This document shows positions 1-64,000 of a stretch of 64,000 nt of DNA, one piece after another (positions within the stretch are counted from its first letter, which is position 1; every line of letters starts with the position of its first letter). Position numbers and translations under genes: made by a program. This DNA comes from Acidimicrobiia bacterium (GTDB lineage Bacteria > Actinomycetota > Acidimicrobiia > Spongiisociales > UBA11373). Where the stretch lies: assembly GCA_040878325.1 (NCBI GenBank), contig JBBDMM010000006.1, positions 35,012 to 99,011 on the forward strand. Reading direction: 5' to 3'. Below the pieces are notes generated by a model. That model was not told the DNA's origin. It saw only the letters and a list, made by a program, of their open reading frames with translations, and made no database searches.

Positions 1-377
1 ACTTCATCGTTTCCCCCTTCGACCCATCGGAGCTGGCTGCTCGGGCGAATCGCCTGGCAGTGCCTGCGTTGGGCACCGGCTCAGAAGAGGTCATCTGTTT
101 CAAGGACCTGGCCTTGAACCTCGCCACCTACCAGGCGACCGTGGGCGCCGAACCGGTCGACCTGACCTACATGGAATACGAACTGCTGCGGTTCTTCGCC
201 ACCAACCCGGGCCGGGTGTGGTCTCGTGAGCAATTGCTAAGCCGGGTCTGGGGCTACGACTACTTCGGCGGCGCCCGCACCGTCGATGTTCATGTGAGGC
301 GACTGCGGGCGAAACTCGGCGAGGAACGCTCATCGTGGATCACAACCGTCAGGAGCGTTGGCTACCGGTTTGGTTGA
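1..377 (+). CDS. OmpR-family response regulator, C-terminal winged-helix DNA-binding domain (5' partial, starts before the window)
   Basis: Translation contains the trans_reg_C pattern ...YEYELLRFF...TVDVHVRRLRAKLG...VRSVGYRF; stop at 375-377. Confidence 0.7.
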   Translation, partial: FIVSPFDPSELAARANRLAVPALGTGSEEVICFKDLALNLATYQATVGAEPVDLTYMEYELLRFFATNPGRVWSREQLLSRVWGYDYFGGARTVDVHVRRLRAKLGEERSSWITTVRSVGYRFG

Positions 378-1090
378 CCGGGGTGGTGGGGGACGAAGGT
401 CCAGTGAACTACGCCGGAGCCGTTGCGCATCCCGTCCCCCGACCCGCGCCACTTGAATCCAGGTATCTCCGAGTGGAACCGAAACCATTCGGCGGCCCTC
501 ACGCTGAACTTCCATTGCCTGCCATCGCCGAACAACACCCACACTCCACTCGACCCCGTCGAGCCCACCACCGAGGCAAGAAGGGCGAGCAGGATGACAC
601 CGACCAGCAGCAGATTCACCGAGAAGGCAACGAATTCGGACGCCACCACCACCGCCGCTCCAGCGAAGGTGAGCAGCCACCTCAGCCAATCCCATCCGCC
701 GTTGTCGACCCGAATCGCCACCACCTCGTCGAGCGGTGCCGACGCCACCACATGGATCGCCCGACCGCCGATCCCCGGGCGCCGGAACACCACCAGATGA
801 GATTGGGTGATGCCGAGTGCCTTGCGGCCTCCGCGAGGGTGGGGGGAAGCCCGACGAATGATCCGCCACTCCAGAACCCTCCCGACGACGAGGGCTATCG
901 CCGCCCCCGCCACGGCCAGCAGCCGGCCCGAGCCCACGTCGAACATGCTGTGGATCGCCAGGCCGCCGAACAGCCCTCCGACCAGCCATGCCCAGTTGTT
1001 GTGAAACCGGTCGGGCGAAACGGTCCGCACCGAGATACCCGCCAGCAGGGCACCGAGACCACCGGCCAACTCCCGAGGCCGCGCCATCAC
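362..1090 (-). CDS. hypothetical integral membrane protein
   Basis: Several hydrophobic helices (LLLVGVILLALLASVVG, LVGGLFGGLAIHSMF). Competing antisense ORFs in the same span are R/P-rich junk. Confidence 0.35.
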   Translation of the reverse strand: MMARPRELAGGLGALLAGISVRTVSPDRFHNNWAWLVGGLFGGLAIHSMFDVGSGRLLAVAGAAIALVVGRVLEWRIIRRASPHPRGGRKALGITQSHLVVFRRPGIGGRAIHVVASAPLDEVVAIRVDNGGWDWLRWLLTFAGAAVVVASEFVAFSVNLLLVGVILLALLASVVGSTGSSGVWVLFGDGRQWKFSVRAAEWFRFHSEIPGFKWRGSGDGMRNGSGVVHWTFVPHHPGQPNR

Positions 1091-1770
1091 GGGAACACCT
1101 CGACCTTCGCGCCGTCGAGTCGGCGAAGACGGTCACGATGCATCCGCACCCCGTAGAAGAACGCCAGCAGCATCAGCACAAGGTAAGTGACCGTGACCCC
1201 GGGGCGAATCGAGTCGAAGGGATCGAATTCAGGCAAGGACGCGAGCTGTGCGTCGAAGATCTCACCGACTAGATCGTGGGATACGCCCTCGAATCCGATT
1301 CCGAATACGTACGCCCGATTTGCGCCGTAGACCCACTTCTTCACGCCGGAGTCGGATGCCACCTCGAGGGTCACCGACGCGCTCGCCACTTCCTCGAACT
1401 CCCGCGTCCAGCTCAATCTCCACTCTTCCATGGTTCTCCGCAGTCGTCGGGCACCCGCGAGCGGATTCGCCAGCTCGTTCCCGGTATAGAAGAGGCCCAC
1501 CGCCACCCTCGCCGAATCCTTCTCCCAGACGTGGACCCAGCCCGATACCGATGGAAGCACTGAGAAGTTCGGTCGAACCAGGTCGGCGTTCGCTCCGACC
1601 AGGGCATCGTCCAGGGGCCCCTCGAACACCAGTACCCAACCCGGCTCCCCGAGGTCCTCGATGATCTCCTGGCTTGGTTGACGCGTCTCGGCACATCCCG
1701 AAAGCAGGGCGGACATGGCAACGAGACCCGCCAGAAGGCGGACTCCTTGACCCTTGGTCGCCAGTCTCAT
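1087..1770 (-). CDS. putative lipoprotein with C-terminal TM segment (hypothetical)
   Basis: Internal ATG gives MRLATKGQGVRLLAGLVAMSALLSGC (lipobox). Hydrophobic tail at the C-terminus. Confidence 0.5.
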   Translation of the reverse strand: MRLATKGQGVRLLAGLVAMSALLSGCAETRQPSQEIIEDLGEPGWVLVFEGPLDDALVGANADLVRPNFSVLPSVSGWVHVWEKDSARVAVGLFYTGNELANPLAGARRLRRTMEEWRLSWTREFEEVASASVTLEVASDSGVKKWVYGANRAYVFGIGFEGVSHDLVGEIFDAQLASLPEFDPFDSIRPGVTVTYLVLMLLAFFYGVRMHRDRLRRLDGAKVEVFP

Positions 1771-2015
1771 CAGCAAAGGGTACCGACCGTTTCGCCCTCC
1801 GCAGATGGTGCGCTGGTCATGGGGGAATCCGCCTGGCGGATGGGCACTGTGGCGGGATCGGGGTACGGTGAACCCATGGATATCCAGCGGTTCTTGACGC
1901 GGGCAGCCCCCAGGCCCGACGCCGTCGCGATGGCTCGAGACCACTGGTCGGGGTATCGACGGTGATCGTGGCCATCATCGGCCCGATCTTCGCCGTCACC
2001 TGACCTGCCGGGTGG

Positions 2016-2477
2016 TCAGCCGCCCGTCGTGCGGAGCATCCAGGCGGTCTTCTCGTGGATCTCGACGCGCCCGGTCGCGAGATCGACGGTGGCGATATCT
2101 CCGGCCGGTTCGGCCCTGTCGACCACAGCCCGGGCGGTACGAGCCACAGTCTCGTGGCCGGCGGCGAGGTCCCGCACCATGTCGAGCGCCTCGGGGATCT
2201 TCTCGGCCTCCTCGATCGAGGTGAGCTCGCCAAATGCCTTATACGACGCCGGAGCGGGCCGCCCGAGAGCGCGGATGCGCTCGGCGATCACGTCGACGGC
2301 ATCCCGCAACTCGAGGTACTCGGTCTCGAACATGGCATGAAGTGCAGGGAACATCGGCCCGGTGACGTTCCAGTGATAGTTCTGAGTCTTCAGATATAGG
2401 GTGTAGCTGTCTGCCAACAGCACCGAGAGCGCATCGGCTATCTCGATCCTCGCGCCCTCCTCGATGTCGAAGCTCAT
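2016..2477 (-). CDS. dps: Dps family DNA-binding ferritin-like protein
   Basis: MSFDIEEGARIEIADALSVLLADSYTLYLKTQNYHWNVTGPMFPALHAMFETEY is a canonical Dps/ferritin-like pattern. Confidence 0.85.
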   Translation of the reverse strand: MSFDIEEGARIEIADALSVLLADSYTLYLKTQNYHWNVTGPMFPALHAMFETEYLELRDAVDVIAERIRALGRPAPASYKAFGELTSIEEAEKIPEALDMVRDLAAGHETVARTARAVVDRAEPAGDIATVDLATGRVEIHEKTAWMLRTTGG

Positions 2478-2710
2478 GAAACCTCCCCCGTTGCTTGGGC
2501 TCAACCTATCTCACCCCGGCCTCCGGGGGGGGAGTACGGGAACCCTCCGGGTTCCTTGGGAAGGGGGGCGGCTGACCCTGCGAGCAGGACTGGTCCCGTG
2601 TCTTGAAGAGGGTGGTTTGACCGCACGCTGCCTCCGGGCCCCCTCCGTCACCGCCGAAGACGGCAGGGGAGGACGCCCTTGTTCGCCCAATCCGCCGGTA
2701 AGGTCGGCCC

Positions 2711-3070
2711 ATGAGCGAGAACGCCGATGGCGGGCCCCTCAGCAGTGAGGACATGATCGAACGCGCCAGGGGCCGACAGACTGCATCGAGCGAGAGCCTG
2801 ATCGAGCAGGCGAAGAACGCAGTCGCCGAGACGCCGGACATCGGTCTCGAAGAGATCGAGATTTCGATCCCGGTCGCCGAGAACTTCCCGAAGCCGCGGC
2901 CAACCATCCAGACCGGTCGGCCGCGCCGGGTCGTGCGTCCACCCGCCCGGCTGCCCCAGGGCCCGATCTCGACGGACAAGGCACCCCGTGCCCTGGTGAT
3001 CGCGGTTGCAGTGTTGATCCTGCTGATCGCGGTCGGAGTCGTCGTCGCCGCACTGACCGCCGTGCCGTAA
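2711..3070 (+). CDS. hypothetical protein with C-terminal transmembrane anchor
   Basis: Acidic N-terminus followed by LVIAVAVLILLIAVGVVVAALTAV at the C-terminus. Confidence 0.45.
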   Translation: MSENADGGPLSSEDMIERARGRQTASSESLIEQAKNAVAETPDIGLEEIEISIPVAENFPKPRPTIQTGRPRRVVRPPARLPQGPISTDKAPRALVIAVAVLILLIAVGVVVAALTAVP

Positions 3071-3073
3071 GGC

Positions 3074-4072
3074 CTAGTGCAGGCCGTCCGACGGGGCGGT
3101 GTACTCGATCTCGATCTCGTCCCAGACGTGGATCGGCATCCCCACCTTCACCCGCGCCGCCTCGAGGTCGTACCCGCCCTCTTCGGCCCATGGCCGCAAA
3201 AAGTCCATGTCCCAGGTGGGCACTCGTATGCAACCGTGCGACGCCGGGTAGTTGGGGACGCTGGGATATCCATGGATTCCGTAGTTCCACTCACCGTGCT
3301 GCCCGCGGTACCAGATGAACTTGTAGATCGACCACTCACCGGGCCGGGGCGACCAGCCTCGGCCATACCGATGCTCCCCGATGAAGGCGCTTCCCTCCTC
3401 GAGCCTGGCCGTGCGCGGAGTCACGCTGGAGTTGCAGCCATCTTCGGTCCGGCAACCCACCGTGCCGCGGCCGGCCCCGGTACTCACCGGCATGATCGCT
3501 TCGACCTTCCCTTGCTCGACCAGATAGAGCACCTGATGGCCGATGTCGACCTCCACCCGATCGGGTTGATCCTCACGCAAGGTCGGGGGGCGGGGGACGA
3601 ACGCCCGGAGGAGGTCCCAGTCCTCGGCAACCCAGTCCAACGGCGGGGGATTGGCGATCCAATCTGCTCGGGCGGTGGCCGGATTGGTGTGTGCCGGGCC
3701 GGTCAGTTTGTGAAAGGTGACGACGGCGTACTGGGTCTTGGCGTCGTACACCCCGCTCATCGGCCCGCGATAGAGCTTCCGCTCGGTCAACAGCCATTGG
3801 AGGGTGAACACCGACCAGGTGGCGTCGCCGGGGCACAGGTCGCCGTCGCGACGAACCTCGGCGGGAACCTCACACGGGTTGCGTCGCTCGGTCCAGTCGA
3901 TCGGGAGCGTTCTGCCGGCCAGGGTGGAACCGGGGTGAAGCCCGTTCGAGTAGACAGCAACCGCCCCGAGGTCGCCCGAAGCGGGGGCAGGCACCAGGGT
4001 GATAGCCAGCATGGCGACGGCGACGACGATCCCGCCGCGGGAGGTAGCCGCCTCTAGACGCCTCGCCGCCAA
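3074..4072 (-). CDS. L,D-transpeptidase (YkuD domain) with peptidoglycan-binding-like region and signal peptide
   Basis: Catalytic motif SHGCIRV near the C-terminus. N-terminal signal/TM segment. PG-binding-like stretch LYRGPMSGVYDAKTQYAVVTFHKL. Confidence 0.8.
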   Translation of the reverse strand: MAARRLEAATSRGGIVVAVAMLAITLVPAPASGDLGAVAVYSNGLHPGSTLAGRTLPIDWTERRNPCEVPAEVRRDGDLCPGDATWSVFTLQWLLTERKLYRGPMSGVYDAKTQYAVVTFHKLTGPAHTNPATARADWIANPPPLDWVAEDWDLLRAFVPRPPTLREDQPDRVEVDIGHQVLYLVEQGKVEAIMPVSTGAGRGTVGCRTEDGCNSSVTPRTARLEEGSAFIGEHRYGRGWSPRPGEWSIYKFIWYRGQHGEWNYGIHGYPSVPNYPASHGCIRVPTWDMDFLRPWAEEGGYDLEAARVKVGMPIHVWDEIEIEYTAPSDGLH

Positions 4073-4130
4073 TTGAACCTCCTCGAAAAGCTGAGGGTAA
4101 TCGATCGGCCCTCACCCCAACCAGGTTGAG

Positions 4131-5372
4131 TCACAACGGCACGACGTTGGCCGCAACGATGCCTCGCCGACGATAAGCACCCCGCGTGTCGAAAACGACG
4201 TCGACGGCTCCAGCGATCGCCTGCAGGTCGAACAAGTCGTGATCGGCGAGAATCACCGCAAGTGCGCATCCCTCGGGGAGGGCATCGACCCGGGCGATTC
4301 CGAGGCCCTCGATCTCGGCGTCCTCCACCAAAGGGTCCCACGCGACCACCTGTGCCCCCCGGCGGGTCAACTCGCCGATCACGTCGAGGGCCGGCGACTC
4401 ACGGGCATCGCCCACCCCGGACTTGTAGGCCAGGCCCACCGCGAGCACCTTTGTCGAGTACACCGGCAGACCACGATCGTTGAGGATCTCTGAGATCCGG
4501 TTGGCGACGTACTCGGGCATGCGGGCATTGACCTCCTCGGTGAGGTCGATGAATCGCGTGGCGAATCCGGCCTCCTTTGCCCGCCAGGCGAGATACTGCG
4601 GGTCGAGCGGGATGCAATGGCCGCCTACGCCGGGCCCGGGATAGAAGGGTTGGAAGCCGAATGGCTTGGTGGCCGCCGCATCGATCACTTCCCAGATGTC
4701 CACATCGATCTCATGGGCCAGCGCAGCCATCTCGTTGACGAGGCCGATGTTGACTGCGCGATAGGTGTTCTCGAGCAGCTTCGCCATCTCGGCGACCCTG
4801 GCCGATGAAACCGGGTGGACCGCATCGACCATCCGCCGGTACGCCGCGGCGGCGACCCTGCCCGACTCGGCACTGACCCCGCCGACCAGCTTCGGGATCG
4901 ATCCGATGCCATGACCTGACCCCGGGCTGACGCGCTCGGGTGAAAACGCGACAAAGACGTCGGAGTCGAGAACCAGGCCCCCCTTAGTGGCCGCCGGCAC
5001 CAGCAGGTCCTCGGTGGTACCCGGGTAGGTGGTGGACTCCAGCGCGACGAGGGTTCCGGCATGGACCACTCTGCTCACGGTCCCGGCGGCTGCCTCGATG
5101 AAGGAGAGATCGGGCTGACGATGCCGGTTGAGCGGGCTGGGGACGCAGATGAAGAGTGCATCGGCTTCCCGCAGACGAGACTCGTCGTCGGTGATTTCGA
5201 GCCCCCCGGCAAGGGCGGCCGCCAGCGATTCGGCGGATACATCCTCCACGGGCGAGTCGCCGGCTCGAATCCGCTCGACCACCTTCGTCGAGATGTCGAA
5301 TCCGATCACGCGCAGGCCTCGCTCGACGGCGTTCACCGCCAAAGGGAGCCCCACGTAGCCGAGGCCGATCAC
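4131..5372 (-). CDS. nucleotide-sugar dehydrogenase (UDP-ManNAc / UDP-GlcNAc 6-dehydrogenase family)
   Basis: N-terminal Rossmann VIGLGYVGLP, catalytic GGHCIPLDP, C-terminal UDP-binding region. GTG start. Confidence 0.85.
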   Translation of the reverse strand: MIGLGYVGLPLAVNAVERGLRVIGFDISTKVVERIRAGDSPVEDVSAESLAAALAGGLEITDDESRLREADALFICVPSPLNRHRQPDLSFIEAAAGTVSRVVHAGTLVALESTTYPGTTEDLLVPAATKGGLVLDSDVFVAFSPERVSPGSGHGIGSIPKLVGGVSAESGRVAAAAYRRMVDAVHPVSSARVAEMAKLLENTYRAVNIGLVNEMAALAHEIDVDIWEVIDAAATKPFGFQPFYPGPGVGGHCIPLDPQYLAWRAKEAGFATRFIDLTEEVNARMPEYVANRISEILNDRGLPVYSTKVLAVGLAYKSGVGDARESPALDVIGELTRRGAQVVAWDPLVEDAEIEGLGIARVDALPEGCALAVILADHDLFDLQAIAGAVDVVFDTRGAYRRRGIVAANVVPL

Positions 5373-5532
5373 ACCGGCGGTCCACGCCTGCTGCTCGAAG
5401 AAATCGACTCGGTCGGAAATGGCCCGCTCCTCCTCGCCGTGACTCTACGGGACATCTCGGAGGAGCCCTTCGGGCTCCCGCTTCCTGATTCCCGCCTCCG
5501 GCAAGACCGCCCTGCCCCTATGAGCGGCGCAG

Positions 5533-6390
5533 TCAGACGATCGGGGGGCGGCCGAGGCGGAGCATCCGCCACGCCGTCCGCCACCTCATCGGGGCGCGCG
5601 CTCCCGCCGGGTCCGTGAACCCCGCCCGATATCCGCGGCGCAGGGCGCCGAGATCGCTCCACGATCGGACGGTGCCGAGCGACAGAAGCCCTCGCACCAT
5701 CAGATACACGACAGCCAGCGGCACCGGCAGTCGGCGGCGTGACAGCAGCACCCGGTTGCGGGCAGTGCTGTAGATCGCACCGCTTCGCTGGCTCAAAGAA
5801 ACGACCGGGTGGACCACCTCGAGGTTCCCGGAGTACCGGATGTCGTAGCCGGCATCGAGCAGACGCCAGGCGAGGTCGGTCTCTTCGAGGGCGTAGAAGA
5901 ACTCCTCCGGAAACCCACCGACTTCGTCGATCACCGACCGGCGGATTGCGCAGGCCCCTCCCAGGAAGGTGGTCACGCGCGCCGTCCGCCGCGACCGCGC
6001 CTTCCACAGCATGGGAATGTGCTTCGAGATCACCCGCCCGGACTCGTCGACGATGCGGAATGAGATGACGGCGAGTCGAGGGTCGGCTTCGAAAGCGGCC
6101 GCCGCCTCGCTGATGACACTCGTCGCGCCATAGCGGGCGTCGTCGTCGAGAAAGAACACGACATCTTCGTTGGCCGCACCCCAACCCAGATTCCGCCCGG
6201 AAGCAACGCCGACGTTCTCCGGCGACACGACCACGGTGGCGTGACCGCGGTCCGGGGTTGGAATGCAGCCATTTCCCACGAGGATGAGCTCGGCCTGGGG
6301 GCCGGTCTGCGTCCGAATCGATTCGATCGCCGATCGCAAGGCGTCAGGGCGATCACACATCGTGAGCACGACCACGGATGCGCTGGTCAT
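5533..6390 (-). CDS. family 2 glycosyltransferase
   Basis: GT-A fold pattern VVVLTMCDRPDAL...ELILVGNG...DDDA. ATGA overlap with the upstream gene. Confidence 0.75.
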   Translation of the reverse strand: MTSASVVVLTMCDRPDALRSAIESIRTQTGPQAELILVGNGCIPTPDRGHATVVVSPENVGVASGRNLGWGAANEDVVFFLDDDARYGATSVISEAAAAFEADPRLAVISFRIVDESGRVISKHIPMLWKARSRRTARVTTFLGGACAIRRSVIDEVGGFPEEFFYALEETDLAWRLLDAGYDIRYSGNLEVVHPVVSLSQRSGAIYSTARNRVLLSRRRLPVPLAVVYLMVRGLLSLGTVRSWSDLGALRRGYRAGFTDPAGARAPMRWRTAWRMLRLGRPPIV

Positions 6391-7157
6391 CGGAGGCGGT
6401 CGGAGGCAAGCACCGACACCAGATGGCCCACCGCGACGAGGGCCGCCACTGTCACCATCGCCGTCACCAGCCACTGGCTCGCCGCCAGATCGGATCTCAC
6501 CGCGTCGAACACCGCCGCCACCAGGATGAGCGTGCTCGCCTCGACGGCTCCGGTGATCCGATGCAGGGGAACGAAGTCGGCGATCCGCCGCAGAAGCCTG
6601 AGAGCAGGCGCCCGGATGCGGGACCCCTCGTCACCGATAGCCGGCATGCCCGATTTCGCCCGGGCGGCGTCGACCAGGTCCGTTTCGATCCGGGCGAGCA
6701 CCGCGGCGAGGGCGGCTCCCAGACCCACGGCCAACCAGACGGAGTCGTCACCTCCACCCGCACGCCAGCCGAGGCCAACGAGAAGCGTCGCCTCGACCAG
6801 GTAGTGGGAGATGCGGTCGAGGTACACGCCGCGCGGGCTCTCGGTCGAGTTCCAACGGGCTACCTCGCCATCGACACAATCGAGCAACAGATACAACTGG
6901 ACGCCGACGAACGCCCCGATGGCCGGCCACACCCCGCCGACGAACAGGAGGGTGGAACCCGCCAGGCCCACGGCCAGCATCAGGAGGGTGACTCCATCGG
7001 CGCTCAAGCCAAGGGAGAGCGCCGCCCGGGTGAAGTAGATCGACAGCCCCCGCATGTACAAGCGGCCTGCCCAGTGTTCGTCGCTCCGCCGGCCGACGAT
7101 GCTCGCCGGCTGGCAGACGCGGCGCAGCTCAGCGATCGAAGGCTTCGATGAACGCAT
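6387..7157 (-). CDS. CDP-alcohol phosphatidyltransferase family protein (start uncertain between 7055 and 7184)
   Basis: Signature DCVDGEVAR (D-x2-D-G-x2-A-R) within multi-helix hydrophobic protein. Confidence 0.7.
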   Translation of the reverse strand: MRSSKPSIAELRRVCQPASIVGRRSDEHWAGRLYMRGLSIYFTRAALSLGLSADGVTLLMLAVGLAGSTLLFVGGVWPAIGAFVGVQLYLLLDCVDGEVARWNSTESPRGVYLDRISHYLVEATLLVGLGWRAGGGDDSVWLAVGLGAALAAVLARIETDLVDAARAKSGMPAIGDEGSRIRAPALRLLRRIADFVPLHRITGAVEASTLILVAAVFDAVRSDLAASQWLVTAMVTVAALVAVGHLVSVLASDRLR

Positions 7158-8181
7158 CGACTCGCTGCCTTGTCTCGACGGCATCCAATTCCAGTCTTTC
7201 GAGGATGGTGAACCTTCCCGGCCGGGTCTCCGGTGCGGCAAGGACGACCGCGGTGAATTGCTCCGCGTCGAGTCCGATGTCCGCGGGCAGCCGGGGCACC
7301 TGATTGCGGGTGAAGCATTCATCGATGTCCTGCAGCCGGGCGTCGTCACGGAGGAACGAAGCGAACATCGCGCCGACCGCGGCCTGCTCCCCGTGGAGCG
7401 CCAGTCCCGGGTGCAGCCGGTCGATCGAATGGCTGATCTCGTGGCACGCCCCGCTGCACGGCCTGCTGGTGCCGGCCGCCGTCATCGCCAGCCCGCTGAC
7501 GATGAGGGCGTCTGCGAGGGCCTCGAGCCCCACCTGGTCCGGTGGGGTACGCGGCTCGTGCAGGATCGACAGAGCGGCCGCAGTTGCCATCGCGGCTGCC
7601 AGCCCGTCAAACGGCTCGTCGGTCACGTCCCGGGCCATGACCCAGTCGGCGACTGCAGACAGATTGGAGACCACCTCTCCGATGCCGGACCTCGCATGGC
7701 TCAGGGGGGCGGACCGCACGAGGTCGAGATCCACCACGACCGCGATCGGGGGTTGCACCCCGTAGGACCCCTTCCACCCGTTGTCCTCGAGCGCCGCCAC
7801 CGGTGAGGCAAGTCCGTCGTGGGTCAAGGTCGTCGCCACCGAAACGAAGGGGAGGCCCACCGCGGTGGCGGCCCACTTGGCGACATCCAGGGATCCGCCG
7901 CCGCCGATGCCAACGAGAGCCTCGAACTGCTTTCCCCTGAGCAGGTCGGACAGTTCCCGGGCGGACGCCAGGCTTCCACCGTCGACTTCGAAGACTGGGG
8001 CCGACAGGGAGGCCTCGACGCTCGATCGGACCTCCGCCCCGACTCCGGAACCCACCGCCACCGCGATCCGGCCGGTGGTCGCGATACGCCGGTCAGCCAG
8101 CAAGTCGGCCAACCCGGCGACGGCGCCGGCCCGCACATCCACCATCAGCGGCCCGGCGAGGACGCGCGCTAAGAGTGCCAT
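7129..8181 (-). CDS. sn-glycerol-1-phosphate dehydrogenase (AraM/EgsA family, iron-containing ADH superfamily)
   Basis: GIGGGGSLDVAKWAA and VSVATTLTHDGLASP match G1PDH family signatures. Start at MALLARV overlaps upstream stop. Confidence 0.75.
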   Translation of the reverse strand: MALLARVLAGPLMVDVRAGAVAGLADLLADRRIATTGRIAVAVGSGVGAEVRSSVEASLSAPVFEVDGGSLASARELSDLLRGKQFEALVGIGGGGSLDVAKWAATAVGLPFVSVATTLTHDGLASPVAALEDNGWKGSYGVQPPIAVVVDLDLVRSAPLSHARSGIGEVVSNLSAVADWVMARDVTDEPFDGLAAAMATAAALSILHEPRTPPDQVGLEALADALIVSGLAMTAAGTSRPCSGACHEISHSIDRLHPGLALHGEQAAVGAMFASFLRDDARLQDIDECFTRNQVPRLPADIGLDAEQFTAVVLAAPETRPGRFTILERLELDAVETRQRVDAFIEAFDR

Positions 8182-8927
8182 TTCATCATCTTCGCCCGTT
8201 CGAGGTCTTCCGGCGTGTCTATTTCGATCCAGGGGAGATCGCCCACCTCTACCCCGTACACCCCGTGGGCGCGGGCAAAGTCGCCGATGCCATCCTCGTA
8301 GTAGAGCGAGCCGTCCTTTCTCCATGCCTGCTCGAGGCACGCCACAAACGGGGCGATCGCTTCAGGGGCGAGCCGAGCGATGCCGACGTACTCACCGTGG
8401 GCCTGCTCCGGATGGAGGCCCTTCGAAATGCCGGTGAGCCACCCGGATGAGTCGAAGGTGACTTTCATCTCCTCGTCGGCCAGCGCCTTCTTCGAGTCGA
8501 TCGCCAGCGCTAGGCCGGCGGGCGGGGCGTCTATCAGCCGCCGCATTGCGGTATCGGTGACGAGGGTGTCGCCATTGGCCACCAAGCAGTCCCCACTGAT
8601 CCCACCCAAGCCCAGCCACAGCGAATGGGCGTTGTTGAGGACCGCATGATCGGGGTTGTCGATCAACTCGATCTCGAGCCCGTAGTGCGACTCGAGGCTG
8701 CTACGGCGCCGGCCCACCTCCTCGGACGCGTGCCCGACGACCAAACGGACCCTTGAAACTCCAGACTCGGCGAGCACCCCCAGCACGTGGTCGAGCACCG
8801 TCCGCCCGCCGCCTAGATCGAGAAGGGTCTTGGGGAGGTCGCGGGTGAACGGCAGAAGTCGCCGCCCCTGACCGGCGCAAAGGACTACCGCCTGCGAAAT
8901 CGACTCGATTCGGGGCTCCTCGGTCAC
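8169..8927 (-). CDS. sugar/alcohol-phosphate nucleotidyltransferase (cytidylyltransferase-like)
   Basis: N-terminal AVVLCAGQGRRL (GxGxRL nucleotidyltransferase motif). About 250 aa, typical for GlmU/LicC/IPCT-like NTPases. Confidence 0.75.
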   Translation of the reverse strand: MTEEPRIESISQAVVLCAGQGRRLLPFTRDLPKTLLDLGGGRTVLDHVLGVLAESGVSRVRLVVGHASEEVGRRRSSLESHYGLEIELIDNPDHAVLNNAHSLWLGLGGISGDCLVANGDTLVTDTAMRRLIDAPPAGLALAIDSKKALADEEMKVTFDSSGWLTGISKGLHPEQAHGEYVGIARLAPEAIAPFVACLEQAWRKDGSLYYEDGIGDFARAHGVYGVEVGDLPWIEIDTPEDLERAKMMKWHS

Positions 8928-8933
8928 GGCAAG

Positions 8934-9019
8934 AGGCTAGGGCAGGGCAGGGGGCAGGTCGCAGGTGGCAGGTGGCAGGTGGCTCCTGATCGGCTCTTGG
9001 TTCTTGACTCTTGGCTCTC
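8934..9019. repeat. intergenic heptamer tandem repeats: G-rich (GGCAGGG)n then (GCAGGTG)x4, followed by (CTCTTGG)-like x3
   Basis: Direct reading: gggcagggcagggggcaggtcgcaggtggcaggtggcaggtgg ... ctcttggttcttgactcttggctctcc. Lies between ABC ATPase stop and NTase start. Confidence 0.8.
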
Positions 9020-9021
9020 CT

Positions 9022-9780
9022 TCAGTCGTCGTCCTCGTCGCCCCCGCCCGTCCAATCGATGTACGCCCTGACGACGTCATCGGGGGTTCCGTCCGCCATG
9101 AGCCGTCCCTCGTCGAGCCATATGGCCCGGGTGCACACCCGATCGATCTGCTTGAGGTTGTGACTCACGAGGACCACGACCTTGGCGTTCGCGCGTAGCT
9201 CTTCGATGCGCTTCAGGCTCCGCCGCCTGAAGTCGCGGTCCCCGACCGCAAGCACCTCATCGACCAGCAGGATCTCGGGTTCCATCGATGTCGCGATCGC
9301 GAAATGAAGGCGCGAACGCATGCCGGACGAATAGGTTCGGAGTGGCCGGTCGATCGCCCGACGCAACCCGGCGAAGTCGACGATGGAATCGAAGCGAGAC
9401 TCGGATTCGGCGCGGGTCATTCCCAGCGCCATGCAGCCGAGGAGGATGTTGCGCGCTCCAGACAGCTGACCATCGAGCACCGCCCCCACGCCCAATAGAG
9501 TCGGCTCACCCCGCACCCGGATCGACCCCGCCGACACGGGCTGCAGACCAGCGATGGCACTCAGCAATGAGCTCTTCCCCGACCCGTTGGCTCCGATGAG
9601 ACCCAGGATCTCACCGGTCTCGACCGTGAAGGACACGTCTTTCACGGCCTCGACCTGGGTGTGCTCACGCCGCCGACGACGCACGGTGATCTGCTCACGC
9701 AGGCTGGGGCGGCGGTCGAGGTACACCCGGTAGGTCACGCTGGCGTCCTTTACCTCGATGGCCGTCATCGGCTCATTCAC
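9022..9780 (-). CDS. ABC transporter ATP-binding protein, polysaccharide/teichoic-acid exporter type (TagH/Wzt-like)
   Basis: Walker A GANGSGKSS, signature YSSGMRSRL, Walker B ILLVDE. Pairs with ABC-2 permease. Confidence 0.85.
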   Translation of the reverse strand: MNEPMTAIEVKDASVTYRVYLDRRPSLREQITVRRRRREHTQVEAVKDVSFTVETGEILGLIGANGSGKSSLLSAIAGLQPVSAGSIRVRGEPTLLGVGAVLDGQLSGARNILLGCMALGMTRAESESRFDSIVDFAGLRRAIDRPLRTYSSGMRSRLHFAIATSMEPEILLVDEVLAVGDRDFRRRSLKRIEELRANAKVVVLVSHNLKQIDRVCTRAIWLDEGRLMADGTPDDVVRAYIDWTGGGDEDDD

Positions 9781-10645
9781 GGCCGTAGTCCCGCTCGCGT
9801 CGCTGGAACCAGACGTAGCCGACGACGGGCGTGATCAACGCCCAGGAGAAAGCGCTGATGACGAGCAGGCGGGTCACCGGCATGTCCATCACCGCCCACC
9901 GATACAGCGAGATGTAGTCGAGCAGGGGATTCAGGTTCGCCAGCGCCCGTACGGTCCCATCCTGGACGAATCGCTCGACCAGAAACAGGACTCCCGAGAA
10001 GTAGAAAGCCATCCGGAACAGGAAGTCGAGAATGTTCTCGAAGTCACGGAAGTAGAAGGTGATGCGTGCGGCGATGAAGGCGGCCCCCACCACGAACAGG
10101 GTCTGGAGCCCGAAGATCGGCAGTATCAGGAGCCATCGCAGCGACAGCGTTTCCCCGGTGAGGAGCGCTACTGCCAGCATCACGATTGCCGGGGCCAGGA
10201 ACGCCGCAGCTTCCGACGCGGTGACCGCTATGGGAAGCGTGGCCCTGGGGAAGGCGATCGACTGGATCAGTCCGCGGTTGCTGATCAGAGATCGCGCCGC
10301 ACCGACTATCGACTTGCGCATGTACTGGAAGGCGAAGATGCCGATGGCGAGGAAAGGCAGAAAGTTGCCCACCCCGCGGTCGATCTCCAGTATCAGGCCG
10401 AAGATGATGTAGTAGACGAGCACCTGCCAGGCCGGGTTGAGCAGGTGCCAGACGTTTCCGAGCACCGTGTCCATCTGCTGGCTGTGCAGATTCGACACCG
10501 CCGCAAACATCACGAAGTGGCGGCGAGACCACAGCCGAAGCAGGTCCTCCCGGATCGGTCGGCGCCGCGACGGATCTTGTAGCTCGCCGCCGAGCAACCC
10601 CCCGTCCGATGGCCCGTCCGACGACTGCCCGATCGGTTCGCTCAT
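9773..10645 (-). CDS. ABC-2 type transporter permease (TagG/Wzm-like)
   Basis: Six-helix ABC-2 permease profile. 8-nt overlap with the ATPase gene. Confidence 0.8.
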   Translation of the reverse strand: MSEPIGQSSDGPSDGGLLGGELQDPSRRRPIREDLLRLWSRRHFVMFAAVSNLHSQQMDTVLGNVWHLLNPAWQVLVYYIIFGLILEIDRGVGNFLPFLAIGIFAFQYMRKSIVGAARSLISNRGLIQSIAFPRATLPIAVTASEAAAFLAPAIVMLAVALLTGETLSLRWLLILPIFGLQTLFVVGAAFIAARITFYFRDFENILDFLFRMAFYFSGVLFLVERFVQDGTVRALANLNPLLDYISLYRWAVMDMPVTRLLVISAFSWALITPVVGYVWFQRRERDYGRE

Positions 10646-12169
10646 CTAGCCGAACTCGATGCCCTGGGCGAGCGGCAGGTCGCTGCTCCAGTTGACCGTG
10701 TTGGTCTGGCGACGCATGTACGCCTTCCAGGAGTCCGACCCCGCTTCCCGACCCCCACCGGTCTCCTTCTCACCGCCGAAGGCGCCACCGATCTCGGCGC
10801 CGGAGGTGCCGATGTTGACGTTGGCAATTCCGCAATCCGATCCCTCGGCCGAGAGGAACAACTCCGATGCCCGCAAGCTGTTGGTGAATATGGCCGAAGA
10901 CAAGCCCTGCCGAACCCCGTTGTGGACTGCAATCGCATCGTGAACGTCGGTCGCTTCGATGACGTAGAGGATGGGGGCAAAGGTCTCCTCCTGAACGATC
11001 GGCGCATCGCGGTCGATCTCGATGATGGTCGGCTCCACGAAGTGGCCGTTCAACCCAGGCACTTCGGCCCGGCCCCCACCGTGGAGGACCTTGCCGCCCT
11101 GGTCCTTGGCGATCTCGACGGCCGCCAGCATCTCGTCAACCGCGCCCTTGTTGACCAGCGGACCCATCACCGTCGAGGGGTCGAGGGGGTCGCCGATGCG
11201 CACCTGGGAGTAGGCATCGACAAGGCGTTTGATGACGTCGCCCTTGATCCCTGACTCGACGATCATCCGCCGGATCGAGGTGCACCGCTGCCCGGCGGTA
11301 CCGACTGCCCCGAACAACACCGCCCTGGTCACCAGCCCCGGGTCGGCGTCTTCGAGCACGACCACCGCATTGTTCCCCCCCAACTCGAGTAGCGACCTCC
11401 CGAGACGCTTGGCGACCGCGATTCCCACCTTCTCGCCCATGTTGCACGATCCGGTAGCCGAGATCAGCGGGATCCGTCGGTCGTTGATGAGCAAGTCGCC
11501 GACCTCGCTCCCCTTGCCGACCGCGAGGTTGAAGACGCCTTCGTAACCGGAGCCGGCCATGACCTCATCACAGATTCGGGTGACGGCGATCGCCGTCAGC
11601 GGGGTATGCGACGACGGCTTCCAGATCATCGTGTCGCCGCACACCGCAGCGACGAAGGCGTTCCACGACCACACCGCCACCGGGAAATTGAAGGCCGAGA
11701 TCACGCCGATCGGGCCGAGCGGGTGCCACTGCTCGAACATCCGATGGCGTGGCCGCTCCGACGCCATGGTCAGCCCGTAGAGCTGCCGCGAAAGGCCGAC
11801 GGCGAGGTCGGCCATGTCGATCATCTCCTGCACCTCGCCCTCACCCTCGGCGCGGATCTTCCCCATCTCCAGGGAAACCAGCGCAGCCAGGTGCTCCTTC
11901 TTGTGGCGGAGGGCGTTGCCAATCAGGCGCACGTACTCACCGCGCTTGGGAGCAGGCAGCATCCGCCAGCGCAGGAACGTCTCCTGGGCCGACGCAACGA
12001 TCTGGTCGTAGTCGGCGGCCGAGGTCTGCACGACGGTGGCGATCTCGGTGGCCGTCGTCGGGTTCTCGACCGACAGGTCGGTGCCGGACGGAGCGATCCA
12101 CCCGCCGGCGTACCCACCCGGATTGCTGTCGCCCAAACCGAGGGCGGCGAAGATCTCGTCTCTCGTCAC
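10646..12169 (-). CDS. piperideine-6-carboxylate / alpha-aminoadipic semialdehyde dehydrogenase (ALDH7 family)
   Basis: Near full-length collinearity with ALDH7/antiquitin signatures (GEYVRLIG..., [48 protein letters not shown]-like). Confidence 0.9.
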   Translation of the reverse strand: [507 protein letters not shown]

Positions 12170-12180
12170 AGGAACTCCAA

Positions 12181-12561
12181 TCAGCGTGCGGCGATTACTT
12201 CGATCTCGACCTGGAAGCCGGCAGGGAGGGCGCCCACTTGGAAAGTCGAGCGAGCAGGGGGTTCTTCGCCGATGAATCGGACATACACCTCGTTCACCGC
12301 GGCGAAGTCGGCAATGTCGGCCAGGAATATCGTCGTCTTCACGATGTCGGCGAATCCAAGCCCGACGTCACCGAGGATCGCGCCGATGTTCTGCAGTACC
12401 TGCTCGGTTTCCGCGACGACGCCACCCTCGACCCGGTCGGTCGTGCCGTGCATGAAAGCGACCTGACCCGAGACGAACACGAACCCATTCGCCTCGGTGG
12501 CGATCGAGTACGCCCCGATTGCCTTGGGACCGCTGGTGATGTCGAGGATCTTCTTGGGCAT
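12181..12561 (-). CDS. RidA/YjgF family reactive-intermediate deaminase
   Basis: 126 aa with PKAIGAYS...ANGFVFVSGQ and C-terminal TTIFL..DIADFAAVNEVY signature. Confidence 0.85.
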   Translation of the reverse strand: MPKKILDITSGPKAIGAYSIATEANGFVFVSGQVAFMHGTTDRVEGGVVAETEQVLQNIGAILGDVGLGFADIVKTTIFLADIADFAAVNEVYVRFIGEEPPARSTFQVGALPAGFQVEIEVIAAR

Positions 12562-12660
12562 GGTGGGCTCTCCGGGATCGTGTCGGGAACTGAAGCGTAG
12601 ACCGCGGCAAAATGATCGACCCCAGCGTGCGGCAAAGTCGACAGGGCCCGATCCGACGAC

Positions 12661-13053
12661 TCAGGGGCCAAGCAGATCCCAGCGGTTCCCGCAGATGTCG
12701 ACGAAGACGGCCACCCGACCGTAATCCTCAGTGCGGGGTGAGGTCACGAATTCCACCCCTTCGGCAACCATTCGATCGTACGTCGCCCCGAAGTCCTCGA
12801 CTCTGAGAAAAAAGCCAACTCGTCCGGCGACCTGCCCTCCCACCACGCGTCGTTGATGGTCACCGTCCGCACGAGCAAGCAGCAGACCTGTCTGGCCTCC
12901 GGCAGGTCGCACAACAACCCACCGTTTCGGTCGACCGTCGTTGGTAACGGAGGGCGAATCCTCCACTAGTTCGAAGTTGAGCACACTCACGAAGAACTCG
13001 ATCGCAGGGTCGTAGTCGTCAACGACGATCGTGGCGAGATCCAAGAACGACAT
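12661..13053 (-). CDS. VOC (glyoxalase/bleomycin-resistance) family protein
   Basis: 130 aa, beta-alpha-beta-beta-beta pattern with RVEDF...Y. Confidence 0.65.
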   Translation of the reverse strand: MSFLDLATIVVDDYDPAIEFFVSVLNFELVEDSPSVTNDGRPKRWVVVRPAGGQTGLLLARADGDHQRRVVGGQVAGRVGFFLRVEDFGATYDRMVAEGVEFVTSPRTEDYGRVAVFVDICGNRWDLLGP

Positions 13054-13279
13054 CGACGCAGTCTGCCACTACGCATACGAGCTCGTCGGCGTGATCACCG
13101 CCAAACCTAGGGCCGATCGTCGCACCTGGCATCAACACGGTCCCCAATCCTGAGACATTCAGACTCCCGGCGGACTTCCCGTTCGGATCTGTCTGAAACT
13201 GGGACCTCGCAGGCATTGGTGCTGTCCCTCGGCCAGCGTGGGGAAATATCATCAGTGCAGTCTGCGATAACCTCACCTC

Positions 13280-13657
13280 GTGCAACCTCACCTAGGTGCC
13301 CTGGTGTTGTTCACATCTGATCTCGAACGCACCCTCGCCTTCTACAGATGCATCGGCCTACCCCTGGAGGTCGATGATCATCAGGATGACGCAGGTCCCC
13401 TCCACTACGCCTGCGAGATTCAGGGCGTTCATTTCGCGCTCGTACCGGGCCTTGAGGACGGCCCAGCCCGCGGGTTTCGCACTTCAGGCTCTTCGTTTCC
13501 GGGCTTTGCCGTCAAGTCTGTAGGCGAGGTTGTCGAGGCCTTACGAGCAGGAGGAGCACGAGTGATCCAGGAACCGGCGCAGTATCCATGGGGACTCCGA
13601 GCCGTCGTGCAGGATCCCGACGGGCGCGCCATCGAGGTCTACACGCCTAGGTCCTGA
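13280..13657 (+). CDS. VOC family protein
   Basis: LVLFTSDLERTLAFYR...GVHFAL...RDPDGRAIEVY is a glyoxalase-fold pattern. GTG start. Confidence 0.7.
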   Translation: MQPHLGALVLFTSDLERTLAFYRCIGLPLEVDDHQDDAGPLHYACEIQGVHFALVPGLEDGPARGFRTSGSSFPGFAVKSVGEVVEALRAGGARVIQEPAQYPWGLRAVVQDPDGRAIEVYTPRS

Positions 13658-13754
13658 CCAAGAGACCGTCGAGGCTGGAATCTTCCCCTCGGCGGTCTTC
13701 ATCGAGTCCCGACTGCGTGCACTCGATGCGGACCCGACCTGCCACCGCGTCGGT

Positions 13755-14216
13755 CTATCGCTGGACTCGGAGGGCCTCTCGGACGCGCTCGATGACGGCC
13801 CTGATCGCTACCTCGCTCCCGCGCAGCGCGTCTGGCCACTCCCTGACCCTCAGCCCCCAGAACTCGCGGGGTGTGAAGGGATAGCGCGGAATCAGGTGAA
13901 CGTGCAGGTGGGGGACCTCGTCGCCGATGGTGACCGTATACACGTGTTCCGCGCCCTCCGAATGTCGGAGGGCGGCAGCAACACTGTTGATGGTCTTGCC
14001 GAGCGCGGCCGCCTCGTCGTCTCCGAGTTGGCCCCATCCAGCCACGTGCCGCTTGGGCTCGACGATCAGGTAGCCGAGGTACACATCCTCGAGGGCTGGC
14101 GGAAGGATGTGGCCCACGAAGACCAGACCATCTTCGAACGCCACGCCACCGGGAGCGGCCGCGCCCTGTCGATGCTTCTCGCAGACCAAACAGCCGTTGT
14201 CCGTTGGAGAGTCCAC
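13755..14216 (-). CDS. HIT family hydrolase
   Basis: Histidine triad HLHVHLIPR near the C-terminus. CxxC zinc motif CLVC at the N-terminus. Confidence 0.8.
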   Translation of the reverse strand: MDSPTDNGCLVCEKHRQGAAAPGGVAFEDGLVFVGHILPPALEDVYLGYLIVEPKRHVAGWGQLGDDEAAALGKTINSVAAALRHSEGAEHVYTVTIGDEVPHLHVHLIPRYPFTPREFWGLRVREWPDALRGSEVAIRAVIERVREALRVQR

Positions 14217-14329
14217 TCTGGTTCAAATCGTCGCAGACATCGGAGCGAACTGTCGACCAGGAGACAAGGTGCTCCCTTCGGCCAGCGTCCGTAAATGTCA
14301 CCCGAGCCCCGTGTGCCCGCCGCGATTCG

Positions 14330-14770
14330 CTAGTCGACGGCAATCACGAACGCGGCTCCGAGCGCGAGGACCACGGTCACGCCAGCGGGCCACAGGTGTG
14401 CCGACTTCGAGTACGGCAAGGGCGGCTTGAGCCGTGTCTGTGGCAGACCGAGATGGGCTCGCACTGCATTGTCAAGTGCGACACCACGATCGCGATTCAC
14501 TCGGGCTGTTTCGTGCCTAACTGAGTGAGTCCACAGCCACCACAGGTGACCGGCTGCAAACAGCCCTGCTCCGACAAACAGCAAGGCAACTTGGCCTGGT
14601 GTCGGGCTTAGGTCGCGTCCGGCGTTCGCCACAACGGCGAAGGAGGCCCAGACCGCCAGTGAGACACGCCATTCGATGTCGCGGCGCGCGAAGAACCGCT
14701 CCATCTCTTGTTGCTTCAGCCGAAGGGCTGCATCGACGCTTCGGCCAATATCCGCGCTGATCCCTTTCAC
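14330..14770 (-). CDS. hypothetical membrane protein
   Basis: Hydrophobic helices (VSLAVWASFAVVANA; ALLFVGAGLFAAGHLWWLW). Sits in a lower-GC patch. Confidence 0.35.
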   Translation of the reverse strand: MKGISADIGRSVDAALRLKQQEMERFFARRDIEWRVSLAVWASFAVVANAGRDLSPTPGQVALLFVGAGLFAAGHLWWLWTHSVRHETARVNRDRGVALDNAVRAHLGLPQTRLKPPLPYSKSAHLWPAGVTVVLALGAAFVIAVD

Positions 14771-14877
14771 GAACCACTCCCTTGCTTCCGACGATCATGG
14801 CACCCTCGCATCGCTCTCTGCTGAAAGGTCCTCGTTACGGCAGCGCCCCCTCGGAAAGGGCATGGCGCAACTCACAT

Positions 14878-14917
14878 CTCGCTCCCACCTCCCACCTCCC
14901 GCCTCCCGCCTCCCGCG
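14878..14917. repeat. (CTCCCRC)x5 heptamer tandem repeat, intergenic
   Basis: ctcccacctcccacctcccgcctcccgcctcccgcg. Confidence 0.8.
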
Positions 14918-15034
14918 AGTGAAGACGCCAACGACGACCGGGACGCGTTCTGTCGTATTGCGAATTGCGAACCGCGGGTCGAGCGCATCGAGGACCCCGA
15001 ATTGCTGGCGACTGATTGCGGTATGGTCCCGCCC

Positions 15035-15883
15035 ATGGACCCGGTTCGGCGTTCCGCTCGGCCAGCACTCCGCAGCCCGCGAGCACTGCTGGCATGGGAA
15101 GGGTGGAACGACGCCGCCGATGCCGCCTCGGGAGCGGCCTCCTTCCTCCTCGGCCAGTTCGACGACGTCGAACCCTTTGCCACCATCGAACCCGAGGAGT
15201 TCTACGACTTTCAGGTACGCCGTCCGCAGGTCGAGGTCAGTGAAGGCGGTACCCGCCGCCTCGCCTGGCCGACGACCCGGGCGTATTCGCTCGAGATGGA
15301 TCAGGGCGAGCACGACGCCATCGTCGTGGTCGGCGAAGAGCCCAGCCTGAGGTGGAAGACATACACCAGGTCGATCGGCCGCCTGCTCGCCGATGCCGAC
15401 GCCGAGATGGTGGTGACGCTCGGGGCATTCATCGGGCAGGTCGCCCACACTCGCCCTGTCCCCCTCATCGGAGTGGCGACCGACCCGGCGCTCGTCGACC
15501 GTTATGGCCTGATCGCCTCGCGGTACGAAGGCCCCACCGGAATCATCGGGGTGATGCTCGAGGCCTGCCGGGAGATCGGCATCCCCGCCGTGAGCGTGTG
15601 GGCGGCAATCCCCCACTACCTGGCGGCGAATCCCAACCCGAAAGCGATGCTCGCCCTGCTCGGCAAGGCCTCGGAGATCATGGACATCCCATTCGACACC
15701 TCGGAACTCGAGGCCGTGTCGAGCGACTTCGAGGAGAAGGTCGATGAGGCAATGGCTGAGAACACCGAGTTCGTCGACTACGTGAACCGCCTGGAAGGCC
15801 AGGACGAAGACGCCGCCCCGATCGACCCCACCCGAAGCGACCACCTGATCTCGGAGATCGAGGACTTCCTGAAAGAGCGCTGA
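15035..15883 (+). CDS. PAC2 family protein
   Basis: Collinear with actinobacterial PAC2-family (proteasome assembly chaperone 2-like) proteins. Acidic C-terminus. Confidence 0.65.
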   Translation: MDPVRRSARPALRSPRALLAWEGWNDAADAASGAASFLLGQFDDVEPFATIEPEEFYDFQVRRPQVEVSEGGTRRLAWPTTRAYSLEMDQGEHDAIVVVGEEPSLRWKTYTRSIGRLLADADAEMVVTLGAFIGQVAHTRPVPLIGVATDPALVDRYGLIASRYEGPTGIIGVMLEACREIGIPAVSVWAAIPHYLAANPNPKAMLALLGKASEIMDIPFDTSELEAVSSDFEEKVDEAMAENTEFVDYVNRLEGQDEDAAPIDPTRSDHLISEIEDFLKER

Positions 15884-15931
15884 TCGCTCGATGCCCCCTA
15901 CCATGCCCGGCCGCAACACCCTGGAGGAACC

Positions 15932-16495
15932 GTGAAACTCCGCCTCTCAGCTCTCATCTGTTGCATCGCCCTTCTCGCCGCCGCCTGCGGCGATGACGAT
16001 GCCACCGTGACTACGACCACCTCCGGTGGCGACATCGGGCCCATGGTCAGGTTCGGCAGCGGGGATCACCCGTTCTCGATCTCGTTCCCGGAGGACTGGG
16101 ACAACGAGCGTGACAGCTTCGGTGCGGTCATCATCGTGTTCTCACCGCTGGCGGGGGACGACGACCAGTTCTCCGAGAATGTCAACGTCGTGGTCGAAGA
16201 CCTTGCCGGCGCCGATCTGGACCTCGACGGGTATTTGGAGCTCGCGACCGAGCAACTGATCGACTTCATCCCCGACATCGATTTCGTGGAGCGTTTCACC
16301 GATCAGATGGACGAACAGCCGTCATGGGTGGTCGTGTACACCGGCTCTCAAGACGGCATCGAGTACAAGTGGATGCAGGAGATCGCCCTGTTCGAGGGCA
16401 GCGCCTACATCATCACCTACACCGGCGAGGCCGAGTTCGACACCTACCGCGCCCACGCTACGGCGATCTTCGACTCGTTCGACTTCGACGATTAG
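15932..16495 (+). CDS. putative secreted lipoprotein (hypothetical, acidic)
   Basis: MKLRLSALICCIALLAAACG is a lipobox signal. Asp/Glu-rich mature part. Confidence 0.6.
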   Translation: MKLRLSALICCIALLAAACGDDDATVTTTTSGGDIGPMVRFGSGDHPFSISFPEDWDNERDSFGAVIIVFSPLAGDDDQFSENVNVVVEDLAGADLDLDGYLELATEQLIDFIPDIDFVERFTDQMDEQPSWVVVYTGSQDGIEYKWMQEIALFEGSAYIITYTGEAEFDTYRAHATAIFDSFDFDD

Positions 16496-16505
16496 CCGCG
16501 GAGCG

Positions 16506-17246
16506 TCAGGGAGCGGAGGAATCCGTTTCCCGGCTGGACCGATATCGAGCTGCGCCGGCCACGGCGTCGCGCAGGACGCCGTGGCCAAAGCGGTTCTCGG
16601 ACGCCAAACCTGTGGTGATGGAGAGCCCGACCGCGGCGTAGACGGAGGCCCGATCGCTCCTCACCGTTGCCTGCGGGAAGGCCGCGATCATCTCTGCCAG
16701 GTCGAGAGTGGCCGCCAGCTCGGCGTCGGGGCTCACCACTCGATCCACCAGCCCGATCCGATGAGCTTCGGCCGCGTCGATCGGACGCCCGGTGAGAATC
16801 AGGTCGAGCGCCCGCGACAGGCCCACGACGAGAGGCAACCGCACGGTCCCGCCGTCCACCAGCGGAACGCCGAACCGCCGCTCGAAACACCCGAACACCG
16901 CGTCCTCACCAGCCACCCGCAGGTCGCACCAGAGTGCCAACTCGAGACCGCCGGCAACGCAATGCCCGGCGATCGACGCGATGGTCGGCTTGGTGACCTG
17001 GAGGCGCGACATCCCCAACCATCCACCTGGACCGTCGGCCAGGTCCATCGCCTTGAGGTCCGCGCCCGAGCAGAAGGTGCCGCCCGCCCCGGTGAGAATC
17101 CCCACGACCGCCTCGGCGTCGCTCTCGAAGCGCTGCCATGCACCCGCCAACTCGATCGCCGTCGCCCGGTCGACCGCATTGCGGGTCTTGGGGTTCGAGA
17201 TCGTTATGACCGCAGCGTTGCCGATGTTTTCGTAGTGAACGGGCAT
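16506..17246 (-). CDS. enoyl-CoA hydratase/isomerase (crotonase) family protein
   Basis: Crotonase fold signatures ITISNP...RNA, GAGGTFCSGADL, CVAGGLELALWCD. Confidence 0.85.
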   Translation of the reverse strand: MPVHYENIGNAAVITISNPKTRNAVDRATAIELAGAWQRFESDAEAVVGILTGAGGTFCSGADLKAMDLADGPGGWLGMSRLQVTKPTIASIAGHCVAGGLELALWCDLRVAGEDAVFGCFERRFGVPLVDGGTVRLPLVVGLSRALDLILTGRPIDAAEAHRIGLVDRVVSPDAELAATLDLAEMIAAFPQATVRSDRASVYAAVGLSITTGLASENRFGHGVLRDAVAGAARYRSSRETDSSAP

Positions 17247-17280
17247 GGCCGCGATGGTGGTTCATCGGCACCACGTGCGC

Positions 17281-17400
17281 AATTGCTCTGGGCCGGAGCC
17301 GGATCTGGGTGGGGCCGGAGGAGGAGCAGGAGCCGAATCTGGCTGGAGCCGGAGCTGGCTAGCGCTTGCTGGGGCTGGGGCGGTAGCCGGAGCTGTCTTC
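17281..17400. repeat. intergenic GGAGCCG-rich repeat patch with two copies of ggagccgRatctgg
   Basis: gggccggagccggatctgggtggggccggaggaggagcaggagccgaatctggctggagccggagctggct. Confidence 0.6.
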
Positions 17401-18522
17401 CAGCACGTTCAGGAGCCGATCGATGTCGGCCTCGTCGTTGTAGAGGTGTGGAGCCACCCGCATCGCGTTGGCCCGAAGGCTCACGAACACGCCATTCTCG
17501 GAGAGCCGCTGTCGCAGGCCCACCGGTTCTCCGGCAGGAAATCGGACACCGATGAGATGTGGAACCCGATCCGCCGCGGCGACCGGCTCGAGTCCCAGTC
17601 GGCGTGCCCCCTCCTCGACCCGAGCGGTCAATGGTGCCAACGCCGCGGACACTCGTTCGGGCCGCCACCCGGCGATCAACTCCAGAGCAGCCGACGCCAT
17701 CGGAAGCAGCACAAAGTTGCTCCATTCACCGGCGTCATACCGACGGGCACCGTCGCGCAGCTCGTCGGTGTAGTCGACGAGTCGGTTGAAGTCGTCCGAG
17801 CCCTTCCGCCCCGTCCAGGTCGACTCGATGCCGCGCCCTCCACGATGCTGCTCCGCTACCCACATGTAGCCGAAGGCGTAAGGCCCCATCTGCCACTTGT
17901 AGCCCACGGTCACCAGAAAGTCGGGCCGGATCACCGAGACGTCGATCGGTAGGGCCCCGACGGATTGGGACATATCGAGGACGAGCGCGGCCCCCACCGA
18001 ACGGGCTGCCGACCCAACGGCCTCGAGGTCGACCGCACTGCCATCGGTCCAATGGCAGGCCTGGGCGACCACCACCGCGGTGCGCTTGTCGATCGCGTCG
18101 AGAAATGCCGCTGTCCTCGAACCGCTCCGAGGAACCACGACGATCTCCCCGCCCTCGGCGGCCGTCTTCTCCCGCCACGGGTACACGTCGGAGGGGAACT
18201 CGTCCTCGACCATCACCACGGTGCGACCCGGGCCCACCGCGAGATTGCGAGCGGCGACGCCAACGCCGTACGAAGCCGACGGGACGAACGCCACCCCGTC
18301 GGCGTCGCCACCGATCAGCTCGGCGAACTGCTGCCTGAGGCGCTCACCCGGTTCAAAGAAGTCGACCGGGGTGACGTGCCAGGGGAACGCGGCCGACTCG
18401 AGGGCGCGTCGACCCGCCTCGCGCACCGGATGCGGCATCGGAGGAAAGTACGCGCAGTTGAGGTAGGTGACGTCCCCAGGGATGTCGAACAGGTGGCGTT
18501 GCGACGAGAGCGGTTCGTCCAC
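17359..18522 (-). CDS. class V aminotransferase-fold PLP-dependent enzyme
   Basis: About 387 aa with YLNCAYF...fold-type I pattern, similar to cysteine desulfurase / isopenicillin-N epimerase-like family. Confidence 0.75.
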   Translation of the reverse strand: MDEPLSSQRHLFDIPGDVTYLNCAYFPPMPHPVREAGRRALESAAFPWHVTPVDFFEPGERLRQQFAELIGGDADGVAFVPSASYGVGVAARNLAVGPGRTVVMVEDEFPSDVYPWREKTAAEGGEIVVVPRSGSRTAAFLDAIDKRTAVVVAQACHWTDGSAVDLEAVGSAARSVGAALVLDMSQSVGALPIDVSVIRPDFLVTVGYKWQMGPYAFGYMWVAEQHRGGRGIESTWTGRKGSDDFNRLVDYTDELRDGARRYDAGEWSNFVLLPMASAALELIAGWRPERVSAALAPLTARVEEGARRLGLEPVAAADRVPHLIGVRFPAGEPVGLRQRLSENGVFVSLRANAMRVAPHLYNDEADIDRLLNVLEDSSGYRPSPSKR

Positions 18523-18532
18523 CGGCCGGGAG

Positions 18533-18625
18533 CTACTTCTTACGCTTGTGACGATTGGCGCGCAAGCGCTTGCGGTACTTGTGCTTGCTCATCTTCTTGC
18601 GCCGCTTCTTGACCAGAGAACCCAT
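18533..18625 (-). CDS. ribosomal protein bS22 (actinobacterial 30-aa highly basic protein, AURKAIP1/COX24 domain family)
   Basis: Minus-strand translation MGSLVKKRRKKMSKHKYRKRLRANRHKRKK* matches the MGSVIKKRRKRM...KHRKLL signature of actinobacterial bS22. Not in the ORF track because it is under 60 aa. Confidence 0.8.
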   Translation of the reverse strand: MGSLVKKRRKKMSKHKYRKRLRANRHKRKK

Positions 18626-18670
18626 GGAATCTTTCGTGTGAGTCGGCCGCGTAGGTTGGTAGGTAGAACC

Positions 18671-18840
18671 GCGATTCGCAATTCGGGAGGGGGCCTCGCT
18701 CCCGCTCGGCCCGCGATTGGCGATTGGCGATTGGCGATTGGCGATTAGCCAAAACGCGTGGTGGCAGGTCGCGCGCGTCTTGTCTTGCGGAAGGCGGATG
18801 GCGGACGGCGGACGGCCTTCCTGCTGGAGGCTGGAGGCGG
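18671..18840. repeat. composite intergenic repeat patch: cgcgattcgcaattcgg, (GCGATTG)x5, (GGCGGAY)x3, (GCTGGAG)x2
   Basis: cgcgattggcgattggcgattggcgattggcgattagcc ... ggcggatggcggacggcggacggcc ... ctgctggaggctggaggcgg. Confidence 0.85.
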
Positions 18841-18866
18841 GTGGCCGGCGCTAGCCTCTAGCGCCT

Positions 18867-19595
18867 ATGTCTCGCCCCCTGATTGGCATCACTACCGGCT
18901 TGCGCAAAGTGCGCGCCAGTGTCGGCGTGGAGTTGGCCCATGTGCTCTGGCCGAATTACGTGGCCATGGTTCGCGCCGCCGGCGGGATCCCGGTGGCGCT
19001 GGTCCCCGGCGATCCGGCTGAGGCCGACGAGATCCTCGGCCGCCTCGACGGCTTGCTGTTCACCGGGGGCGGTGACGTCGACCCCGCCCTCTACGGCGGC
19101 AGCCTCCGGCCCCGGGTCTACGGAATCGACCCTGCCCGCGACGAGTTCGAGCTCGCCCTCGCCAAAGCAGCCGAGCTCGCGCACTTCCCGACACTGTGCG
19201 TGTGCCGGGGAATGCAGTTGATGAATGTGGCCCTTGGCGGAACCCTCATCGAGGATCTGGTCGACGAGGACCCGTCGCTGCTGGCCCATTGGGTGGATGG
19301 AGAGGGCCTCCCCCAAGACGCCGAGCACGAAGTGGCGGTGGACCCCGGATCAACCGTCGCGAAGGCGTTAGGCATCGACAACCTTGTCGTCAACTCGATC
19401 CACCATCAGGCGATCCGGACCTGTGCGCCCGGTCTCACTGTCAGCGGCACCGCCCCCGACGGCGTGATCGAAGCCATCGAGCCCGTGGATTCGGACTGGC
19501 CGATGTGGGCCGTGCAATGGCACCCGGAAGTCCTCGGCGAGTCGCACGATCCGTCCATCCGGCTCTTCAAGGCCCTCGTCGACGCCGCCCGATAG
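18867..19595 (+). CDS. gamma-glutamyl-GABA hydrolase-like class I glutamine amidotransferase (peptidase C26 family)
   Basis: Catalytic triad context LCVCRGMQLMN ... WAVQWHPE. Confidence 0.8.
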   Translation: MSRPLIGITTGLRKVRASVGVELAHVLWPNYVAMVRAAGGIPVALVPGDPAEADEILGRLDGLLFTGGGDVDPALYGGSLRPRVYGIDPARDEFELALAKAAELAHFPTLCVCRGMQLMNVALGGTLIEDLVDEDPSLLAHWVDGEGLPQDAEHEVAVDPGSTVAKALGIDNLVVNSIHHQAIRTCAPGLTVSGTAPDGVIEAIEPVDSDWPMWAVQWHPEVLGESHDPSIRLFKALVDAAR

Positions 19596-19605
19596 TCTCG
19601 GGTCC

Positions 19606-20364
19606 ATGCCAGCAGACTTCAGCCTCACAGATCGCGTCATTGTCGTCACCGGTGCCAGTCGCGGAATCGGTGAAGCCATCGCCCGCGCTGCCGCCGCCGC
19701 CGGAGCCGCCGTCGTCCTCGCCTCCCGTAAACAAGACGCTCTCGACCAGGTGGCCGCATCGATCCGCCAGGACGGCGGAATGGCCCTGCCCATCGCAGCC
19801 CATGTCGGTCGGCCAGAAGAGGTGGCTGCCCTGTTCTCCCGGGCGACCGCCGAATTGGGGACCATCCACGGCTTGGTGAACAACGCCGCCACCAACGTCT
19901 ACTTCGGCCCCATGCTCGGAATCGACGATGCTGCCTGGGACAAGATCTTCGAAGTGAACCTCAAGGGCTACTTCTACCCAACCCGGGAATTCGTCAGCGC
20001 CTCACCGGGCGGCGGATCGATCGTCAACATCGCCAGCGTCAACGCGCTGCGGGCGTCCCCGCTGCAGGGGGTCTACGCGATGACCAAGGCGGCGGTGGTC
20101 TCTATGACCCAGACGCTCGCCGCCGAGCTCGGCGGGGCCGGAGTGCGAGTCAATGCCATCGCCCCCGGCCTGGTGGAGACTCGCTTCGCGGCCACCCTCG
20201 TCGAGGACGAGGAACTCCGGGGGCGATTCGTCGACCGCGCCCCACTCGGGCGCCACGCCCAGCCCGATGAGATAGCCGGAGCCGCCATGTTCCTGCTGTC
20301 CGATGCCTCGTCCTACGTCACCGGCCAGGTGATCGTGGTCGACGGGGGGATGACGGCGACGTGA
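19606..20364 (+). CDS. SDR family oxidoreductase
   Basis: TGASRGIGEAIA glycine-rich motif, NNAA, YAMTKAA (YxxxK). Confidence 0.85.
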   Translation: MPADFSLTDRVIVVTGASRGIGEAIARAAAAAGAAVVLASRKQDALDQVAASIRQDGGMALPIAAHVGRPEEVAALFSRATAELGTIHGLVNNAATNVYFGPMLGIDDAAWDKIFEVNLKGYFYPTREFVSASPGGGSIVNIASVNALRASPLQGVYAMTKAAVVSMTQTLAAELGGAGVRVNAIAPGLVETRFAATLVEDEELRGRFVDRAPLGRHAQPDEIAGAAMFLLSDASSYVTGQVIVVDGGMTAT

Positions 20365-20441
20365 GCGCTCCCTCGCTCGCTGCCACCCGCCTCCCGCGAG
20401 AGAGGAAGGCGGTGCACAGAAGTCAGGTTCCCCGGACTCTC

Positions 20442-21569
20442 CTACTCGCACTCGTGGTCGCGCAACGGCCTGAGGAACAGGTTACGGGGACCGTCGATCA
20501 GTGAGCGAGGGCTCTCGCAGCGCAGAATCGTGACGCGCTTCGACCCGGCGAGGCGCCCGATCAGGGCTGCTTCCTCCTCGATCGCGGTCCACTTCTTCGG
20601 GGTGAACCGGGTGAAGGGCGCCACCCGGATCTCCAGTTTGTCGTCGTCAGAACCCAGGCTCCACACTCCTGCGACCGTCCCGCCGTCGAGTACCACCGAG
20701 GTGGCGTTGCCATCGCGGTCGTAGACGAACGGGCCGACCTCCTCGGCCAAGAACCGACTGCGGTCTTTCCAGGTGACCATCAGTGCGTCCCACACGGGCA
20801 ACAGACGGAGGGGTGGAACCTTGCCACGGGTGGGTCCGTCGCCCTTGAAATTGCCGTCGCCCAGGTCCACCGCGTCGCAACCGTCGATCGCCTCCCGGGC
20901 CTGGCCCAGGGTCATCCCTGACCACCACGCCAGATCGTCGACCGTGGCCGGGCCATGAGAACGCAGGTAGAGCCGGGCCACCTCGATCCGCGCCTCGCCG
21001 GGATCGGGGGACCACACGTCCACGTCGGGCAGCCAGTCACTCCACAGGGTCACCGCGTTGCGGCCCGAACGCCATGACTTCGGCTCCCCCGTCCCCACCA
21101 GCCGGCATTCGGTGGACATCTGGTTGATCACGAAGTTGAGGCCCTTGGCGTCTTCCTCGGGCACGTCGAGGGCCGCCTTGATCTCGGGGACCGTGCGGTG
21201 CACCTCATCCGATAGGAGGTCTTCGATTCGCGACGCCCAGGTCTCGTAGTCATCGACGACGAGCACCCGATCGACGTAGTTGCTGAACGCCCGCTCGTTT
21301 CGCTCGCGTGTCGCCGGCACGACGATGGGAAGCAGATCCACCGGCATGAGGAACGCACTACCCCGCAGGGTCCGCAACCCCACCACCTTGCGCTTGGAGT
21401 ACAGATCGTCGAGCTGCTTCTTCTTGAAGTTCGGTACTCGCGCCGCCAGTTCCAGGTACGAGACGGGGGGCGTGGCGTAACAGCCGATCGAGTCGTGGAG
21501 AACCTCGAGCACTGTGGCCTTGCGGCGATCGAGGTGCGTCGATGCCCAGGGAAGGGTGGTCGCAGTCAT
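20442..21569 (-). CDS. winged-helix DNA-binding domain protein of the YcaQ/AlkZ (DUF1006) family, putative DNA glycosylase
   Basis: 375 aa. Collinear with crosslink-repair glycosylase family (RLYLRSHGPATVDDLAWWSG...). Confidence 0.65.
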   Translation of the reverse strand: MTATTLPWASTHLDRRKATVLEVLHDSIGCYATPPVSYLELAARVPNFKKKQLDDLYSKRKVVGLRTLRGSAFLMPVDLLPIVVPATRERNERAFSNYVDRVLVVDDYETWASRIEDLLSDEVHRTVPEIKAALDVPEEDAKGLNFVINQMSTECRLVGTGEPKSWRSGRNAVTLWSDWLPDVDVWSPDPGEARIEVARLYLRSHGPATVDDLAWWSGMTLGQAREAIDGCDAVDLGDGNFKGDGPTRGKVPPLRLLPVWDALMVTWKDRSRFLAEEVGPFVYDRDGNATSVVLDGGTVAGVWSLGSDDDKLEIRVAPFTRFTPKKWTAIEEEAALIGRLAGSKRVTILRCESPRSLIDGPRNLFLRPLRDHECE

Positions 21570-22033
21570 TTCCCCCGCGAGGCCATGATCTCACCCAGCT
21601 GGCCACGGTGCTCGGATTCGTGCTGCATCAGATGATGGAAAACCCACTCGGGTGTCACGGTGAAGTCGCCCGAGACCCGGATCGCATCGAGGTCGTCGTC
21701 GCTCAACGATTTCAGCTCCTCTCGCATCCGCTCGCGCACCCAGGCGAGTCGGGCGAGGTGTCTCTCTAGCGAGTCGCCCACGGCAGGGGTGAGCCGACCG
21801 TTCTCCTCGCGCACGTCATGGGGGAACCAGGCCTCGGCTTCCTCGGGGAAATCCTTCACCATCACCTCGGCGTAGAGCCAGTCGAGTTCGATTGCGGCCA
21901 CGTGGTAGAGCAGCGATCCCGCAGTGTTCCCATTCCACTCGGTGGGTTGATCGACCGTCGCAGGGTCCAGGTCAGACACCAGCCGCAGCGTCCGCTCGCG
22001 GCATTCCTCGGTGAGGGCCAACAGGAAAGCCAT
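21566..22033 (-). CDS. DinB/YfiT-like (DinB_2) family metal-dependent protein
   Basis: WVFHHLMQHESEHRGQL is a four-helix DinB pattern. ATGA overlap with the upstream gene. Confidence 0.7.
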   Translation of the reverse strand: MAFLLALTEECRERTLRLVSDLDPATVDQPTEWNGNTAGSLLYHVAAIELDWLYAEVMVKDFPEEAEAWFPHDVREENGRLTPAVGDSLERHLARLAWVRERMREELKSLSDDDLDAIRVSGDFTVTPEWVFHHLMQHESEHRGQLGEIMASRGK

Positions 22034-22074
22034 CCGAGGTGAATAGCCATCTGGTCGTCGAATCGATTCGTGGG

Positions 22075-22911
22075 TCACGAGAGCACCGTCCCCTGGCGGT
22101 CGATTTCGAGGCGTAACACTTCGCCATCCTCGCCGACAGCGCCTCGCAGTGCCTGCTCGACCACCCGCGCCGACGAGTCCGTCGCCAGCGCCACCGCCGA
22201 CGGTCCCGCGCCACTCCACGCTGCATGAAGCGCTCCGGCACCCCTCGCCGCCTCGATCAATTTCGCGGTGATCGGCGACAGTTCGCTCCGCGGCAGTTCA
22301 TGAATCTCGTCCCCGGCTGCGGCCGCCAACGCCACCGGGTCGGCCGTCCGCAGGCCTTCGATGAGCGCCGCCACCCGGGCAGCGGTCCGCACCGCCACCG
22401 CACGAGGCACCGTGTCGTCGAGTGCGGCGCGGGCGGTGTGCGTCGACATCGCCTCGGCCGGAACGCCGACCATGATCCGAAGGGAAGGATGGACCCCCAG
22501 CCGGAGAATCTCCCCCGTGGCGGTAACAGCCACCAAGCCGCCGTAGGCGGCGGCGGCTGCATTGTCGGGGTGGCCCTCGGCCGCGGCGGCCGCACGAAAC
22601 ACCGAGCCGAGGTCATATGAGCCGGCCGCGGCGTCCACCGCGGCCCGAACTGCCACCCGCAGCGCGGCGCTCGAACCGAGACCCTTGCCGACCGGGATCT
22701 TCGAGCGGATGTAGATCGCGTGCGGCTGATCCCCCGCTACTCCCTGGACCAACCGGGCGGTCGACTCCGCCACCGGGCGGCCATCGCTGGTGACCGACCA
22801 CGATGCTGCCGGCTCGGCCTCCACCTCCAGCCGGATCGACACCGCCAGGGCGAGCAGGTCGAACCCGGGTCCCAGGTTGGCGATCGACCCAGGTGCAGAA
22901 GCAGTAGACAC
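22075..22911 (-). CDS. thrB: homoserine kinase
   Basis: GHMP kinase motifs PGSIANLGPGFD and IPVGKGLGSSAA. GTG start. The 534-aa ORF-track entry is an upstream artefactual extension. Confidence 0.8.
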   Translation of the reverse strand: MSTASAPGSIANLGPGFDLLALAVSIRLEVEAEPAASWSVTSDGRPVAESTARLVQGVAGDQPHAIYIRSKIPVGKGLGSSAALRVAVRAAVDAAAGSYDLGSVFRAAAAAEGHPDNAAAAAYGGLVAVTATGEILRLGVHPSLRIMVGVPAEAMSTHTARAALDDTVPRAVAVRTAARVAALIEGLRTADPVALAAAAGDEIHELPRSELSPITAKLIEAARGAGALHAAWSGAGPSAVALATDSSARVVEQALRGAVGEDGEVLRLEIDRQGTVLS

Positions 22912-22930
22912 GCGCCGAGATTCTAAGAGG

Positions 22931-23135
22931 CGGCTCGCTTCGCTCGCCGCCGCAATTCGCAATTCGCAATTCGCAATACGACAGAACGCGGCCCCTCGGG
23001 GCCTGCCTCTCGTCGGGGCGGGCGGGGGCTTCGCTTCGCTCGCCGTCGTCACCTGGCCCGAGGGAGCCGGGATTGCGCGCCGATCGCTTCCGAGAATTTC
23101 TGTCGTATCGCGTATCGCGTATTGCGTATCGCCCT
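22931..23135. repeat. divergent-promoter repeat patch: ggcTcgcttcgctcgccg x2, (CGCAATT)x3+, (CGTATCG)x4
   Basis: cgcaattcgcaattcgcaattcgcaatacg ... gtcgtatcgcgtatcgcgtattgcgtatcgcc. Confidence 0.85.
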
Positions 23136-23184
23136 CCGCATCGTCGCGCCCGAACCTCACAGAAATACCTAGCCTGGACCCCAT

Positions 23185-24087
23185 ATGGCCGCGATCCGCC
23201 TCGAGAGACTCAGCAAGTTCTACGGGAAGGCCCGGGGGGTGGTCGAGGTCGATCTCGAGGTGCAGACCGGGGAGGTGTTCGGGTTTCTCGGTCCCAATGG
23301 GGCCGGCAAGACGACGACAATCCGGGCGCTGCTCGACCTGATTCGCCCCACCTCGGGCAAGGCCACCGTGCTCGGCCTCGACTCGGTCGCCGACTCCCTC
23401 GAAATCCGCAAACGAGTCGGGTATCTGCCCGGCGAACTCGCCCTCTGGGAGTGGATGACCGCCCGCCAGGTGCTCGACCATCTTGCGAACCTTCGGGGCG
23501 GCGTCGACCAGGCGTACCGCGACCGGCTGACCGAACGCTTCCAGGTCGAGATCGACCGCAAGGTGAGTGACCTCTCTACCGGCAACAAGCAGAAGATCGG
23601 CCTCGTGCAGGCGTTCATGCACAAACCCGAACTGATCGTCCTCGACGAGCCCACCAGCGGCCTCGATCCTCTGATGCAACAGGTCACCTACGAGGTCATC
23701 GACGAGGCGCAGCGCGACGGCCGAACCGTCTTCCTCTCATCACACGTCCTCCCGGAAGTCGAACGGATCGCTCAGCGGGTTGCCATCATCCGCAAGGGCC
23801 GGGTCATTGAGGTTGCGACCGTCGACAGCCTGAAGGAGCGAGCGGTCCGTGTCGTCGAGCTCAGGTTCGGCTGGCCGGTACCCGACTCCGCCGCCCTGTC
23901 GGTCATCCCCGGGGTGACCGAAGCGAGCGTGAGCGGCTCCGTCGCCACCCTGCGTGTCGAAGGCTCGATGGATCCGCTGGTCAAGGCGCTCGCCGGCTAC
24001 GAGACCCTGCTGATCCGCACCCACGACACGCCCCTCGACGAGATCTTTTTCCAGCTCTACCGCGACGGAGAAGACGATGAGGGCTGA
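23185..24087 (+). CDS. ABC transporter ATP-binding protein (ABC-2 subfamily)
   Basis: Walker A GPNGAGKTT, signature LSTGNKQKIGL, Walker B LIVLDEPTSGLD. Confidence 0.85.
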   Translation: MAAIRLERLSKFYGKARGVVEVDLEVQTGEVFGFLGPNGAGKTTTIRALLDLIRPTSGKATVLGLDSVADSLEIRKRVGYLPGELALWEWMTARQVLDHLANLRGGVDQAYRDRLTERFQVEIDRKVSDLSTGNKQKIGLVQAFMHKPELIVLDEPTSGLDPLMQQVTYEVIDEAQRDGRTVFLSSHVLPEVERIAQRVAIIRKGRVIEVATVDSLKERAVRVVELRFGWPVPDSAALSVIPGVTEASVSGSVATLRVEGSMDPLVKALAGYETLLIRTHDTPLDEIFFQLYRDGEDDEG

Positions 24088-24880
24088 GGTCTTTCGCCGG
24101 GTGGTCGTCGGGCGCCGCAAGTCCATCATCGGCTGGGCCCTCGGCTTTCTAGCGACCATGGCGTTCATCGTGCTGCTCTACCCGGCGGTCCGCGACCAAC
24201 CCAGCTTCGGCGACCTGATCGAGGACTACCCGGAGTTCGTCCAGCAGATCCTCGGTCTCGGCGGGGGCCTCGAGTTGGGTTCACCGGAGGGGTACCTGAA
24301 CAGCCAGCTGTTCGCCAACACCCTGCCCATCCTCTTCCTGATCTACCTCTTGGCCTTCGCGGTGCGCGAAACGGCAGGCGAGGAAGGTGACAAGACGATG
24401 AACCTTGCCCTCGCTCACCCAATCAAGCGCGAGCGCTTCATACTCGAGAAGTTCGCCGCGATGACGGTCACCGGGTTCGGACTCGCCATGGTGGCGGTAG
24501 CCGGACTCCTGATCACCGGGCCCCTGGTCGACATGGACCTCACCGTCGCCGGCTACTTCGGCGCCACCGTGTCCGTGTTCCTCATCGCCCTGGCATTCGC
24601 GACCCTGGCGTTGGCCGTGGGCGCCTGGACCGGGAAGAAGTCCCTGGCCTACGGGGTGACCTCCACCCTCGCCGTAGCCTTCTTCCTGTTGTGGGGACTC
24701 GCCCCGATCGTCGACGCCCTCGGATGGACCAACGCGATCAACCCCTTCTTCTGGGGCCTGGCCGGCACCCCGGTGGTCAGCGGCCTCCAGGTCGGCAACG
24801 CCCTGCTACTGGTCGGCGCCGTGGTAATGCTGGTAGCCGCGGCAATCGCCGGCTTCCGAAGGCGAGACATCGGGGTTTAG
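24077..24880 (+). CDS. ABC-2 family transporter permease
   Basis: Six predicted TM helices. Overlaps the ATPase stop by 11 nt. Confidence 0.7.
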   Translation: MRAEVFRRVVVGRRKSIIGWALGFLATMAFIVLLYPAVRDQPSFGDLIEDYPEFVQQILGLGGGLELGSPEGYLNSQLFANTLPILFLIYLLAFAVRETAGEEGDKTMNLALAHPIKRERFILEKFAAMTVTGFGLAMVAVAGLLITGPLVDMDLTVAGYFGATVSVFLIALAFATLALAVGAWTGKKSLAYGVTSTLAVAFFLLWGLAPIVDALGWTNAINPFFWGLAGTPVVSGLQVGNALLLVGAVVMLVAAAIAGFRRRDIGV

Positions 24881-24899
24881 GGCCTCGCCTCGCTCGGCC

Positions 24900-24990
24900 C
24901 GCAATTGGCAATTCGCAATTCGTAGGACGCGTGGTGGGCCGTCAGCCGCGTCTTCTCTTGCGGGAGGCGGGAAGCGGGAGGCGGGAGGCG
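24900..24990. repeat. (GCAATTS)x3 and (GGGAGGC/GGGAAGC)x4 heptamer arrays, convergent intergenic
   Basis: gcaattggcaattcgcaattcg ... cgggaggcgggaagcgggaggcgggaggcgg. Confidence 0.85.
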
Positions 24991-24999
24991 GATGGCTCC

Positions 25000-25797
25000 C
25001 TACCTTTCCAGCACCCTCACCTCGTCGCGGCGGACGGTGCCGCCGAGGCCGACCACGGGGCCGTCCCAGGAGACCTTGATGGTGGAGGGGTGGCCGATGG
25101 CGTCGCCCTGGCTGATGGTCAGCCGCCCCGAGGCTTCGCCTCGATGGTGCCTGATCGCGGCGAGGGCAGCAGCCGCACTTCCGGTGGCCGGGTCCTCGGC
25201 CACGCCGGTGCCGGGAGAGAAGAACCGGGCAGTGATCTCACCGCCCGCACCGGCGAAGACGTAACACATGCCCGCCCCTTGGGCCTCCAGTGCCTCCAGG
25301 TCCGGGGCGGCCGCGGCCACCGCCTCGGGTGAGCCAACGTCGACCACCAGATAGGGCAGTGGCATCTGCACCCACCAAGCGTGGACCGGATCTGGCAGAC
25401 CGGCGGCTACCGCTACCGCCTCCGCCTCAGGGGTGGCGCGGATTTCGGTCGCCATCGGAGTGTCCACCCAGATCTCGTCGCCGTCCTTCCAGAACGGGAT
25501 CTCTCCCACCTGGCAGGTCATCCGGTCGACCGTCCCCGGGCCGATCATCCCCAGCACCCAGGCTGCGCCGACCAGCGGGTGCCCCGCGAAGGGCAGCTCC
25601 CGGGTGGGGGTGAAGATCCGCACCGAGGGAATCCCCTCCTGTCGCCAGTCGATGAACACGGTCTCGGAGAAGCCGAGCTCAGCCGCGATCTCTTGCATCC
25701 CCGGCTCCGGCAGTCCCGTCACGTCGGGGATGACCCCGAGATGGTTCCCGCCGGCATCCCCCCGGGTGAACACTCGAAGCACGTAACAGTGGCGCAT
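25000..25797 (-). CDS. PhzF family phenazine-biosynthesis-like isomerase
   Basis: VFTRGDAGGNHLGV ... FSETVF ... DPATGSAAAAL is a PhzF/DAP-epimerase-like fold pattern. Confidence 0.8.
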   Translation of the reverse strand: MRHCYVLRVFTRGDAGGNHLGVIPDVTGLPEPGMQEIAAELGFSETVFIDWRQEGIPSVRIFTPTRELPFAGHPLVGAAWVLGMIGPGTVDRMTCQVGEIPFWKDGDEIWVDTPMATEIRATPEAEAVAVAAGLPDPVHAWWVQMPLPYLVVDVGSPEAVAAAAPDLEALEAQGAGMCYVFAGAGGEITARFFSPGTGVAEDPATGSAAAALAAIRHHRGEASGRLTISQGDAIGHPSTIKVSWDGPVVGLGGTVRRDEVRVLER

Positions 25798-25820
25798 TGG
25801 CGCAACGGTAATTCAGTTGA

Positions 25821-26040
25821 CAGCCCACAGCCGACAGCCCACGGCCAGAGATCCCGCTCCGGCACCGACCAACGAGGCTTCACCTCGAGCCTGGCAGTTT
25901 GGACCTGGAGACTGGAGACTGGAGACTGGGCCGGCCAGCGGCCAGCCTAAGGCGGCCGAAGGCCGCCCGGAGACTGGAGACTCGGCCGGTCAGCGGCCGG
26001 CCTAAAGGCGGCCGAAGGCCGCCCGGAGACTGGAGCCTGA
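25821..26040. repeat. 5'-leader repeat block: (CAGCCSA)x3, (GGAGACT)x3, then two ~54-bp direct repeats each containing hairpin GGCGGCC-GAA-GGCCGCC
   Basis: Unit 1 ~25929-25980, unit 2 ~25983-26037. Both end in cccggagactggag. Unit 2 abuts the ATG at 26041. Confidence 0.8.
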
Positions 26041-26313
26041 ATGGACATCTTCGACCTCGATTCTCTGCTGGCTCAGCTGATCCTCGGGCTCGGTGCCGCC
26101 CTGGTGTTCGGGAACGGGTTTGCGCTAGTTCAGGCAAAGCGGGGCGTGAAGCCAAAGGGGGCCGAAGGGAACCTACGTCGCGGGCGGGCGTGGTTCCTGC
26201 TCGCCGTCGGCCTGGTCATCGCGGTGTGGGGGGCGACGAGCCTGATTGCGGGTGGCAGCGACCCCGAGCCCACCACCACGTCGACCACAGCCGGGGCGTC
26301 CCGGGACGCTTGA
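26041..26313 (+). CDS. small hypothetical membrane protein (2 TM)
   Basis: LILGLGAALVFGNGFALV and FLLAVGLVIAVWGATSLIAG helices. Thr-rich tail. Confidence 0.4.
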   Translation: MDIFDLDSLLAQLILGLGAALVFGNGFALVQAKRGVKPKGAEGNLRRGRAWFLLAVGLVIAVWGATSLIAGGSDPEPTTTSTTAGASRDA

Positions 26314-26369
26314 CTGCCCAGCTGGGGGCAGGAAACCGCTCCCCGCGGTGCGGTACCATCGCCAGCCTC

Positions 26370-26440
26370 GCGGGCGTAGTTCAATGGCAGAACACGAGCT
26401 TCCCAAGCTCGGAGTGAGGGTTCGATTCCCTTCGCCCGCT
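26370..26440 (+). tRNA. tRNA-Gly (anticodon CCC)
   Basis: Manual cloverleaf: acceptor GCGGGCG/CGCCCGC, D-arm GTTC...GAAC, anticodon stem CGAGC/GCTCG with loop TTCCCAA, T-arm GAGGG-TTCGATT-CCCTT, discriminator U. No encoded CCA. Confidence 0.85.
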
Positions 26441-26465
26441 CAGTCGGCTGCCCTGCGGGCGGCCT

Positions 26466-26565
26466 CCCGCGATTGGCGATTGGCAAGAGGAGCCTCGCTT
26501 TGCTCAGCCCCATCGAGATCGATCCTGACGCTTTGCGTGGTGGCCAATCGCCAATTGCCAATTGC
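26466..26565. repeat. inverted heptamer arrays flanking ~55 bp: (GCGATTG)x2 ... (CCAATYG)x3 (palindromic composite, MITE-like)
   Basis: cgcgattggcgattggcaa at 26468 and ggccaatcgccaattgccaattgcg at 26543 are reverse complements. Confidence 0.7.
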
Positions 26566-26598
26566 GAGTCCGGGGCCCTGAAGGGGCCCCGGACTCTC
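26566..26598. terminator. perfect GC-rich hairpin, likely bidirectional terminator (tRNA-Gly on + and CDS 26603-27193 on -)
   Basis: gagtccggggcccc tgaa ggggccccggactc: 14-bp perfect stem with a 4-nt loop. Confidence 0.6.
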
Positions 26599-26602
26599 TC
26601 AA

Positions 26603-27193
26603 TCAGGCTCCGGGGCCGGGGCCGAAGCGACGGCCACCGGGGCCCCGTCCGCGGAAGGGACGGCGCTCGCCGGGCTCGGGGAGCGGGCTGTTCACCGACT
26701 TGGTGATCCGTTCCTCGGCATTCTCGAGCAGCGCCGCCTTCTCGACCTCGGTGATCCGGCCGTTCTCGACCCCCAGGTCGAGGCGCTGCCCGGTCAACTC
26801 GACCAGGTGAGCGATCACTTCATCGGCAGACGATCCGTTGGCCTCGGCGATCTCGGCGATCGTGTCGTACTCACCGAGCGCCTCGCGCATCTCGGCACCG
26901 TCGAGTCCGAGGAAGTCAGCCACAGCCACCAGGCCCATGAAGGCCCGGACATGCCCCCGGCCCGGCTCCCGGAAGGAGCCGACCAAATGCTTGGCCACGG
27001 CTGCTGCCTGGGTGTCGTCAATGGTCCCGTCCTCGACGAGCGGGGCGAGTTGCTCCAGGATCCGGCTGTATGCCGGTGCGTCGGTCACGTCGGCGGTGTC
27101 GTCGTCGCTGGTCTGGGCGGCCAGGGCGATGCCTGACATCGCCAGGGCGGCGACCACCACCAGCGTGATCCCGATCTTGAGCGTGTGCTTCAC
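26603..27193 (-). CDS. hypothetical secreted protein
   Basis: N-terminal signal MKHTLKIGITLVVVAALAMSGIALAA. Acidic helical body, Gly/Arg-rich tail. Confidence 0.5.
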   Translation of the reverse strand: MKHTLKIGITLVVVAALAMSGIALAAQTSDDDTADVTDAPAYSRILEQLAPLVEDGTIDDTQAAAVAKHLVGSFREPGRGHVRAFMGLVAVADFLGLDGAEMREALGEYDTIAEIAEANGSSADEVIAHLVELTGQRLDLGVENGRITEVEKAALLENAEERITKSVNSPLPEPGERRPFRGRGPGGRRFGPGPGA

Positions 27194-27261
27194 GAGAGAA
27201 CCTCCATTCGATTACTGAGGCCACTCTCCGGGAGCCTTGTTCGGGAATTGTGAAGCGGAGG

Positions 27262-27405
27262 TAGTAATTCGCAATGCGCAATAAGCAATGCGCGGCGCGC
27301 GAGAGTTCTCCGATCAGATCACGCTCGGACCGCATTGCCGCGGCGCGAGAAGGTTCTCCGATCCGATCGGGCTCACCGCGTTGCGCATTGCTCATCGCGC
27401 ATTGC
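27262..27405. repeat. divergent-promoter composite: (GCAATRM)x3, two ~50-bp tandem units (cgcggcgcgAGArkTTCTCCGATCmGATC...gcattgc), then (GCGCATT)-type inverted array
   Basis: Unit A 27291-27338, unit B 27339-27391. Left and right flanks are reverse complements (gcaatgc / gcattgc). Confidence 0.75.
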
Positions 27406-27451
27406 GAAGCCACCGAGCGACGCCTACACGCCCTCCCTAACCTGTCGCGCA

Positions 27452-28018
27452 ATGATCCTCTCCGATGTCTCCATCCGGGCAGCGATCGAGTTGGGCCGCA
27501 TCGAGGTCGACCCCTTCGACCCGGCGATGGTGCAGCCGTCCAGCATCGATGTTCGCGTCGACCGCTACTTCCGGGTGTTCCAGAACCACCGGTACCCCTA
27601 CATCGACCCGAAGCAGTCCCAGCCCGACCTGACCAAGGAAGTGGAGACCGACATGGAGGTCCCCTTCGTGCTCCACCCTGGGGAGTTCGTGCTCGGTTCG
27701 ACGCTGGAGGTGGTCCGCCTCGACAACGACATCGTGGCCCGGCTCGAAGGGAAGTCCAGCCTCGGACGGCTCGGGCTCCTTATCCACTCCACCGCCGGGT
27801 TCGTCGACCCCGGGTTCGAGGGGCACCTAACCCTCGAGCTCTCCAATGTCGCCACTCTTCCGATCGCCATCTACCCGGCGATGCGTATCGGCCAGCTGTC
27901 GTTCTACGAGCTGACCACACCGGCGGAGAACCCCTACGGCTCCCTGCGGGCGGGCTCGAAGTACCAGGGGCAACGCGGGCCGACCGCCAGCCGGATCCAT
28001 GAGGACTTCGACACCTAG
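27452..28018 (+). CDS. dcd: dCTP deaminase
   Basis: [23 protein letters not shown] ... SSIDVRV ... [10 protein letters not shown] are canonical Dcd motifs. Confidence 0.9.
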
Positions 28019-28043
28019 TGCACCCAATGGTCGACCGGGCCTG

Positions 28044-28820
28044 ATGACGACGCCAGGTTCCGGAGCCACCGCCGATTCGTCCCGCCATCCCCTGCTCTTT
28101 GTGCACGGTGCCTGGCATGGGGAGTGGTGCTGGAAGCGACATTTCGTACCCTGGTTCGCCGAGCGCGGGTGGGCCTGCCACTCGCTCGACTTCCGCCACC
28201 ATGGGGCAGCCGGGGGTCCCGGCAGTCTCCGGCGCAGCCGGATCAAGCACTATGTCGACGATCTCGCTTCCGCCGTCGACGGCTTCGACCGCTCACCGAT
28301 ACTCGTCGCCCACTCGATGGGAGGCCTGGTGGCGCAGCGACTGCTCGAGAGTCGACTGCTGCCCGGAGCGGTGCTGCTCGCCACCGTTCCGGTCGGCGGC
28401 GTGTGGCGGGCGACGGGCCGGACGATCCGGCGACACCCGCTCAAATTCCTCGAGGCAAACCTTCGGCTCGACCTCGGTCCGCTGGTCGACTCGACCCGCA
28501 TGGCCCGATCGATGCTTTATGACCCCGACATCGCGCTCGCCGAGGTGGAACGACTTCAGCCGATGCTCCAGAGCGAGTCATATCTCGCCTACCTCGACAT
28601 GCTGTTAGTCACCCGGCCCCGGCCGCCGCTGGTGCACACGCCCGTCGCCCTGATCGTCGGCGACCAGGATCGCCTCTTCTCCGTGCGCGCCACCGAGCGA
28701 ACGGCGAGGGCGTACGGCACCGAGGCGACCGTGATACCCGGTGCGGGCCACGATCTGATGCTCGGCCCGAGGTGGGAGCAGGCGGCAGCCGCGGTGCTGT
28801 TCGCAGCCGAGGACTTCTGA
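28044..28820 (+). CDS. alpha/beta hydrolase
   Basis: LLFVHGAWHG, nucleophile elbow AHSMGG, C-terminal GAGHDLML. Confidence 0.75.
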   Translation: MTTPGSGATADSSRHPLLFVHGAWHGEWCWKRHFVPWFAERGWACHSLDFRHHGAAGGPGSLRRSRIKHYVDDLASAVDGFDRSPILVAHSMGGLVAQRLLESRLLPGAVLLATVPVGGVWRATGRTIRRHPLKFLEANLRLDLGPLVDSTRMARSMLYDPDIALAEVERLQPMLQSESYLAYLDMLLVTRPRPPLVHTPVALIVGDQDRLFSVRATERTARAYGTEATVIPGAGHDLMLGPRWEQAAAAVLFAAEDF

Positions 28821-28824
28821 CGGC

Positions 28825-29985
28825 CTAACGGTTCGCCCGGGCGCGCTCCCAGATCCGCTCGAGTGCTTCGGCCGAGGCATCCCACCCGAAGTGCTCCTCG
28901 ACGAACAGCCGCGCCCGCTCGGCCATCAGCCGCGCCTCGGCGGGATCATCGATGAGGGCAAGGGCCGCCGCAGCGATCGCCGTTGCGTCCTCGCCCACGA
29001 GCAGGTGGGTGCCGGGGACCGCCCCCACCGCCTCCGCCGCTCGCGGGGTGGTCACCACGGGGGTTCCGACCGCCATCGCCTCGAGCACCTTGTTCTGCAT
29101 CCCGGTGCCGGCGCGCATCGGGACGATCGCCACCCCCGCCCGGGCGACGATCGCTCCGAGGTCTTCAGGGCCTGGAATCAGGGCCACCCCTGGAGCCTGA
29201 GCCAGCCGCTTGATCGCATTCGAGGGACGGGCGCCGGCGAGGACGAGACTGGCGGTGGGGATGGTGCGGCGGAGGACGGGCAGCACCTCGGTGGCGGCGA
29301 TTCGGGCGGCGTCCACATTGGGGAAGTACCCGAGGTTCCCCGCAAACACCAGGGTGTACGGGTCGCGACCTTCAGCCCGGAACGAAAAGTGTTCTAGATC
29401 GACGCCGTTGGGGATGACCTCCACCCGGTCCCCCAGGGCGGTGGCGTCGGCTGCAGTGGCGGCGACCACCGACACCCCCCGGCGCATCAAGCCGCTCTCG
29501 TATAGGAAGACGCGCCGCGCCTCCCACCGGGCCGCCAGACCGCGGACGCCACGATCATGATCGGCACGGCGGTGGAGATTCACCGACATTGCATCGATCA
29601 GATCGACCACCACCGGGGGCCCTGCTTCCGGGAGCAGCGGAGCCGTCCTGATCAGCTGAGTATGGATGAGGTCGACTGAGCCGCCCAGCTGCTCGATCCG
29701 CCGCCGCGCTGCCCTCCCGGTGTACGGAAGCGACTGTGCGGGACGTCGGTCCAGCGGCGCCCGGCCCATCCGGGCGACGGCTCCCGAAGACGACATCGGC
29801 ACCACCTCGAGCCTCACCCCCAGGCCTTCCACCTTCGCTCGATCGGCAGGCGACGGCACCCGGCCGACAAGGCAAACGGTTATGTCGTGGCGGGGTGCCA
29901 GCTGGCGCAATTGGTGATAGGCCCGCACCTGATCGCCCCGCCACGGCGGGTAGGGGAGCCGGCTGACCACGAAGAGAACACGCAC
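28825..29985 (-). CDS. family 4 glycosyltransferase (GT-B)
   Basis: MRVLFVVSRLPYPPWRGDQVR N-terminus. C-terminal EX7E-like region. About 386 aa. Confidence 0.8.
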   Translation of the reverse strand: MRVLFVVSRLPYPPWRGDQVRAYHQLRQLAPRHDITVCLVGRVPSPADRAKVEGLGVRLEVVPMSSSGAVARMGRAPLDRRPAQSLPYTGRAARRRIEQLGGSVDLIHTQLIRTAPLLPEAGPPVVVDLIDAMSVNLHRRADHDRGVRGLAARWEARRVFLYESGLMRRGVSVVAATAADATALGDRVEVIPNGVDLEHFSFRAEGRDPYTLVFAGNLGYFPNVDAARIAATEVLPVLRRTIPTASLVLAGARPSNAIKRLAQAPGVALIPGPEDLGAIVARAGVAIVPMRAGTGMQNKVLEAMAVGTPVVTTPRAAEAVGAVPGTHLLVGEDATAIAAAALALIDDPAEARLMAERARLFVEEHFGWDASAEALERIWERARANR

Positions 29986-30006
29986 ATCCAGAGGTTACGG
30001 TCGGCG

Positions 30007-31011
30007 TCAGGCCAAACCGAGGGCGGGGATGACCTCGCGGCCGTAGGCATCGAGGGTGGCTTCCTTGGCGTCGTGCATCAGGTAGATGGCGAACTGGTCG
30101 ACGCCTAGGTCGCGCAGCTCCTCCATCCGGGCGATGTGATGTTCGACCGGTCCGAGGATGCAGAAGCGGTCGACCACCTCGTCGGGGACGAAGTCGGTGT
30201 AGGGATTGCCCGCCTTGCCGTGGTGGTCGTAGTCGTACCCCTGACGCGCGGCGATGTAGTCGGACAGTGCCGCCGGGACCATCGTCGAATCGGACCCGTA
30301 GCGAGAGACCAGGTCGGCAACATGGTTCCCGACCATCCCCCCGAACCATCTGACTTGATCGCGCTGGTGGGCGATGTCGTCGCCGACATACGCCGGGGCG
30401 GCCACGCAGATCTTGACGGCCTCGGGATCGCGGCCGGCCTTCCGGGCGGCATCCTTGACGAACTTGGTCGTCCACTCCACCAGATAGGGATCGGCCAGCT
30501 GGAGGATGAATCCATCGCACTCCTCCCCGATCAGGGTGAGCGCCTTGGGCCCATAGCCGGCGCCCCACATGGGGAGGTGCCACCCCTCAGCCCACGGGAT
30601 TCGCAGCGTCTTGTCGTTGTATTCGACCTCGCCACCGGCGACCAGCTCCTTGATCACCCGCATCGACTCCGACATCGTCTGCAGGGTGGTTGGCTTTTGG
30701 TTGATGTAGCGGAGGGCCGAGTCGCCCCGCCCCATCCCGCAGATCGTGCGCGGTCCGTACATCTCGTCGAGGGTGGCGAACAGCGAGGCGATCACCGTCC
30801 AATCGCGGGTACCCGGATTGGTCACCATCGGGCCGACGACGATTTCGGGGTTCTCGGCCAGCATCCGGCTGAAGATGACGAAGGGCTCCTGCCATAGGAC
30901 ATGGGAGTCGAACGCCCAGGCGTGGGTGAACCCACGATCGGCGGCGTACCTCGTCAGTTCGAGGACGCGGGAAGCCGGCGGATTGGTCTGCAGGACGACT
31001 CCGAAGTCCAT
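30007..31011 (-). CDS. LLM-class F420-dependent oxidoreductase (luciferase-like monooxygenase family)
   Basis: 334 aa. TIM-barrel LLM pattern collinear with F420-dependent G6PDH-family enzymes. Consistent with an actinobacterial host. Confidence 0.8.
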   Translation of the reverse strand: MDFGVVLQTNPPASRVLELTRYAADRGFTHAWAFDSHVLWQEPFVIFSRMLAENPEIVVGPMVTNPGTRDWTVIASLFATLDEMYGPRTICGMGRGDSALRYINQKPTTLQTMSESMRVIKELVAGGEVEYNDKTLRIPWAEGWHLPMWGAGYGPKALTLIGEECDGFILQLADPYLVEWTTKFVKDAARKAGRDPEAVKICVAAPAYVGDDIAHQRDQVRWFGGMVGNHVADLVSRYGSDSTMVPAALSDYIAARQGYDYDHHGKAGNPYTDFVPDEVVDRFCILGPVEHHIARMEELRDLGVDQFAIYLMHDAKEATLDAYGREVIPALGLA

Positions 31012-31118
31012 GGGTCAACCACTCCTAGGTGGAGAACGAACCTATAGGTCTAGCAAAGAACAGAAGAGCGAAGGGCGAAAGGCGAAACCCGGTCAGAGCC
31101 TTGTAGCGGGCAGCGGGC

Positions 31119-31409
31119 CTAAGTCGCTGCCTCGCGCGCCCTTACCGTTTCGCCTAGATCGGTGATGGGGCGGGTGGTGGCGTGGCCCCGGTCGACGATC
31201 GGGTCGAGGCCGGCGTTCACCTGTTCGGCCCGTTCTGCCTCGACCACCCAGAAAAACGTGTGCGAAGCGGCGTCGACCCATGATCCGACCACTCGGGCCC
31301 CGGCGGACTCCATGGCGGCGTCGACGCTCCCGAATGTGGCCGCAAGCGTGGCCGGGTCGCGGTACAGGCACCGCTCCGGAGCGTGGGTGTGGGTGATGTG
31401 AAACAGCAC
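31119..31409 (-). CDS. small hypothetical protein (start tentative, GTG)
   Basis: ORF with VLFHITHTHAPERC N-terminus. No recognised domain. Confidence 0.3.
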   Translation of the reverse strand: MLFHITHTHAPERCLYRDPATLAATFGSVDAAMESAGARVVGSWVDAASHTFFWVVEAERAEQVNAGLDPIVDRGHATTRPITDLGETVRAREAAT

Positions 31410-31419
31410 AGAAAGGAGG

Positions 31420-31445
31420 CTACCCGCTACCCGCCACCCGCTTCC
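31420..31445. repeat. (CTACCCG)x3 heptamer repeat, intergenic
   Basis: ctacccgctacccgccacccg. Confidence 0.75.
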
Positions 31446-31592
31446 GGCATGAGGCGCGGTCGCTACCGGCAAGCGATCGGGTGACTAGTCCCTCTGTGCA
31501 TCACTAGATGACCCCTCCCTGGAAGATCCTCCGCCTCGAGGCGCCGGTGGCTCGGTCGATCAATCGGGACACGAATCAAAGGGGACAACACG

Positions 31593-32159
31593 ATGAACAG
31601 CAACGGAATCAAGATCCTCGCTGCCGTGCTGGCCGTCGCCGGTGCCTCGTTCGTGACCGTACGGGCGACGGCCGCGGCGTTCTCGGACCAGACCGACAGC
31701 GCAGCCAACCAATTCGCCGCAGGCACCGTCCAGCTCAGCGACAACGATGCCGGGTCCGCCCTCTTCGACGGATCCTCTCTCTTCGTCCCCGGGGACTCAG
31801 TGGTGGGATGCATCGAGGTGACCTACTCGGGCTCGGTGGATGCCGGGGTCCGACTCTTCGGAGCCACCACCGGCGGCGACGGCCTCGAGGCCTATCTCGA
31901 TGTGACGATTGAGCGAGGCACCGGTGACTGCACCACCTTCGGCACAGCGACCGAGGTCTGGGGCGCGACGGATGGCGATCTCGCCGAATTCCTCGCCGCA
32001 GCCTTCTCATACGCATCCGGCGTCGACAGCTGGGCACCGGTCGGCGGGGGAGCCGACGACACGGTCCCCTACCGGATCACGGTTACCCAGCAAGACGACA
32101 ATGCCGCTCAGGGTCTGTCGTCCATGGTCAGCTTCACCTGGGAAGCCCAGAGCAGCTGA
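31593..32159 (+). CDS. secreted protein with SipW-cognate class signal peptide (TasA/camelysin-like small type)
   Basis: N-terminus KILAAVLAVAGASFVTVRATAAAFSDQTDSAANQFAAGTVQL matches the SipW-cognate signal consensus (...AyFsD...N.FaAGt). Mature part about 150 aa, beta-rich. Confidence 0.7.
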   Translation: MNSNGIKILAAVLAVAGASFVTVRATAAAFSDQTDSAANQFAAGTVQLSDNDAGSALFDGSSLFVPGDSVVGCIEVTYSGSVDAGVRLFGATTGGDGLEAYLDVTIERGTGDCTTFGTATEVWGATDGDLAEFLAAAFSYASGVDSWAPVGGGADDTVPYRITVTQQDDNAAQGLSSMVSFTWEAQSS

Positions 32160-32403
32160 TAAGCATCGGGAGGGGACCCGGCCCCCCCCGGGGCCCCGGG
32201 TCTCTCACCTCGGTCCGACCATGAGCAACCCGTCGATCGCGACACCGCGCCTCGATGCGACCGCCGGGCCGCTCGACCATCTGGCGTACGCCCGCAGCAC
32301 ACCGAGCTCCGCCGATCCGTTCGCCCGTGACGGAGTTCGGGTCGTTGCTGTGGGCAGGAGAGACTCCACCGCCAAACCACCCGACGACGGTCAGACCCTC
32401 GCG

Positions 32404-33990
32404 ATGAAGGTGCGCCGATCACGGGCCCCCTGGCTGTTTTACCTCGGGATGCTGGTGGCGGCATCATTCGTCTACTTCGTGCTCGCCACCGCGTTCGTTT
32501 CCCGCGCCATCCCGCTGCTGGCAGGGTGGGACACCTCTGCGATCATCAGCGGGTCGATGGCCCCCTCGCTGCTGCCCGGCGACATCGTGGCGTTCAAGCG
32601 CTACGACGGCTCCCCCCTCCATCCCGGCACGATCATCTCGTTCGACGACCCCTCCCGGCCCGGAACGCTCACGGCACATCGGATCGTTTCCGCCGCGCCG
32701 GACGGCTCCTTCATCACCAAGGGCGATGCCAACGCCGCGCCGGATTCCAGCCCGGTCCGCGCCGAGATGGTTCGCGGGGTGGCCCGACTCGTAGCGCCCA
32801 ATGGAGCCTTGCCGTTGTATTGGTGGAGGACCCACCAACTGAGCCCCCTGCTCGGGTTCGCCACCACCACGCTCGCCGCAATCTTCGTACTCAATCTGCG
32901 AGACCCGGCAGAACGGCGTCTGCTGCGCCGGCCCGGTCGTCAGGCCCGGTCGCGCCTGGCCCGGGCGGTCATCGTGGTCCCGACGGTCGGTGTGGTGGCC
33001 ACCCTGGCACTCGTTGGAGTGACGCTCGCATCGTTCGGCGACCTGGCGGACAACTCCACCAACGCGTTCGCCGCGGCCTCTTCGTTCGGCCCCGAGCCGC
33101 CCTCGAGCCTCATGGCCACGCCCATGTGTGCGCCGGACACGATCATCTTCTTGGCGTCGGCGAGCAACGGAGGCGACGCGGCGTCGGTGTCACTCGGCCG
33201 GCCAACCGGAGTGGCGGTGGGCGACGTCCTCATCGCTGCGTTCCTGACCCGGAACGTGACCACGGTCAATCAGGCGCCAGCTGGTTGGTCGCTCCTCACG
33301 ACCATCGGTTCGATGCGGGTGTACCACCGGATTGCTGGCGAATCGGAGCCGATTACGTACACGTGGACGCTGGGGTCGCAACAGCGCTGGGCTGGGGGAA
33401 TCGCCGCGTACCGAGGCGCCGCCGCCAACCCGATCGACGCAGTTGCCGCCTCGTCGTCTAGCGGCACGCCGTCACTACTGGCCCCCTCGGTGACGACCTC
33501 GGTCGATCAAACGATGCTCATCGCCCTCTTCGGCAGCCACCACCGCGGGGCGATCACCGAACCCAACGGGATGACGGAGCGGTGGGACCTTTCAGACGGG
33601 GGCCAGGGCGGGCCTACCCAGGGAGTTCGTTCCGAGGCCGCCGACGAGGCGTTCGGATCGGCGGGCGCCACCGGTGGCCGGATCGCCACCGCCGGGGGCG
33701 CAGTACTCGGGTATGGCGTCCTCGTGGCGATCGCACCTGATTCGTTGGTCGCCGCGGTCGTGCTCGACTGGCTGCCCACGCCCACGGGGACGGCGGATGG
33801 GTACGCCCTCGAGCGCTGGGTCGGCGGATTCTTCGACGCAGGATGGACGGTGAACGGTGCCACCGCGACCAGCTTCTCGGACGAGACGGCGGTCGAAGGC
33901 CTGGCCTACACCTACCGGATCCGCACCATCGAGGGCACCGAGGAGTCGGCGCCGATCGAGATCGCCATCGTCCCTTCGTGCGGTGACTGA
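32404..33990 (+). CDS. SipW-type (archaeal/ER-type, Ser-His) signal peptidase I fused to a C-terminal secreted domain that carries its own SipW-cognate-type signal and an FN3-like end (alternative start 32221)
   Basis: SPase boxes SGSMAPSLLPGDIV, TAHRIV, ITKGDAN. After the second TM comes n-region RRLLRRPGRQARSRLAR, h-region AVIVVPTVGVVATLALVGVTLA, then SFGDLADNSTNAFAAAS. Single continuous ORF. Confidence 0.7.
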   Translation: MKVRRSRAPWLFYLGMLVAASFVYFVLATAFVSRAIPLLAGWDTSAIISGSMAPSLLPGDIVAFKRYDGSPLHPGTIISFDDPSRPGTLTAHRIVSAAPDGSFITKGDANAAPDSSPVRAEMVRGVARLVAPNGALPLYWWRTHQLSPLLGFATTTLAAIFVLNLRDPAERRLLRRPGRQARSRLARAVIVVPTVGVVATLALVGVTLASFGDLADNSTNAFAAASSFGPEPPSSLMATPMCAPDTIIFLASASNGGDAASVSLGRPTGVAVGDVLIAAFLTRNVTTVNQAPAGWSLLTTIGSMRVYHRIAGESEPITYTWTLGSQQRWAGGIAAYRGAAANPIDAVAASSSSGTPSLLAPSVTTSVDQTMLIALFGSHHRGAITEPNGMTERWDLSDGGQGGPTQGVRSEAADEAFGSAGATGGRIATAGGAVLGYGVLVAIAPDSLVAAVVLDWLPTPTGTADGYALERWVGGFFDAGWTVNGATATSFSDETAVEGLAYTYRIRTIEGTEESAPIEIAIVPSCGD

Positions 33991-33994
33991 CCGC

Positions 33995-34582
33995 CTACTT
34001 GTCGCTTGCCGCAAGCACCCCGGTGAGGGCGTCCCACAGGGCAACGCTCATCTCGGCGCATGCCGCCACCGCGGCGTCGGCGGATGTTCCGTCGAGCGTA
34101 TCGACGATCTCGTCGGCCTCGTGGTAGTCGGCGGCGTGGACCCGGAAGTACTCGGCCGCGTCCTCTGCTTCAACGAAGCCGTAGTGCTCGACGAGACCCT
34201 TTAGCTTCTCCTCCGAGGTGCTCGGCTGCTGCGCCTCGAATGCGTAAAGGGCGCCCCAGGCGTTGGCTGGATCGGCGAACAAGCGGCGGGCCGTGTCGAG
34301 CAGGGCCGCCACCTCCGGAAGCCGGGGCTCGCCGATCTCGGTTCCGAGCCGGCCGGCGAACACTCCCCACATCCCGGCGTGGGTGACTTCCTCGGCGGCG
34401 TGTTCGTGGTTACCCACGGTCGACCACCCCTGCGGCACCGCGGCGATGAACGCGCCGTACTCGGCCGCATAGGTCGCCAGCGCCGTGACCGGAAGCGTCC
34501 CCTCGCGCCAAGCCACATAGAACGGATGCTCGAGCAACCGATGCTCCCCGATCGCCTCTTCCAGTCGTCCCCTGATCTCCAT
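33995..34582 (-). CDS. TenA/PQQC/heme-oxygenase-like fold iron-containing redox enzyme family protein
   Basis: HPFYVAWREGTL ... AVPQGW ... is a PqqC/TenA-like helical pattern. Confidence 0.55.
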   Translation of the reverse strand: MEIRGRLEEAIGEHRLLEHPFYVAWREGTLPVTALATYAAEYGAFIAAVPQGWSTVGNHEHAAEEVTHAGMWGVFAGRLGTEIGEPRLPEVAALLDTARRLFADPANAWGALYAFEAQQPSTSEEKLKGLVEHYGFVEAEDAAEYFRVHAADYHEADEIVDTLDGTSADAAVAACAEMSVALWDALTGVLAASDK

Positions 34583-34599
34583 GCCCCCTCCTCTTCCTC

Positions 34600-34630
34600 C
34601 GTATTGCGTATCGCGCATCGCGCATCGCGG
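34600..34630. repeat. (CGTATYG)x2(CGCATCG)x2 heptamer array
   Basis: cgtattgcgtatcgcgcatcgcgcatcgcgg. Confidence 0.8.
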
Positions 34631-34648
34631 GCCGCCGCAGGCGGCCCC
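34628..34648 (-). terminator. hairpin terminator downstream of mmsA
   Basis: gggccgcc gca ggcggccc: 8-bp perfect stem. mmsA stop lies 1 nt away. Confidence 0.5.
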
Positions 34649-36136
34649 TCACTTCATCTGCGGAAAACCGAGATTCACCCCGCGGTGTTCCGGATCGGGC
34701 CACCGGGAGGTGATCACCTTCATGCGGGTATAGAAGTTGACACCCTCCATCCCGTACATCCGGGCATCCCCGAAGAGTGAATTCTTCCACCCGCCGAACG
34801 AGTGGTAGGCCATCGGCACCGGGATCGGGACATTGATCCCCACCATCCCCACCGGCACCTCGTTCTGGAACTTGCGGGCGGCGCCCCCGTCGTTGGTGAA
34901 GATGGCGACACCGTTGGCGTACGGGTTGTCGCCGATCAGCCGCATCGCCTCGTCGTACGTGTCCACCCGAACGGTCGAGAGCACCGGGCCGAAGATCTCG
35001 TCCCGATAGATGGCCATATTCGGGGTGACGTCGTCGAAGAGGGTGGGCCCGACGAAGAAGCCTTCCTGCTCTCCGATGAGGTTGCGGCCGTCGGCAATCA
35101 GGGTGGCCCCCTCGGCGACGCCCTGGTCGATGTATCCGACCACCCGGTCGCGGTGCTGAGCGGTGACCAACGGTCCCATCTCGGCGCCCTCCTCGAGCCC
35201 GGACCCGACCTTGATCTTCTCCAGCCGCTCCACCACCTTGGGCATGAGCGCGTCGGCGGCGCCGCCCACCGTCACGAGCACCGAAATCGCCATGCACCGC
35301 TCCCCGGCCGACCCGTAGGCCGCCGACACCGCGGCATCGGCTGCCAGATCCATGTCGGCATCGGGGAGGACCACCATGTGGTTCTTGGCCCCGCCGAGAG
35401 CCGCCACCCGCTTGCCGGCGGCGGTGCCGGTCTCGTAGACGTAGCGGGCGATCGGGGTCGAGCCGACGAACGAGACGGCGCCGATGTCGGGATGCTCCAG
35501 GATCCGGTCGACGGCGACCTTGTCCCCATGGACCACATTGAGGACGCCTTCGGGCAGCCCGGCCTTGGCGAAGAGTTCGGCTGCGAAGTTCGCAGCAGAA
35601 GGATCCTTCTCCGAGGGCTTGAGGATGAAGGTGTTCCCGCAGGCGATGGCGATCGGGTACATCCACATCGGGACCATGGCCGGGAAATTGAACGGCGTGA
35701 TACCGGCCACCACTCCCACCGGCTGGCGGATCGAATAGGTGTCGACCGCGGTGGACACGTTCTCGTTGAACTCACCCTTGATCAGTTGCGGGATCCCACA
35801 GGCGAACTCGACCACTTCCAGACCCCGCTGCACCTCACCCGACGCGTCAGAGAAGACCTTGCCGTGCTCGGATACGAGCAGCTTGGCGATGTCGTCTTTG
35901 TGACGCATCACCAGATCGCGGAACTCGAAGAGAATGGCGGTGCGCCGGGAGAGGGAGACGTCCTTCCACAGATTCCACGCCTGCTTGGCGGATGCCACCG
36001 CCCGGTCCACTTGCTCGACCGTCGCCAGGGCCACCTGCGCCTGCACCAGACCGGTGGCCGGGTCGTACACGTCGCCCCACCGTTCGACCTTGCCGTCGAA
36101 CTCCTTGTTGTCGATCCAGTGGGTGATCTGCCGCAT
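34649..36136 (-). CDS. mmsA: CoA-acylating methylmalonate-semialdehyde dehydrogenase
   Basis: ALDH fold with MmsA-specific N-terminus MRQITHWIDNKEFDG...; catalytic GERCMA; about 495 aa. Confidence 0.9.
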   Translation of the reverse strand: MRQITHWIDNKEFDGKVERWGDVYDPATGLVQAQVALATVEQVDRAVASAKQAWNLWKDVSLSRRTAILFEFRDLVMRHKDDIAKLLVSEHGKVFSDASGEVQRGLEVVEFACGIPQLIKGEFNENVSTAVDTYSIRQPVGVVAGITPFNFPAMVPMWMYPIAIACGNTFILKPSEKDPSAANFAAELFAKAGLPEGVLNVVHGDKVAVDRILEHPDIGAVSFVGSTPIARYVYETGTAAGKRVAALGGAKNHMVVLPDADMDLAADAAVSAAYGSAGERCMAISVLVTVGGAADALMPKVVERLEKIKVGSGLEEGAEMGPLVTAQHRDRVVGYIDQGVAEGATLIADGRNLIGEQEGFFVGPTLFDDVTPNMAIYRDEIFGPVLSTVRVDTYDEAMRLIGDNPYANGVAIFTNDGGAARKFQNEVPVGMVGINVPIPVPMAYHSFGGWKNSLFGDARMYGMEGVNFYTRMKVITSRWPDPEHRGVNLGFPQMK

Positions 36137-36177
36137 CGGGGGCCTCCAGAAGGATGAGGGTACCGGAGGCGGCGCGG

Positions 36178-38805
36178 TCAGGCTGTTGCGGAGGCTCCGT
36201 CGGTTGCGAGGGCGAAGGCGACGGCCTCGTCGGGGGTCATAGCCCGCCCGGCGCGGTAGGCCTCCGCCAGGTCACCGGTGAACGCTTCCAGCGTCTCCTT
36301 CTCCACGCCCTCGATGCGGGCGGAGTCGATGGATACGAGGTCGACACCGCTCCGCTCCCCCAGCGCCCACGCCGCCCCACCCAGCCGAGCCCCCCGGAGC
36401 TCGTCGCCCTCGAGAACCGACAGCGCGGCAAACGCCAACAAGAAGAAGACCGCCGCCGAGATCTCGCCGGTGCCGTAGAGGATCTCGATACCCCGGGTGA
36501 AGTGGAGTCGCGACTCGGCGTAGTCGCCGAGGCGCCGGTAAATCTCACCCAACTCGAACCGGCCCCAACCCTCTCCAAAGACGTTGCCTACCGCCCGGTA
36601 CAAGTCGATGCACTTCTCCAGGTGGGGGACACCGTCCCTCGGGTCATTCGAGCCGATGAGTGCCATGTTGCCCTTACCCCAATGGACATCGGCGAGACCC
36701 CCTTCGTCGCCCAGCCTGGTGTAGATCGCCATGGCCTCCTCGAGGAACTCATCCCCGCGATCGAAGTCCTGGCGGAAGAACGCCTCCATCAGCCCGGCGT
36801 TGTACAGCGCATTGGCGATCTCCCGGTCGTCACCCATCTCCCGCTGCAGTCGCAGCGCCTCGTCGTAGGCGGCGGTGCACGCGTCGCGGTCGCCTTGCCA
36901 CCAGGTGATCCCCCCCAGGGCCTCGATCGCCTTGGCGCGTCGCCGCGGGTCGCCCCCCGCCATCGCCAATGCCTCGTCGACTCGTCGCCGCGCCTCGTAG
37001 AGGTGCCCCCGGATCTGCCAGTAGCGCCACATCGACCAGGCGAAACGCAGCGCACTATCGGCGTCGCCCGCCGCCACGCAACGGGCCATCGCCGCGCGGA
37101 GGTTGTCGTGGTCGGCGTCGAGCGCCTCGGCCCAAGTCTTCCGGTCGCGCCGGGTGAGCTCCGGGGCAGCGGTCTCGATCAGGTCGAGATATCCGAAAGT
37201 GTGTCGCCGGCCGATCTCCTCTGCCTCGCCGGACTCAGCGAGGCGCTCGGTGGCGTACTCCCGGATCACCTGGAGCATTCGAAACCTCCCTCTGGCCCGG
37301 TCCGCCACAAGAAGACTGCTGTCCACCAGAGTCGATAGGCCGTCGAACAACTCGAGTCCGAGGTCAGGTGCACACACCTTCTCGATCTCCTCCAGCCGGG
37401 CGCCGCCCACGCACACGGACAAGCGGGCGAACAGCCGACGGCATGGGTCGGAGAGGGCTTCTTCGCTCCAGGCGATGGCATTCCACATCGTCTGATGCCG
37501 TTCAGGAGCATCGCGAGGCCCTCCGGTCAGCGACCGGGCGTCGAGCCGTTCGACCAGCGCCTCCACCGAGAGCAGTTTCAGCTTCGAAACGACGAGTTCG
37601 ATCGCCAGCGGCAGGCCGTCGAGACGACGCACCAACTCCACCACCGCGCCGGCGTTTCCGGCCGTGAGGGCGAACCCGGGCTGTACTGCCTGAGCCCTCT
37701 CCACGAACAGATGCACCGATTCGTTCTTCATCAGCGCGTCCACGTCCGAGTCGGGCGACGCCACTTCGAGTGGGGCAATGGCGAGCTCCTGTTCCCCCCG
37801 AACGCGCAGTGGGATGCGCGACGAAACCAGGAATCGTGAGTGGGTCGACGCCGCCGACAGGTCGCCGATCAGCCCCGCACCCTCAACGAGCTGCTCGAAG
37901 TTGTCCAGCACCAGCAGCATTTCCTTGTCCGACATGAATCGGACGAGTTGATCCCGTGGGGGAACCGCGGCGGAGGCAGGGGCCACGCCGAGGGTCGACA
38001 GGATGGTGGGGGCAATCAGGTCTGGGTCGGTCACGGGCGCCAGAGGCACGAAGAAGACCCCGTCCTTGAAACGGTCGGCGGCCTCGGCGGCCACCTGAAT
38101 GGAGAGCCTGGTCTTGCCCGTTCCACCCGGGCCGAGCAAGGTGAGGATGCGGCTCGACTCGAGCGTCCCGAGGGCGGCCGCCACATCGTCCTCTCGCCCA
38201 ACGAAGCTGGTGATCTGCACCGGCAGGTTGTTGGGGATCGCCTCAAGGGTGCGGGGCGGGGGAAACTCGTCGGAAACGCCGGGGATCACCAGTTGGAAAA
38301 GTGCCTCGCGCTCCAGGAGATCCTTGAGGCGATGCTTGCCGAGGTCTCGCAGGCTGGTGTCCTTTGGCAGCAGCCGCTCGCTCAGCGCCGCCGAGGTCTC
38401 CGAGAGGATCACCTGTCCGCCGTGTGCCGCCGCGGCGATCCGGGCCGCCCGATGCACGTCGAGCCCGACATAATCCGACCCCCCCAGGGCACCGATACCG
38501 GTGTGGACCCCGATGCGGATACGGACGGTGCAGCCGCCGGGCCACTCGTGATCCTGAATCGCCCGCTGCGACTCGGCCGCGACCGCGACAGCATCCGCCG
38601 CCGACGCGAACACCACGAAGAACGAGTCCCCCTCGGTACGCACCTCCACTCCCCCAGCGCGATGGACTGCCGTCCGTACCAGCCGGTCGTGGTCGGCGAG
38701 GAGTTCGGGCCAGACCTCACCGAGTTCTTGAACAAGCCTGGTGGACCCCTCCATGTCGGAGAAGAAGAAGGTGACGGTTCCGGTGGGCAGGTCGGCGCGT
38801 GTCAT
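36178..38805 (-). CDS. class III adenylate/guanylate cyclase domain - AAA/STAND ATPase - TPR repeat protein
   Basis: N-terminal CHD (VTFFFSDMEGST ... EGDSFFVVF), P-loop GPGGTGKTRL, C-terminal TPR-like repeats. Confidence 0.8.
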   Translation of the reverse strand: MTRADLPTGTVTFFFSDMEGSTRLVQELGEVWPELLADHDRLVRTAVHRAGGVEVRTEGDSFFVVFASAADAVAVAAESQRAIQDHEWPGGCTVRIRIGVHTGIGALGGSDYVGLDVHRAARIAAAAHGGQVILSETSAALSERLLPKDTSLRDLGKHRLKDLLEREALFQLVIPGVSDEFPPPRTLEAIPNNLPVQITSFVGREDDVAAALGTLESSRILTLLGPGGTGKTRLSIQVAAEAADRFKDGVFFVPLAPVTDPDLIAPTILSTLGVAPASAAVPPRDQLVRFMSDKEMLLVLDNFEQLVEGAGLIGDLSAASTHSRFLVSSRIPLRVRGEQELAIAPLEVASPDSDVDALMKNESVHLFVERAQAVQPGFALTAGNAGAVVELVRRLDGLPLAIELVVSKLKLLSVEALVERLDARSLTGGPRDAPERHQTMWNAIAWSEEALSDPCRRLFARLSVCVGGARLEEIEKVCAPDLGLELFDGLSTLVDSSLLVADRARGRFRMLQVIREYATERLAESGEAEEIGRRHTFGYLDLIETAAPELTRRDRKTWAEALDADHDNLRAAMARCVAAGDADSALRFAWSMWRYWQIRGHLYEARRRVDEALAMAGGDPRRRAKAIEALGGITWWQGDRDACTAAYDEALRLQREMGDDREIANALYNAGLMEAFFRQDFDRGDEFLEEAMAIYTRLGDEGGLADVHWGKGNMALIGSNDPRDGVPHLEKCIDLYRAVGNVFGEGWGRFELGEIYRRLGDYAESRLHFTRGIEILYGTGEISAAVFFLLAFAALSVLEGDELRGARLGGAAWALGERSGVDLVSIDSARIEGVEKETLEAFTGDLAEAYRAGRAMTPDEAVAFALATDGASATA

Positions 38806-38947
38806 CTTTCGGCCCTAGGCTCCCAGAATTCCGGGCCAGGAGCGACCGAAACTACCGGATCGGTCGGCAAGGTGTGCCGTCAATCCGCGGCATTCAACCG
38901 CAGGGGCGATCGCGGGGGTCGCAGCACCCCGGCGTACCATCACTCCG

Positions 38948-39124
38948 ATGGCGAGCACCCCCGAGCTACATCGCTGCGACGATTGCGGTCTCCACTACGA
39001 GGACAAGGGGCTGGCTGCGGCCTGTTACACGCACTGCACCACCCACCACGCGTGCAGTATCGAGATCACCGCCCAATCGGTCGAACGCCGAAGCAGGGCC
39101 AACCCCGACCTCCCACTCCGATAG
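38948..39124 (+). CDS. small Cys-rich hypothetical protein (58 aa)
   Basis: MASTPELHRCDDCGLHYEDKGLAAACYTHCTTHHACSIE... has CxxC...C...C...C spacing. Stop 11 nt before the amidohydrolase ATG. Confidence 0.3.
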   Translation: MASTPELHRCDDCGLHYEDKGLAAACYTHCTTHHACSIEITAQSVERRSRANPDLPLR

Positions 39125-39135
39125 CCTCGACCGCG

Positions 39136-40308
39136 ATGCGCACGCTCTATCGCGACGCCGCGTTCGCCGACGGCCGGTCACCCACCCTGGTACACGGTCA
39201 ATCGGTGCTGGTGGTCGATCACCGCATCGAGTTCCTCGGCCCCGACGGCGAAGCCCCCCACGCCCCGAACGCCAAAATCATCGACGCCGGCGGATCGACG
39301 ATCGTGCCCGGAATGATCGACGCCCACAGTCACATCACCTTGCCCGGAGGCTCGCACTGGATCGAGCGGATCGGCGACGACACCGAACGCCTCCTGGACA
39401 CCGCCGAGCACAACGGCGGCCTGATGGTGCGGTCGGGCACTCGCTGGGCCCGAGACGTCGGGTCACCTCGCCGCATCCATGACCACCGGGAGCGAGCCCT
39501 CGCATTGGCAGTCCGCGATTCCTGGCACGGGCGGCGGGATCGGCCGTACATCAGGGCTGCGGGCACCTGGATCACCAAGGAGGGCGCCCTTCCCCCGGGC
39601 GTCTCCGTCGAGGCGGCCGATGCCGACGCCCTGGTGGCCGCGGTCGAGCGCGAACTCGACGACGGTGCCGACCACGTGAAGCTGTATCTCGACGGCCCCG
39701 ACCTCGACACTCCTCCGTGGACCGCCCACGAGGTGGGGCGGGCGGTCGCCGCGGCCGCGGATCGGGGAGCCACCGCCACCGCCCACGCCACCCAACTGTC
39801 CGGAGCGAGAGCCGGGGTCGAGGGCGGGGTGGCGTGCATCGAGCACGGCACCCGGCTCGATGCCGATCTCGTCAGCCTGATGGCCGCCAAGGGCGCCTTT
39901 GTGGTGCCCACACTCACCGTCCTCGCCTCGTGGCAGACCTTCGGCGCGACCACCCGGATCGAACGGTTCACCGCGGAAGAGTCGGTCGGCCGGATCGCCG
40001 AGCGGAAAGAGGCCGCCTTCGAGAGCGTACGCCTCGCCCGCCAGGCCGGGGTTCGCATCGCCGCAGGCACCGATTTCGGCGGGGGTTCGGCGCGTGCCAA
40101 CCAGATGCCGTGGGAGGTGGCTCAGCTGGTCGAAGCCGGTCTCGAGCCCTGGGAGGCATTGGCGGCCGCGACCTGGGTGGGCGGTGAGCTGCTGGGCGAG
40201 CCTGACGCCGGTGTCGTCAGGCAGGACGGCCCGGCCGACTTCTTCCTGGTCCATGGAAACCCGTTGGACGACCCTGCTGCCCTGTGGCGGGTGTGGCGAG
40301 TCGCCTGA
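39136..40308 (+). CDS. metal-dependent amidohydrolase family protein
   Basis: GMIDAHSHITLPGG metal-binding motif. C-terminal HG..D pattern. The ORF-track entry 37840-40308 is an artefactual 5' extension. Confidence 0.8.
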   Translation: MRTLYRDAAFADGRSPTLVHGQSVLVVDHRIEFLGPDGEAPHAPNAKIIDAGGSTIVPGMIDAHSHITLPGGSHWIERIGDDTERLLDTAEHNGGLMVRSGTRWARDVGSPRRIHDHRERALALAVRDSWHGRRDRPYIRAAGTWITKEGALPPGVSVEAADADALVAAVERELDDGADHVKLYLDGPDLDTPPWTAHEVGRAVAAAADRGATATAHATQLSGARAGVEGGVACIEHGTRLDADLVSLMAAKGAFVVPTLTVLASWQTFGATTRIERFTAEESVGRIAERKEAAFESVRLARQAGVRIAAGTDFGGGSARANQMPWEVAQLVEAGLEPWEALAAATWVGGELLGEPDAGVVRQDGPADFFLVHGNPLDDPAALWRVWRVA

Positions 40309-40317
40309 GGCGAACGG

Positions 40318-40623
40318 TCACGCCACCGGCATCTGGATCTCGGTGACGAAATCCGCATCACGCGATGCCAGGTAGGCCTCGGGCAGCGCCAACTCGGGCT
40401 CCGCCCCGAAGCGGAGGTAGATCATTCGCATCGGTCCCTCGACTTCGGCGCCCGATGTCGTGACCCACCGCTGGAGTCCGTCGACCACCGGTTGCATCTC
40501 CTCGTAACGACCGTGGTGGATCGCGGAAGCGAAGCGGCCTCCGGGCAGCCGACGGGTCGCCACCCTGCCCGAAGTCACGGTCCCGGTGACCGGAACGAAC
40601 ACCTCGACCGACCCATCCCCCAA
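40318..40623 (-). CDS. GyrI-like small-molecule-binding domain protein
   Basis: 101 aa. Pattern resembles the effector-binding half of AraC/GyrI-like domains. Confidence 0.45.
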   Translation of the reverse strand: MGDGSVEVFVPVTGTVTSGRVATRRLPGGRFASAIHHGRYEEMQPVVDGLQRWVTTSGAEVEGPMRMIYLRFGAEPELALPEAYLASRDADFVTEIQMPVA

Positions 40624-40706
40624 CGCCAGCGACCCTGGCGGCCAGCCTGCCCGCAGGATGATGAACCTTCCCCTAACGGTAAGGTGGAGGTCAAGCCCCC
40701 TGCCTC

Positions 40707-41360
40707 TTACACGGGAGGCCGACGCGTCTGCTGGCGCTTCTGCGCGAGAAGAGCCGCCTGCAACCGGGTTCGAACCTGGAGTTTCTGGAGGACGTTCGTC
40801 ATGTAATGCTTGACGGTCTTCTCGGCGATGAACAGACGCTCACCGATCTCTCGATTTGTCAGGCCTTCGGCGAGCAGCTCGAGTATTTCCTGTTCGCGGG
40901 TCGTCAGCTGGTCCATCGGATCGTCGGCATCGTGGTGAGTCATGTCGTAGAGCATGGCCCCGGCGAGTGCTGGCGATACGTAGGCGTCCCCACCCGCCAC
41001 GATCCGGACGGCGTACACCAAGCCAAGGGCCGACGCACCTTTCAGCACATATCCCCGGGCCCCGCTCGCCAGCGCATTCATGAGATCGGCAGGGTCCTCG
41101 GAGACCGTGAGCACGAGGATCTGGATGGCGGGACAGGCTCGAGCGATCTCCCTGATCGCCACGAGCCCACCCCCGCCAGGCATCCCGAGGTCGATTACGA
41201 CGAGATCCGGGAGCTCCGCGACCGCCAGCCGAAGCGCCTCTTCACCGGTTCCGGCTTCTCCAATGACGGTGAGGTCCGGTTCGGCGGAGAGGACTTGGAC
41301 AACACCCTGGCGGAACAGCGGATGGTCGTCGGCGACGAGGACCCGGATCGAGTCAGGCAT
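40707..41360 (-). CDS. LuxR/NarL family response regulator
   Basis: Receiver domain IRVLVADDHPLFRQG...D; C-terminal HTH LTTREQEILELLAEGLTNREIGERLFIAEKTVKHY. Confidence 0.85.
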   Translation of the reverse strand: MPDSIRVLVADDHPLFRQGVVQVLSAEPDLTVIGEAGTGEEALRLAVAELPDLVVIDLGMPGGGGLVAIREIARACPAIQILVLTVSEDPADLMNALASGARGYVLKGASALGLVYAVRIVAGGDAYVSPALAGAMLYDMTHHDADDPMDQLTTREQEILELLAEGLTNREIGERLFIAEKTVKHYMTNVLQKLQVRTRLQAALLAQKRQQTRRPPV

Positions 41361-42738
41361 CCGTCGGGCCCTCCGCCGGAATCGGGAGGTGCACCGTGAT
41401 CCGGGTTCCGGCTCCACTGCCACTGTCGACCTCGAACGTTCCCCCGAGCATTTCGATCCGCTCCCGCATCCCGGCGAGGCCGAGGGACCCCTGCTCGATC
41501 GCGGTGGTCACGTCGAAGCCGGGACCCGCGTCGGTCACCGTAATTGCGATCGATCCGGTGAGGCCCTCAAGACGCACCGTCGCCGACGCCCCCCCGGCAT
41601 GCCGGTAACTGTTTGCCAGAGCCTCATGGAGGACCCGGTAGAGCGTGATCTTGATGGACCCCGGCGCGTCGTCCGGAAGCTCACGACATTCGAGGTTCGG
41701 GGTCACACCGGTGAGGCGGCCGAAGTCCTCGACCACCCTCCGTGCGATCTCCTCGGTCGACAGGTCGTCGATCGCAGGGAGCCGCAATCCGCGGGCGATG
41801 CCCCGAAGGTCGGTCAGTGCTGAATCAAGGGCGATTCGAACCGCACCGAGTTCCTCGTGACGATTGCTCGAGCCTGCAGCGTCACCCTCGGTCGTGACCG
41901 ACTCCATCCGAAGAAGAGCCAGGGCGATGTCCTGAGCTGGTCCGTCATGGAGGTCCGCCGAAATGCGATGGAGGTACCGCTCGTTGAGGGCCGTGGTCCT
42001 TTCGGCAGCTCGGCGAGTGCGCTCGTGGAGGCGCCGGTTCTCGTCGAGGGTCTCGCTGAGTTCTGTGACGTTGCGCTGTAGTTTTGATCGCTGCGCGGTG
42101 ATCGTGCTACTCGCCCTCCGGACGATGCCGGCGAGCATGAGATACATCACGATCGTCGCGATGCCGACGATCGCCCAGCTCGTGGACTGCGCACTGCGAA
42201 TGTCGCGCAGCAACTCGTCGGGCAGCTGGTAGAACTCAGCCACCGCCACCACCCGCCCGCTGCCTTCGACCCGAACGGGGGCGTACGTTTCGATCAGCCG
42301 ATCCCACCTACCCCGCTCGTACTCGTTCTCGGGATCGGCCAGATCGGTCAAGTGCGACACAACTTCACCGTCGGCCGCACGGGCGAGGCCGTCGGACAGC
42401 TCGAAGCGTTGTCCAATCAATTCCGGAGCGACGCTGTAGGCGATCGTTCCGTCGAGGAGCCACACCTTGAACGAGACGATCTGCCTGCCCAGCGGTGTCC
42501 CGCTGAGCAGGCGATCCAACGCAGTACGCATGTCGGCCGTCACCTCGCCCACCCGATCGAGGTCCTGCAGCACCGGCGAAACGAAACTGTCCACATAGAG
42601 CGCGGTGACGCCGGCGGTACGACCGATGACGGCCCGCTTGACCTCGGCCTGGATCCAGATGCCGATCGTCAGCATGCCGGCCACGAGAATGACGAGGCTG
42701 AAAACGAAGAATTGGCGGGCGAAGCTCAGCTCGCTCAT
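41353..42738 (-). CDS. sensor histidine kinase (HisKA_3/NarX-like family); start uncertain (42738 or 42876)
   Basis: H-box LHRISADLHDGPAQ. HATPase_c at the C-terminus. Two TM segments flank a periplasmic domain. 8-nt overlap with the RR gene. Confidence 0.8.
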   Translation of the reverse strand: MSELSFARQFFVFSLVILVAGMLTIGIWIQAEVKRAVIGRTAGVTALYVDSFVSPVLQDLDRVGEVTADMRTALDRLLSGTPLGRQIVSFKVWLLDGTIAYSVAPELIGQRFELSDGLARAADGEVVSHLTDLADPENEYERGRWDRLIETYAPVRVEGSGRVVAVAEFYQLPDELLRDIRSAQSTSWAIVGIATIVMYLMLAGIVRRASSTITAQRSKLQRNVTELSETLDENRRLHERTRRAAERTTALNERYLHRISADLHDGPAQDIALALLRMESVTTEGDAAGSSNRHEELGAVRIALDSALTDLRGIARGLRLPAIDDLSTEEIARRVVEDFGRLTGVTPNLECRELPDDAPGSIKITLYRVLHEALANSYRHAGGASATVRLEGLTGSIAITVTDAGPGFDVTTAIEQGSLGLAGMRERIEMLGGTFEVDSGSGAGTRITVHLPIPAEGPTDA

Positions 42739-43035
42739 CCGGGCCGGCCGCGCCTTCGACAAGGCAACCTGAGGATCCTCGGCGAACGGGCGAGCAAGGC
42801 TCAATGGAATGGCCGTGACTCCCGGCCAACGAAGGCGAACTGTGGCATTGGGGCGCCTCCCGGCATCGACGGTCATCCTATCGGTAGGGCCGGTCGAACG
42901 GCTCGGACCTTGGTCTGATTCCTCTACGCCCTCGGTACCGTCGCGTCGCGACCCCGGTCCGTGGTCTCGCTCCCTCTCTCGCCATAGGTTGAGCAAGGCA
43001 AAGGAGAACGCTCTGACGACGGAAGGGTTCAAGAC

Positions 43036-43536
43036 ATGTCACGGAAACGCTGGTCGGCGATAGCGATAGTGCTCGCGATGGTTGCGGCGGCGTGCGGGGG
43101 TGACGCCGTAGCGACCGACCCGGGCGAGGTCACTTTCGACATCGAACTTATCGAGATCAAGGGCGGCACCGACGGGATTGACCCACCGGATGTGGACCCC
43201 GCTTCGATCTCGTTGGGATACCGCTACAAGGCCCCGGGAACCGTCGACCCCGCAAACCCTGCCAAGTGGGAGGTGTCGACCTACCTGTTCAGCCCGGGAG
43301 CCATGTCGGTCGTCGAGGGCGAATCGGTGACGCTCCGAATGTTCGGCGTCAACGGTGACGAGCACGATGTCTGGGTACAAGCACCCGACGGCACTGTCTC
43401 GGTCGAGGCGTTCACCGTCAACCGTGGCAGGGAGTACTCGGTCACCTTCGAAGCCAGCCAGGCGGGGCACTACAAGTTGTGGTGCACCACGCACGGCCCG
43501 ACGATGACGGCCGACATCCTGTCCGTCGGAGGTTGA
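43036..43536 (+). CDS. cupredoxin-like (type-1 copper) lipoprotein
   Basis: Lipobox LAMVAAACGG. C-terminal HYKLWCTTHGPTM gives a Cys-x2-His-x3-Met copper ligand arrangement plus an upstream His. Confidence 0.6.
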   Translation: MSRKRWSAIAIVLAMVAAACGGDAVATDPGEVTFDIELIEIKGGTDGIDPPDVDPASISLGYRYKAPGTVDPANPAKWEVSTYLFSPGAMSVVEGESVTLRMFGVNGDEHDVWVQAPDGTVSVEAFTVNRGREYSVTFEASQAGHYKLWCTTHGPTMTADILSVGG

Positions 43537-43551
43537 GCTCGCCAGGGTGAG

Positions 43552-43595
43552 CCGGGAAGAGGAGGCGGCCGTGCCGGCCGGCCGCCTCCTCTTGG
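43552..43595 (+). terminator. long GC hairpin terminator after the cupredoxin gene
   Basis: aagaggaggcggcc ... ggccgcctcctctt: 14-bp perfect stem. Confidence 0.6.
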
Positions 43596-43713
43596 AACCC
43601 TCAATGCCCCGGGCGTGGGCGGCGGTCGCCGGACCGGCTCGGCCATGGATCTCCGCGATGGCCGCACCGGGCAGTTCAGTAGGCGGCGGCACCTGCCCCG
43701 CTCGCCACTCGAC

Positions 43714-44187
43714 CTAGACGCCCGGCTTGACCACCATCGCCAGCACCACTGCGAATAGCACCAGTAGTTCGAGGTTGCCCGCAAGTCTGACCTTCGCGCG
43801 CGCAGCAGCCGCCGCCGGGGAATCGAAGCCGTCCGATTCGATCGCTGCCACCAGCCGCTTGGTCGCAGGGTCGGCAACGGCACCGTTCATCGCCCCCGAG
43901 AAGCCAATTCCGACGAAGCCCAGGATGATGAATAGGTCGGAGAAGTCGAATGTCGGGGTGTCGAACACCATGGCGACCCCGAAGGCCAGGGTCACCAGCA
44001 CCGCCGGGCCGAACACCTTCGCGCTCAAAGCCTTGTTCTGGGTGCCGATCGCACGGATCGCGTCGGCCTCTTTGGCCTTGGTCAAACCGCGCCACAAGAC
44101 GGTGAGGCCGACACCGGCGCCCAGCCACACAATGGCGCCGGCCACATGCATGAACTTGAAGAACTCGTAGCGGGTCACAGTCTCCAT
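43714..44187 (-). CDS. DUF2269-like integral membrane protein
   Basis: Four TM helices. N-terminal METVTRYEFFKFMHVAGAIVWLG. Confidence 0.5.
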   Translation of the reverse strand: METVTRYEFFKFMHVAGAIVWLGAGVGLTVLWRGLTKAKEADAIRAIGTQNKALSAKVFGPAVLVTLAFGVAMVFDTPTFDFSDLFIILGFVGIGFSGAMNGAVADPATKRLVAAIESDGFDSPAAAAARAKVRLAGNLELLVLFAVVLAMVVKPGV

Positions 44188-44259
44188 CCCCTCGTCGATC
44201 CGACGGCACGCTAGTTGGCGGGAGTCGCGGTGTCAGCGAACCTCCCTGCGGGGATTCAA

Positions 44260-44460
44260 CGGCTCAGGATCAACCGAGCGATGGGGAGCACGAGCTCGAC
44301 CCATTCCCCGTACATCGCCGCCGATGGATGGAGCCCATCGGCGGCGACGAGGGAGAGATCGGCAGCGGCACGCCGAGAGATCGGGGTGATGTCGAAGAAG
44401 TGGGCCGATCACCCGTAGTGTTCACCCATGTCGTTGCCTCCGGCGGAGACGGCGAGAGTC
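44260..44460 (-). pseudogene. degraded remnant of an SGNH/GDSL hydrolase paralog
   Basis: Two frames give TLAVSAGGNDMGEHYG and FDITPISRRAAADLSLVAADGLHPSAAMYGEWVELVLPIARLILSR*. These match LQIGVNDQFRGYG and VDVTPISRR...GDGLHPSAAMYALWVELVLPVALEIVG of the intact gene at 47477-48139, with about 70 codons missing between them. Confidence 0.55.
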
Positions 44461-44524
44461 GCGCGTGGTCGGGGGTGTCGAGGCACCGGCTTCCCATCAA
44501 CGGGAGCGGTCGCGAGCCCCCTGG

Positions 44525-45838
44525 TCAGCCCACGATGAGCAGATGTGCTGTGAACCCGGCGAGCGCCGACGCGGCCAACGTCCGCGTCACCGACCACTTC
44601 AGCCGGAACACCGCGTAGAGCCCGGCCAGCGCGAGGACCGCGGCGGCGATATCGAAGGTCGCCAATTCGGGCCTGTATAGGCGCAACCCCAGACCGTGCC
44701 GCAACTCGTCCACGGTCCCGAAGACGACGTGCAGGGCGAACCAGACTGCCAAATTGAGCATCACTCCAACGACCGCGGCCGTGATGGTGCTGAGCGCCGC
44801 ATTGATCGGCCGGTTGCCCCTGAGCCGCTCGATGTATGGCGCACCCAGGAAGATCCACAGGAAGCAAGGGACGAAGGTGACCCAGGTGGTGAGCAGGGCG
44901 CCCAGCACTCCGGCCAACATCGGGTCGATCCCGAGGTCCGCCCGGTAGGCGCCCATGAAGCCTACGAACTGGACCACCTGGATCAGCGGTCCCGGCGTGG
45001 TCTCGGCCATCCCCAGCCCATCGACCATCTCGCCAGGAAGCAGCCACTGATACGCCTCCACCGCCTGCTGGGCGATGTACGCCAGCACCGCGTAGGCCCC
45101 TCCGAAGGTGACCACCGCGGCGTTGGAGAAGAACAGGCCCTGCTGTGACCAGATGCTGTCTCGACCGGTCCACAGGATCAGGATCGCCACGGGGGTGAGC
45201 CAGAGGAGGAGGCCGATCGCCGCCGTCTTGAGAGTTCGAGCGATCCTCGGTCTGGCTGGAGCGGCATCCGAGACCCGGGCCGGGGCCTGGCCCGTGCCCT
45301 CGACAAGCTGGCCGGTGTCGAGGTCGAAGGGTCGCAGGTTGAGCCGGCCGCCCAGGTGTCCGAGCAAGCCCGCGACGAGGATGATCACGGGAAAGGGGAT
45401 GTCGAAGAAGAAGATGCTGACGAACGCCGCGGCGGCGACTCCATACATCAGCCGGTTCTGGAGTGCCCGCGATGAGATCCGCACGAGCGCCCCGGCGACG
45501 ATGGCGATCACCGCCGGCTTGATGCCGTAGAAGACCGCCTCCACCCAGGCGGTGTCCCCGAACCCGGCATAGAGGACGCTGAGCGCGAGGATCGCCACGA
45601 ACCCGGGAAGGATGAAGAGGACCCCGGCCACCAGCCCGCCCCTGGTTCCGTGGAGGGTCCACCCCAGGTAGGTGGCCAGCTGCTGGGCCTCCGGACCGGG
45701 AAGCAGCATGCAGTAGTTGAGCGAGTGGAGGAATCGCCGTTCGGAGAACCATTGCCGCTCCTCGACCAGGAGGCGGTGCATCACGGCGATCTGGCCAATG
45801 GGCCCACCGAAGCTGTTGAGGGCGACAGATACCCACAC
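44525..45838 (-). CDS. chrA: chromate transporter ChrA (CHR family, duplicated-domain long form)
   Basis: 437 aa, about 12 TM, two homologous halves, ChrA N-terminal pattern SFGGPIGQIAVMHRLLVE. Confidence 0.8.
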   Translation of the reverse strand: MWVSVALNSFGGPIGQIAVMHRLLVEERQWFSERRFLHSLNYCMLLPGPEAQQLATYLGWTLHGTRGGLVAGVLFILPGFVAILALSVLYAGFGDTAWVEAVFYGIKPAVIAIVAGALVRISSRALQNRLMYGVAAAAFVSIFFFDIPFPVIILVAGLLGHLGGRLNLRPFDLDTGQLVEGTGQAPARVSDAAPARPRIARTLKTAAIGLLLWLTPVAILILWTGRDSIWSQQGLFFSNAAVVTFGGAYAVLAYIAQQAVEAYQWLLPGEMVDGLGMAETTPGPLIQVVQFVGFMGAYRADLGIDPMLAGVLGALLTTWVTFVPCFLWIFLGAPYIERLRGNRPINAALSTITAAVVGVMLNLAVWFALHVVFGTVDELRHGLGLRLYRPELATFDIAAAVLALAGLYAVFRLKWSVTRTLAASALAGFTAHLLIVG

Positions 45839-46061
45839 CCGGGTGGCCTCGCCGAAGCCTATCCCGTGGCTCGAATCACCCTCGTGCAGGCCGCTGCCGT
45901 CGTTTGCCGCGATCGCGCCAAGCTACCGCAGGCCGGAAGACCCGGGCGGAGGGGGGATGCTTAGGCATTCGACTTGGCCGGTGGGTACCACTTGCGAACA
46001 CTTGTTCGGAGGCGTATCGTCTCCGCTCTTCCCCATGAGTCGGCCCCGGAAGGAAGGCCTC

Positions 46062-46217
46062 ATGGACATCGGTGTTCCCCGCCGCGTGATCATCGTCGAG
46101 CCCGAGCCCGTCGCCGCCCCGGCCCGGCGCGAGCTCGAGCCGGAGCCAGCGAACGCGCCGGAACCACCCGGGCGCGAGGACGCCCCCGCGCCGGTCCCCG
46201 CCGGAGCCGGGCTTTGA
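46062..46217 (+). CDS. small Pro/Glu-rich hypothetical protein (alt start 46035)
   Basis: MDIGVPRRVIIVEPEPVAAPARRELEPEPANAPEPPGREDAPAPVPAGAGL. TGA stop overlaps a TTG start of the next ORF (cTTGAg). Confidence 0.3.
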   Translation: MDIGVPRRVIIVEPEPVAAPARRELEPEPANAPEPPGREDAPAPVPAGAGL

Positions 46218-47026
46218 GCACGGTCACGGAGTCAGCGGAGCATCGCCTCGCTCGCCTCACCGCCGATCTGCGTGCCCTCCACGCGGGAGCGACACTGACC
46301 GCCCCACCGATCGACTCGCCGGCCACCCGGGCGCTGCTGGCCGGGCGGCGGATTTCGGAGGGGATCGCGGCCGCCCGCCGTGCCGAGTTCGAAGCGGGCC
46401 GCCGCACTCTCGAGGACGCCCTGGATCGGATGCTCGACAACGCTCCGGCGGCCCTTCCGACACCGGCCACCCCACCACGCTCCCTATGGGACTCACCGCT
46501 CGAAGCCGACCGGTACTGGTCGCCGGTGCCGGTGCTCGGGTTCCGAGCCTGGGAGGTGGGCGACCGGCTGCACGGGGCCAAGCGCCCGTGGCAGTCGCAC
46601 ACCTACGAGGCTGGATGCATCCTCCGTAACAAGGAGCGGTTCGACGAGGCGGTCCCCCACACCGACGGGTCTTGTGGCAGGCCACCGTGTGGGGTGTATG
46701 CCACCAAGAAGGCGTGGTCGCTGCTCGACGAGTGCTTCGACCCGACCCTCGCCTTCGGGATCGTGGAAATGAGCGGCAAGGTGGTCGAACACGACTTCGG
46801 ATACCGGGCACGCCGGGCCACCGCGGTGTTCATGGTGCTCGAGCACCAGGGGCAGGTGGTCACCGCGGCCGACCCCGGTGAGGTGGCCCGACTGTTCGCC
46901 GACCCGGCGGCCTACCTGGCGTCCCACCAGTCGACGGGCGTTCCATGGAATTCGGCGGAGGTGGAGCGGCGGTTGCTGACGGCGGCCAAAGAGCGGGAGA
47001 GGGCTCGATCAGGGGGTCCCGGCTGA
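46214..47026 (+). CDS. hypothetical protein with conserved Cys/His positions (no recognised family)
   Basis: Proposed TTG start. The R-rich N-terminal 80 aa of ORF 45974-47026 is treated as artefact. C-terminal body ...GFRAWEVGDRLHGAKRPWQSHTYEAGC...GSCGRPPCGVYATKK... Confidence 0.45.
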   Translation: MSTVTESAEHRLARLTADLRALHAGATLTAPPIDSPATRALLAGRRISEGIAAARRAEFEAGRRTLEDALDRMLDNAPAALPTPATPPRSLWDSPLEADRYWSPVPVLGFRAWEVGDRLHGAKRPWQSHTYEAGCILRNKERFDEAVPHTDGSCGRPPCGVYATKKAWSLLDECFDPTLAFGIVEMSGKVVEHDFGYRARRATAVFMVLEHQGQVVTAADPGEVARLFADPAAYLASHQSTGVPWNSAEVERRLLTAAKERERARSGGPG

Positions 47027-47400
47027 TGGATCTCCCCCGGGTGGTGTCGACCGACCGACTGCGTGAGCGAGGTTTCGACCTGCCCGGCCTCGCCCCGGAG
47101 GTGTTACGACAGCTCCACCCCTACGGACAGCACCTCGCCTATGAGACCACCACCTTCGGGGAGGTGGAGCCGATCGATATCACCTTGTGCACGGTGCTCG
47201 CCCTCACCGAGCAAGGCGACGTAATGCGGATCCTCCACCAGTTCCGGGACAAGGAGTGGGAGCAGTTGCCCACGGTCGACCGCCTGTTGCGCGACCACGC
47301 CCGCCTGGCGGAGGAGTCGGCGGTGCGCTCGGTGGTGGAGGGCCTGGAGGCCTGCCTCGGCGCCGACCGGGGCTACCAACAGGAGTTGCCGTTCGAGTAG
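47026..47400 (+). CDS. hypothetical protein, translationally coupled (TGATG) to the upstream gene
   Basis: MDLPRVVSTDRLRERGFDLPG... 124 aa. No recognised domain. Confidence 0.45.
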   Translation: MDLPRVVSTDRLRERGFDLPGLAPEVLRQLHPYGQHLAYETTTFGEVEPIDITLCTVLALTEQGDVMRILHQFRDKEWEQLPTVDRLLRDHARLAEESAVRSVVEGLEACLGADRGYQQELPFE

Positions 47401-47476
47401 GTCGCCGAGACCGACGGCTTGCGCGCCTCGTGCCCCAAAGGACGTCCAGGCTCGCACGCTGTCTCAGCCCCCGTCC

Positions 47477-48139
47477 TCATCCGACGATCTCGAGAGCCAC
47501 CGGCAGCACCAACTCCACCCAAAGCGCGTACATCGCCGCCGATGGGTGCAGCCCGTCCCCGGCGAGGAGCGCCGGGTCGTCGTCGGCGCGACGCGAGATC
47601 GGGGTCACGTCGACAAACGCCGCACCCTGCCGCGCCGCCTCCTCCGCCACCACCCGGTTGAAGGCGTCGATCTCGGCGGCGATCCCGCCGCGGTCCTGCC
47701 CCGCGGCAAAGGGGGTGACCCCCCAGTCGGGGATCGACAGCACGACCACCCGGCCCGGCTCCCCGCCGGCGAACCCGATCGCCCGTTCGAGCAGCGCCCC
47801 GAACTCACCGCGGAACCCCTCCACGCCGTAGCCGCGGAACTGGTCGTTGACCCCGATCTGGAGCGTGACCAGATCGAAGGGACCGACGGGAGCGGCCTGG
47901 TCGATCCCCGCCTCCAACTCGGCCACCGTCCATCCGGTGCGGGCGACGATGACCGGACCGTGGACGGTGATTCCCTCATCGCCGAGCCGTCGGGCGAGGA
48001 GCACCGGCCAGCGGTCGGCCGGGTCGACCCCTTCCCCGATGGTGTAGGAGTCGCCCAGGGCGAGCAACCGGGCCTCGCCGCCAGCCGGCGGCGCCGGGGA
48101 ACAGGCGGCGAGCAGGATTAGCACGGCGGCGAACCTCAT
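47477..48139 (-). CDS. SGNH/GDSL hydrolase family lipoprotein
   Basis: Lipobox LLAACS. Block I GDSYT, block III GVND, block V DGLHP. Confidence 0.75.
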   Translation of the reverse strand: MRFAAVLILLAACSPAPPAGGEARLLALGDSYTIGEGVDPADRWPVLLARRLGDEGITVHGPVIVARTGWTVAELEAGIDQAAPVGPFDLVTLQIGVNDQFRGYGVEGFRGEFGALLERAIGFAGGEPGRVVVLSIPDWGVTPFAAGQDRGGIAAEIDAFNRVVAEEAARQGAAFVDVTPISRRADDDPALLAGDGLHPSAAMYALWVELVLPVALEIVG

Positions 48140-49310
48140 CCCTCGAGCACGCCGGCCAGGATGTCGACGGCGTCCCAGACGTCGGTGAACGACACGTAGA
48201 GGGGGGCGAACCCGAAGCGCAGCAGGTCGGGAGGACGGACGTCTCCCTGCAGCCCTGCGGCCACCAGCCGCTCGTACACCCCTGACGCGTCGGGGTGGCG
48301 GAGCGACACCTGGCTCCCCCGCTTCTCGGAGTCACGAGGCGATGCGACCTCGAGCCCGAGCCGCTCGTCTACCAGGTCGATGAACAGCCCGGTGAGGGCG
48401 ATGCTCTTGGCCCGCACCGCGGCGATGTCGATGCCGTCGTAGGCGTCGAGGGCGGCGTCGAGGATCGACATCGAGACGATCGGCTGGGTGCCGGTGATGA
48501 ACCGGCGGATGCCGGGAGCGGGGCGATAGTCGGCTTCCATGAGGAACGGGTCGGCGTGACCGATCCAGCCGGGGATCGGGTCGCGGCTCGCTCAAGATGT
48601 GCCCCGTTGACGTACAGGTAGGCGGGCGCCCCCGGTCCGCCGTTGAGGTACTTGTAGGTGCATCCGACGGCGAGGTCGACGCCCCACCGGTCGAGTGAGA
48701 TCGGAAGCACCCCGGCGCTGTGGGAGAGATCCCAGATCGCCAGCGCCCCGGAGGCGTGGATCGTCTCGGTGATGGACCCCATGTCGACGATCTCGGCCGT
48801 ACGGAAGTCGACGTGGTTCATCACCACCGCCGCCACCTCCTCATCGAGGAGGTTGTCCACGGATTGGCCCCGGGGAATCACCCGGACCCGGCCTCCGATG
48901 AGGTGGGCGACGCTCGCGGCCACATAGCGGTCGGTGGGGAACGCCCCCTCCTCGATGACGACGGCGGTGCGGCCCGGTTGGAGGGTGGCCGCGGCCAGGA
49001 GCGCCTTGTAGAGGTTGGTGGTGGTGGTGTCGCACACCACCACCCGGCCGGGCTCTGCTCCGATCAGCCGGCCGATCCGGTCACCGAGCCGTAAAGGCAG
49101 CTCCCACCACCCCTCCTCCATCCAGCCCCGGATGAGCCGAAGGGACCACTGGTCGAGGATGGCGTCGGCCCGGTCGGGAACTCCGCGCGGCATCAACCCC
49201 AGGGAGTTTCCGTCCAGATACACGAGGCCATCGGTCACCACAAACCGGTTACGCGCCGCCGCCAGCGGGTCGGCGGCGTCGCGAACCTCGAACTCGGCGC
49301 GGGTCGTCAC
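48136..49310 (-). pseudogene. kynU: kynureninase with a single-nucleotide frameshift near 48591-48600
   Basis: The N-terminal 240 aa (LDGNSLG ... CTYKYLNGGPGAPAYLYV) are in the frame of ORF 48369-49310. The conserved continuation PIPGWIGHADPF-LMEADYRPAPGIRRFITGTQP...RFGFAPLYVSFTDVW is in the +1 frame (ORF 48136-48540). Confidence 0.75.
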
Positions 49311-49461
49311 CCTGGCACGCTAGCGAGAGGTGTCAGCCGACGGCCCGGCTGCCCACCTCCTGATCGATGAGCAAGATCGCCGAGGTGGTCACCACCCCCC
49401 ATCACCTCCTTTGGGCTCAACCGCGGTTAATTTGGCCGGTAGCACTCCCCGAAACGGACCC

Positions 49462-50667
49462 ATGAAGAGCACCGTTCTTCTCCTGACACTCGCCCTGGTC
49501 GCCGCCTCATGTGGCGGTACGACCGCCGACACCACCACTACCACCGAGGCGACAACCACCACCGCCATCACGGTGCCGGCGACCACCACCTCCACCGGAC
49601 CGACGACCACGACCACCACTCTGCCTCCGTCGCCGGTGCTGGCGACCGAGGGTGACGACAACGAGATCGTCGCCGCCTTCCAGTTCCTCCTCAACTGCGG
49701 GGGTTATGGGGAGCTGACGGTCGACGGCGAGTTCGGTGCGGGGACCACCACCGCGGTCACGGAGGCTCAGGAGGCGCTGGGATTCGACCCGACCGGCGAA
49801 CCGACGGAGAACTTCTTCATCGCCCTCAACCAGTTGTGTCCCCAGACCCGTGCCGTCGAATTCGGCGAGGACGAGATCGCGGTGCGAGTGTTCGGCCACA
49901 CCTCGGCGCTCGACCCGGAGAACTTCTCCATCCCGCTGATCTTCGGCAGCACGCTGATGGTGACACTGGTCTCCGGTGACGGCGCGATCGCCACGGTGTG
50001 GGATGCGCAAGGGACGCCCCTCGAGTCGGAGGACGGAACCACCTTCCTGATCGAGGAAACCGGTGACTACCGAATCGAGGTGAGCACCGCCGACGACCCG
50101 ACCGTGTTCACCATCGAAGTCGAGGTCACTTCGATCGCCGAGGCCGGCGAGTGGATCATCACCACCGACGGGATCTCCCACGATGACACCGAGTTCCTCC
50201 TCGGCACCGCCGCCGGGCCGATGATCACCAAGATCTTCGAATTCCTCGGCCACGGAGTGCGAAGCGACTTCGACGAGTTCGACACCGGATGGGACGCCGC
50301 CGGACAGGAAGGTTTCCGGGGGATCTTCATCGAAGGCCTCGCCTTCCTCTTCACCGGCCCCAACGCCGAGAACCCGGGGCGCCCGGAAGTCTTCGCCCGG
50401 GTGAGGTATGTCGGCCCCTCCTTCGACGCCGATGGCGAGCCCAGGCCGGCCGGGTTCGTCCAGACCCTGTCCGGAATCACGGTGGGCCACACGCTCGAAG
50501 ACCTGATCGACACCTACGGGTCGTCAGTGCGGTCCGGCAGCAACAGCGAAGAGCACTACTACCGCTACGGCGCCGCCGACGGTTCAGAAGTCTGCTTCTA
50601 CTTCGGCGAAGACGAGCCGGATGATGACGACCAGATCCTCGAGATCTCTACGGAGTGCCGGGGGTAG
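49462..50667 (+). CDS. secreted lipoprotein with Thr-rich linker and peptidoglycan-binding (PG_binding_1-like) domain
   Basis: MKSTVLLLTLALVAASCGG. TTTTTEATTTTA linker. EIVAAFQFLLNCGGYGELTVDGEFGAGTTTAVTEAQ resembles a PGBD. Confidence 0.6.
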   Translation: MKSTVLLLTLALVAASCGGTTADTTTTTEATTTTAITVPATTTSTGPTTTTTTLPPSPVLATEGDDNEIVAAFQFLLNCGGYGELTVDGEFGAGTTTAVTEAQEALGFDPTGEPTENFFIALNQLCPQTRAVEFGEDEIAVRVFGHTSALDPENFSIPLIFGSTLMVTLVSGDGAIATVWDAQGTPLESEDGTTFLIEETGDYRIEVSTADDPTVFTIEVEVTSIAEAGEWIITTDGISHDDTEFLLGTAAGPMITKIFEFLGHGVRSDFDEFDTGWDAAGQEGFRGIFIEGLAFLFTGPNAENPGRPEVFARVRYVGPSFDADGEPRPAGFVQTLSGITVGHTLEDLIDTYGSSVRSGSNSEEHYYRYGAADGSEVCFYFGEDEPDDDDQILEISTECRG

Positions 50668-50788
50668 GCGCGCGGAGCTAGCTGGTGGCGCCCGACCCAC
50701 CTTCGGAGCGCCACCGACCACGACCCGCGGCACGGAATTCTGTCGGTCGTGATGGGTAGTCTCTCCAGCGGTTCAACCGGGGGGAGAC

Positions 50789-53257
50789 TTGAGCGAAGCA
50801 TTCTGGGAGCAGGGCGATACGGTCGATCGTGTCCCCGTCCACATCAGCATGCGGATCATCGAGCTCTTTTCAGAGGGCTTGTACGCCAGTCCGAACAAGG
50901 CACTTGAGGAGTTGGTCGCTAACGCGTTCGATGCGGGGGCGACCAGGACTCACGTTGCACTCTCTGTGGACCTCTCGGCTGACGATGCGCTTATCGTCGT
51001 CATCGACAACGGCGTAGGCATGGACGCGGCCGGTCTGAAGAAGCACTGGATCATCGGTGAGAGCGACAAGCGCACGACAGCGGATTCTCGCAAACGAGCT
51101 CCGATCGGGAAATTCGGAATCGGGAAGCTCGCAACATTCGTACTTGCTAGTCGCCTGACACATATCTCAAAGGCTGGCGGGAAGTACTGGTCAACCAGCA
51201 TGGACTTCTCGACCCTCCCTACCGGGAAAGGGGCTGAGACCGACCAAGTCGACCTCGACCTCCGAGAGCTTACGCTTACCGAGGCGAAGGCTGCCGTCTC
51301 CCAAATTCTCGAGACCGCCGGGCTAGGCATGAAGAGCGTTCCCCTTTTCGGTCGTGGCGCGGACGAGTCGTGGACTGTCGCCGTTATGTCCGACCTGAAA
51401 CCGATGGCGACGGAGATCACCATCGGGCGCCTCGGCTGGGTGCTAAGAACTGGAATGCCGCTCCGCGATGATTTCGTGTTGGTGCTCAATGGCACCGAGT
51501 TGACACCAGCAAAGGGTTCGAAGCATCGGATCGCGCGCCTCAGGCTCGGGGATGACGTCAAGTCAGTCCCGAAACCGGCAACCGACGACTACGAAGTCTC
51601 GGTTGATAAGAAACGCGGAGCGGACGACGGGCGATTCGGCCTCGTGGGTGCTCAACTCGGGCGAGTTACCGGCTACCTCGAGGTTTACGAGAATCCCATT
51701 GATACTGGGAAGGCGTGGGAACGATCGAATGGCTTCTTTGTGTATGTGCGAGGACGGCTGATCAACGGCGCAGATCCGGGATTCGGACTCGACCGAAACC
51801 TGCTTCGACACGGTACGTTTTCTCGGATGCGAGCCGTCGTCCACATGGACCGCCTTGACGACGAATTGCGCTCCTCGCGCGAGTCTGTTCGCGAGGGACC
51901 CACCCTTTTCGAAGCCCGCCACTTCCTCCACGGACTCTTCAACCTCGCCCGCAACACCTTGACCGGTTTTGAGGAAGAGCATGACCCGAGTAGACGTGTC
52001 GGCGACCGATTCGCCGCGGGACCTGCAAGTCTGACAGTCGCGCCGATACTTCGACTAGCAGCCGCAGCGATCCGAGGAGATGCAGTGCCGCTTCTCCTTG
52101 AAGTCGCGCTGCCAGCTGGGGTCTCCGCAGATGACTTCATCACCGACTTGAACAGGGCGGCCGAGGAGGCCGGTGGAATCCTCCGGGGGACTTCGCTAAC
52201 GGACCTTGGCCCCAGATCGGGTATCGCTCGCCTCAACCTCAGCGAGGGATTACTTCAGATCAATCTGGCTCACCCTTTTGTTGCCAGCTTCGTAGATGAC
52301 TTCTCGGATCCAAAGAGGAGTCTCCCACTAGAGCTACTGGCGATGGCCGAAGTCGTGCTCGAAGCGCAACTTTTCGACCAAGGGATGTCGACCGCCGACG
52401 CCCGTGAAGTACTCCGACAAAGGGATGACACCCTACGTGTTCTTGCGAGAGAACACGCTGAGCCGAATGCGATCACGATTGCCCAAGAGCTCTTGGATAG
52501 CGTATCGGACAAGGCAGCGCTTGAGACGGCTGTAGTCGCCTGCTTCGACTCGCTCGGATTCGAGGCTGTCCATGTGGGTGGGAAGGAAAAGCCCGACGGG
52601 TACGCCGATGCCCACCTCGGGGTTGAGAGCGATCTCAGCAAGGCGGCCTATAGGGTCACACTCGAGGCGAAGAGCAAGGAGCGGCCCGGGGCGAAAGCCG
52701 CTTCGAAGGCAGTCGGGGTGTCAGCCATTGAACGCCACATGACCGACTTCGGGGCAAAACACTGTGTTGTCGTCGCTCCCGACTTCGAGAAGGGCGTATT
52801 GAGCAAGGAGATCACTGCGGTTCGCGAGAAGACCGGTAGGTCCATAACCCTGGTGCGAGCGATCGACCTAGCCCGCCTCGTGCGCTTGGCGCCTCGCAAG
52901 GGGATCAACCTCTCGGACCTCGAGGAGCTCTTCGAGTGTTCAACGTCTGATGAAGTGTCGGAGTTCGTAGACAGCATCGAGAAGCTGCCGGACCGCACGA
53001 ATACCTTCAGGACGATCCTCGAGGCAATCTGGCAGGAGCAACAGGAACAGCCGGACGCCGCGGTTCACTACTCGGCGCTTCGAGTAGCACTGCGGAAGTC
53101 GGCGAACATCAAACTGAGCGACGATGAAGTGAAGTCCGCGTGCATGGCGCTCTCGGCCATGGCGCCGACACACGTCTTCGCCCGTACCGATCGCGTGGAA
53201 CTAAGCATCCGACCCGATAAGGTTCTTGCCGCGATCGCCGCGTACATAGCAGCATGA
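50789..53257 (+). CDS. MORC-like GHKL ATPase fused to C-terminal Mrr-type PD-(D/E)xK restriction-endonuclease domain (TTG start)
   Basis: N-box ELVANAFDAGAT, G1 IDNGVGMD, G2 GKFGIGKLA, then a transducer-like middle domain. C-terminal KPDGYADAHLG ... YRVTLEAKSKE gives PD-x(n)-ExK. Locus GC is clearly lower than the rest of the window. Confidence 0.75.
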   Translation: MSEAFWEQGDTVDRVPVHISMRIIELFSEGLYASPNKALEELVANAFDAGATRTHVALSVDLSADDALIVVIDNGVGMDAAGLKKHWIIGESDKRTTADSRKRAPIGKFGIGKLATFVLASRLTHISKAGGKYWSTSMDFSTLPTGKGAETDQVDLDLRELTLTEAKAAVSQILETAGLGMKSVPLFGRGADESWTVAVMSDLKPMATEITIGRLGWVLRTGMPLRDDFVLVLNGTELTPAKGSKHRIARLRLGDDVKSVPKPATDDYEVSVDKKRGADDGRFGLVGAQLGRVTGYLEVYENPIDTGKAWERSNGFFVYVRGRLINGADPGFGLDRNLLRHGTFSRMRAVVHMDRLDDELRSSRESVREGPTLFEARHFLHGLFNLARNTLTGFEEEHDPSRRVGDRFAAGPASLTVAPILRLAAAAIRGDAVPLLLEVALPAGVSADDFITDLNRAAEEAGGILRGTSLTDLGPRSGIARLNLSEGLLQINLAHPFVASFVDDFSDPKRSLPLELLAMAEVVLEAQLFDQGMSTADAREVLRQRDDTLRVLAREHAEPNAITIAQELLDSVSDKAALETAVVACFDSLGFEAVHVGGKEKPDGYADAHLGVESDLSKAAYRVTLEAKSKERPGAKAASKAVGVSAIERHMTDFGAKHCVVVAPDFEKGVLSKEITAVREKTGRSITLVRAIDLARLVRLAPRKGINLSDLEELFECSTSDEVSEFVDSIEKLPDRTNTFRTILEAIWQEQQEQPDAAVHYSALRVALRKSANIKLSDDEVKSACMALSAMAPTHVFARTDRVELSIRPDKVLAAIAAYIAA

Positions 53258-54468
53258 CCTATCTGCACCCGTTTCCGGCGCGGATGGCCCCCGAATTGGC
53301 AGCGGCAGCCATCGACCACCTTGAAGGCCCCAGGCAGCGGGTCCTAGACCCGATGTGTGGCTCTGGAACGACACTGCTTGCAGCGCGCAGGGCTGGCCAC
53401 CATGCGATCGGTCTGGACCTTGATCCACACGCCGTGATGCTGTCGAAGGGCCTCCTGACGAGCTACGAATCGAACCTCCTCCGCGACGCCAGCGAAGAGG
53501 TCCTCCAACTCGCAAGAAGCATCAAAGGCCGGATTACGCAAGGGACCGCGTATCCCGAAAGCTCGGATTTCGCCACGCGCGAGTTTCTCCGGTATTGGTT
53601 CGACCCGGCGACGCGTATCCAACTCACAGCACTGATACGGGTAATCGACGAGCAGCCTCGCGACGAGCTTTGGAGGCTCCTACGAATCGCATTCTCGCGA
53701 ATGATCATCGTTAAAGAGAATGGCGTGTCACTGGCGATGGACGTCGCTCATAGTCGCCCGCATCGAACTTACGACAAGTCCCCAACTCACCCTTTTGACC
53801 TGTGGCCAGTCTCGATCGCGACGGTAGCGCGAGCCATCGAGGTATCCCGAGTCCCGGACGATCACCCGTTGGCGTCTGTCATGTTGGGCGACGCGCGGGC
53901 GACCGGCCTCCCCGACTCGTCGATCGATGCAATCGTCACCTCACCCCCATACCTCAACGGAATCGACTACATCCGGGCTTCCAAGTTTGCTCTCGTGTGG
54001 TTTGGGCACAACGTGGGTGAACTGCGCGAGTTGCGAGCGTCGTTGGTGGGAGCAGAGAGAGGACTGGCAGCCAGCGAACTCAGCGGCCTGGTCGCTGAGT
54101 TTGACGACGCCCATTGGTATCGCGAGCTCCCAAGTCGGCAACGGGGTCTGGTGCACCGGTACCTGGCGGATATGAGAAGCGTACTTGCAGAGTCGGCGAG
54201 GGTATTGAAGCTTGGGGCGACAGCCGTGCTCGTTGTTGGAGACTCAAGGCACCGGGGAGTCACAATCCCCAACAGCGAGATCCTTCAGCGTCTGGCGAGT
54301 CTTGCTGGCTTCAAGATCATCAAGAAAGTAGCGAGGCCCCTTCCGACGAAACACCGATACCTCCCACCGCCGCAGTCAACGGCGACGTCCGACCTGGATC
54401 GGCGACTGTCTTCCGAGTGGGTGCTCACTTTCAAGAAGACGAGTGGGTGCTCACCTTCAAGAAGATAG
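53254..54468 (+). CDS. DNA methyltransferase (amino-MTase, N6-adenine or N4-cytosine), translationally coupled (ATGA) to the GHKL-nuclease gene
   Basis: Motif X/I HPFPARMAPELAAAAI...VLDPMCGSGTT near the N-terminus and motif IV IVTSPPY about 200 aa downstream. Confidence 0.85.
   Translation: MTYLHPFPARMAPELAAAAIDHLEGPRQRVLDPMCGSGTTLLAARRAGHHAIGLDLDPHAVMLSKGLLTSYESNLLRDASEEVLQLARSIKGRITQGTAYPESSDFATREFLRYWFDPATRIQLTALIRVIDEQPRDELWRLLRIAFSRMIIVKENGVSLAMDVAHSRPHRTYDKSPTHPFDLWPVSIATVARAIEVSRVPDDHPLASVMLGDARATGLPDSSIDAIVTSPPYLNGIDYIRASKFALVWFGHNVGELRELRASLVGAERGLAASELSGLVAEFDDAHWYRELPSRQRGLVHRYLADMRSVLAESARVLKLGATAVLVVGDSRHRGVTIPNSEILQRLASLAGFKIIKKVARPLPTKHRYLPPPQSTATSDLDRRLSSEWVLTFKKTSGCSPSRR
54415..54466 (+). 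repeat. 26-bp imperfect tandem duplication (2 copies, 24/26 identical) spanning the MTase stop codon
   Basis: gagtgggtgctcactttcaagaagac | gagtgggtgctcaccttcaagaagat. Removing one copy puts the MTase in frame with the downstream kinase ORF. Confidence 0.9.
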
Positions 54469-54665
54469 GACGAGCCTTCAATCAAACAGCCCCGCTCTCC
54501 GACGCAGCGCAGGGGCTAGCCGATTCACGCTCTGGGCCTGCCGCACCATCCCGCACCATCAGGGTTGAAGTCACCACGTCGAAGACGCCACGAGGATGGC
54601 CACCTCGATTCGCGGTCGCGAAGTCTAGTGTCCCTCTCTATGCGACCGTTACCTGGGAGGCCAAG

Positions 54666-55454
54666 GTGGGTGCAGAGTTCGGTCCCCTGATTGCCGGCGG
54701 ACCCGATCGGGTCGTCCGGCGAGGCAAATACGTTCTTAGGAAAACGGGTCCCTGGACGCCGACGGTCCATGCCCTGTTGGCGCACTTCGAGCGCTTGGGA
54801 GTGCGGGGCGCGCCGCGCGCGCGAGGCCTTACGGCTGGTGGGTGTGAACGGGTCAGCTTCGTCGAAGGCACCACGATTGTCTGGCCCGAGAAGTGGCCGA
54901 GTGGGATGCAAAGCGACGAGTATCTGCGAGATGTGGCCCAGCTTGTCCGACTGCTGCACGACGCCAGCGAAACTTTCCGTCCCCCGAGCGATGCCATCTG
55001 GCAGGAGCAGCCGCTGACTCTGTCGCACGGTGACATTATCTGTCACAATGACCTCGGGCCTTGGAACACCGTTACGCGCGGGAACAGGCCAGTTGCCATA
55101 ATCGACTGGGACATGGCAGCTCCCGGCACGAGGGATTGGGACGTCGCCTTAGCTCTGTGGCACTGGGTGCCGCTATACGACGATAACGAAATACTCGAGT
55201 GGGGATGGGCGACAGTGCCTGATAGGCGGCACCGAATTGAGGTCTTCTCGGCTGCCTATGGGATCGAGACTCCTCGTGACCAACTTCTGAAGACCATAAG
55301 GAAGAGGCAAGTCGCGACTCTTCGCACTATTAGGTGGGCCCAGTCGAATCCGAACCTCCCGGGAGCAGACGTCTGGGTGGACTGCGTTCCCCCTCACGTG
55401 GTGCGTCGCCAGCTCAGGTGGCTCGACTCTAACGCTGAGACACTCCTCCCATAG
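54666..55454 (+). CDS. APH/ChoK-fold phosphotransferase (aminoglycoside-phosphotransferase-like kinase); GTG start tentative, frame open upstream to the repeat
   Basis: Catalytic loop ICHNDLGPWN (HxDxxxxN) and IDWDMAAPGTRDWD (D-W-D metal-binding segment). Confidence 0.7.
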   Translation: MGAEFGPLIAGGPDRVVRRGKYVLRKTGPWTPTVHALLAHFERLGVRGAPRARGLTAGGCERVSFVEGTTIVWPEKWPSGMQSDEYLRDVAQLVRLLHDASETFRPPSDAIWQEQPLTLSHGDIICHNDLGPWNTVTRGNRPVAIIDWDMAAPGTRDWDVALALWHWVPLYDDNEILEWGWATVPDRRHRIEVFSAAYGIETPRDQLLKTIRKRQVATLRTIRWAQSNPNLPGADVWVDCVPPHVVRRQLRWLDSNAETLLP

Positions 55455-55669
55455 TGCAAGGGCATGCTGCCGCCATCCTGTGGCGATGCGGTCCTGCAAG
55501 TTCTGACCAACGCTGAACGGCCGGCCCTTTCTCCCCGAATCCCATCAACGGGCACCGCTAACTTGGACGCACGAGCTACGAACTGATCCGCGCACTTACG
55601 CCGAGAACACTACCTCCGCGTGTCCTGATAGGACAGGAAGCTGGGAGCAAGAGGCCACCAAAAGGGGTT

Positions 55670-57061
55670 TCAATGTAGCCGCTCGCTGACCACTTTCAAC
55701 TGGGTAAACTCCTCCAACCCAAGTTGTCCATACTCAACGCCCATACCCGACGATTTCACGCCGCCGAACGGGACGTCATGAGAAAGTTCGCCATGAGTGT
55801 TTACCCACACTGTGCCGACCTTTAGGCGCGACGCGACCTTCTGTGCTAAGGCGCCGTTGCCCGTCCAAACCGATGCCCCGAGGCCATACGAGGTGGCGTT
55901 CGCCCTTGATACGGCCTCATCGAGGTCAACAAACTCCATCACCGGAAGTGCGGGTCCGAACTGCTCAGTGACCTCTAGCGCTGTGTTTGTGGATGGCTCA
56001 AAGACAATAGTCGGGCGGTAGAAGAACCCGGGCGCGTCGATACGATATCCACCCGCCAGCACTTGACCCCCGGCACTGCGAGCGGTCGCCACTAGCGCGT
56101 CGACCCTGAGGACTTGTCCCTCGATCGTCAGTGGACCCATTTGAGTCCGTGCATCAAGGCCATTGCCTACGATGGTCGCGTCGGCCCGCATCGCCAGACG
56201 GTCGGCCAAACTGCGAGCAATTGATTTGTGGGCATACACTCGCTTCACAGCCGCGCAGAATTGCCCGGCATTGACAAAGGCTGCTGCGAACAGCGCCTCG
56301 GCGACACCGTCGATGTCGACATCTGGAAAGACGATCGCAGCATCATTACCTCCAAGCTCAAGGATCGCCTTCTTCAGATCCCGAGCTGCCGAGACCGCTG
56401 CCGACCGCCCAGCACTTACAGATCCAGTGAGCGACACCATGTCACAGAACCCATGGCTCACAAGACGCTCGCCGAGGGTGTCGCCACCGCTCAGTACGTT
56501 CAGGACACCTGCGGGTAGAAGAGGTGCCAAGGTCTCGCCCATCAATAGCGGCGATAAGGGAGCATGAGGAGATGGCTTTAGCACGACAGTATTGCCTGCG
56601 AGCAAGGCAGGGGCGATTTTGACTACAGCCAGAATGATTGGGTAGTTCCACGGTGTAATCGCACCTACGACCCCCAAGGGCACTCGAAGCATCCGCACGT
56701 ATGAGTCGGGCGTCTTCCGAGCAATTGCAGCTTCCAATTCGAGTCCAGCAATCCAGCCAAACCACTGCGCTGCCAACGTCACCTCGTCCATGGCCTCTCT
56801 CAGTGGCTTACCATTCTCCCTTGTCAGGACTGTGGCAACTTCATCAGCTCGAGCAGCTAGTCCTTCTCCGAGTTCGACTAGTACTGAGCGTCGCTCGTCG
56901 ATTGGCTGCGCAGCCCAGGCGGGCTGTGATGACCGGGCAGAGCGCAGGGCTTCGTCAAGCACTGCCTCGCTAGCCAGCGGCGCTTCTGCGAACGTCTCCC
57001 CGGTTGCCGGGTCGACCACGGGCAGACCCGTACCGCCAACGGACTTGCCGCCGACCGTCAT
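55670..57061 (-). CDS. aldehyde dehydrogenase family protein (low-GC)
   Basis: ALDH signatures ELGGNDA, catalytic FVNAGQFCAAVKRVY, EPTIV... About 463 aa. Confidence 0.85.
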   Translation of the reverse strand: MTVGGKSVGGTGLPVVDPATGETFAEAPLASEAVLDEALRSARSSQPAWAAQPIDERRSVLVELGEGLAARADEVATVLTRENGKPLREAMDEVTLAAQWFGWIAGLELEAAIARKTPDSYVRMLRVPLGVVGAITPWNYPIILAVVKIAPALLAGNTVVLKPSPHAPLSPLLMGETLAPLLPAGVLNVLSGGDTLGERLVSHGFCDMVSLTGSVSAGRSAAVSAARDLKKAILELGGNDAAIVFPDVDIDGVAEALFAAAFVNAGQFCAAVKRVYAHKSIARSLADRLAMRADATIVGNGLDARTQMGPLTIEGQVLRVDALVATARSAGGQVLAGGYRIDAPGFFYRPTIVFEPSTNTALEVTEQFGPALPVMEFVDLDEAVSRANATSYGLGASVWTGNGALAQKVASRLKVGTVWVNTHGELSHDVPFGGVKSSGMGVEYGQLGLEEFTQLKVVSERLH

Positions 57062-57813
57062 ACCTAGAACTAGGTCGAAGCCCACGCCTATGCCCTCCGC
57101 CGCTGCGAGTGTCCCTGAGATTCTCTTCGAACGATGCTACGCGATCCGGCCACCTGGTTGATCGCTGACCGACGGATGGCCGACCTCGAGCGAGCGCACG
57201 CAGGTGAGTGGTTGGGTACCTTGAATGAGGTGGCAATCAGTCTTGTGATTGCGCCCAAGACCGCGTCCATGCGCCCCCGGCGCGTCGGGCGGGAGAACGA
57301 CAGGGAATGCGGCGGGGAGCGGCGTGCCCTGACGTTGGCCCGGAGGCCATGGCCAATACTGGTAGCGTTTTCGGTGATGCGAGGAAGCTCCACGCAAATC
57401 ACCAAACAGGGGACGGACGCCGAGTCGGACTTGGCACGCCGTCGGGATGTGCAGCGAGGCACCAACTTCTGCCGGGCGGTGAAAGCCGCTCTCTGGGTGA
57501 GGCAGCTAGACGAAACAATGCTGCGTGGATCGCGGAAGGAGACCTTCCCGAGGGATGCAACCTGGAGTGCACGGCGGGCCACGGTTGCAGAATCCTCAAC
57601 CCCGACATCCGAAAAGAGTCTGTTCGGAGTAGTCGGTTGTACAAGTTGGCTTTCCCGGGCACCAATCTCGGCGGTGCCGACAGAGATGGCGGCACGTACA
57701 CGTCACCCGCCTTCCGTAACGGCGTCGTTCGATGCGATGCCGTTCTGGACCGAGAGCCGCCCGGGGCTGAGGGTCCGAGCGGAGTGGGCGCTCGATGCCG
57801 GATTGGCCGCCCC

Positions 57814-59286
57814 GTGACGGCCACAGCGTTCCAACGGCTCCAAGGACTGGCTGCCAGCCGGCCCGGCGCAACTGCGATAACTGCCGGCTCGACGCCGGGG
57901 CAGACCATGACCTTTCGAGATCTGGCCGCCACCACCGATAGAATGCGGGACGGGCTCTTTGGTGCCGGAGTGCGAGATGGCGATGCGGTCGTGCTGGTCA
58001 TGGACCGGTCAGCGCAAGCCATCTCTGCATTGCTAGCCATCATGGCATCAGGCATGCGGCCCCTCGCCTTGGACGCCGCGTTCGCCGCTGGGACCGCGGA
58101 CCTCCTCGGAGGAGCCGCCGGGCCGCTCAGGCCCCAGTTAGCGATCGTCCCAGACACTTCGTCCGAGCCAGCCGACCCGGGCCATGTGCGGTACTCGCAG
58201 CTGTCAGCAGGATCGAGGGGCCGCGCCCCGGAGGCCGGCGGCGAGACGATCCTGTACCAACTCACTAGCGGCTCGACGGGCCCTCCGCGTGTGGCCATAA
58301 TCCCCGAGGGAGCTCTGGTGCGCGGCGGCGACCTGTACGCGTCCGCCATCCGAGCGGAGCCGCACGATCAGATCGCCGTCGCGGTGCCTCTCGCCCACTC
58401 CTACGGGTTGGTCGGTTCGCTTTTTACGATGCTCGCGACCGGTGCAGGCATTGTGATTGTCGACGAACCAGGCCCAAGCGCTCTGCTTAGAGCAATCGAC
58501 GACCTTGGCGCCACGGTGCTCTTCGCGGCGCCGATGCTGTATCAGTTACTCGCTGCCACTGGGGAGCGGTCGCGGCCCGGCCTGCGAGCGGCCGTGTCGT
58601 CTGGGGCGACCATGTCCGAAGACGTTGCCGCAGGCGCTCGAGCGAGCCTGGGGACACCGGTGGTCCAGCTGTACGGCACGACGGAGACCGGGTTGATTGC
58701 ATGCCAGCCGCTCGACTCAGCCGTGGGGCGCGACGTGGGGCCGCCCGCGCCTGGCGTCGAGATCGAGCTGGTTACCGACCACCAAACCGGACGCCGACTC
58801 CACGTCCGCACGTCGACGATGTTCCGCGGCTATGTGGGCTACGACCGAGCGGCCGCCCGGTTGCGGCTGGATGGCTTCTATGACACCGGGGACCGGGTAC
58901 TCGTGGAGCCTTCTGGTTCCCTCGTGGTCCTGCCGCGCCAGGACACCTTCATCAATGTGTCCGGAAACAAGGTCAATAGGGCCCGCATCGAGGAGGTGTT
59001 GCGCTCCCAACCTGGCGTAGCGGACGCAATCGCATACGCCGTTCCGGCACCGTTCGGGGCCGGGCAGCAGGCATGGGCCGCGGTCGAACTGATCGACCCA
59101 GCGTGTGCCGATGAAGCGCTCCTTACAGCCGGGTGCCGCGATCGCCTCGCCGCCTTTGAGGTGCCCACAGCGATCTGGATACTCCCGAGCCTGCCCCGCA
59201 CCTACACGGGAAAGGTCGACGTGAACCGTCTGCCCGCGCCCGGCGCGAGCCAGATCACATCCGAGCCGCTGGGGAAGTCGCCGTGA
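57814..59286 (+). CDS. AMP-dependent synthetase/ligase (adenylating enzyme); GTG start inferred
   Basis: A3 motif LTSGSTGPPRV, A5 YGTTETG, A8-like FRGYVGYD, A10 PRTYTGKVD. Confidence 0.8.
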   Translation: MTATAFQRLQGLAASRPGATAITAGSTPGQTMTFRDLAATTDRMRDGLFGAGVRDGDAVVLVMDRSAQAISALLAIMASGMRPLALDAAFAAGTADLLGGAAGPLRPQLAIVPDTSSEPADPGHVRYSQLSAGSRGRAPEAGGETILYQLTSGSTGPPRVAIIPEGALVRGGDLYASAIRAEPHDQIAVAVPLAHSYGLVGSLFTMLATGAGIVIVDEPGPSALLRAIDDLGATVLFAAPMLYQLLAATGERSRPGLRAAVSSGATMSEDVAAGARASLGTPVVQLYGTTETGLIACQPLDSAVGRDVGPPAPGVEIELVTDHQTGRRLHVRTSTMFRGYVGYDRAAARLRLDGFYDTGDRVLVEPSGSLVVLPRQDTFINVSGNKVNRARIEEVLRSQPGVADAIAYAVPAPFGAGQQAWAAVELIDPACADEALLTAGCRDRLAAFEVPTAIWILPSLPRTYTGKVDVNRLPAPGASQITSEPLGKSP

Positions 59287-60440
59287 GCAAGGGCCGCATC
59301 TCCCTCGCCGACCCGGACGTGGGGAAAGCCGAAGCGCGGGCCGTGTACAAAGTGGTCTCGTCCGGGTGGATCTCGGCAGGCCGAATCACTGCGGGAATGG
59401 AAGAGGATCTGGCCTTGAAGATCGGGGCCCCCGGAGTCGTGCTGGTCAGCAGTGGCACCGCAGCTCTCCACCTGGCGCTACTCGTCGCCGGTGTCGGGCC
59501 GGGCGACGAGGTCCTGGTGCCGTCGATGTCGTTTGTCGCCAGCGCGTCCACGGTCGTGATGGTCGGAGCGACCCCCCGGTTCGTCGACGTGGCAGGCCTC
59601 GCCGAGCCGAACCTCGATCCGACGGCGGTGGCCGAGGCCATCACCGAGCGCACCAGGGCGGTTCTCGTCACGCATCTCGCCGGGTTCCCGGCCCGGGTCG
59701 ACGCCCTGCGCAACATCACCGACGAGGCCGGCGTCGAATTGATAGAGGATTGCGCACATGCGCCGCTCGTGTCCTACGGCGGCCGCCAACTCGGCACGTT
59801 CGGGCGCCTCGGCGTACTCAGCTTCCACACGACAAAGTCAATCAGCATGGGAGAGGGGGGAGCGATCGTGTGTCGAGACACCAGCGACGCTGACCATGCC
59901 CGTCTGCTGCGAAACCACGGCCTCCAGCGCGATGACGCCACTTTCGCATACGACGTCGCAACCCTGGGCTTCAACTACAGGCCCAGCGAGGTCGCCGCTG
60001 CCGTCGGCAGGGTCCAGCTGGACCGGCTTGCCGACGACCGGGACCACCGCAGAGAGTTACGCACGCTCTACGAGTCGCGTCTCGGCGTCCTTCCAGGAGT
60101 CAACCTGCCCTTCGCCGGCTGGCAGGGCGACTCCGCCCACCATCTGCTCCCAGTAGTCCTACCACCCTACGTGGACCGCGATGCCGTCCGTCGCCATCTC
60201 CTAGCCGTCGGCATAGAGAGTGGTGTTCATTACCCACCGATCCACGAATTAACCCAATACCGGCAGGCTCCTCAGGAACCACTCGCCGCCACGGTGGCGT
60301 ACGGCAGGCAGCACCTCACCCTACCCCTCCATCGCCGGGTGACACGTTCCGACGTGGCCACCGTCGCTGACGCCCTCGGTGTCGCCCTGAAGCTTGAGTC
60401 CGGTGGCCGCGAAGCCCCGGTGCGGGGTCCAGCGGTATGA
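59283..60440 (+). CDS. DegT/DnrJ/EryC1/StrS family sugar aminotransferase (PLP-dependent)
   Basis: Collinear with DegT family. Lys in SFHTTKSISMGEGG. GTGA overlap with the ligase gene. Confidence 0.85.
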   Translation: MSKGRISLADPDVGKAEARAVYKVVSSGWISAGRITAGMEEDLALKIGAPGVVLVSSGTAALHLALLVAGVGPGDEVLVPSMSFVASASTVVMVGATPRFVDVAGLAEPNLDPTAVAEAITERTRAVLVTHLAGFPARVDALRNITDEAGVELIEDCAHAPLVSYGGRQLGTFGRLGVLSFHTTKSISMGEGGAIVCRDTSDADHARLLRNHGLQRDDATFAYDVATLGFNYRPSEVAAAVGRVQLDRLADDRDHRRELRTLYESRLGVLPGVNLPFAGWQGDSAHHLLPVVLPPYVDRDAVRRHLLAVGIESGVHYPPIHELTQYRQAPQEPLAATVAYGRQHLTLPLHRRVTRSDVATVADALGVALKLESGGREAPVRGPAV

Positions 60441-60464
60441 TTTGCCAGAACACCACGCAGGCAG

Positions 60465-61271
60465 GTGCCAATGTCCGGGCCAATCGAGGTTACGTCAAGA
60501 GAAGGAGTCCGCTCGGAGTTGGGGGAACGCGGCTTCGCCTTCGTGGACGCCGCCCGCTACCACGTGCCGCCGTCTCTCCAGCCATCACTCGCGGAGTTGG
60601 CGGGTGCCTTCGACCGGCTTGAGCCGGACGCCTATCTCCGCGACGGTGCTCGCTTCCGGCAGCGCCGGTACGGGCGCTTCTTGCTGGGTCACGAGGGGTG
60701 GCTGCAAGACCTCCCGACTGCCCCCTACTTCCAAACAGCCGAGCACAACTCGTACGCTGGGGGCATCCCGCGCCGGATCGCCGATCTCGAACCAGCGACG
60801 AGACGCAACGAAATGCTCGCCCGCTTGATCCGCTTCGACGCATCGGTCTTCGAGACCCAGATCCAAGGGCCATTCGATCACTGGCGGGTTGAGGTGCACC
60901 TGTTTCGGGTCTGGGCCCGCTGGGACGAGCCGGGCCTGCCCACGCCCGAAGGCGTGCATCGCGACGGGAACGACTTCTTCGCCGTGCACCTCCTGCGTCG
61001 GGAAGCGGTGCGGGGCGGCGAGACGACCGTCTACGACCCCAGCTCACACCCTCTCCGGACACGGACCCTTCGCGAGCCTCTCGACACGCTCCTGGTCAAC
61101 GACCGCGAGGTGCTGCACGGCGTGAGCCCAATCGTCCCAGCGGACGACCGGAAGCCCGGCCACCGCGACGTTGCGGTCATCGACTTCTTTGTGATCCGGG
61201 ACCCACGCCGACTTCGATCGGGACTGGCAACCGATCCGACGGCACAGGTACCCACGAGTCATGCGCAGTGA
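60465..61271 (+). CDS. 2OG-Fe(II) dioxygenase family protein (PF10014-like)
   Basis: HxD in GVHRDGNDFFAVHLL and a distal His in VLHGVSP. About 268 aa, typical of this family. Confidence 0.5.
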   Translation: MPMSGPIEVTSREGVRSELGERGFAFVDAARYHVPPSLQPSLAELAGAFDRLEPDAYLRDGARFRQRRYGRFLLGHEGWLQDLPTAPYFQTAEHNSYAGGIPRRIADLEPATRRNEMLARLIRFDASVFETQIQGPFDHWRVEVHLFRVWARWDEPGLPTPEGVHRDGNDFFAVHLLRREAVRGGETTVYDPSSHPLRTRTLREPLDTLLVNDREVLHGVSPIVPADDRKPGHRDVAVIDFFVIRDPRRLRSGLATDPTAQVPTSHAQ

Positions 61272-62590
61272 GAGGACTGCGCGACGACCAAGGGGGCGCA
61301 AGTGCCAACTCCTCGCCTGACGCGCTCGTGGTCGGCCTCGGATACGCGGGGCTCGCCTTCACGGCGGCGCTCCTCGACGCAGGCCTCAGAGTCGCGGGGC
61401 TGGATATCGACGCTGAGCTTGTCGGCCGGCTCCAGGAGGGCAGGGAAGGACACGAGCCTGGCGTGTCCCGAGCGCTTGAGAGCGGAAGGGGGCGGCTTGC
61501 CCTGGACACCTCTCTCCCGGACAGTCCGCCGCCCGTGGTCGTCGTTTGCGTCGGGACCCCTTTTGACCGCGCCCGCGGTGTGCCCGACCTCTCCGACCTC
61601 CACTCGGCAATAGACGTGCTCGCACCGAGGCTAACGCCGGAGCACCTGGTGGTACTGCGGTCGACGCTACCTATCGGCGGATCCGACGCCATCGGAGGTC
61701 GACTCGAGGCCGCGGCTGGCGTTGCGCCGCTCCTGGCCTACTGCCCTGATCGAAGCATTCAGGGAACCGCCGTCGCCGAGATCCGGAACCTGCCGCAAGT
61801 AATCGGTGGTTCCTCTCCGGCCGCCGTAACCGCCGCGACACGCTTTTTCGCGCGACTGACCCCGTCAGTGTTGCCGATGTCCTCGCTTCGTGCTGCCGAG
61901 TTCGTCAAGCTCGCCAACAACAGCCACACCGACGTCCTCTACGCGTTCGGGAACGAGATGGCCTTCGCCGCAGAGGGTCTCGGCCTGGACGTGGGCGAGA
62001 TCCTGAACGCAACCAACCGCGACTACCCGCGACCCGACCTGGCTGGCCCGGGATGGGTGGGAGGAAGCTGTCTCACGAAGGATCCCCTCGCCTTCGGCTG
62101 GAGCGCCCAGGAGGCGGGGGTGCAGCTGACGCTGGTCCCTACGGCGCGAGCAATCAACGAGCAGCTCGCAACTAGGGCGGCCGACTTCGTCACGAGCCGG
62201 TTGGGCAACCTGAACCGCGGCGGCACCGTGCTTCTCGCCGGAGTCGCCTACAAGGGCCGGCCCGAGACCGATGACACTCGCGGGGGTGCCGCCGCGGCCA
62301 TCAAGGCCGTGATGGCCGACGCCCCGTGGTCCTTCCTGGGTCACGACTTCGTCGTTCCGCCGCTGCGGCTCCAAGCGCTTGGCCTTGTACCCGTCCCGCT
62401 TGAGGAAGGCGTCGCCAAGGCGGACGCCGTCATCTTCTGTAACGACCACCCACGCTACGCGGAACGACTTGACGTCCGCGACGCCAGCGAGTGGCTGGTG
62501 GGCAAGCCCGTGTACGACGTGTGGGGAGTGGTTCCCGACGGGCTGACCGCCCGCCTCGGCAGCGACTACCGAAGGCTCGGCCATGGCTAA
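61268..62590 (+). CDS. nucleotide-sugar dehydrogenase (UDP-glucose/GDP-mannose dehydrogenase family)
   Basis: ALVVGLGYAGL Rossmann. Catalytic GGSCLTKD. C-terminal UDP-binding AYKG...DDTR. Confidence 0.85.
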   Translation: MRGLRDDQGGASANSSPDALVVGLGYAGLAFTAALLDAGLRVAGLDIDAELVGRLQEGREGHEPGVSRALESGRGRLALDTSLPDSPPPVVVVCVGTPFDRARGVPDLSDLHSAIDVLAPRLTPEHLVVLRSTLPIGGSDAIGGRLEAAAGVAPLLAYCPDRSIQGTAVAEIRNLPQVIGGSSPAAVTAATRFFARLTPSVLPMSSLRAAEFVKLANNSHTDVLYAFGNEMAFAAEGLGLDVGEILNATNRDYPRPDLAGPGWVGGSCLTKDPLAFGWSAQEAGVQLTLVPTARAINEQLATRAADFVTSRLGNLNRGGTVLLAGVAYKGRPETDDTRGGAAAAIKAVMADAPWSFLGHDFVVPPLRLQALGLVPVPLEEGVAKADAVIFCNDHPRYAERLDVRDASEWLVGKPVYDVWGVVPDGLTARLGSDYRRLGHG

Positions 62591-63551
62591 GCCGGTACTG
62601 GTGACCGGAGGCGCCGGGTTCATCGGCCTCCACCTCGTCGACCGCCTCGTCGCAGAGGGTGCCGAGGTCGTAGTCGTGGACGACTTCCGGAGAGGTCGCC
62701 AGGATCGCCTCTTCGAGGCGGTAGCGGCCCCGTGCCGGGTCGTTGAGGCGGACCTAGCCGACCGCCACTCGCTCGCCCCGCTTGGCGAGTTCGGCGACGT
62801 CTACCACCTGGCCGCCTCGGTCGGCGCCGCGCTCGTCACCTGGAACCCCGCGGAGGTCCTGCGCAACAACGTGTTGTCGACGGTGCACGTCCTTGACCAC
62901 GCCGCGGCAGGCGGCGCTGACCGGGTCTGGTTAGCCTCGACGAGCGAGGTATACGCGGCGTCGGTGGAGCGCGGCTTGGCCTCGGTCCCGACGGCGGAGA
63001 CCGTCCCCGTTCTGTTCGAAGCGAGGTATCAGCCGCGCTCGGCGTACGCGGTCAGCAAGCATGTCGGCGAGCAGCTGGCTCACGCCTTCCGCCATCAGCA
63101 CGGCCTCCAGGTGGTGGCTTGCCGTTTTCACAACGTCTACGGGCCGCGTATGGGCCACGACCACGTCATCCCCCAGCTCGTAGCCCGGATCCTGGACCGG
63201 GTGGATCCGTTCCCCGTGTACGGCGACCAGCGACGGTCATACTGCTATGTCGACGATGCGCTCAACATGCTCCTCCAGCTCCGCGACGTTCCGAACCCGC
63301 CTGTTGTAGTAAACATCGGCAACGGCGACGAAGAGATCTCCGCTGCGGATCTCGCTCGCCGCTTGTTTGTGGTTGCAGGGTGGTCGGCATCGGTCGAGGT
63401 GCACCCGGCGCCGCCCGGGTCGCCCGATCGGCGCTGCCCCGACATCGGGCTTGCTGCAGAGCTGACGGGCCTTAGGCCGGCCTGGCCCCTCGACAAGGGT
63501 CTCGAAGAGACATTCGCCTGGTATCGGCACGAAGCGGGAGCGCCTGCATGA
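62583..63551 (+). CDS. NAD-dependent epimerase/dehydratase (extended SDR)
   Basis: VLVTGGAGFIGLHLVDRL and YAVSKHVGE (YxxxK). Confidence 0.85.
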   Translation: MAKPVLVTGGAGFIGLHLVDRLVAEGAEVVVVDDFRRGRQDRLFEAVAAPCRVVEADLADRHSLAPLGEFGDVYHLAASVGAALVTWNPAEVLRNNVLSTVHVLDHAAAGGADRVWLASTSEVYAASVERGLASVPTAETVPVLFEARYQPRSAYAVSKHVGEQLAHAFRHQHGLQVVACRFHNVYGPRMGHDHVIPQLVARILDRVDPFPVYGDQRRSYCYVDDALNMLLQLRDVPNPPVVVNIGNGDEEISAADLARRLFVVAGWSASVEVHPAPPGSPDRRCPDIGLAAELTGLRPAWPLDKGLEETFAWYRHEAGAPA

Positions 63552-64000
63552 AGGTGCTCATCGGCACCGCGGGCTACGGGACCATCCGGTCGGGCGCCGA
63601 CCGGATGGTCGGCGACTTGGCACGCTTTCTTGCGGCGCGAGGGAACAGGGTTCTCGTCGCCTGCCGCAACGGAACAGTACTGCACTTGGACCTCGAGGCC
63701 ACCGCGGTCGAGTGGGTCGAGGGCACGGCCGTCGACTGCGCTGAGGCCGGTCTAGCGTGGCAGCCAGACGTCTGGCATCTGCTCGACCTCGCCCACGCCC
63801 GCTTCCTCGATGCCATGTTGGAGGTCGGACGGTCGTTGGTAGTGCCGGTCGTGGTGACGCCTGCATCGGATCCGGCAGTGTGGGACGACGAGAACGCCGC
63901 GTGCCGGGTCCTCGGCCGCGCCGATCGGGTGCTGGCGCTCACCCGGGCGGAGGCGGCAGCCGTCAGCCAGCTGTGCCAACCGGCCTCGGAGCCGCAGATC
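63548..64000 (+). CDS. glycosyltransferase (GT4-like N-terminal domain), 3' partial at window end; ATGA overlap with the upstream gene
   Basis: MKVLIGTAGYGTIRSGADRMVGDLARFLAARGNRVLV is a typical GT-B N-terminus. Absent from the ORF track because no stop lies in the window. Confidence 0.5.
   Translation, partial: MKVLIGTAGYGTIRSGADRMVGDLARFLAARGNRVLVACRNGTVLHLDLEATAVEWVEGTAVDCAEAGLAWQPDVWHLLDLAHARFLDAMLEVGRSLVVPVVVTPASDPAVWDDENAACRVLGRADRVLALTRAEAAAVSQLCQPASEPQI

Follow-up and report, generated by a model that had tools for sequence, protein, structure and literature searches.

A 26-bp tandem repeat, probably slippage-derived, closes a restriction-modification methyltransferase gene next to a separate kinase gene

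Introduction

In a genome of an Acidimicrobiia bacterium (GenBank assembly GCA_040878325.1, contig JBBDMM010000006.1), a DNA methyltransferase gene is followed on the same strand by a gene for a kinase of the APH family, and a 26-bp tandem repeat lies at the very end of the first gene. We analysed 64,000 nucleotides of this contig, hereafter the window. The locus raises the question of what the repeat has done to the two genes. An initial annotation made from the sequence had described them as an otherwise in-frame methyltransferase-kinase fusion split by the duplication, and had considered a reversible switch between fused and separate enzymes, an inactivating or separating mutation and an assembly artefact. 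Here, we examine the repeat, the two genes and the spacer between them, and weigh the possible origins of the arrangement.

Results

The methyltransferase gene is the second gene of a predicted two-gene restriction-modification (R-M) module (Table 1), which is carried on a low-G+C island at 50.5-57.3 kb of the window. The stop codon of the restriction gene overlaps the methyltransferase start (ATGA). The restriction protein matches Pfam HATPase_c_3 (E=1.5e-18) and, in its N-terminal part only, PADLOC REase_II and the BbrUII/HgiDII family of NCBIfam; its putative nuclease region is marked by a PDG...LEAKSK motif read in the translation and by a faint FokI_cleav_dom record. As in the window, a GHKL restriction gene lies immediately upstream of the methyltransferase gene on the same strand at 51 of 80 related loci. 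The homologs encoded there align within residues 1-822 of the window protein at approximately 27-48% identity, mostly 41-48%, and the alignment is near full length at about 40 of the 51 loci, the rest being partial or cut by contig ends.

R-M modules consisting of a GHKL-ATPase nuclease and a circularly permuted N6_N4-type methyltransferase are widespread across phyla, and the architecture was already described in 2008. In the paraMORC3-type modules (Iyer, Abhiman & Aravind 2008, PMC2292703), a protein with a GHKL ATPase and a restriction-endonuclease fold is encoded adjacent to a DNA methylase, and their sporadic distribution points to lateral spread between phyla. The window protein resembles them in having an N-terminal GHKL ATPase and a putative C-terminal nuclease (E-D-ExK type) next to a methylase gene, an assignment made by architecture only. 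Its ATPase region also matches the BbrUII/HgiDII model (NCBIfam NF050001, E=2.2e-17), but the score, 62.9 bits, is below the 550 required and only residues 18-144 match, which places the protein outside that equivalog. In the PADLOC REase_II/MTase_II scheme, the window methyltransferase matches the Type II methyltransferase models. Nothing convincing was found for island boundaries (att-like direct repeats, tRNA) in 49.5-58.5 kb, and the two tRNA calls of the window are far from the island.

Table 1. Features of the methyltransferase-kinase locus and its upstream partner gene (window coordinates)
Feature	Position	Strand	Basis or remark
Restriction subunit: GHKL (HATPase_c_3) ATPase with putative C-terminal PD-ExK-type nuclease region	50789..53257	+	Pfam, PADLOC, NCBIfam, motif
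DNA methyltransferase gene, 404 aa	53254..54468	+	Pfam N6_N4_Mtase, PADLOC MTase_II, homologs, invariant motifs, AlphaFold model
Copy 1 of 26-bp unit	54414..54439	+	CGAGTGGGTGCTCACTTTCAAGAAGA; methyltransferase frame reads EWVLTFKK, conserved terminal motif of the methyltransferase family
Copy 2 of 26-bp unit	54440..54465	+	CGAGTGGGTGCTCACCTTCAAGAAGA; shifted frame reads the 9-residue tail TSGCSPSRR
TAG stop of two-copy methyltransferase	54466..54468	+	Displaced from the frame by 1 nt in one-copy sequence (AAG AAG A TAG)
Putative non-coding spacer, ~198 nt	54469..54665	+	G+C by codon position; no homologs
Perfect 10-bp tandem duplication within spacer	54541-54560	+	CCGCACCATC x2
Shine-Dalgarno-like GGGAGG	54655..54660	+	6 nt 5' of kinase GTG; read from sequence
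APH-family phosphotransferase gene, 262 aa, GTG start	54666..55454	+	Pfam APH; homolog N-termini

The methyltransferase scores 55.8 bits with Pfam N6_N4_Mtase (cut-off 26.7). Both the SAM-binding motif I and the catalytic motif IV of a Type II R-M DNA methyltransferase are present. Motif I reads DPMCGSGT (residues 32-39), with D32, M34, G36, S37, G38, and T39 invariant in 16 homologs, and motif IV reads TSPPY (T229-S230-P231-P232-Y233), which is invariant as well. In the searched collections the closest non-self match is 47% identical, and a scan of species-representative genomes returned methyltransferase loci of 41-46% identity only. The 119 homologs among the matches listed all stand alone, at 399-440 aa, with no kinase fused to any of them. 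Their sequences share a terminal motif, E-x-[IVLM]-[ILVM]-x-[FLIVM]-x-x (the E-V-I-L-T-F-K-K type), which occurs in 118 of the 120 listed methyltransferases, self included. At most three residues follow it in 100 of the 118 listed motif-bearing proteins, and tails of 4-17 residues also occur; two homologs have a tail of nine, the length found in the window.

In the AlphaFold model (pLDDT 83, pTM 0.85), the last strand of the methyltransferase comprises residues 385-395, residues 396-404 are all coil, and pLDDT falls below 50 only for residues 401-404. According to this model, the fold is complete at K395 in the one-copy or the two-copy state, and the 9-residue tail is predicted to be disordered and is probably tolerated. 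With the conserved C-terminal strand intact, the model gives no footing to the earlier suggestion of an inactivating mutation. The enzyme is likely to be active, since its full-length restriction partner is intact. Structural comparison added little on the C-terminus: Foldseek searches of the PDB with the model returned generic class-I methyltransferase matches only (TM ~0.3-0.35), which are uninformative in this respect, and a PDB sequence search matched the motif-I region alone. The last codons of the gene before the TAG are two rare AGA codons.

The two adjacent 26-nt copies that had been reported are present, in a best register one base to the left of the one first given. They are identical at 25 of 26 positions, the sole difference being T/C at unit position 16, and the array scores 97 in Tandem Repeats Finder (TRF). 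Searching the whole window for the unit with up to three mismatches recovered these two copies and no third, and the same unit was matched in 0 of 100 dinucleotide-preserving shuffles; an exact scan of JGI metagenome contigs gave no match to the unit. Copy 1 joins copy 2 at TTCAAGAAGA/CGAGTGGGTG (AAGAAGA/CGAGTGG). No microhomology was found at the borders of the duplication (GTCTTC/CGAGTG ... AGAAGA/TAGGAC), so a specific slippage template cannot be named. The Logan assembly of run SRR27977662, which is independent, has both copies, letter for letter, well inside one of its contigs: SRR27977662_48935 (14,554 bp) corresponds to window positions 49043-63596 with a single mismatch, at the far end of the contig. 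The 26-bp duplication is real and non-random, and an assembly artefact is unlikely because the independent assembly has both copies.

As annotated initially, the second copy shifts the methyltransferase frame. The open reading frame ends ...LSSEWVLTFKK-TSGCSPSRR at the TAG directly after copy 2, which predicts the C-terminal peptide ...FKKTSGCSPSRR. Deleting one copy would make copy 1 abut TAGGACGAG directly (the junction being a single copy joined to TAGGACGAGCC), and the methyltransferase frame then runs without a stop into the kinase, yielding an ORF of 724 aa; this part of the annotation was also correct. The kinase frame, which is -1 relative to the methyltransferase frame, had been described as open exactly to the repeat. 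It is in fact open back to at least 54114, approximately 300 nt 5' of the repeat and within the methyltransferase gene. A frame of 198 nt was open by chance in 17-39% of trials, and multiplying by 1/3 for the frame match gives a coincidence probability of approximately 6-13%. We infer that chance, given the open frames of G+C-rich DNA, accounts for the in-frame link to the kinase in the one-copy sequence, and that the link is no trace of a fusion enzyme. The proposal that the duplication splits the two ORFs is sound at the level of reading frames; what finds no support is the further step to a fusion as the natural state, or to a switch. Long open frames are common in DNA of 66% G+C.

The spacer between the two genes does not resemble coding sequence. 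Across the three codon positions its G+C content is.62/.67/.61, whereas the genes on either side both have.65/.48/.69. It matches no protein family, homolog or Rfam entry, no structured RNA was detected in 54300-54800 (Rfam, E<=1), and neither a promoter-like nor a terminator-like site was found in it on the + strand. The spacer carries a 10-bp tandem duplication of its own, which is frame-shifting: without it, the one-copy methyltransferase is out of frame with the kinase. When both duplications are collapsed, the methyltransferase stops at TGA 54688-54690 as an unfused protein of 466 aa.

The kinase scores 46.4 bits with Pfam APH (cut-off 23.2). It has the catalytic loop HxDxxxxN and the metal-binding D (CHNDLGPWN and IDWD segments), and in an alignment of 12 sequences D195, N200, D213, and D215 do not vary, with H193 conserved in at least 90%. 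The closest match in the searched collections is 50% identical. Most of its homologs stand alone and measure ~220-300 aa, with extremes of 182 and 437; those at the upper end are fusions with NUDIX, GNAT or HTH domains, and a methyltransferase domain is found in 0 of 105 matches. The N-termini of 11 aligned homologs coincide with GTG 54666, and the only other start codons in the kinase frame lie inside the repeat, where no Shine-Dalgarno sequence precedes them. One gene caller uses such a GTG within the repeat and over-extends the kinase to 345 aa. The kinase is probably translated from its own Shine-Dalgarno sequence and GTG 54666. It gave no PADLOC or NCBIfam match as a defence-system component, and it adjoins the module at 0 of the 80 related methyltransferase loci. 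By these sequence comparisons, it appears to be a separate gene, unrelated to the R-M module.

Discussion

We consider it probable that a slippage-type duplication occurred at the 3' end of the R-M methyltransferase gene, leaving the fold intact beside a separate kinase, with neither a split fusion nor a switch involved. The 26 bp encoding the last methyltransferase residues (EWVLTFKK, the final beta-strand) would have been tandemly duplicated by a replication-slippage-type error. In the resulting two-copy sequence, copy 1 is read in frame and completes the conserved fold at K395, and copy 2 is read out of frame as TSGCSPSRR, right after which the TAG follows; the kinase would initiate independently at GTG 54666. 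On this reading, the change is an ordinary mutation that has neither broken up a fusion enzyme nor created a switch. Its main value is a caution: because long stretches of G+C-rich genomes lack stops, neighbouring genes in them can resemble "interrupted fusions". It is also a clean example of how a small tandem duplication at a 3' end can provide the stop of a gene along with a short tail that does no harm.

The order of events is less clear-cut. In the reconstructed one-copy ancestor, the methyltransferase frame has no stop ahead of that of the kinase, so every history must include another event that was not observed. Tentatively, a frameshift or a loss of the stop (AAG AAG TAG to AAG AAG A TAG) may have come first, and the +26 duplication would then have restored termination, with a net gain of 27 nt. 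In agreement with this order, the TAG lies exactly 1 nt past the KK codons; among the 118 listed motif-bearing proteins, 29 stop directly after the motif. The "A TAG" spacing favours compensation weakly, since a stop that is out of frame at +1 from the motif is present in 5 of 80 relatives as well. Alternatively, the duplication would have come first, and the old stop, by then non-coding, would have decayed later. Intragenic second-site suppression of a frameshift (+1 then -1) is known from classical genetics. Compensation at the window locus would be of this kind, a +1 change before the stop being followed by a +26 duplication (net +27) that brings the original TAG into use again, with the difference that the first event is hypothetical here. 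The duplication may in that case have rescued the R-M methyltransferase, whose loss would leave the host unprotected against the restriction enzyme it makes.

R-M methyltransferases are frequent targets of phase variation, and a reversible duplication/collapse switch would specify a separate methyltransferase and kinase with two copies and the 724-aa polypeptide with one, toggling altering methylation and/or kinase output in a subpopulation. We regard such a switch as quite improbable. The one-copy arithmetic does give a continuous 724-aa ORF, but the repeat lies 3' of a complete catalytic fold, so the methyltransferase is not turned off, and the kinase, which probably initiates at a codon of its own, has no relation to the module and occurs at none of the 80 related loci. 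Moreover, the spacer is not coding-like, both assemblies read straight through with two copies, and the one-copy (fused) protein is absent from a collection of 5.8 billion proteins. With only two imperfect copies, collapse is plausible, whereas the same 26 bp would very seldom be duplicated anew. In phasevarions, many copies of 1-7-nt units at the 5' end or in mid-gene switch a methyltransferase on and off. The window locus is similar in that a repeat in an R-M methyltransferase gene sets the reading frame by its copy number, but it has two imperfect 26-nt copies at the extreme 3' end, and a hypermutable tract of many perfect units is absent, the two copies (25/26) being found in the same number in two assemblies. 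Excisable tandem duplications within ORFs are a known mechanism of phase variation; in the pneumococcal gene cap3A, as far as the account in PMC11163986 (Waite et al. 2001) goes, a tandem duplication inactivates the gene and reversion by precise excision was observed. The window shares with that account of cap3A a potentially excisable tandem duplication inside a coding region, with a length that is not a multiple of 3. Unlike the duplication described there, it follows a complete fold and inactivates nothing, and two assemblies agree on its copy number. The switch once proposed for this locus is hard to reconcile with these observations. A low-frequency slippage toggle, whose one-copy state would yield either the 724-aa methyltransferase-spacer-kinase polypeptide or a methyltransferase that a long extension impairs, is very unlikely. 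If true, it would imply a subpopulation with altered methylation/restriction, and R-M phase variation via a long two-copy repeat at the 3' end.

The possibility of an assembly or consensus artefact, in which the true genome has one copy and the second stems from mis-joined contigs or collapsed strain variants, arises from the source, a metagenome-assembled genome, and from the single SNP between the copies, which is what strain variants would look like. We give it very little credence. The Logan contig (14.5 kb) comes from a separate pipeline and is identical, with two copies in mid-contig; a de Bruijn assembler would need junction k-mers that a one-copy genome could not provide; and a one-copy methyltransferase would be stopless, unlike every homolog. 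The agreement of two assemblies on two copies leaves this suggestion of the initial annotation improbable.

If a working methyltransferase-kinase fusion had existed ancestrally and the duplication had broken it up recently, this would account for a one-copy sequence that is in frame and stop-free through the kinase. When each copy is read as EWVLTFKK, the one base at which they differ is silent (ACT/ACC, Thr), but one synonymous difference has no statistical weight. No fused homolog was found among 2,400 methyltransferase matches or 105 kinase matches, and when the fused 724-aa sequence was used as the query, the best matches were stand-alone methyltransferases of 399-440 aa only, with no methyltransferase-APH fusion ranked. 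The kinase fusions that do exist are with NUDIX, GNAT or HTH domains, not methyltransferases. Of the 118 listed methyltransferases with the motif, 100 finish with FKK and at most three further residues, at or just after the motif of copy 1, and the aligned kinase homologs start at GTG 54666. Neither homologs nor a codon-position signal in G+C were found for the intervening spacer, and its 10-bp duplication would itself shift the frame. The related loci, with no kinase at any of the 80, speak against a fusion as the natural state. On these comparisons, the ancestral-fusion reading appears largely refuted, and we consider it highly unlikely.

Programmed -1 ribosomal frameshifting in or near the repeat, which would produce some methyltransferase-kinase fusion from the two-copy sequence, would fit the kinase frame being -1 to the methyltransferase frame and open from 54114 onward, and the two rare AGA codons preceding the TAG, but it has next to no likelihood, as 54400-54468, on inspection, lacks an X XXY YYZ slippery heptamer, the Rfam search gave no element, the arrangement is kept in 0 of 80 loci, and tandem rare Arg codons favour +1 shifts, not -1.

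A 26-bp tandem duplication lies at the 3' end of the MTase gene

The DNA methyltransferase (MTase) gene of a restriction-modification (R-M) module ends in a 26-nt unit that occurs twice in direct succession, as is visible on reading the sequence within 53400-56400. Tandem Repeats Finder (TRF) reports the array at 54414-54465 with a period of 26, 2.0 copies, 96% matches and a score of 97. In this register, 25 of 26 positions are identical between the copies; the register of the initial annotation, shifted one base to the right, gives only 24 of 26. With up to 3 mismatches allowed, copies 1 and 2 are the sole matches in the whole window, with no third copy, and none of 100 dinucleotide-preserving shuffles contained a match to the unit. 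The two copies initially described are thus confirmed.

Features around the duplication (window coordinates)
Feature	Position	Length	Sequence or model match
GHKL ATPase / restriction gene	50789-53257	822 aa	HATPase_c_3, E=1.5e-18
MTase	53254-54468	404 aa	N6_N4_Mtase, 55.8 bits (cut-off 26.7); PADLOC MTase_II
Copy 1	54414-54439	26 bp	CGAGTGGGTGCTCACTTTCAAGAAGA
Copy 2	54440-54465	26 bp	CGAGTGGGTGCTCACCTTCAAGAAGA
Spacer	54469-54665		
10-bp tandem duplication (perfect)	54541-54560	2 x 10 bp	CCGCACCATC x2
APH-family phosphotransferase (kinase), predicted start GTG 54666	54666-55454	262 aa	APH, 46.4 bits (cut-off 23.2)

Among the listed proteins, self included, 118 of 120 terminate in E-x-[IVLM]-[ILVM]-x-[FLIVM]-x-x (commonest form EVILTFKK), indicating that copy 1 encodes the natural C-terminus of the MTase family. 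The conserved protein is complete with copy 1. As the initial annotation stated, copy 2 is read frame-shifted, giving the C-terminus ...LSSEWVLTFKK-TSGCSPSRR, and the TAG directly after copy 2 (54466-54468) terminates translation. The motif is followed by 0-3 residues in 100 of the 118 listed proteins; tails of 4-17 are also found, and two listed homologs share the nine-residue length. In the AlphaFold model (pLDDT 83, pTM 0.85), the last β-strand comprises residues 385-395, and residues 396-404 form a coil with confidence below 50 at 401-404. We infer a harmless tail and an active MTase from the restriction partner, which retains its full length and aligns with its homologs almost end to end; an inactive MTase would leave the host exposed to its own restriction enzyme.

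Origin of the duplication

The array is best read as a tandem duplication of replication-slippage type at the very 3' end of the MTase gene. Reconstructed with one copy, the sequence (TTC AAG AAG ATA GGA ...) has no MTase stop, so a second event is needed, and we considered two histories of two events each. An ancestor ending in AAG AAG TAG, like the 29 of 118 listed motif-bearing proteins that have no tail, might have undergone a +1 change that moved TAG into another frame, a shift that the +26 duplication would then have reversed (net +27 nt). Alternatively, the duplication would be the older event, in a gene whose nearby stop later decayed in DNA turned non-coding. TAG lies exactly 1 nt past the KK codons, which speaks for the compensating duplication, but weakly, since in 5 of 80 relatives a stop also stands out of frame at this position; this history is given less than even odds. 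Protein, genome and metagenome searches found no relative close enough to order the events.

A reversible switch between fused and separate enzymes, as initially suggested, has a precedent in the pneumococcal cap3A duplications (Waite et al. 2001, as summarised in PMC11163986). Such a switch is improbable here, with merely two imperfect copies, placed past the complete MTase fold, a kinase unrelated to the R-M module and a one-copy allele nowhere on record. An assembly artefact is also unlikely. The MTase protein is recorded twice, in the NCBI metagenome-assembled genome ("Acidimicrobiia bacterium") and in Logan, an independent assembly of run SRR27977662. Logan contig SRR27977662_48935 (14,554 bp) differs from window 49043-63596 by a single base, at the contig's far end, and holds both copies mid-contig; the two pipelines agree on a two-copy sequence whose junction k-mers are not obtainable from a one-copy genome. 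The feature is real and its biology ordinary: both the small 3'-end tandem duplication and the GHKL-type R-M module beside an unrelated kinase are of kinds already known.

The MTase and the kinase are probably separate proteins

The initial annotation read the duplication as splitting an MTase-kinase fusion. Deleting one copy in silico does yield an uninterrupted 724-aa ORF running into the kinase; the kinase frame, described as open exactly to the repeat, in fact extends without a stop at least as far upstream as 54114. When the 724-aa protein was searched against 5.8 billion proteins, the best matches were the window's own 404-aa MTase and then stand-alone MTases of 399-440 aa (at most 47% identity), and no match covered both halves. 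By tblastn, kinase and spacer occur in 0 of 80 related MTase loci. An ancestral functional fusion is contradicted by these homologs and is highly unlikely. Programmed -1 frameshifting is very unlikely, with no slippery site in 54400-54468, no RNA element and no conservation in related loci.

The spacer matches no family, homolog or Rfam entry, and its codon-position G+C (.62/.67/.61) differs from the.65/.48/.69 of both flanking genes. Its 10-bp duplication lies ~75 nt downstream of the 26-bp one, placing two frame-changing tandem duplications inside ~150 bp. With two 26-bp copies, the MTase has 404 aa at either one or two 10-bp copies; with one, it is fused (724 aa) at two 10-bp copies and ends unfused at TGA 54688-54690 (466 aa) at one. 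An in-frame "fusion" thus also needs the spacer to carry a frame-shifting indel of its own. A stop-free 198-nt frame occurs in 17% of spacer shuffles, 28% of island frames and 39% of window frames; taking 1/3 as the chance that the frames match, such a coincidence would arise with ~6-13% probability.

The kinase conserves HxDxxxxN and IDWD. A kinase-plus-spacer query retrieved 105 proteins, mostly ~220-300 aa (range 182-437) and with alignments confined to its final 38-77%, the window's own 345-aa call aside; fusions among them involve NUDIX, GNAT or HTH partners, never an MTase. The N-termini of 11 aligned homologs lie no more than a few columns from the GTG 54666 valine, and GGGAGG lies 6 nt 5' of this codon. 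The sole other in-frame start codons (54417 and 54447) are within the repeat and lack a Shine-Dalgarno sequence. Both the GGGAGG site and the homolog N-termini point to GTG 54666 as the true start and to the 345-aa call as a probable annotation over-extension. That recorded call (54417-55454; 5375-6412 in L001, the window's own locus) begins with a GTG that belongs to copy 1 and overlaps the MTase by 52 nt.

The upstream R-M module

The MTase ATG overlaps the ATPase-gene stop (ATGA), and motifs DPMxGSGT and TSPPY are invariant in MTase homologs. Restriction-enzyme models match the 822-aa ORF over its GHKL ATPase domain; its translation contains a PD-ExK-like segment (PDG...LEAKSK) close to the C-terminus, and a FokI-cleavage-domain record is faint. 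Of the PADLOC models, only the generic Type II ones, REase_II and MTase_II, match the pair, REase_II over the ATPase region only, and no curated NCBIfam cut-off is reached. In 51 of the 80 related loci (L002-L081; MTase at ~6001-7200 in most), the GHKL gene again immediately precedes the MTase on the same strand, with ~41-48% identity across Proteobacteria, Acidobacteriota, Planctomycetota, Chloroflexota, Nitrospirota, Verrucomicrobiota and other phyla. The two genes form a conserved and widely transferred R-M module whose architecture suggests the GHKL/paraMORC type of Iyer et al. 2008 (PMC2292703). Together with the kinase and an aldehyde dehydrogenase gene (55670-57085, minus strand), they occupy a low-G+C island at ~50.5-57.3 kb (59-61% vs 67-73% in the flanks), whose flanks show no tRNA or clear direct repeats.

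Other repeats and tRNAs in the window

TRF also found many heptamer arrays of varied units (2-5.4 copies each), at 8946-9018, 14882-14971, 18713-18838, 22951-23132, 24900-24991, 25820-25946, 26469-26565, 27266-27293, 31063-31086, 31419-31442 and 34606-34629. Examples are GGCAGGT x5.4, CTCCCGC x5, GCGATTG x4.9, CGCAATT x3.9 and GCGGGAG x4.6; CTCCCGC (14882) is the reverse complement of GCGGGAG (24960). One intergenic gap often holds several arrays, as at 18713-18838 (three, in ORF gap 18612-18867). The arrays resemble the heptamer repeats known from cyanobacteria, but the host here is an Acidimicrobiia MAG of 66% G+C. A 55-56-bp tandem repeat at 25914-26039 (2.2-2.3 copies, 91-94% matches, TRF score ~215), ~330 bp upstream of tRNA-Gly(CCC) (26370-26441), contains in each unit the heptamer sub-repeats CTGGAGA and CGGCCAG and the G+C-rich palindrome GGCGGCCGAAGGCCGCC. 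ARAGORN called a tRNA-Glu(CTC) at 17560-17662 (minus strand) that overlaps large ORFs; its length of 103 nt is unusual among bacterial tRNAs, which are shorter, and may reflect an insertion or a false call. An imperfect, ACC/CCG-rich 24-bp repeat at 49525-49619 (3.9 copies, 74% matches), within a PG_binding_1-domain gene, probably encodes a Thr/Pro-rich linker.
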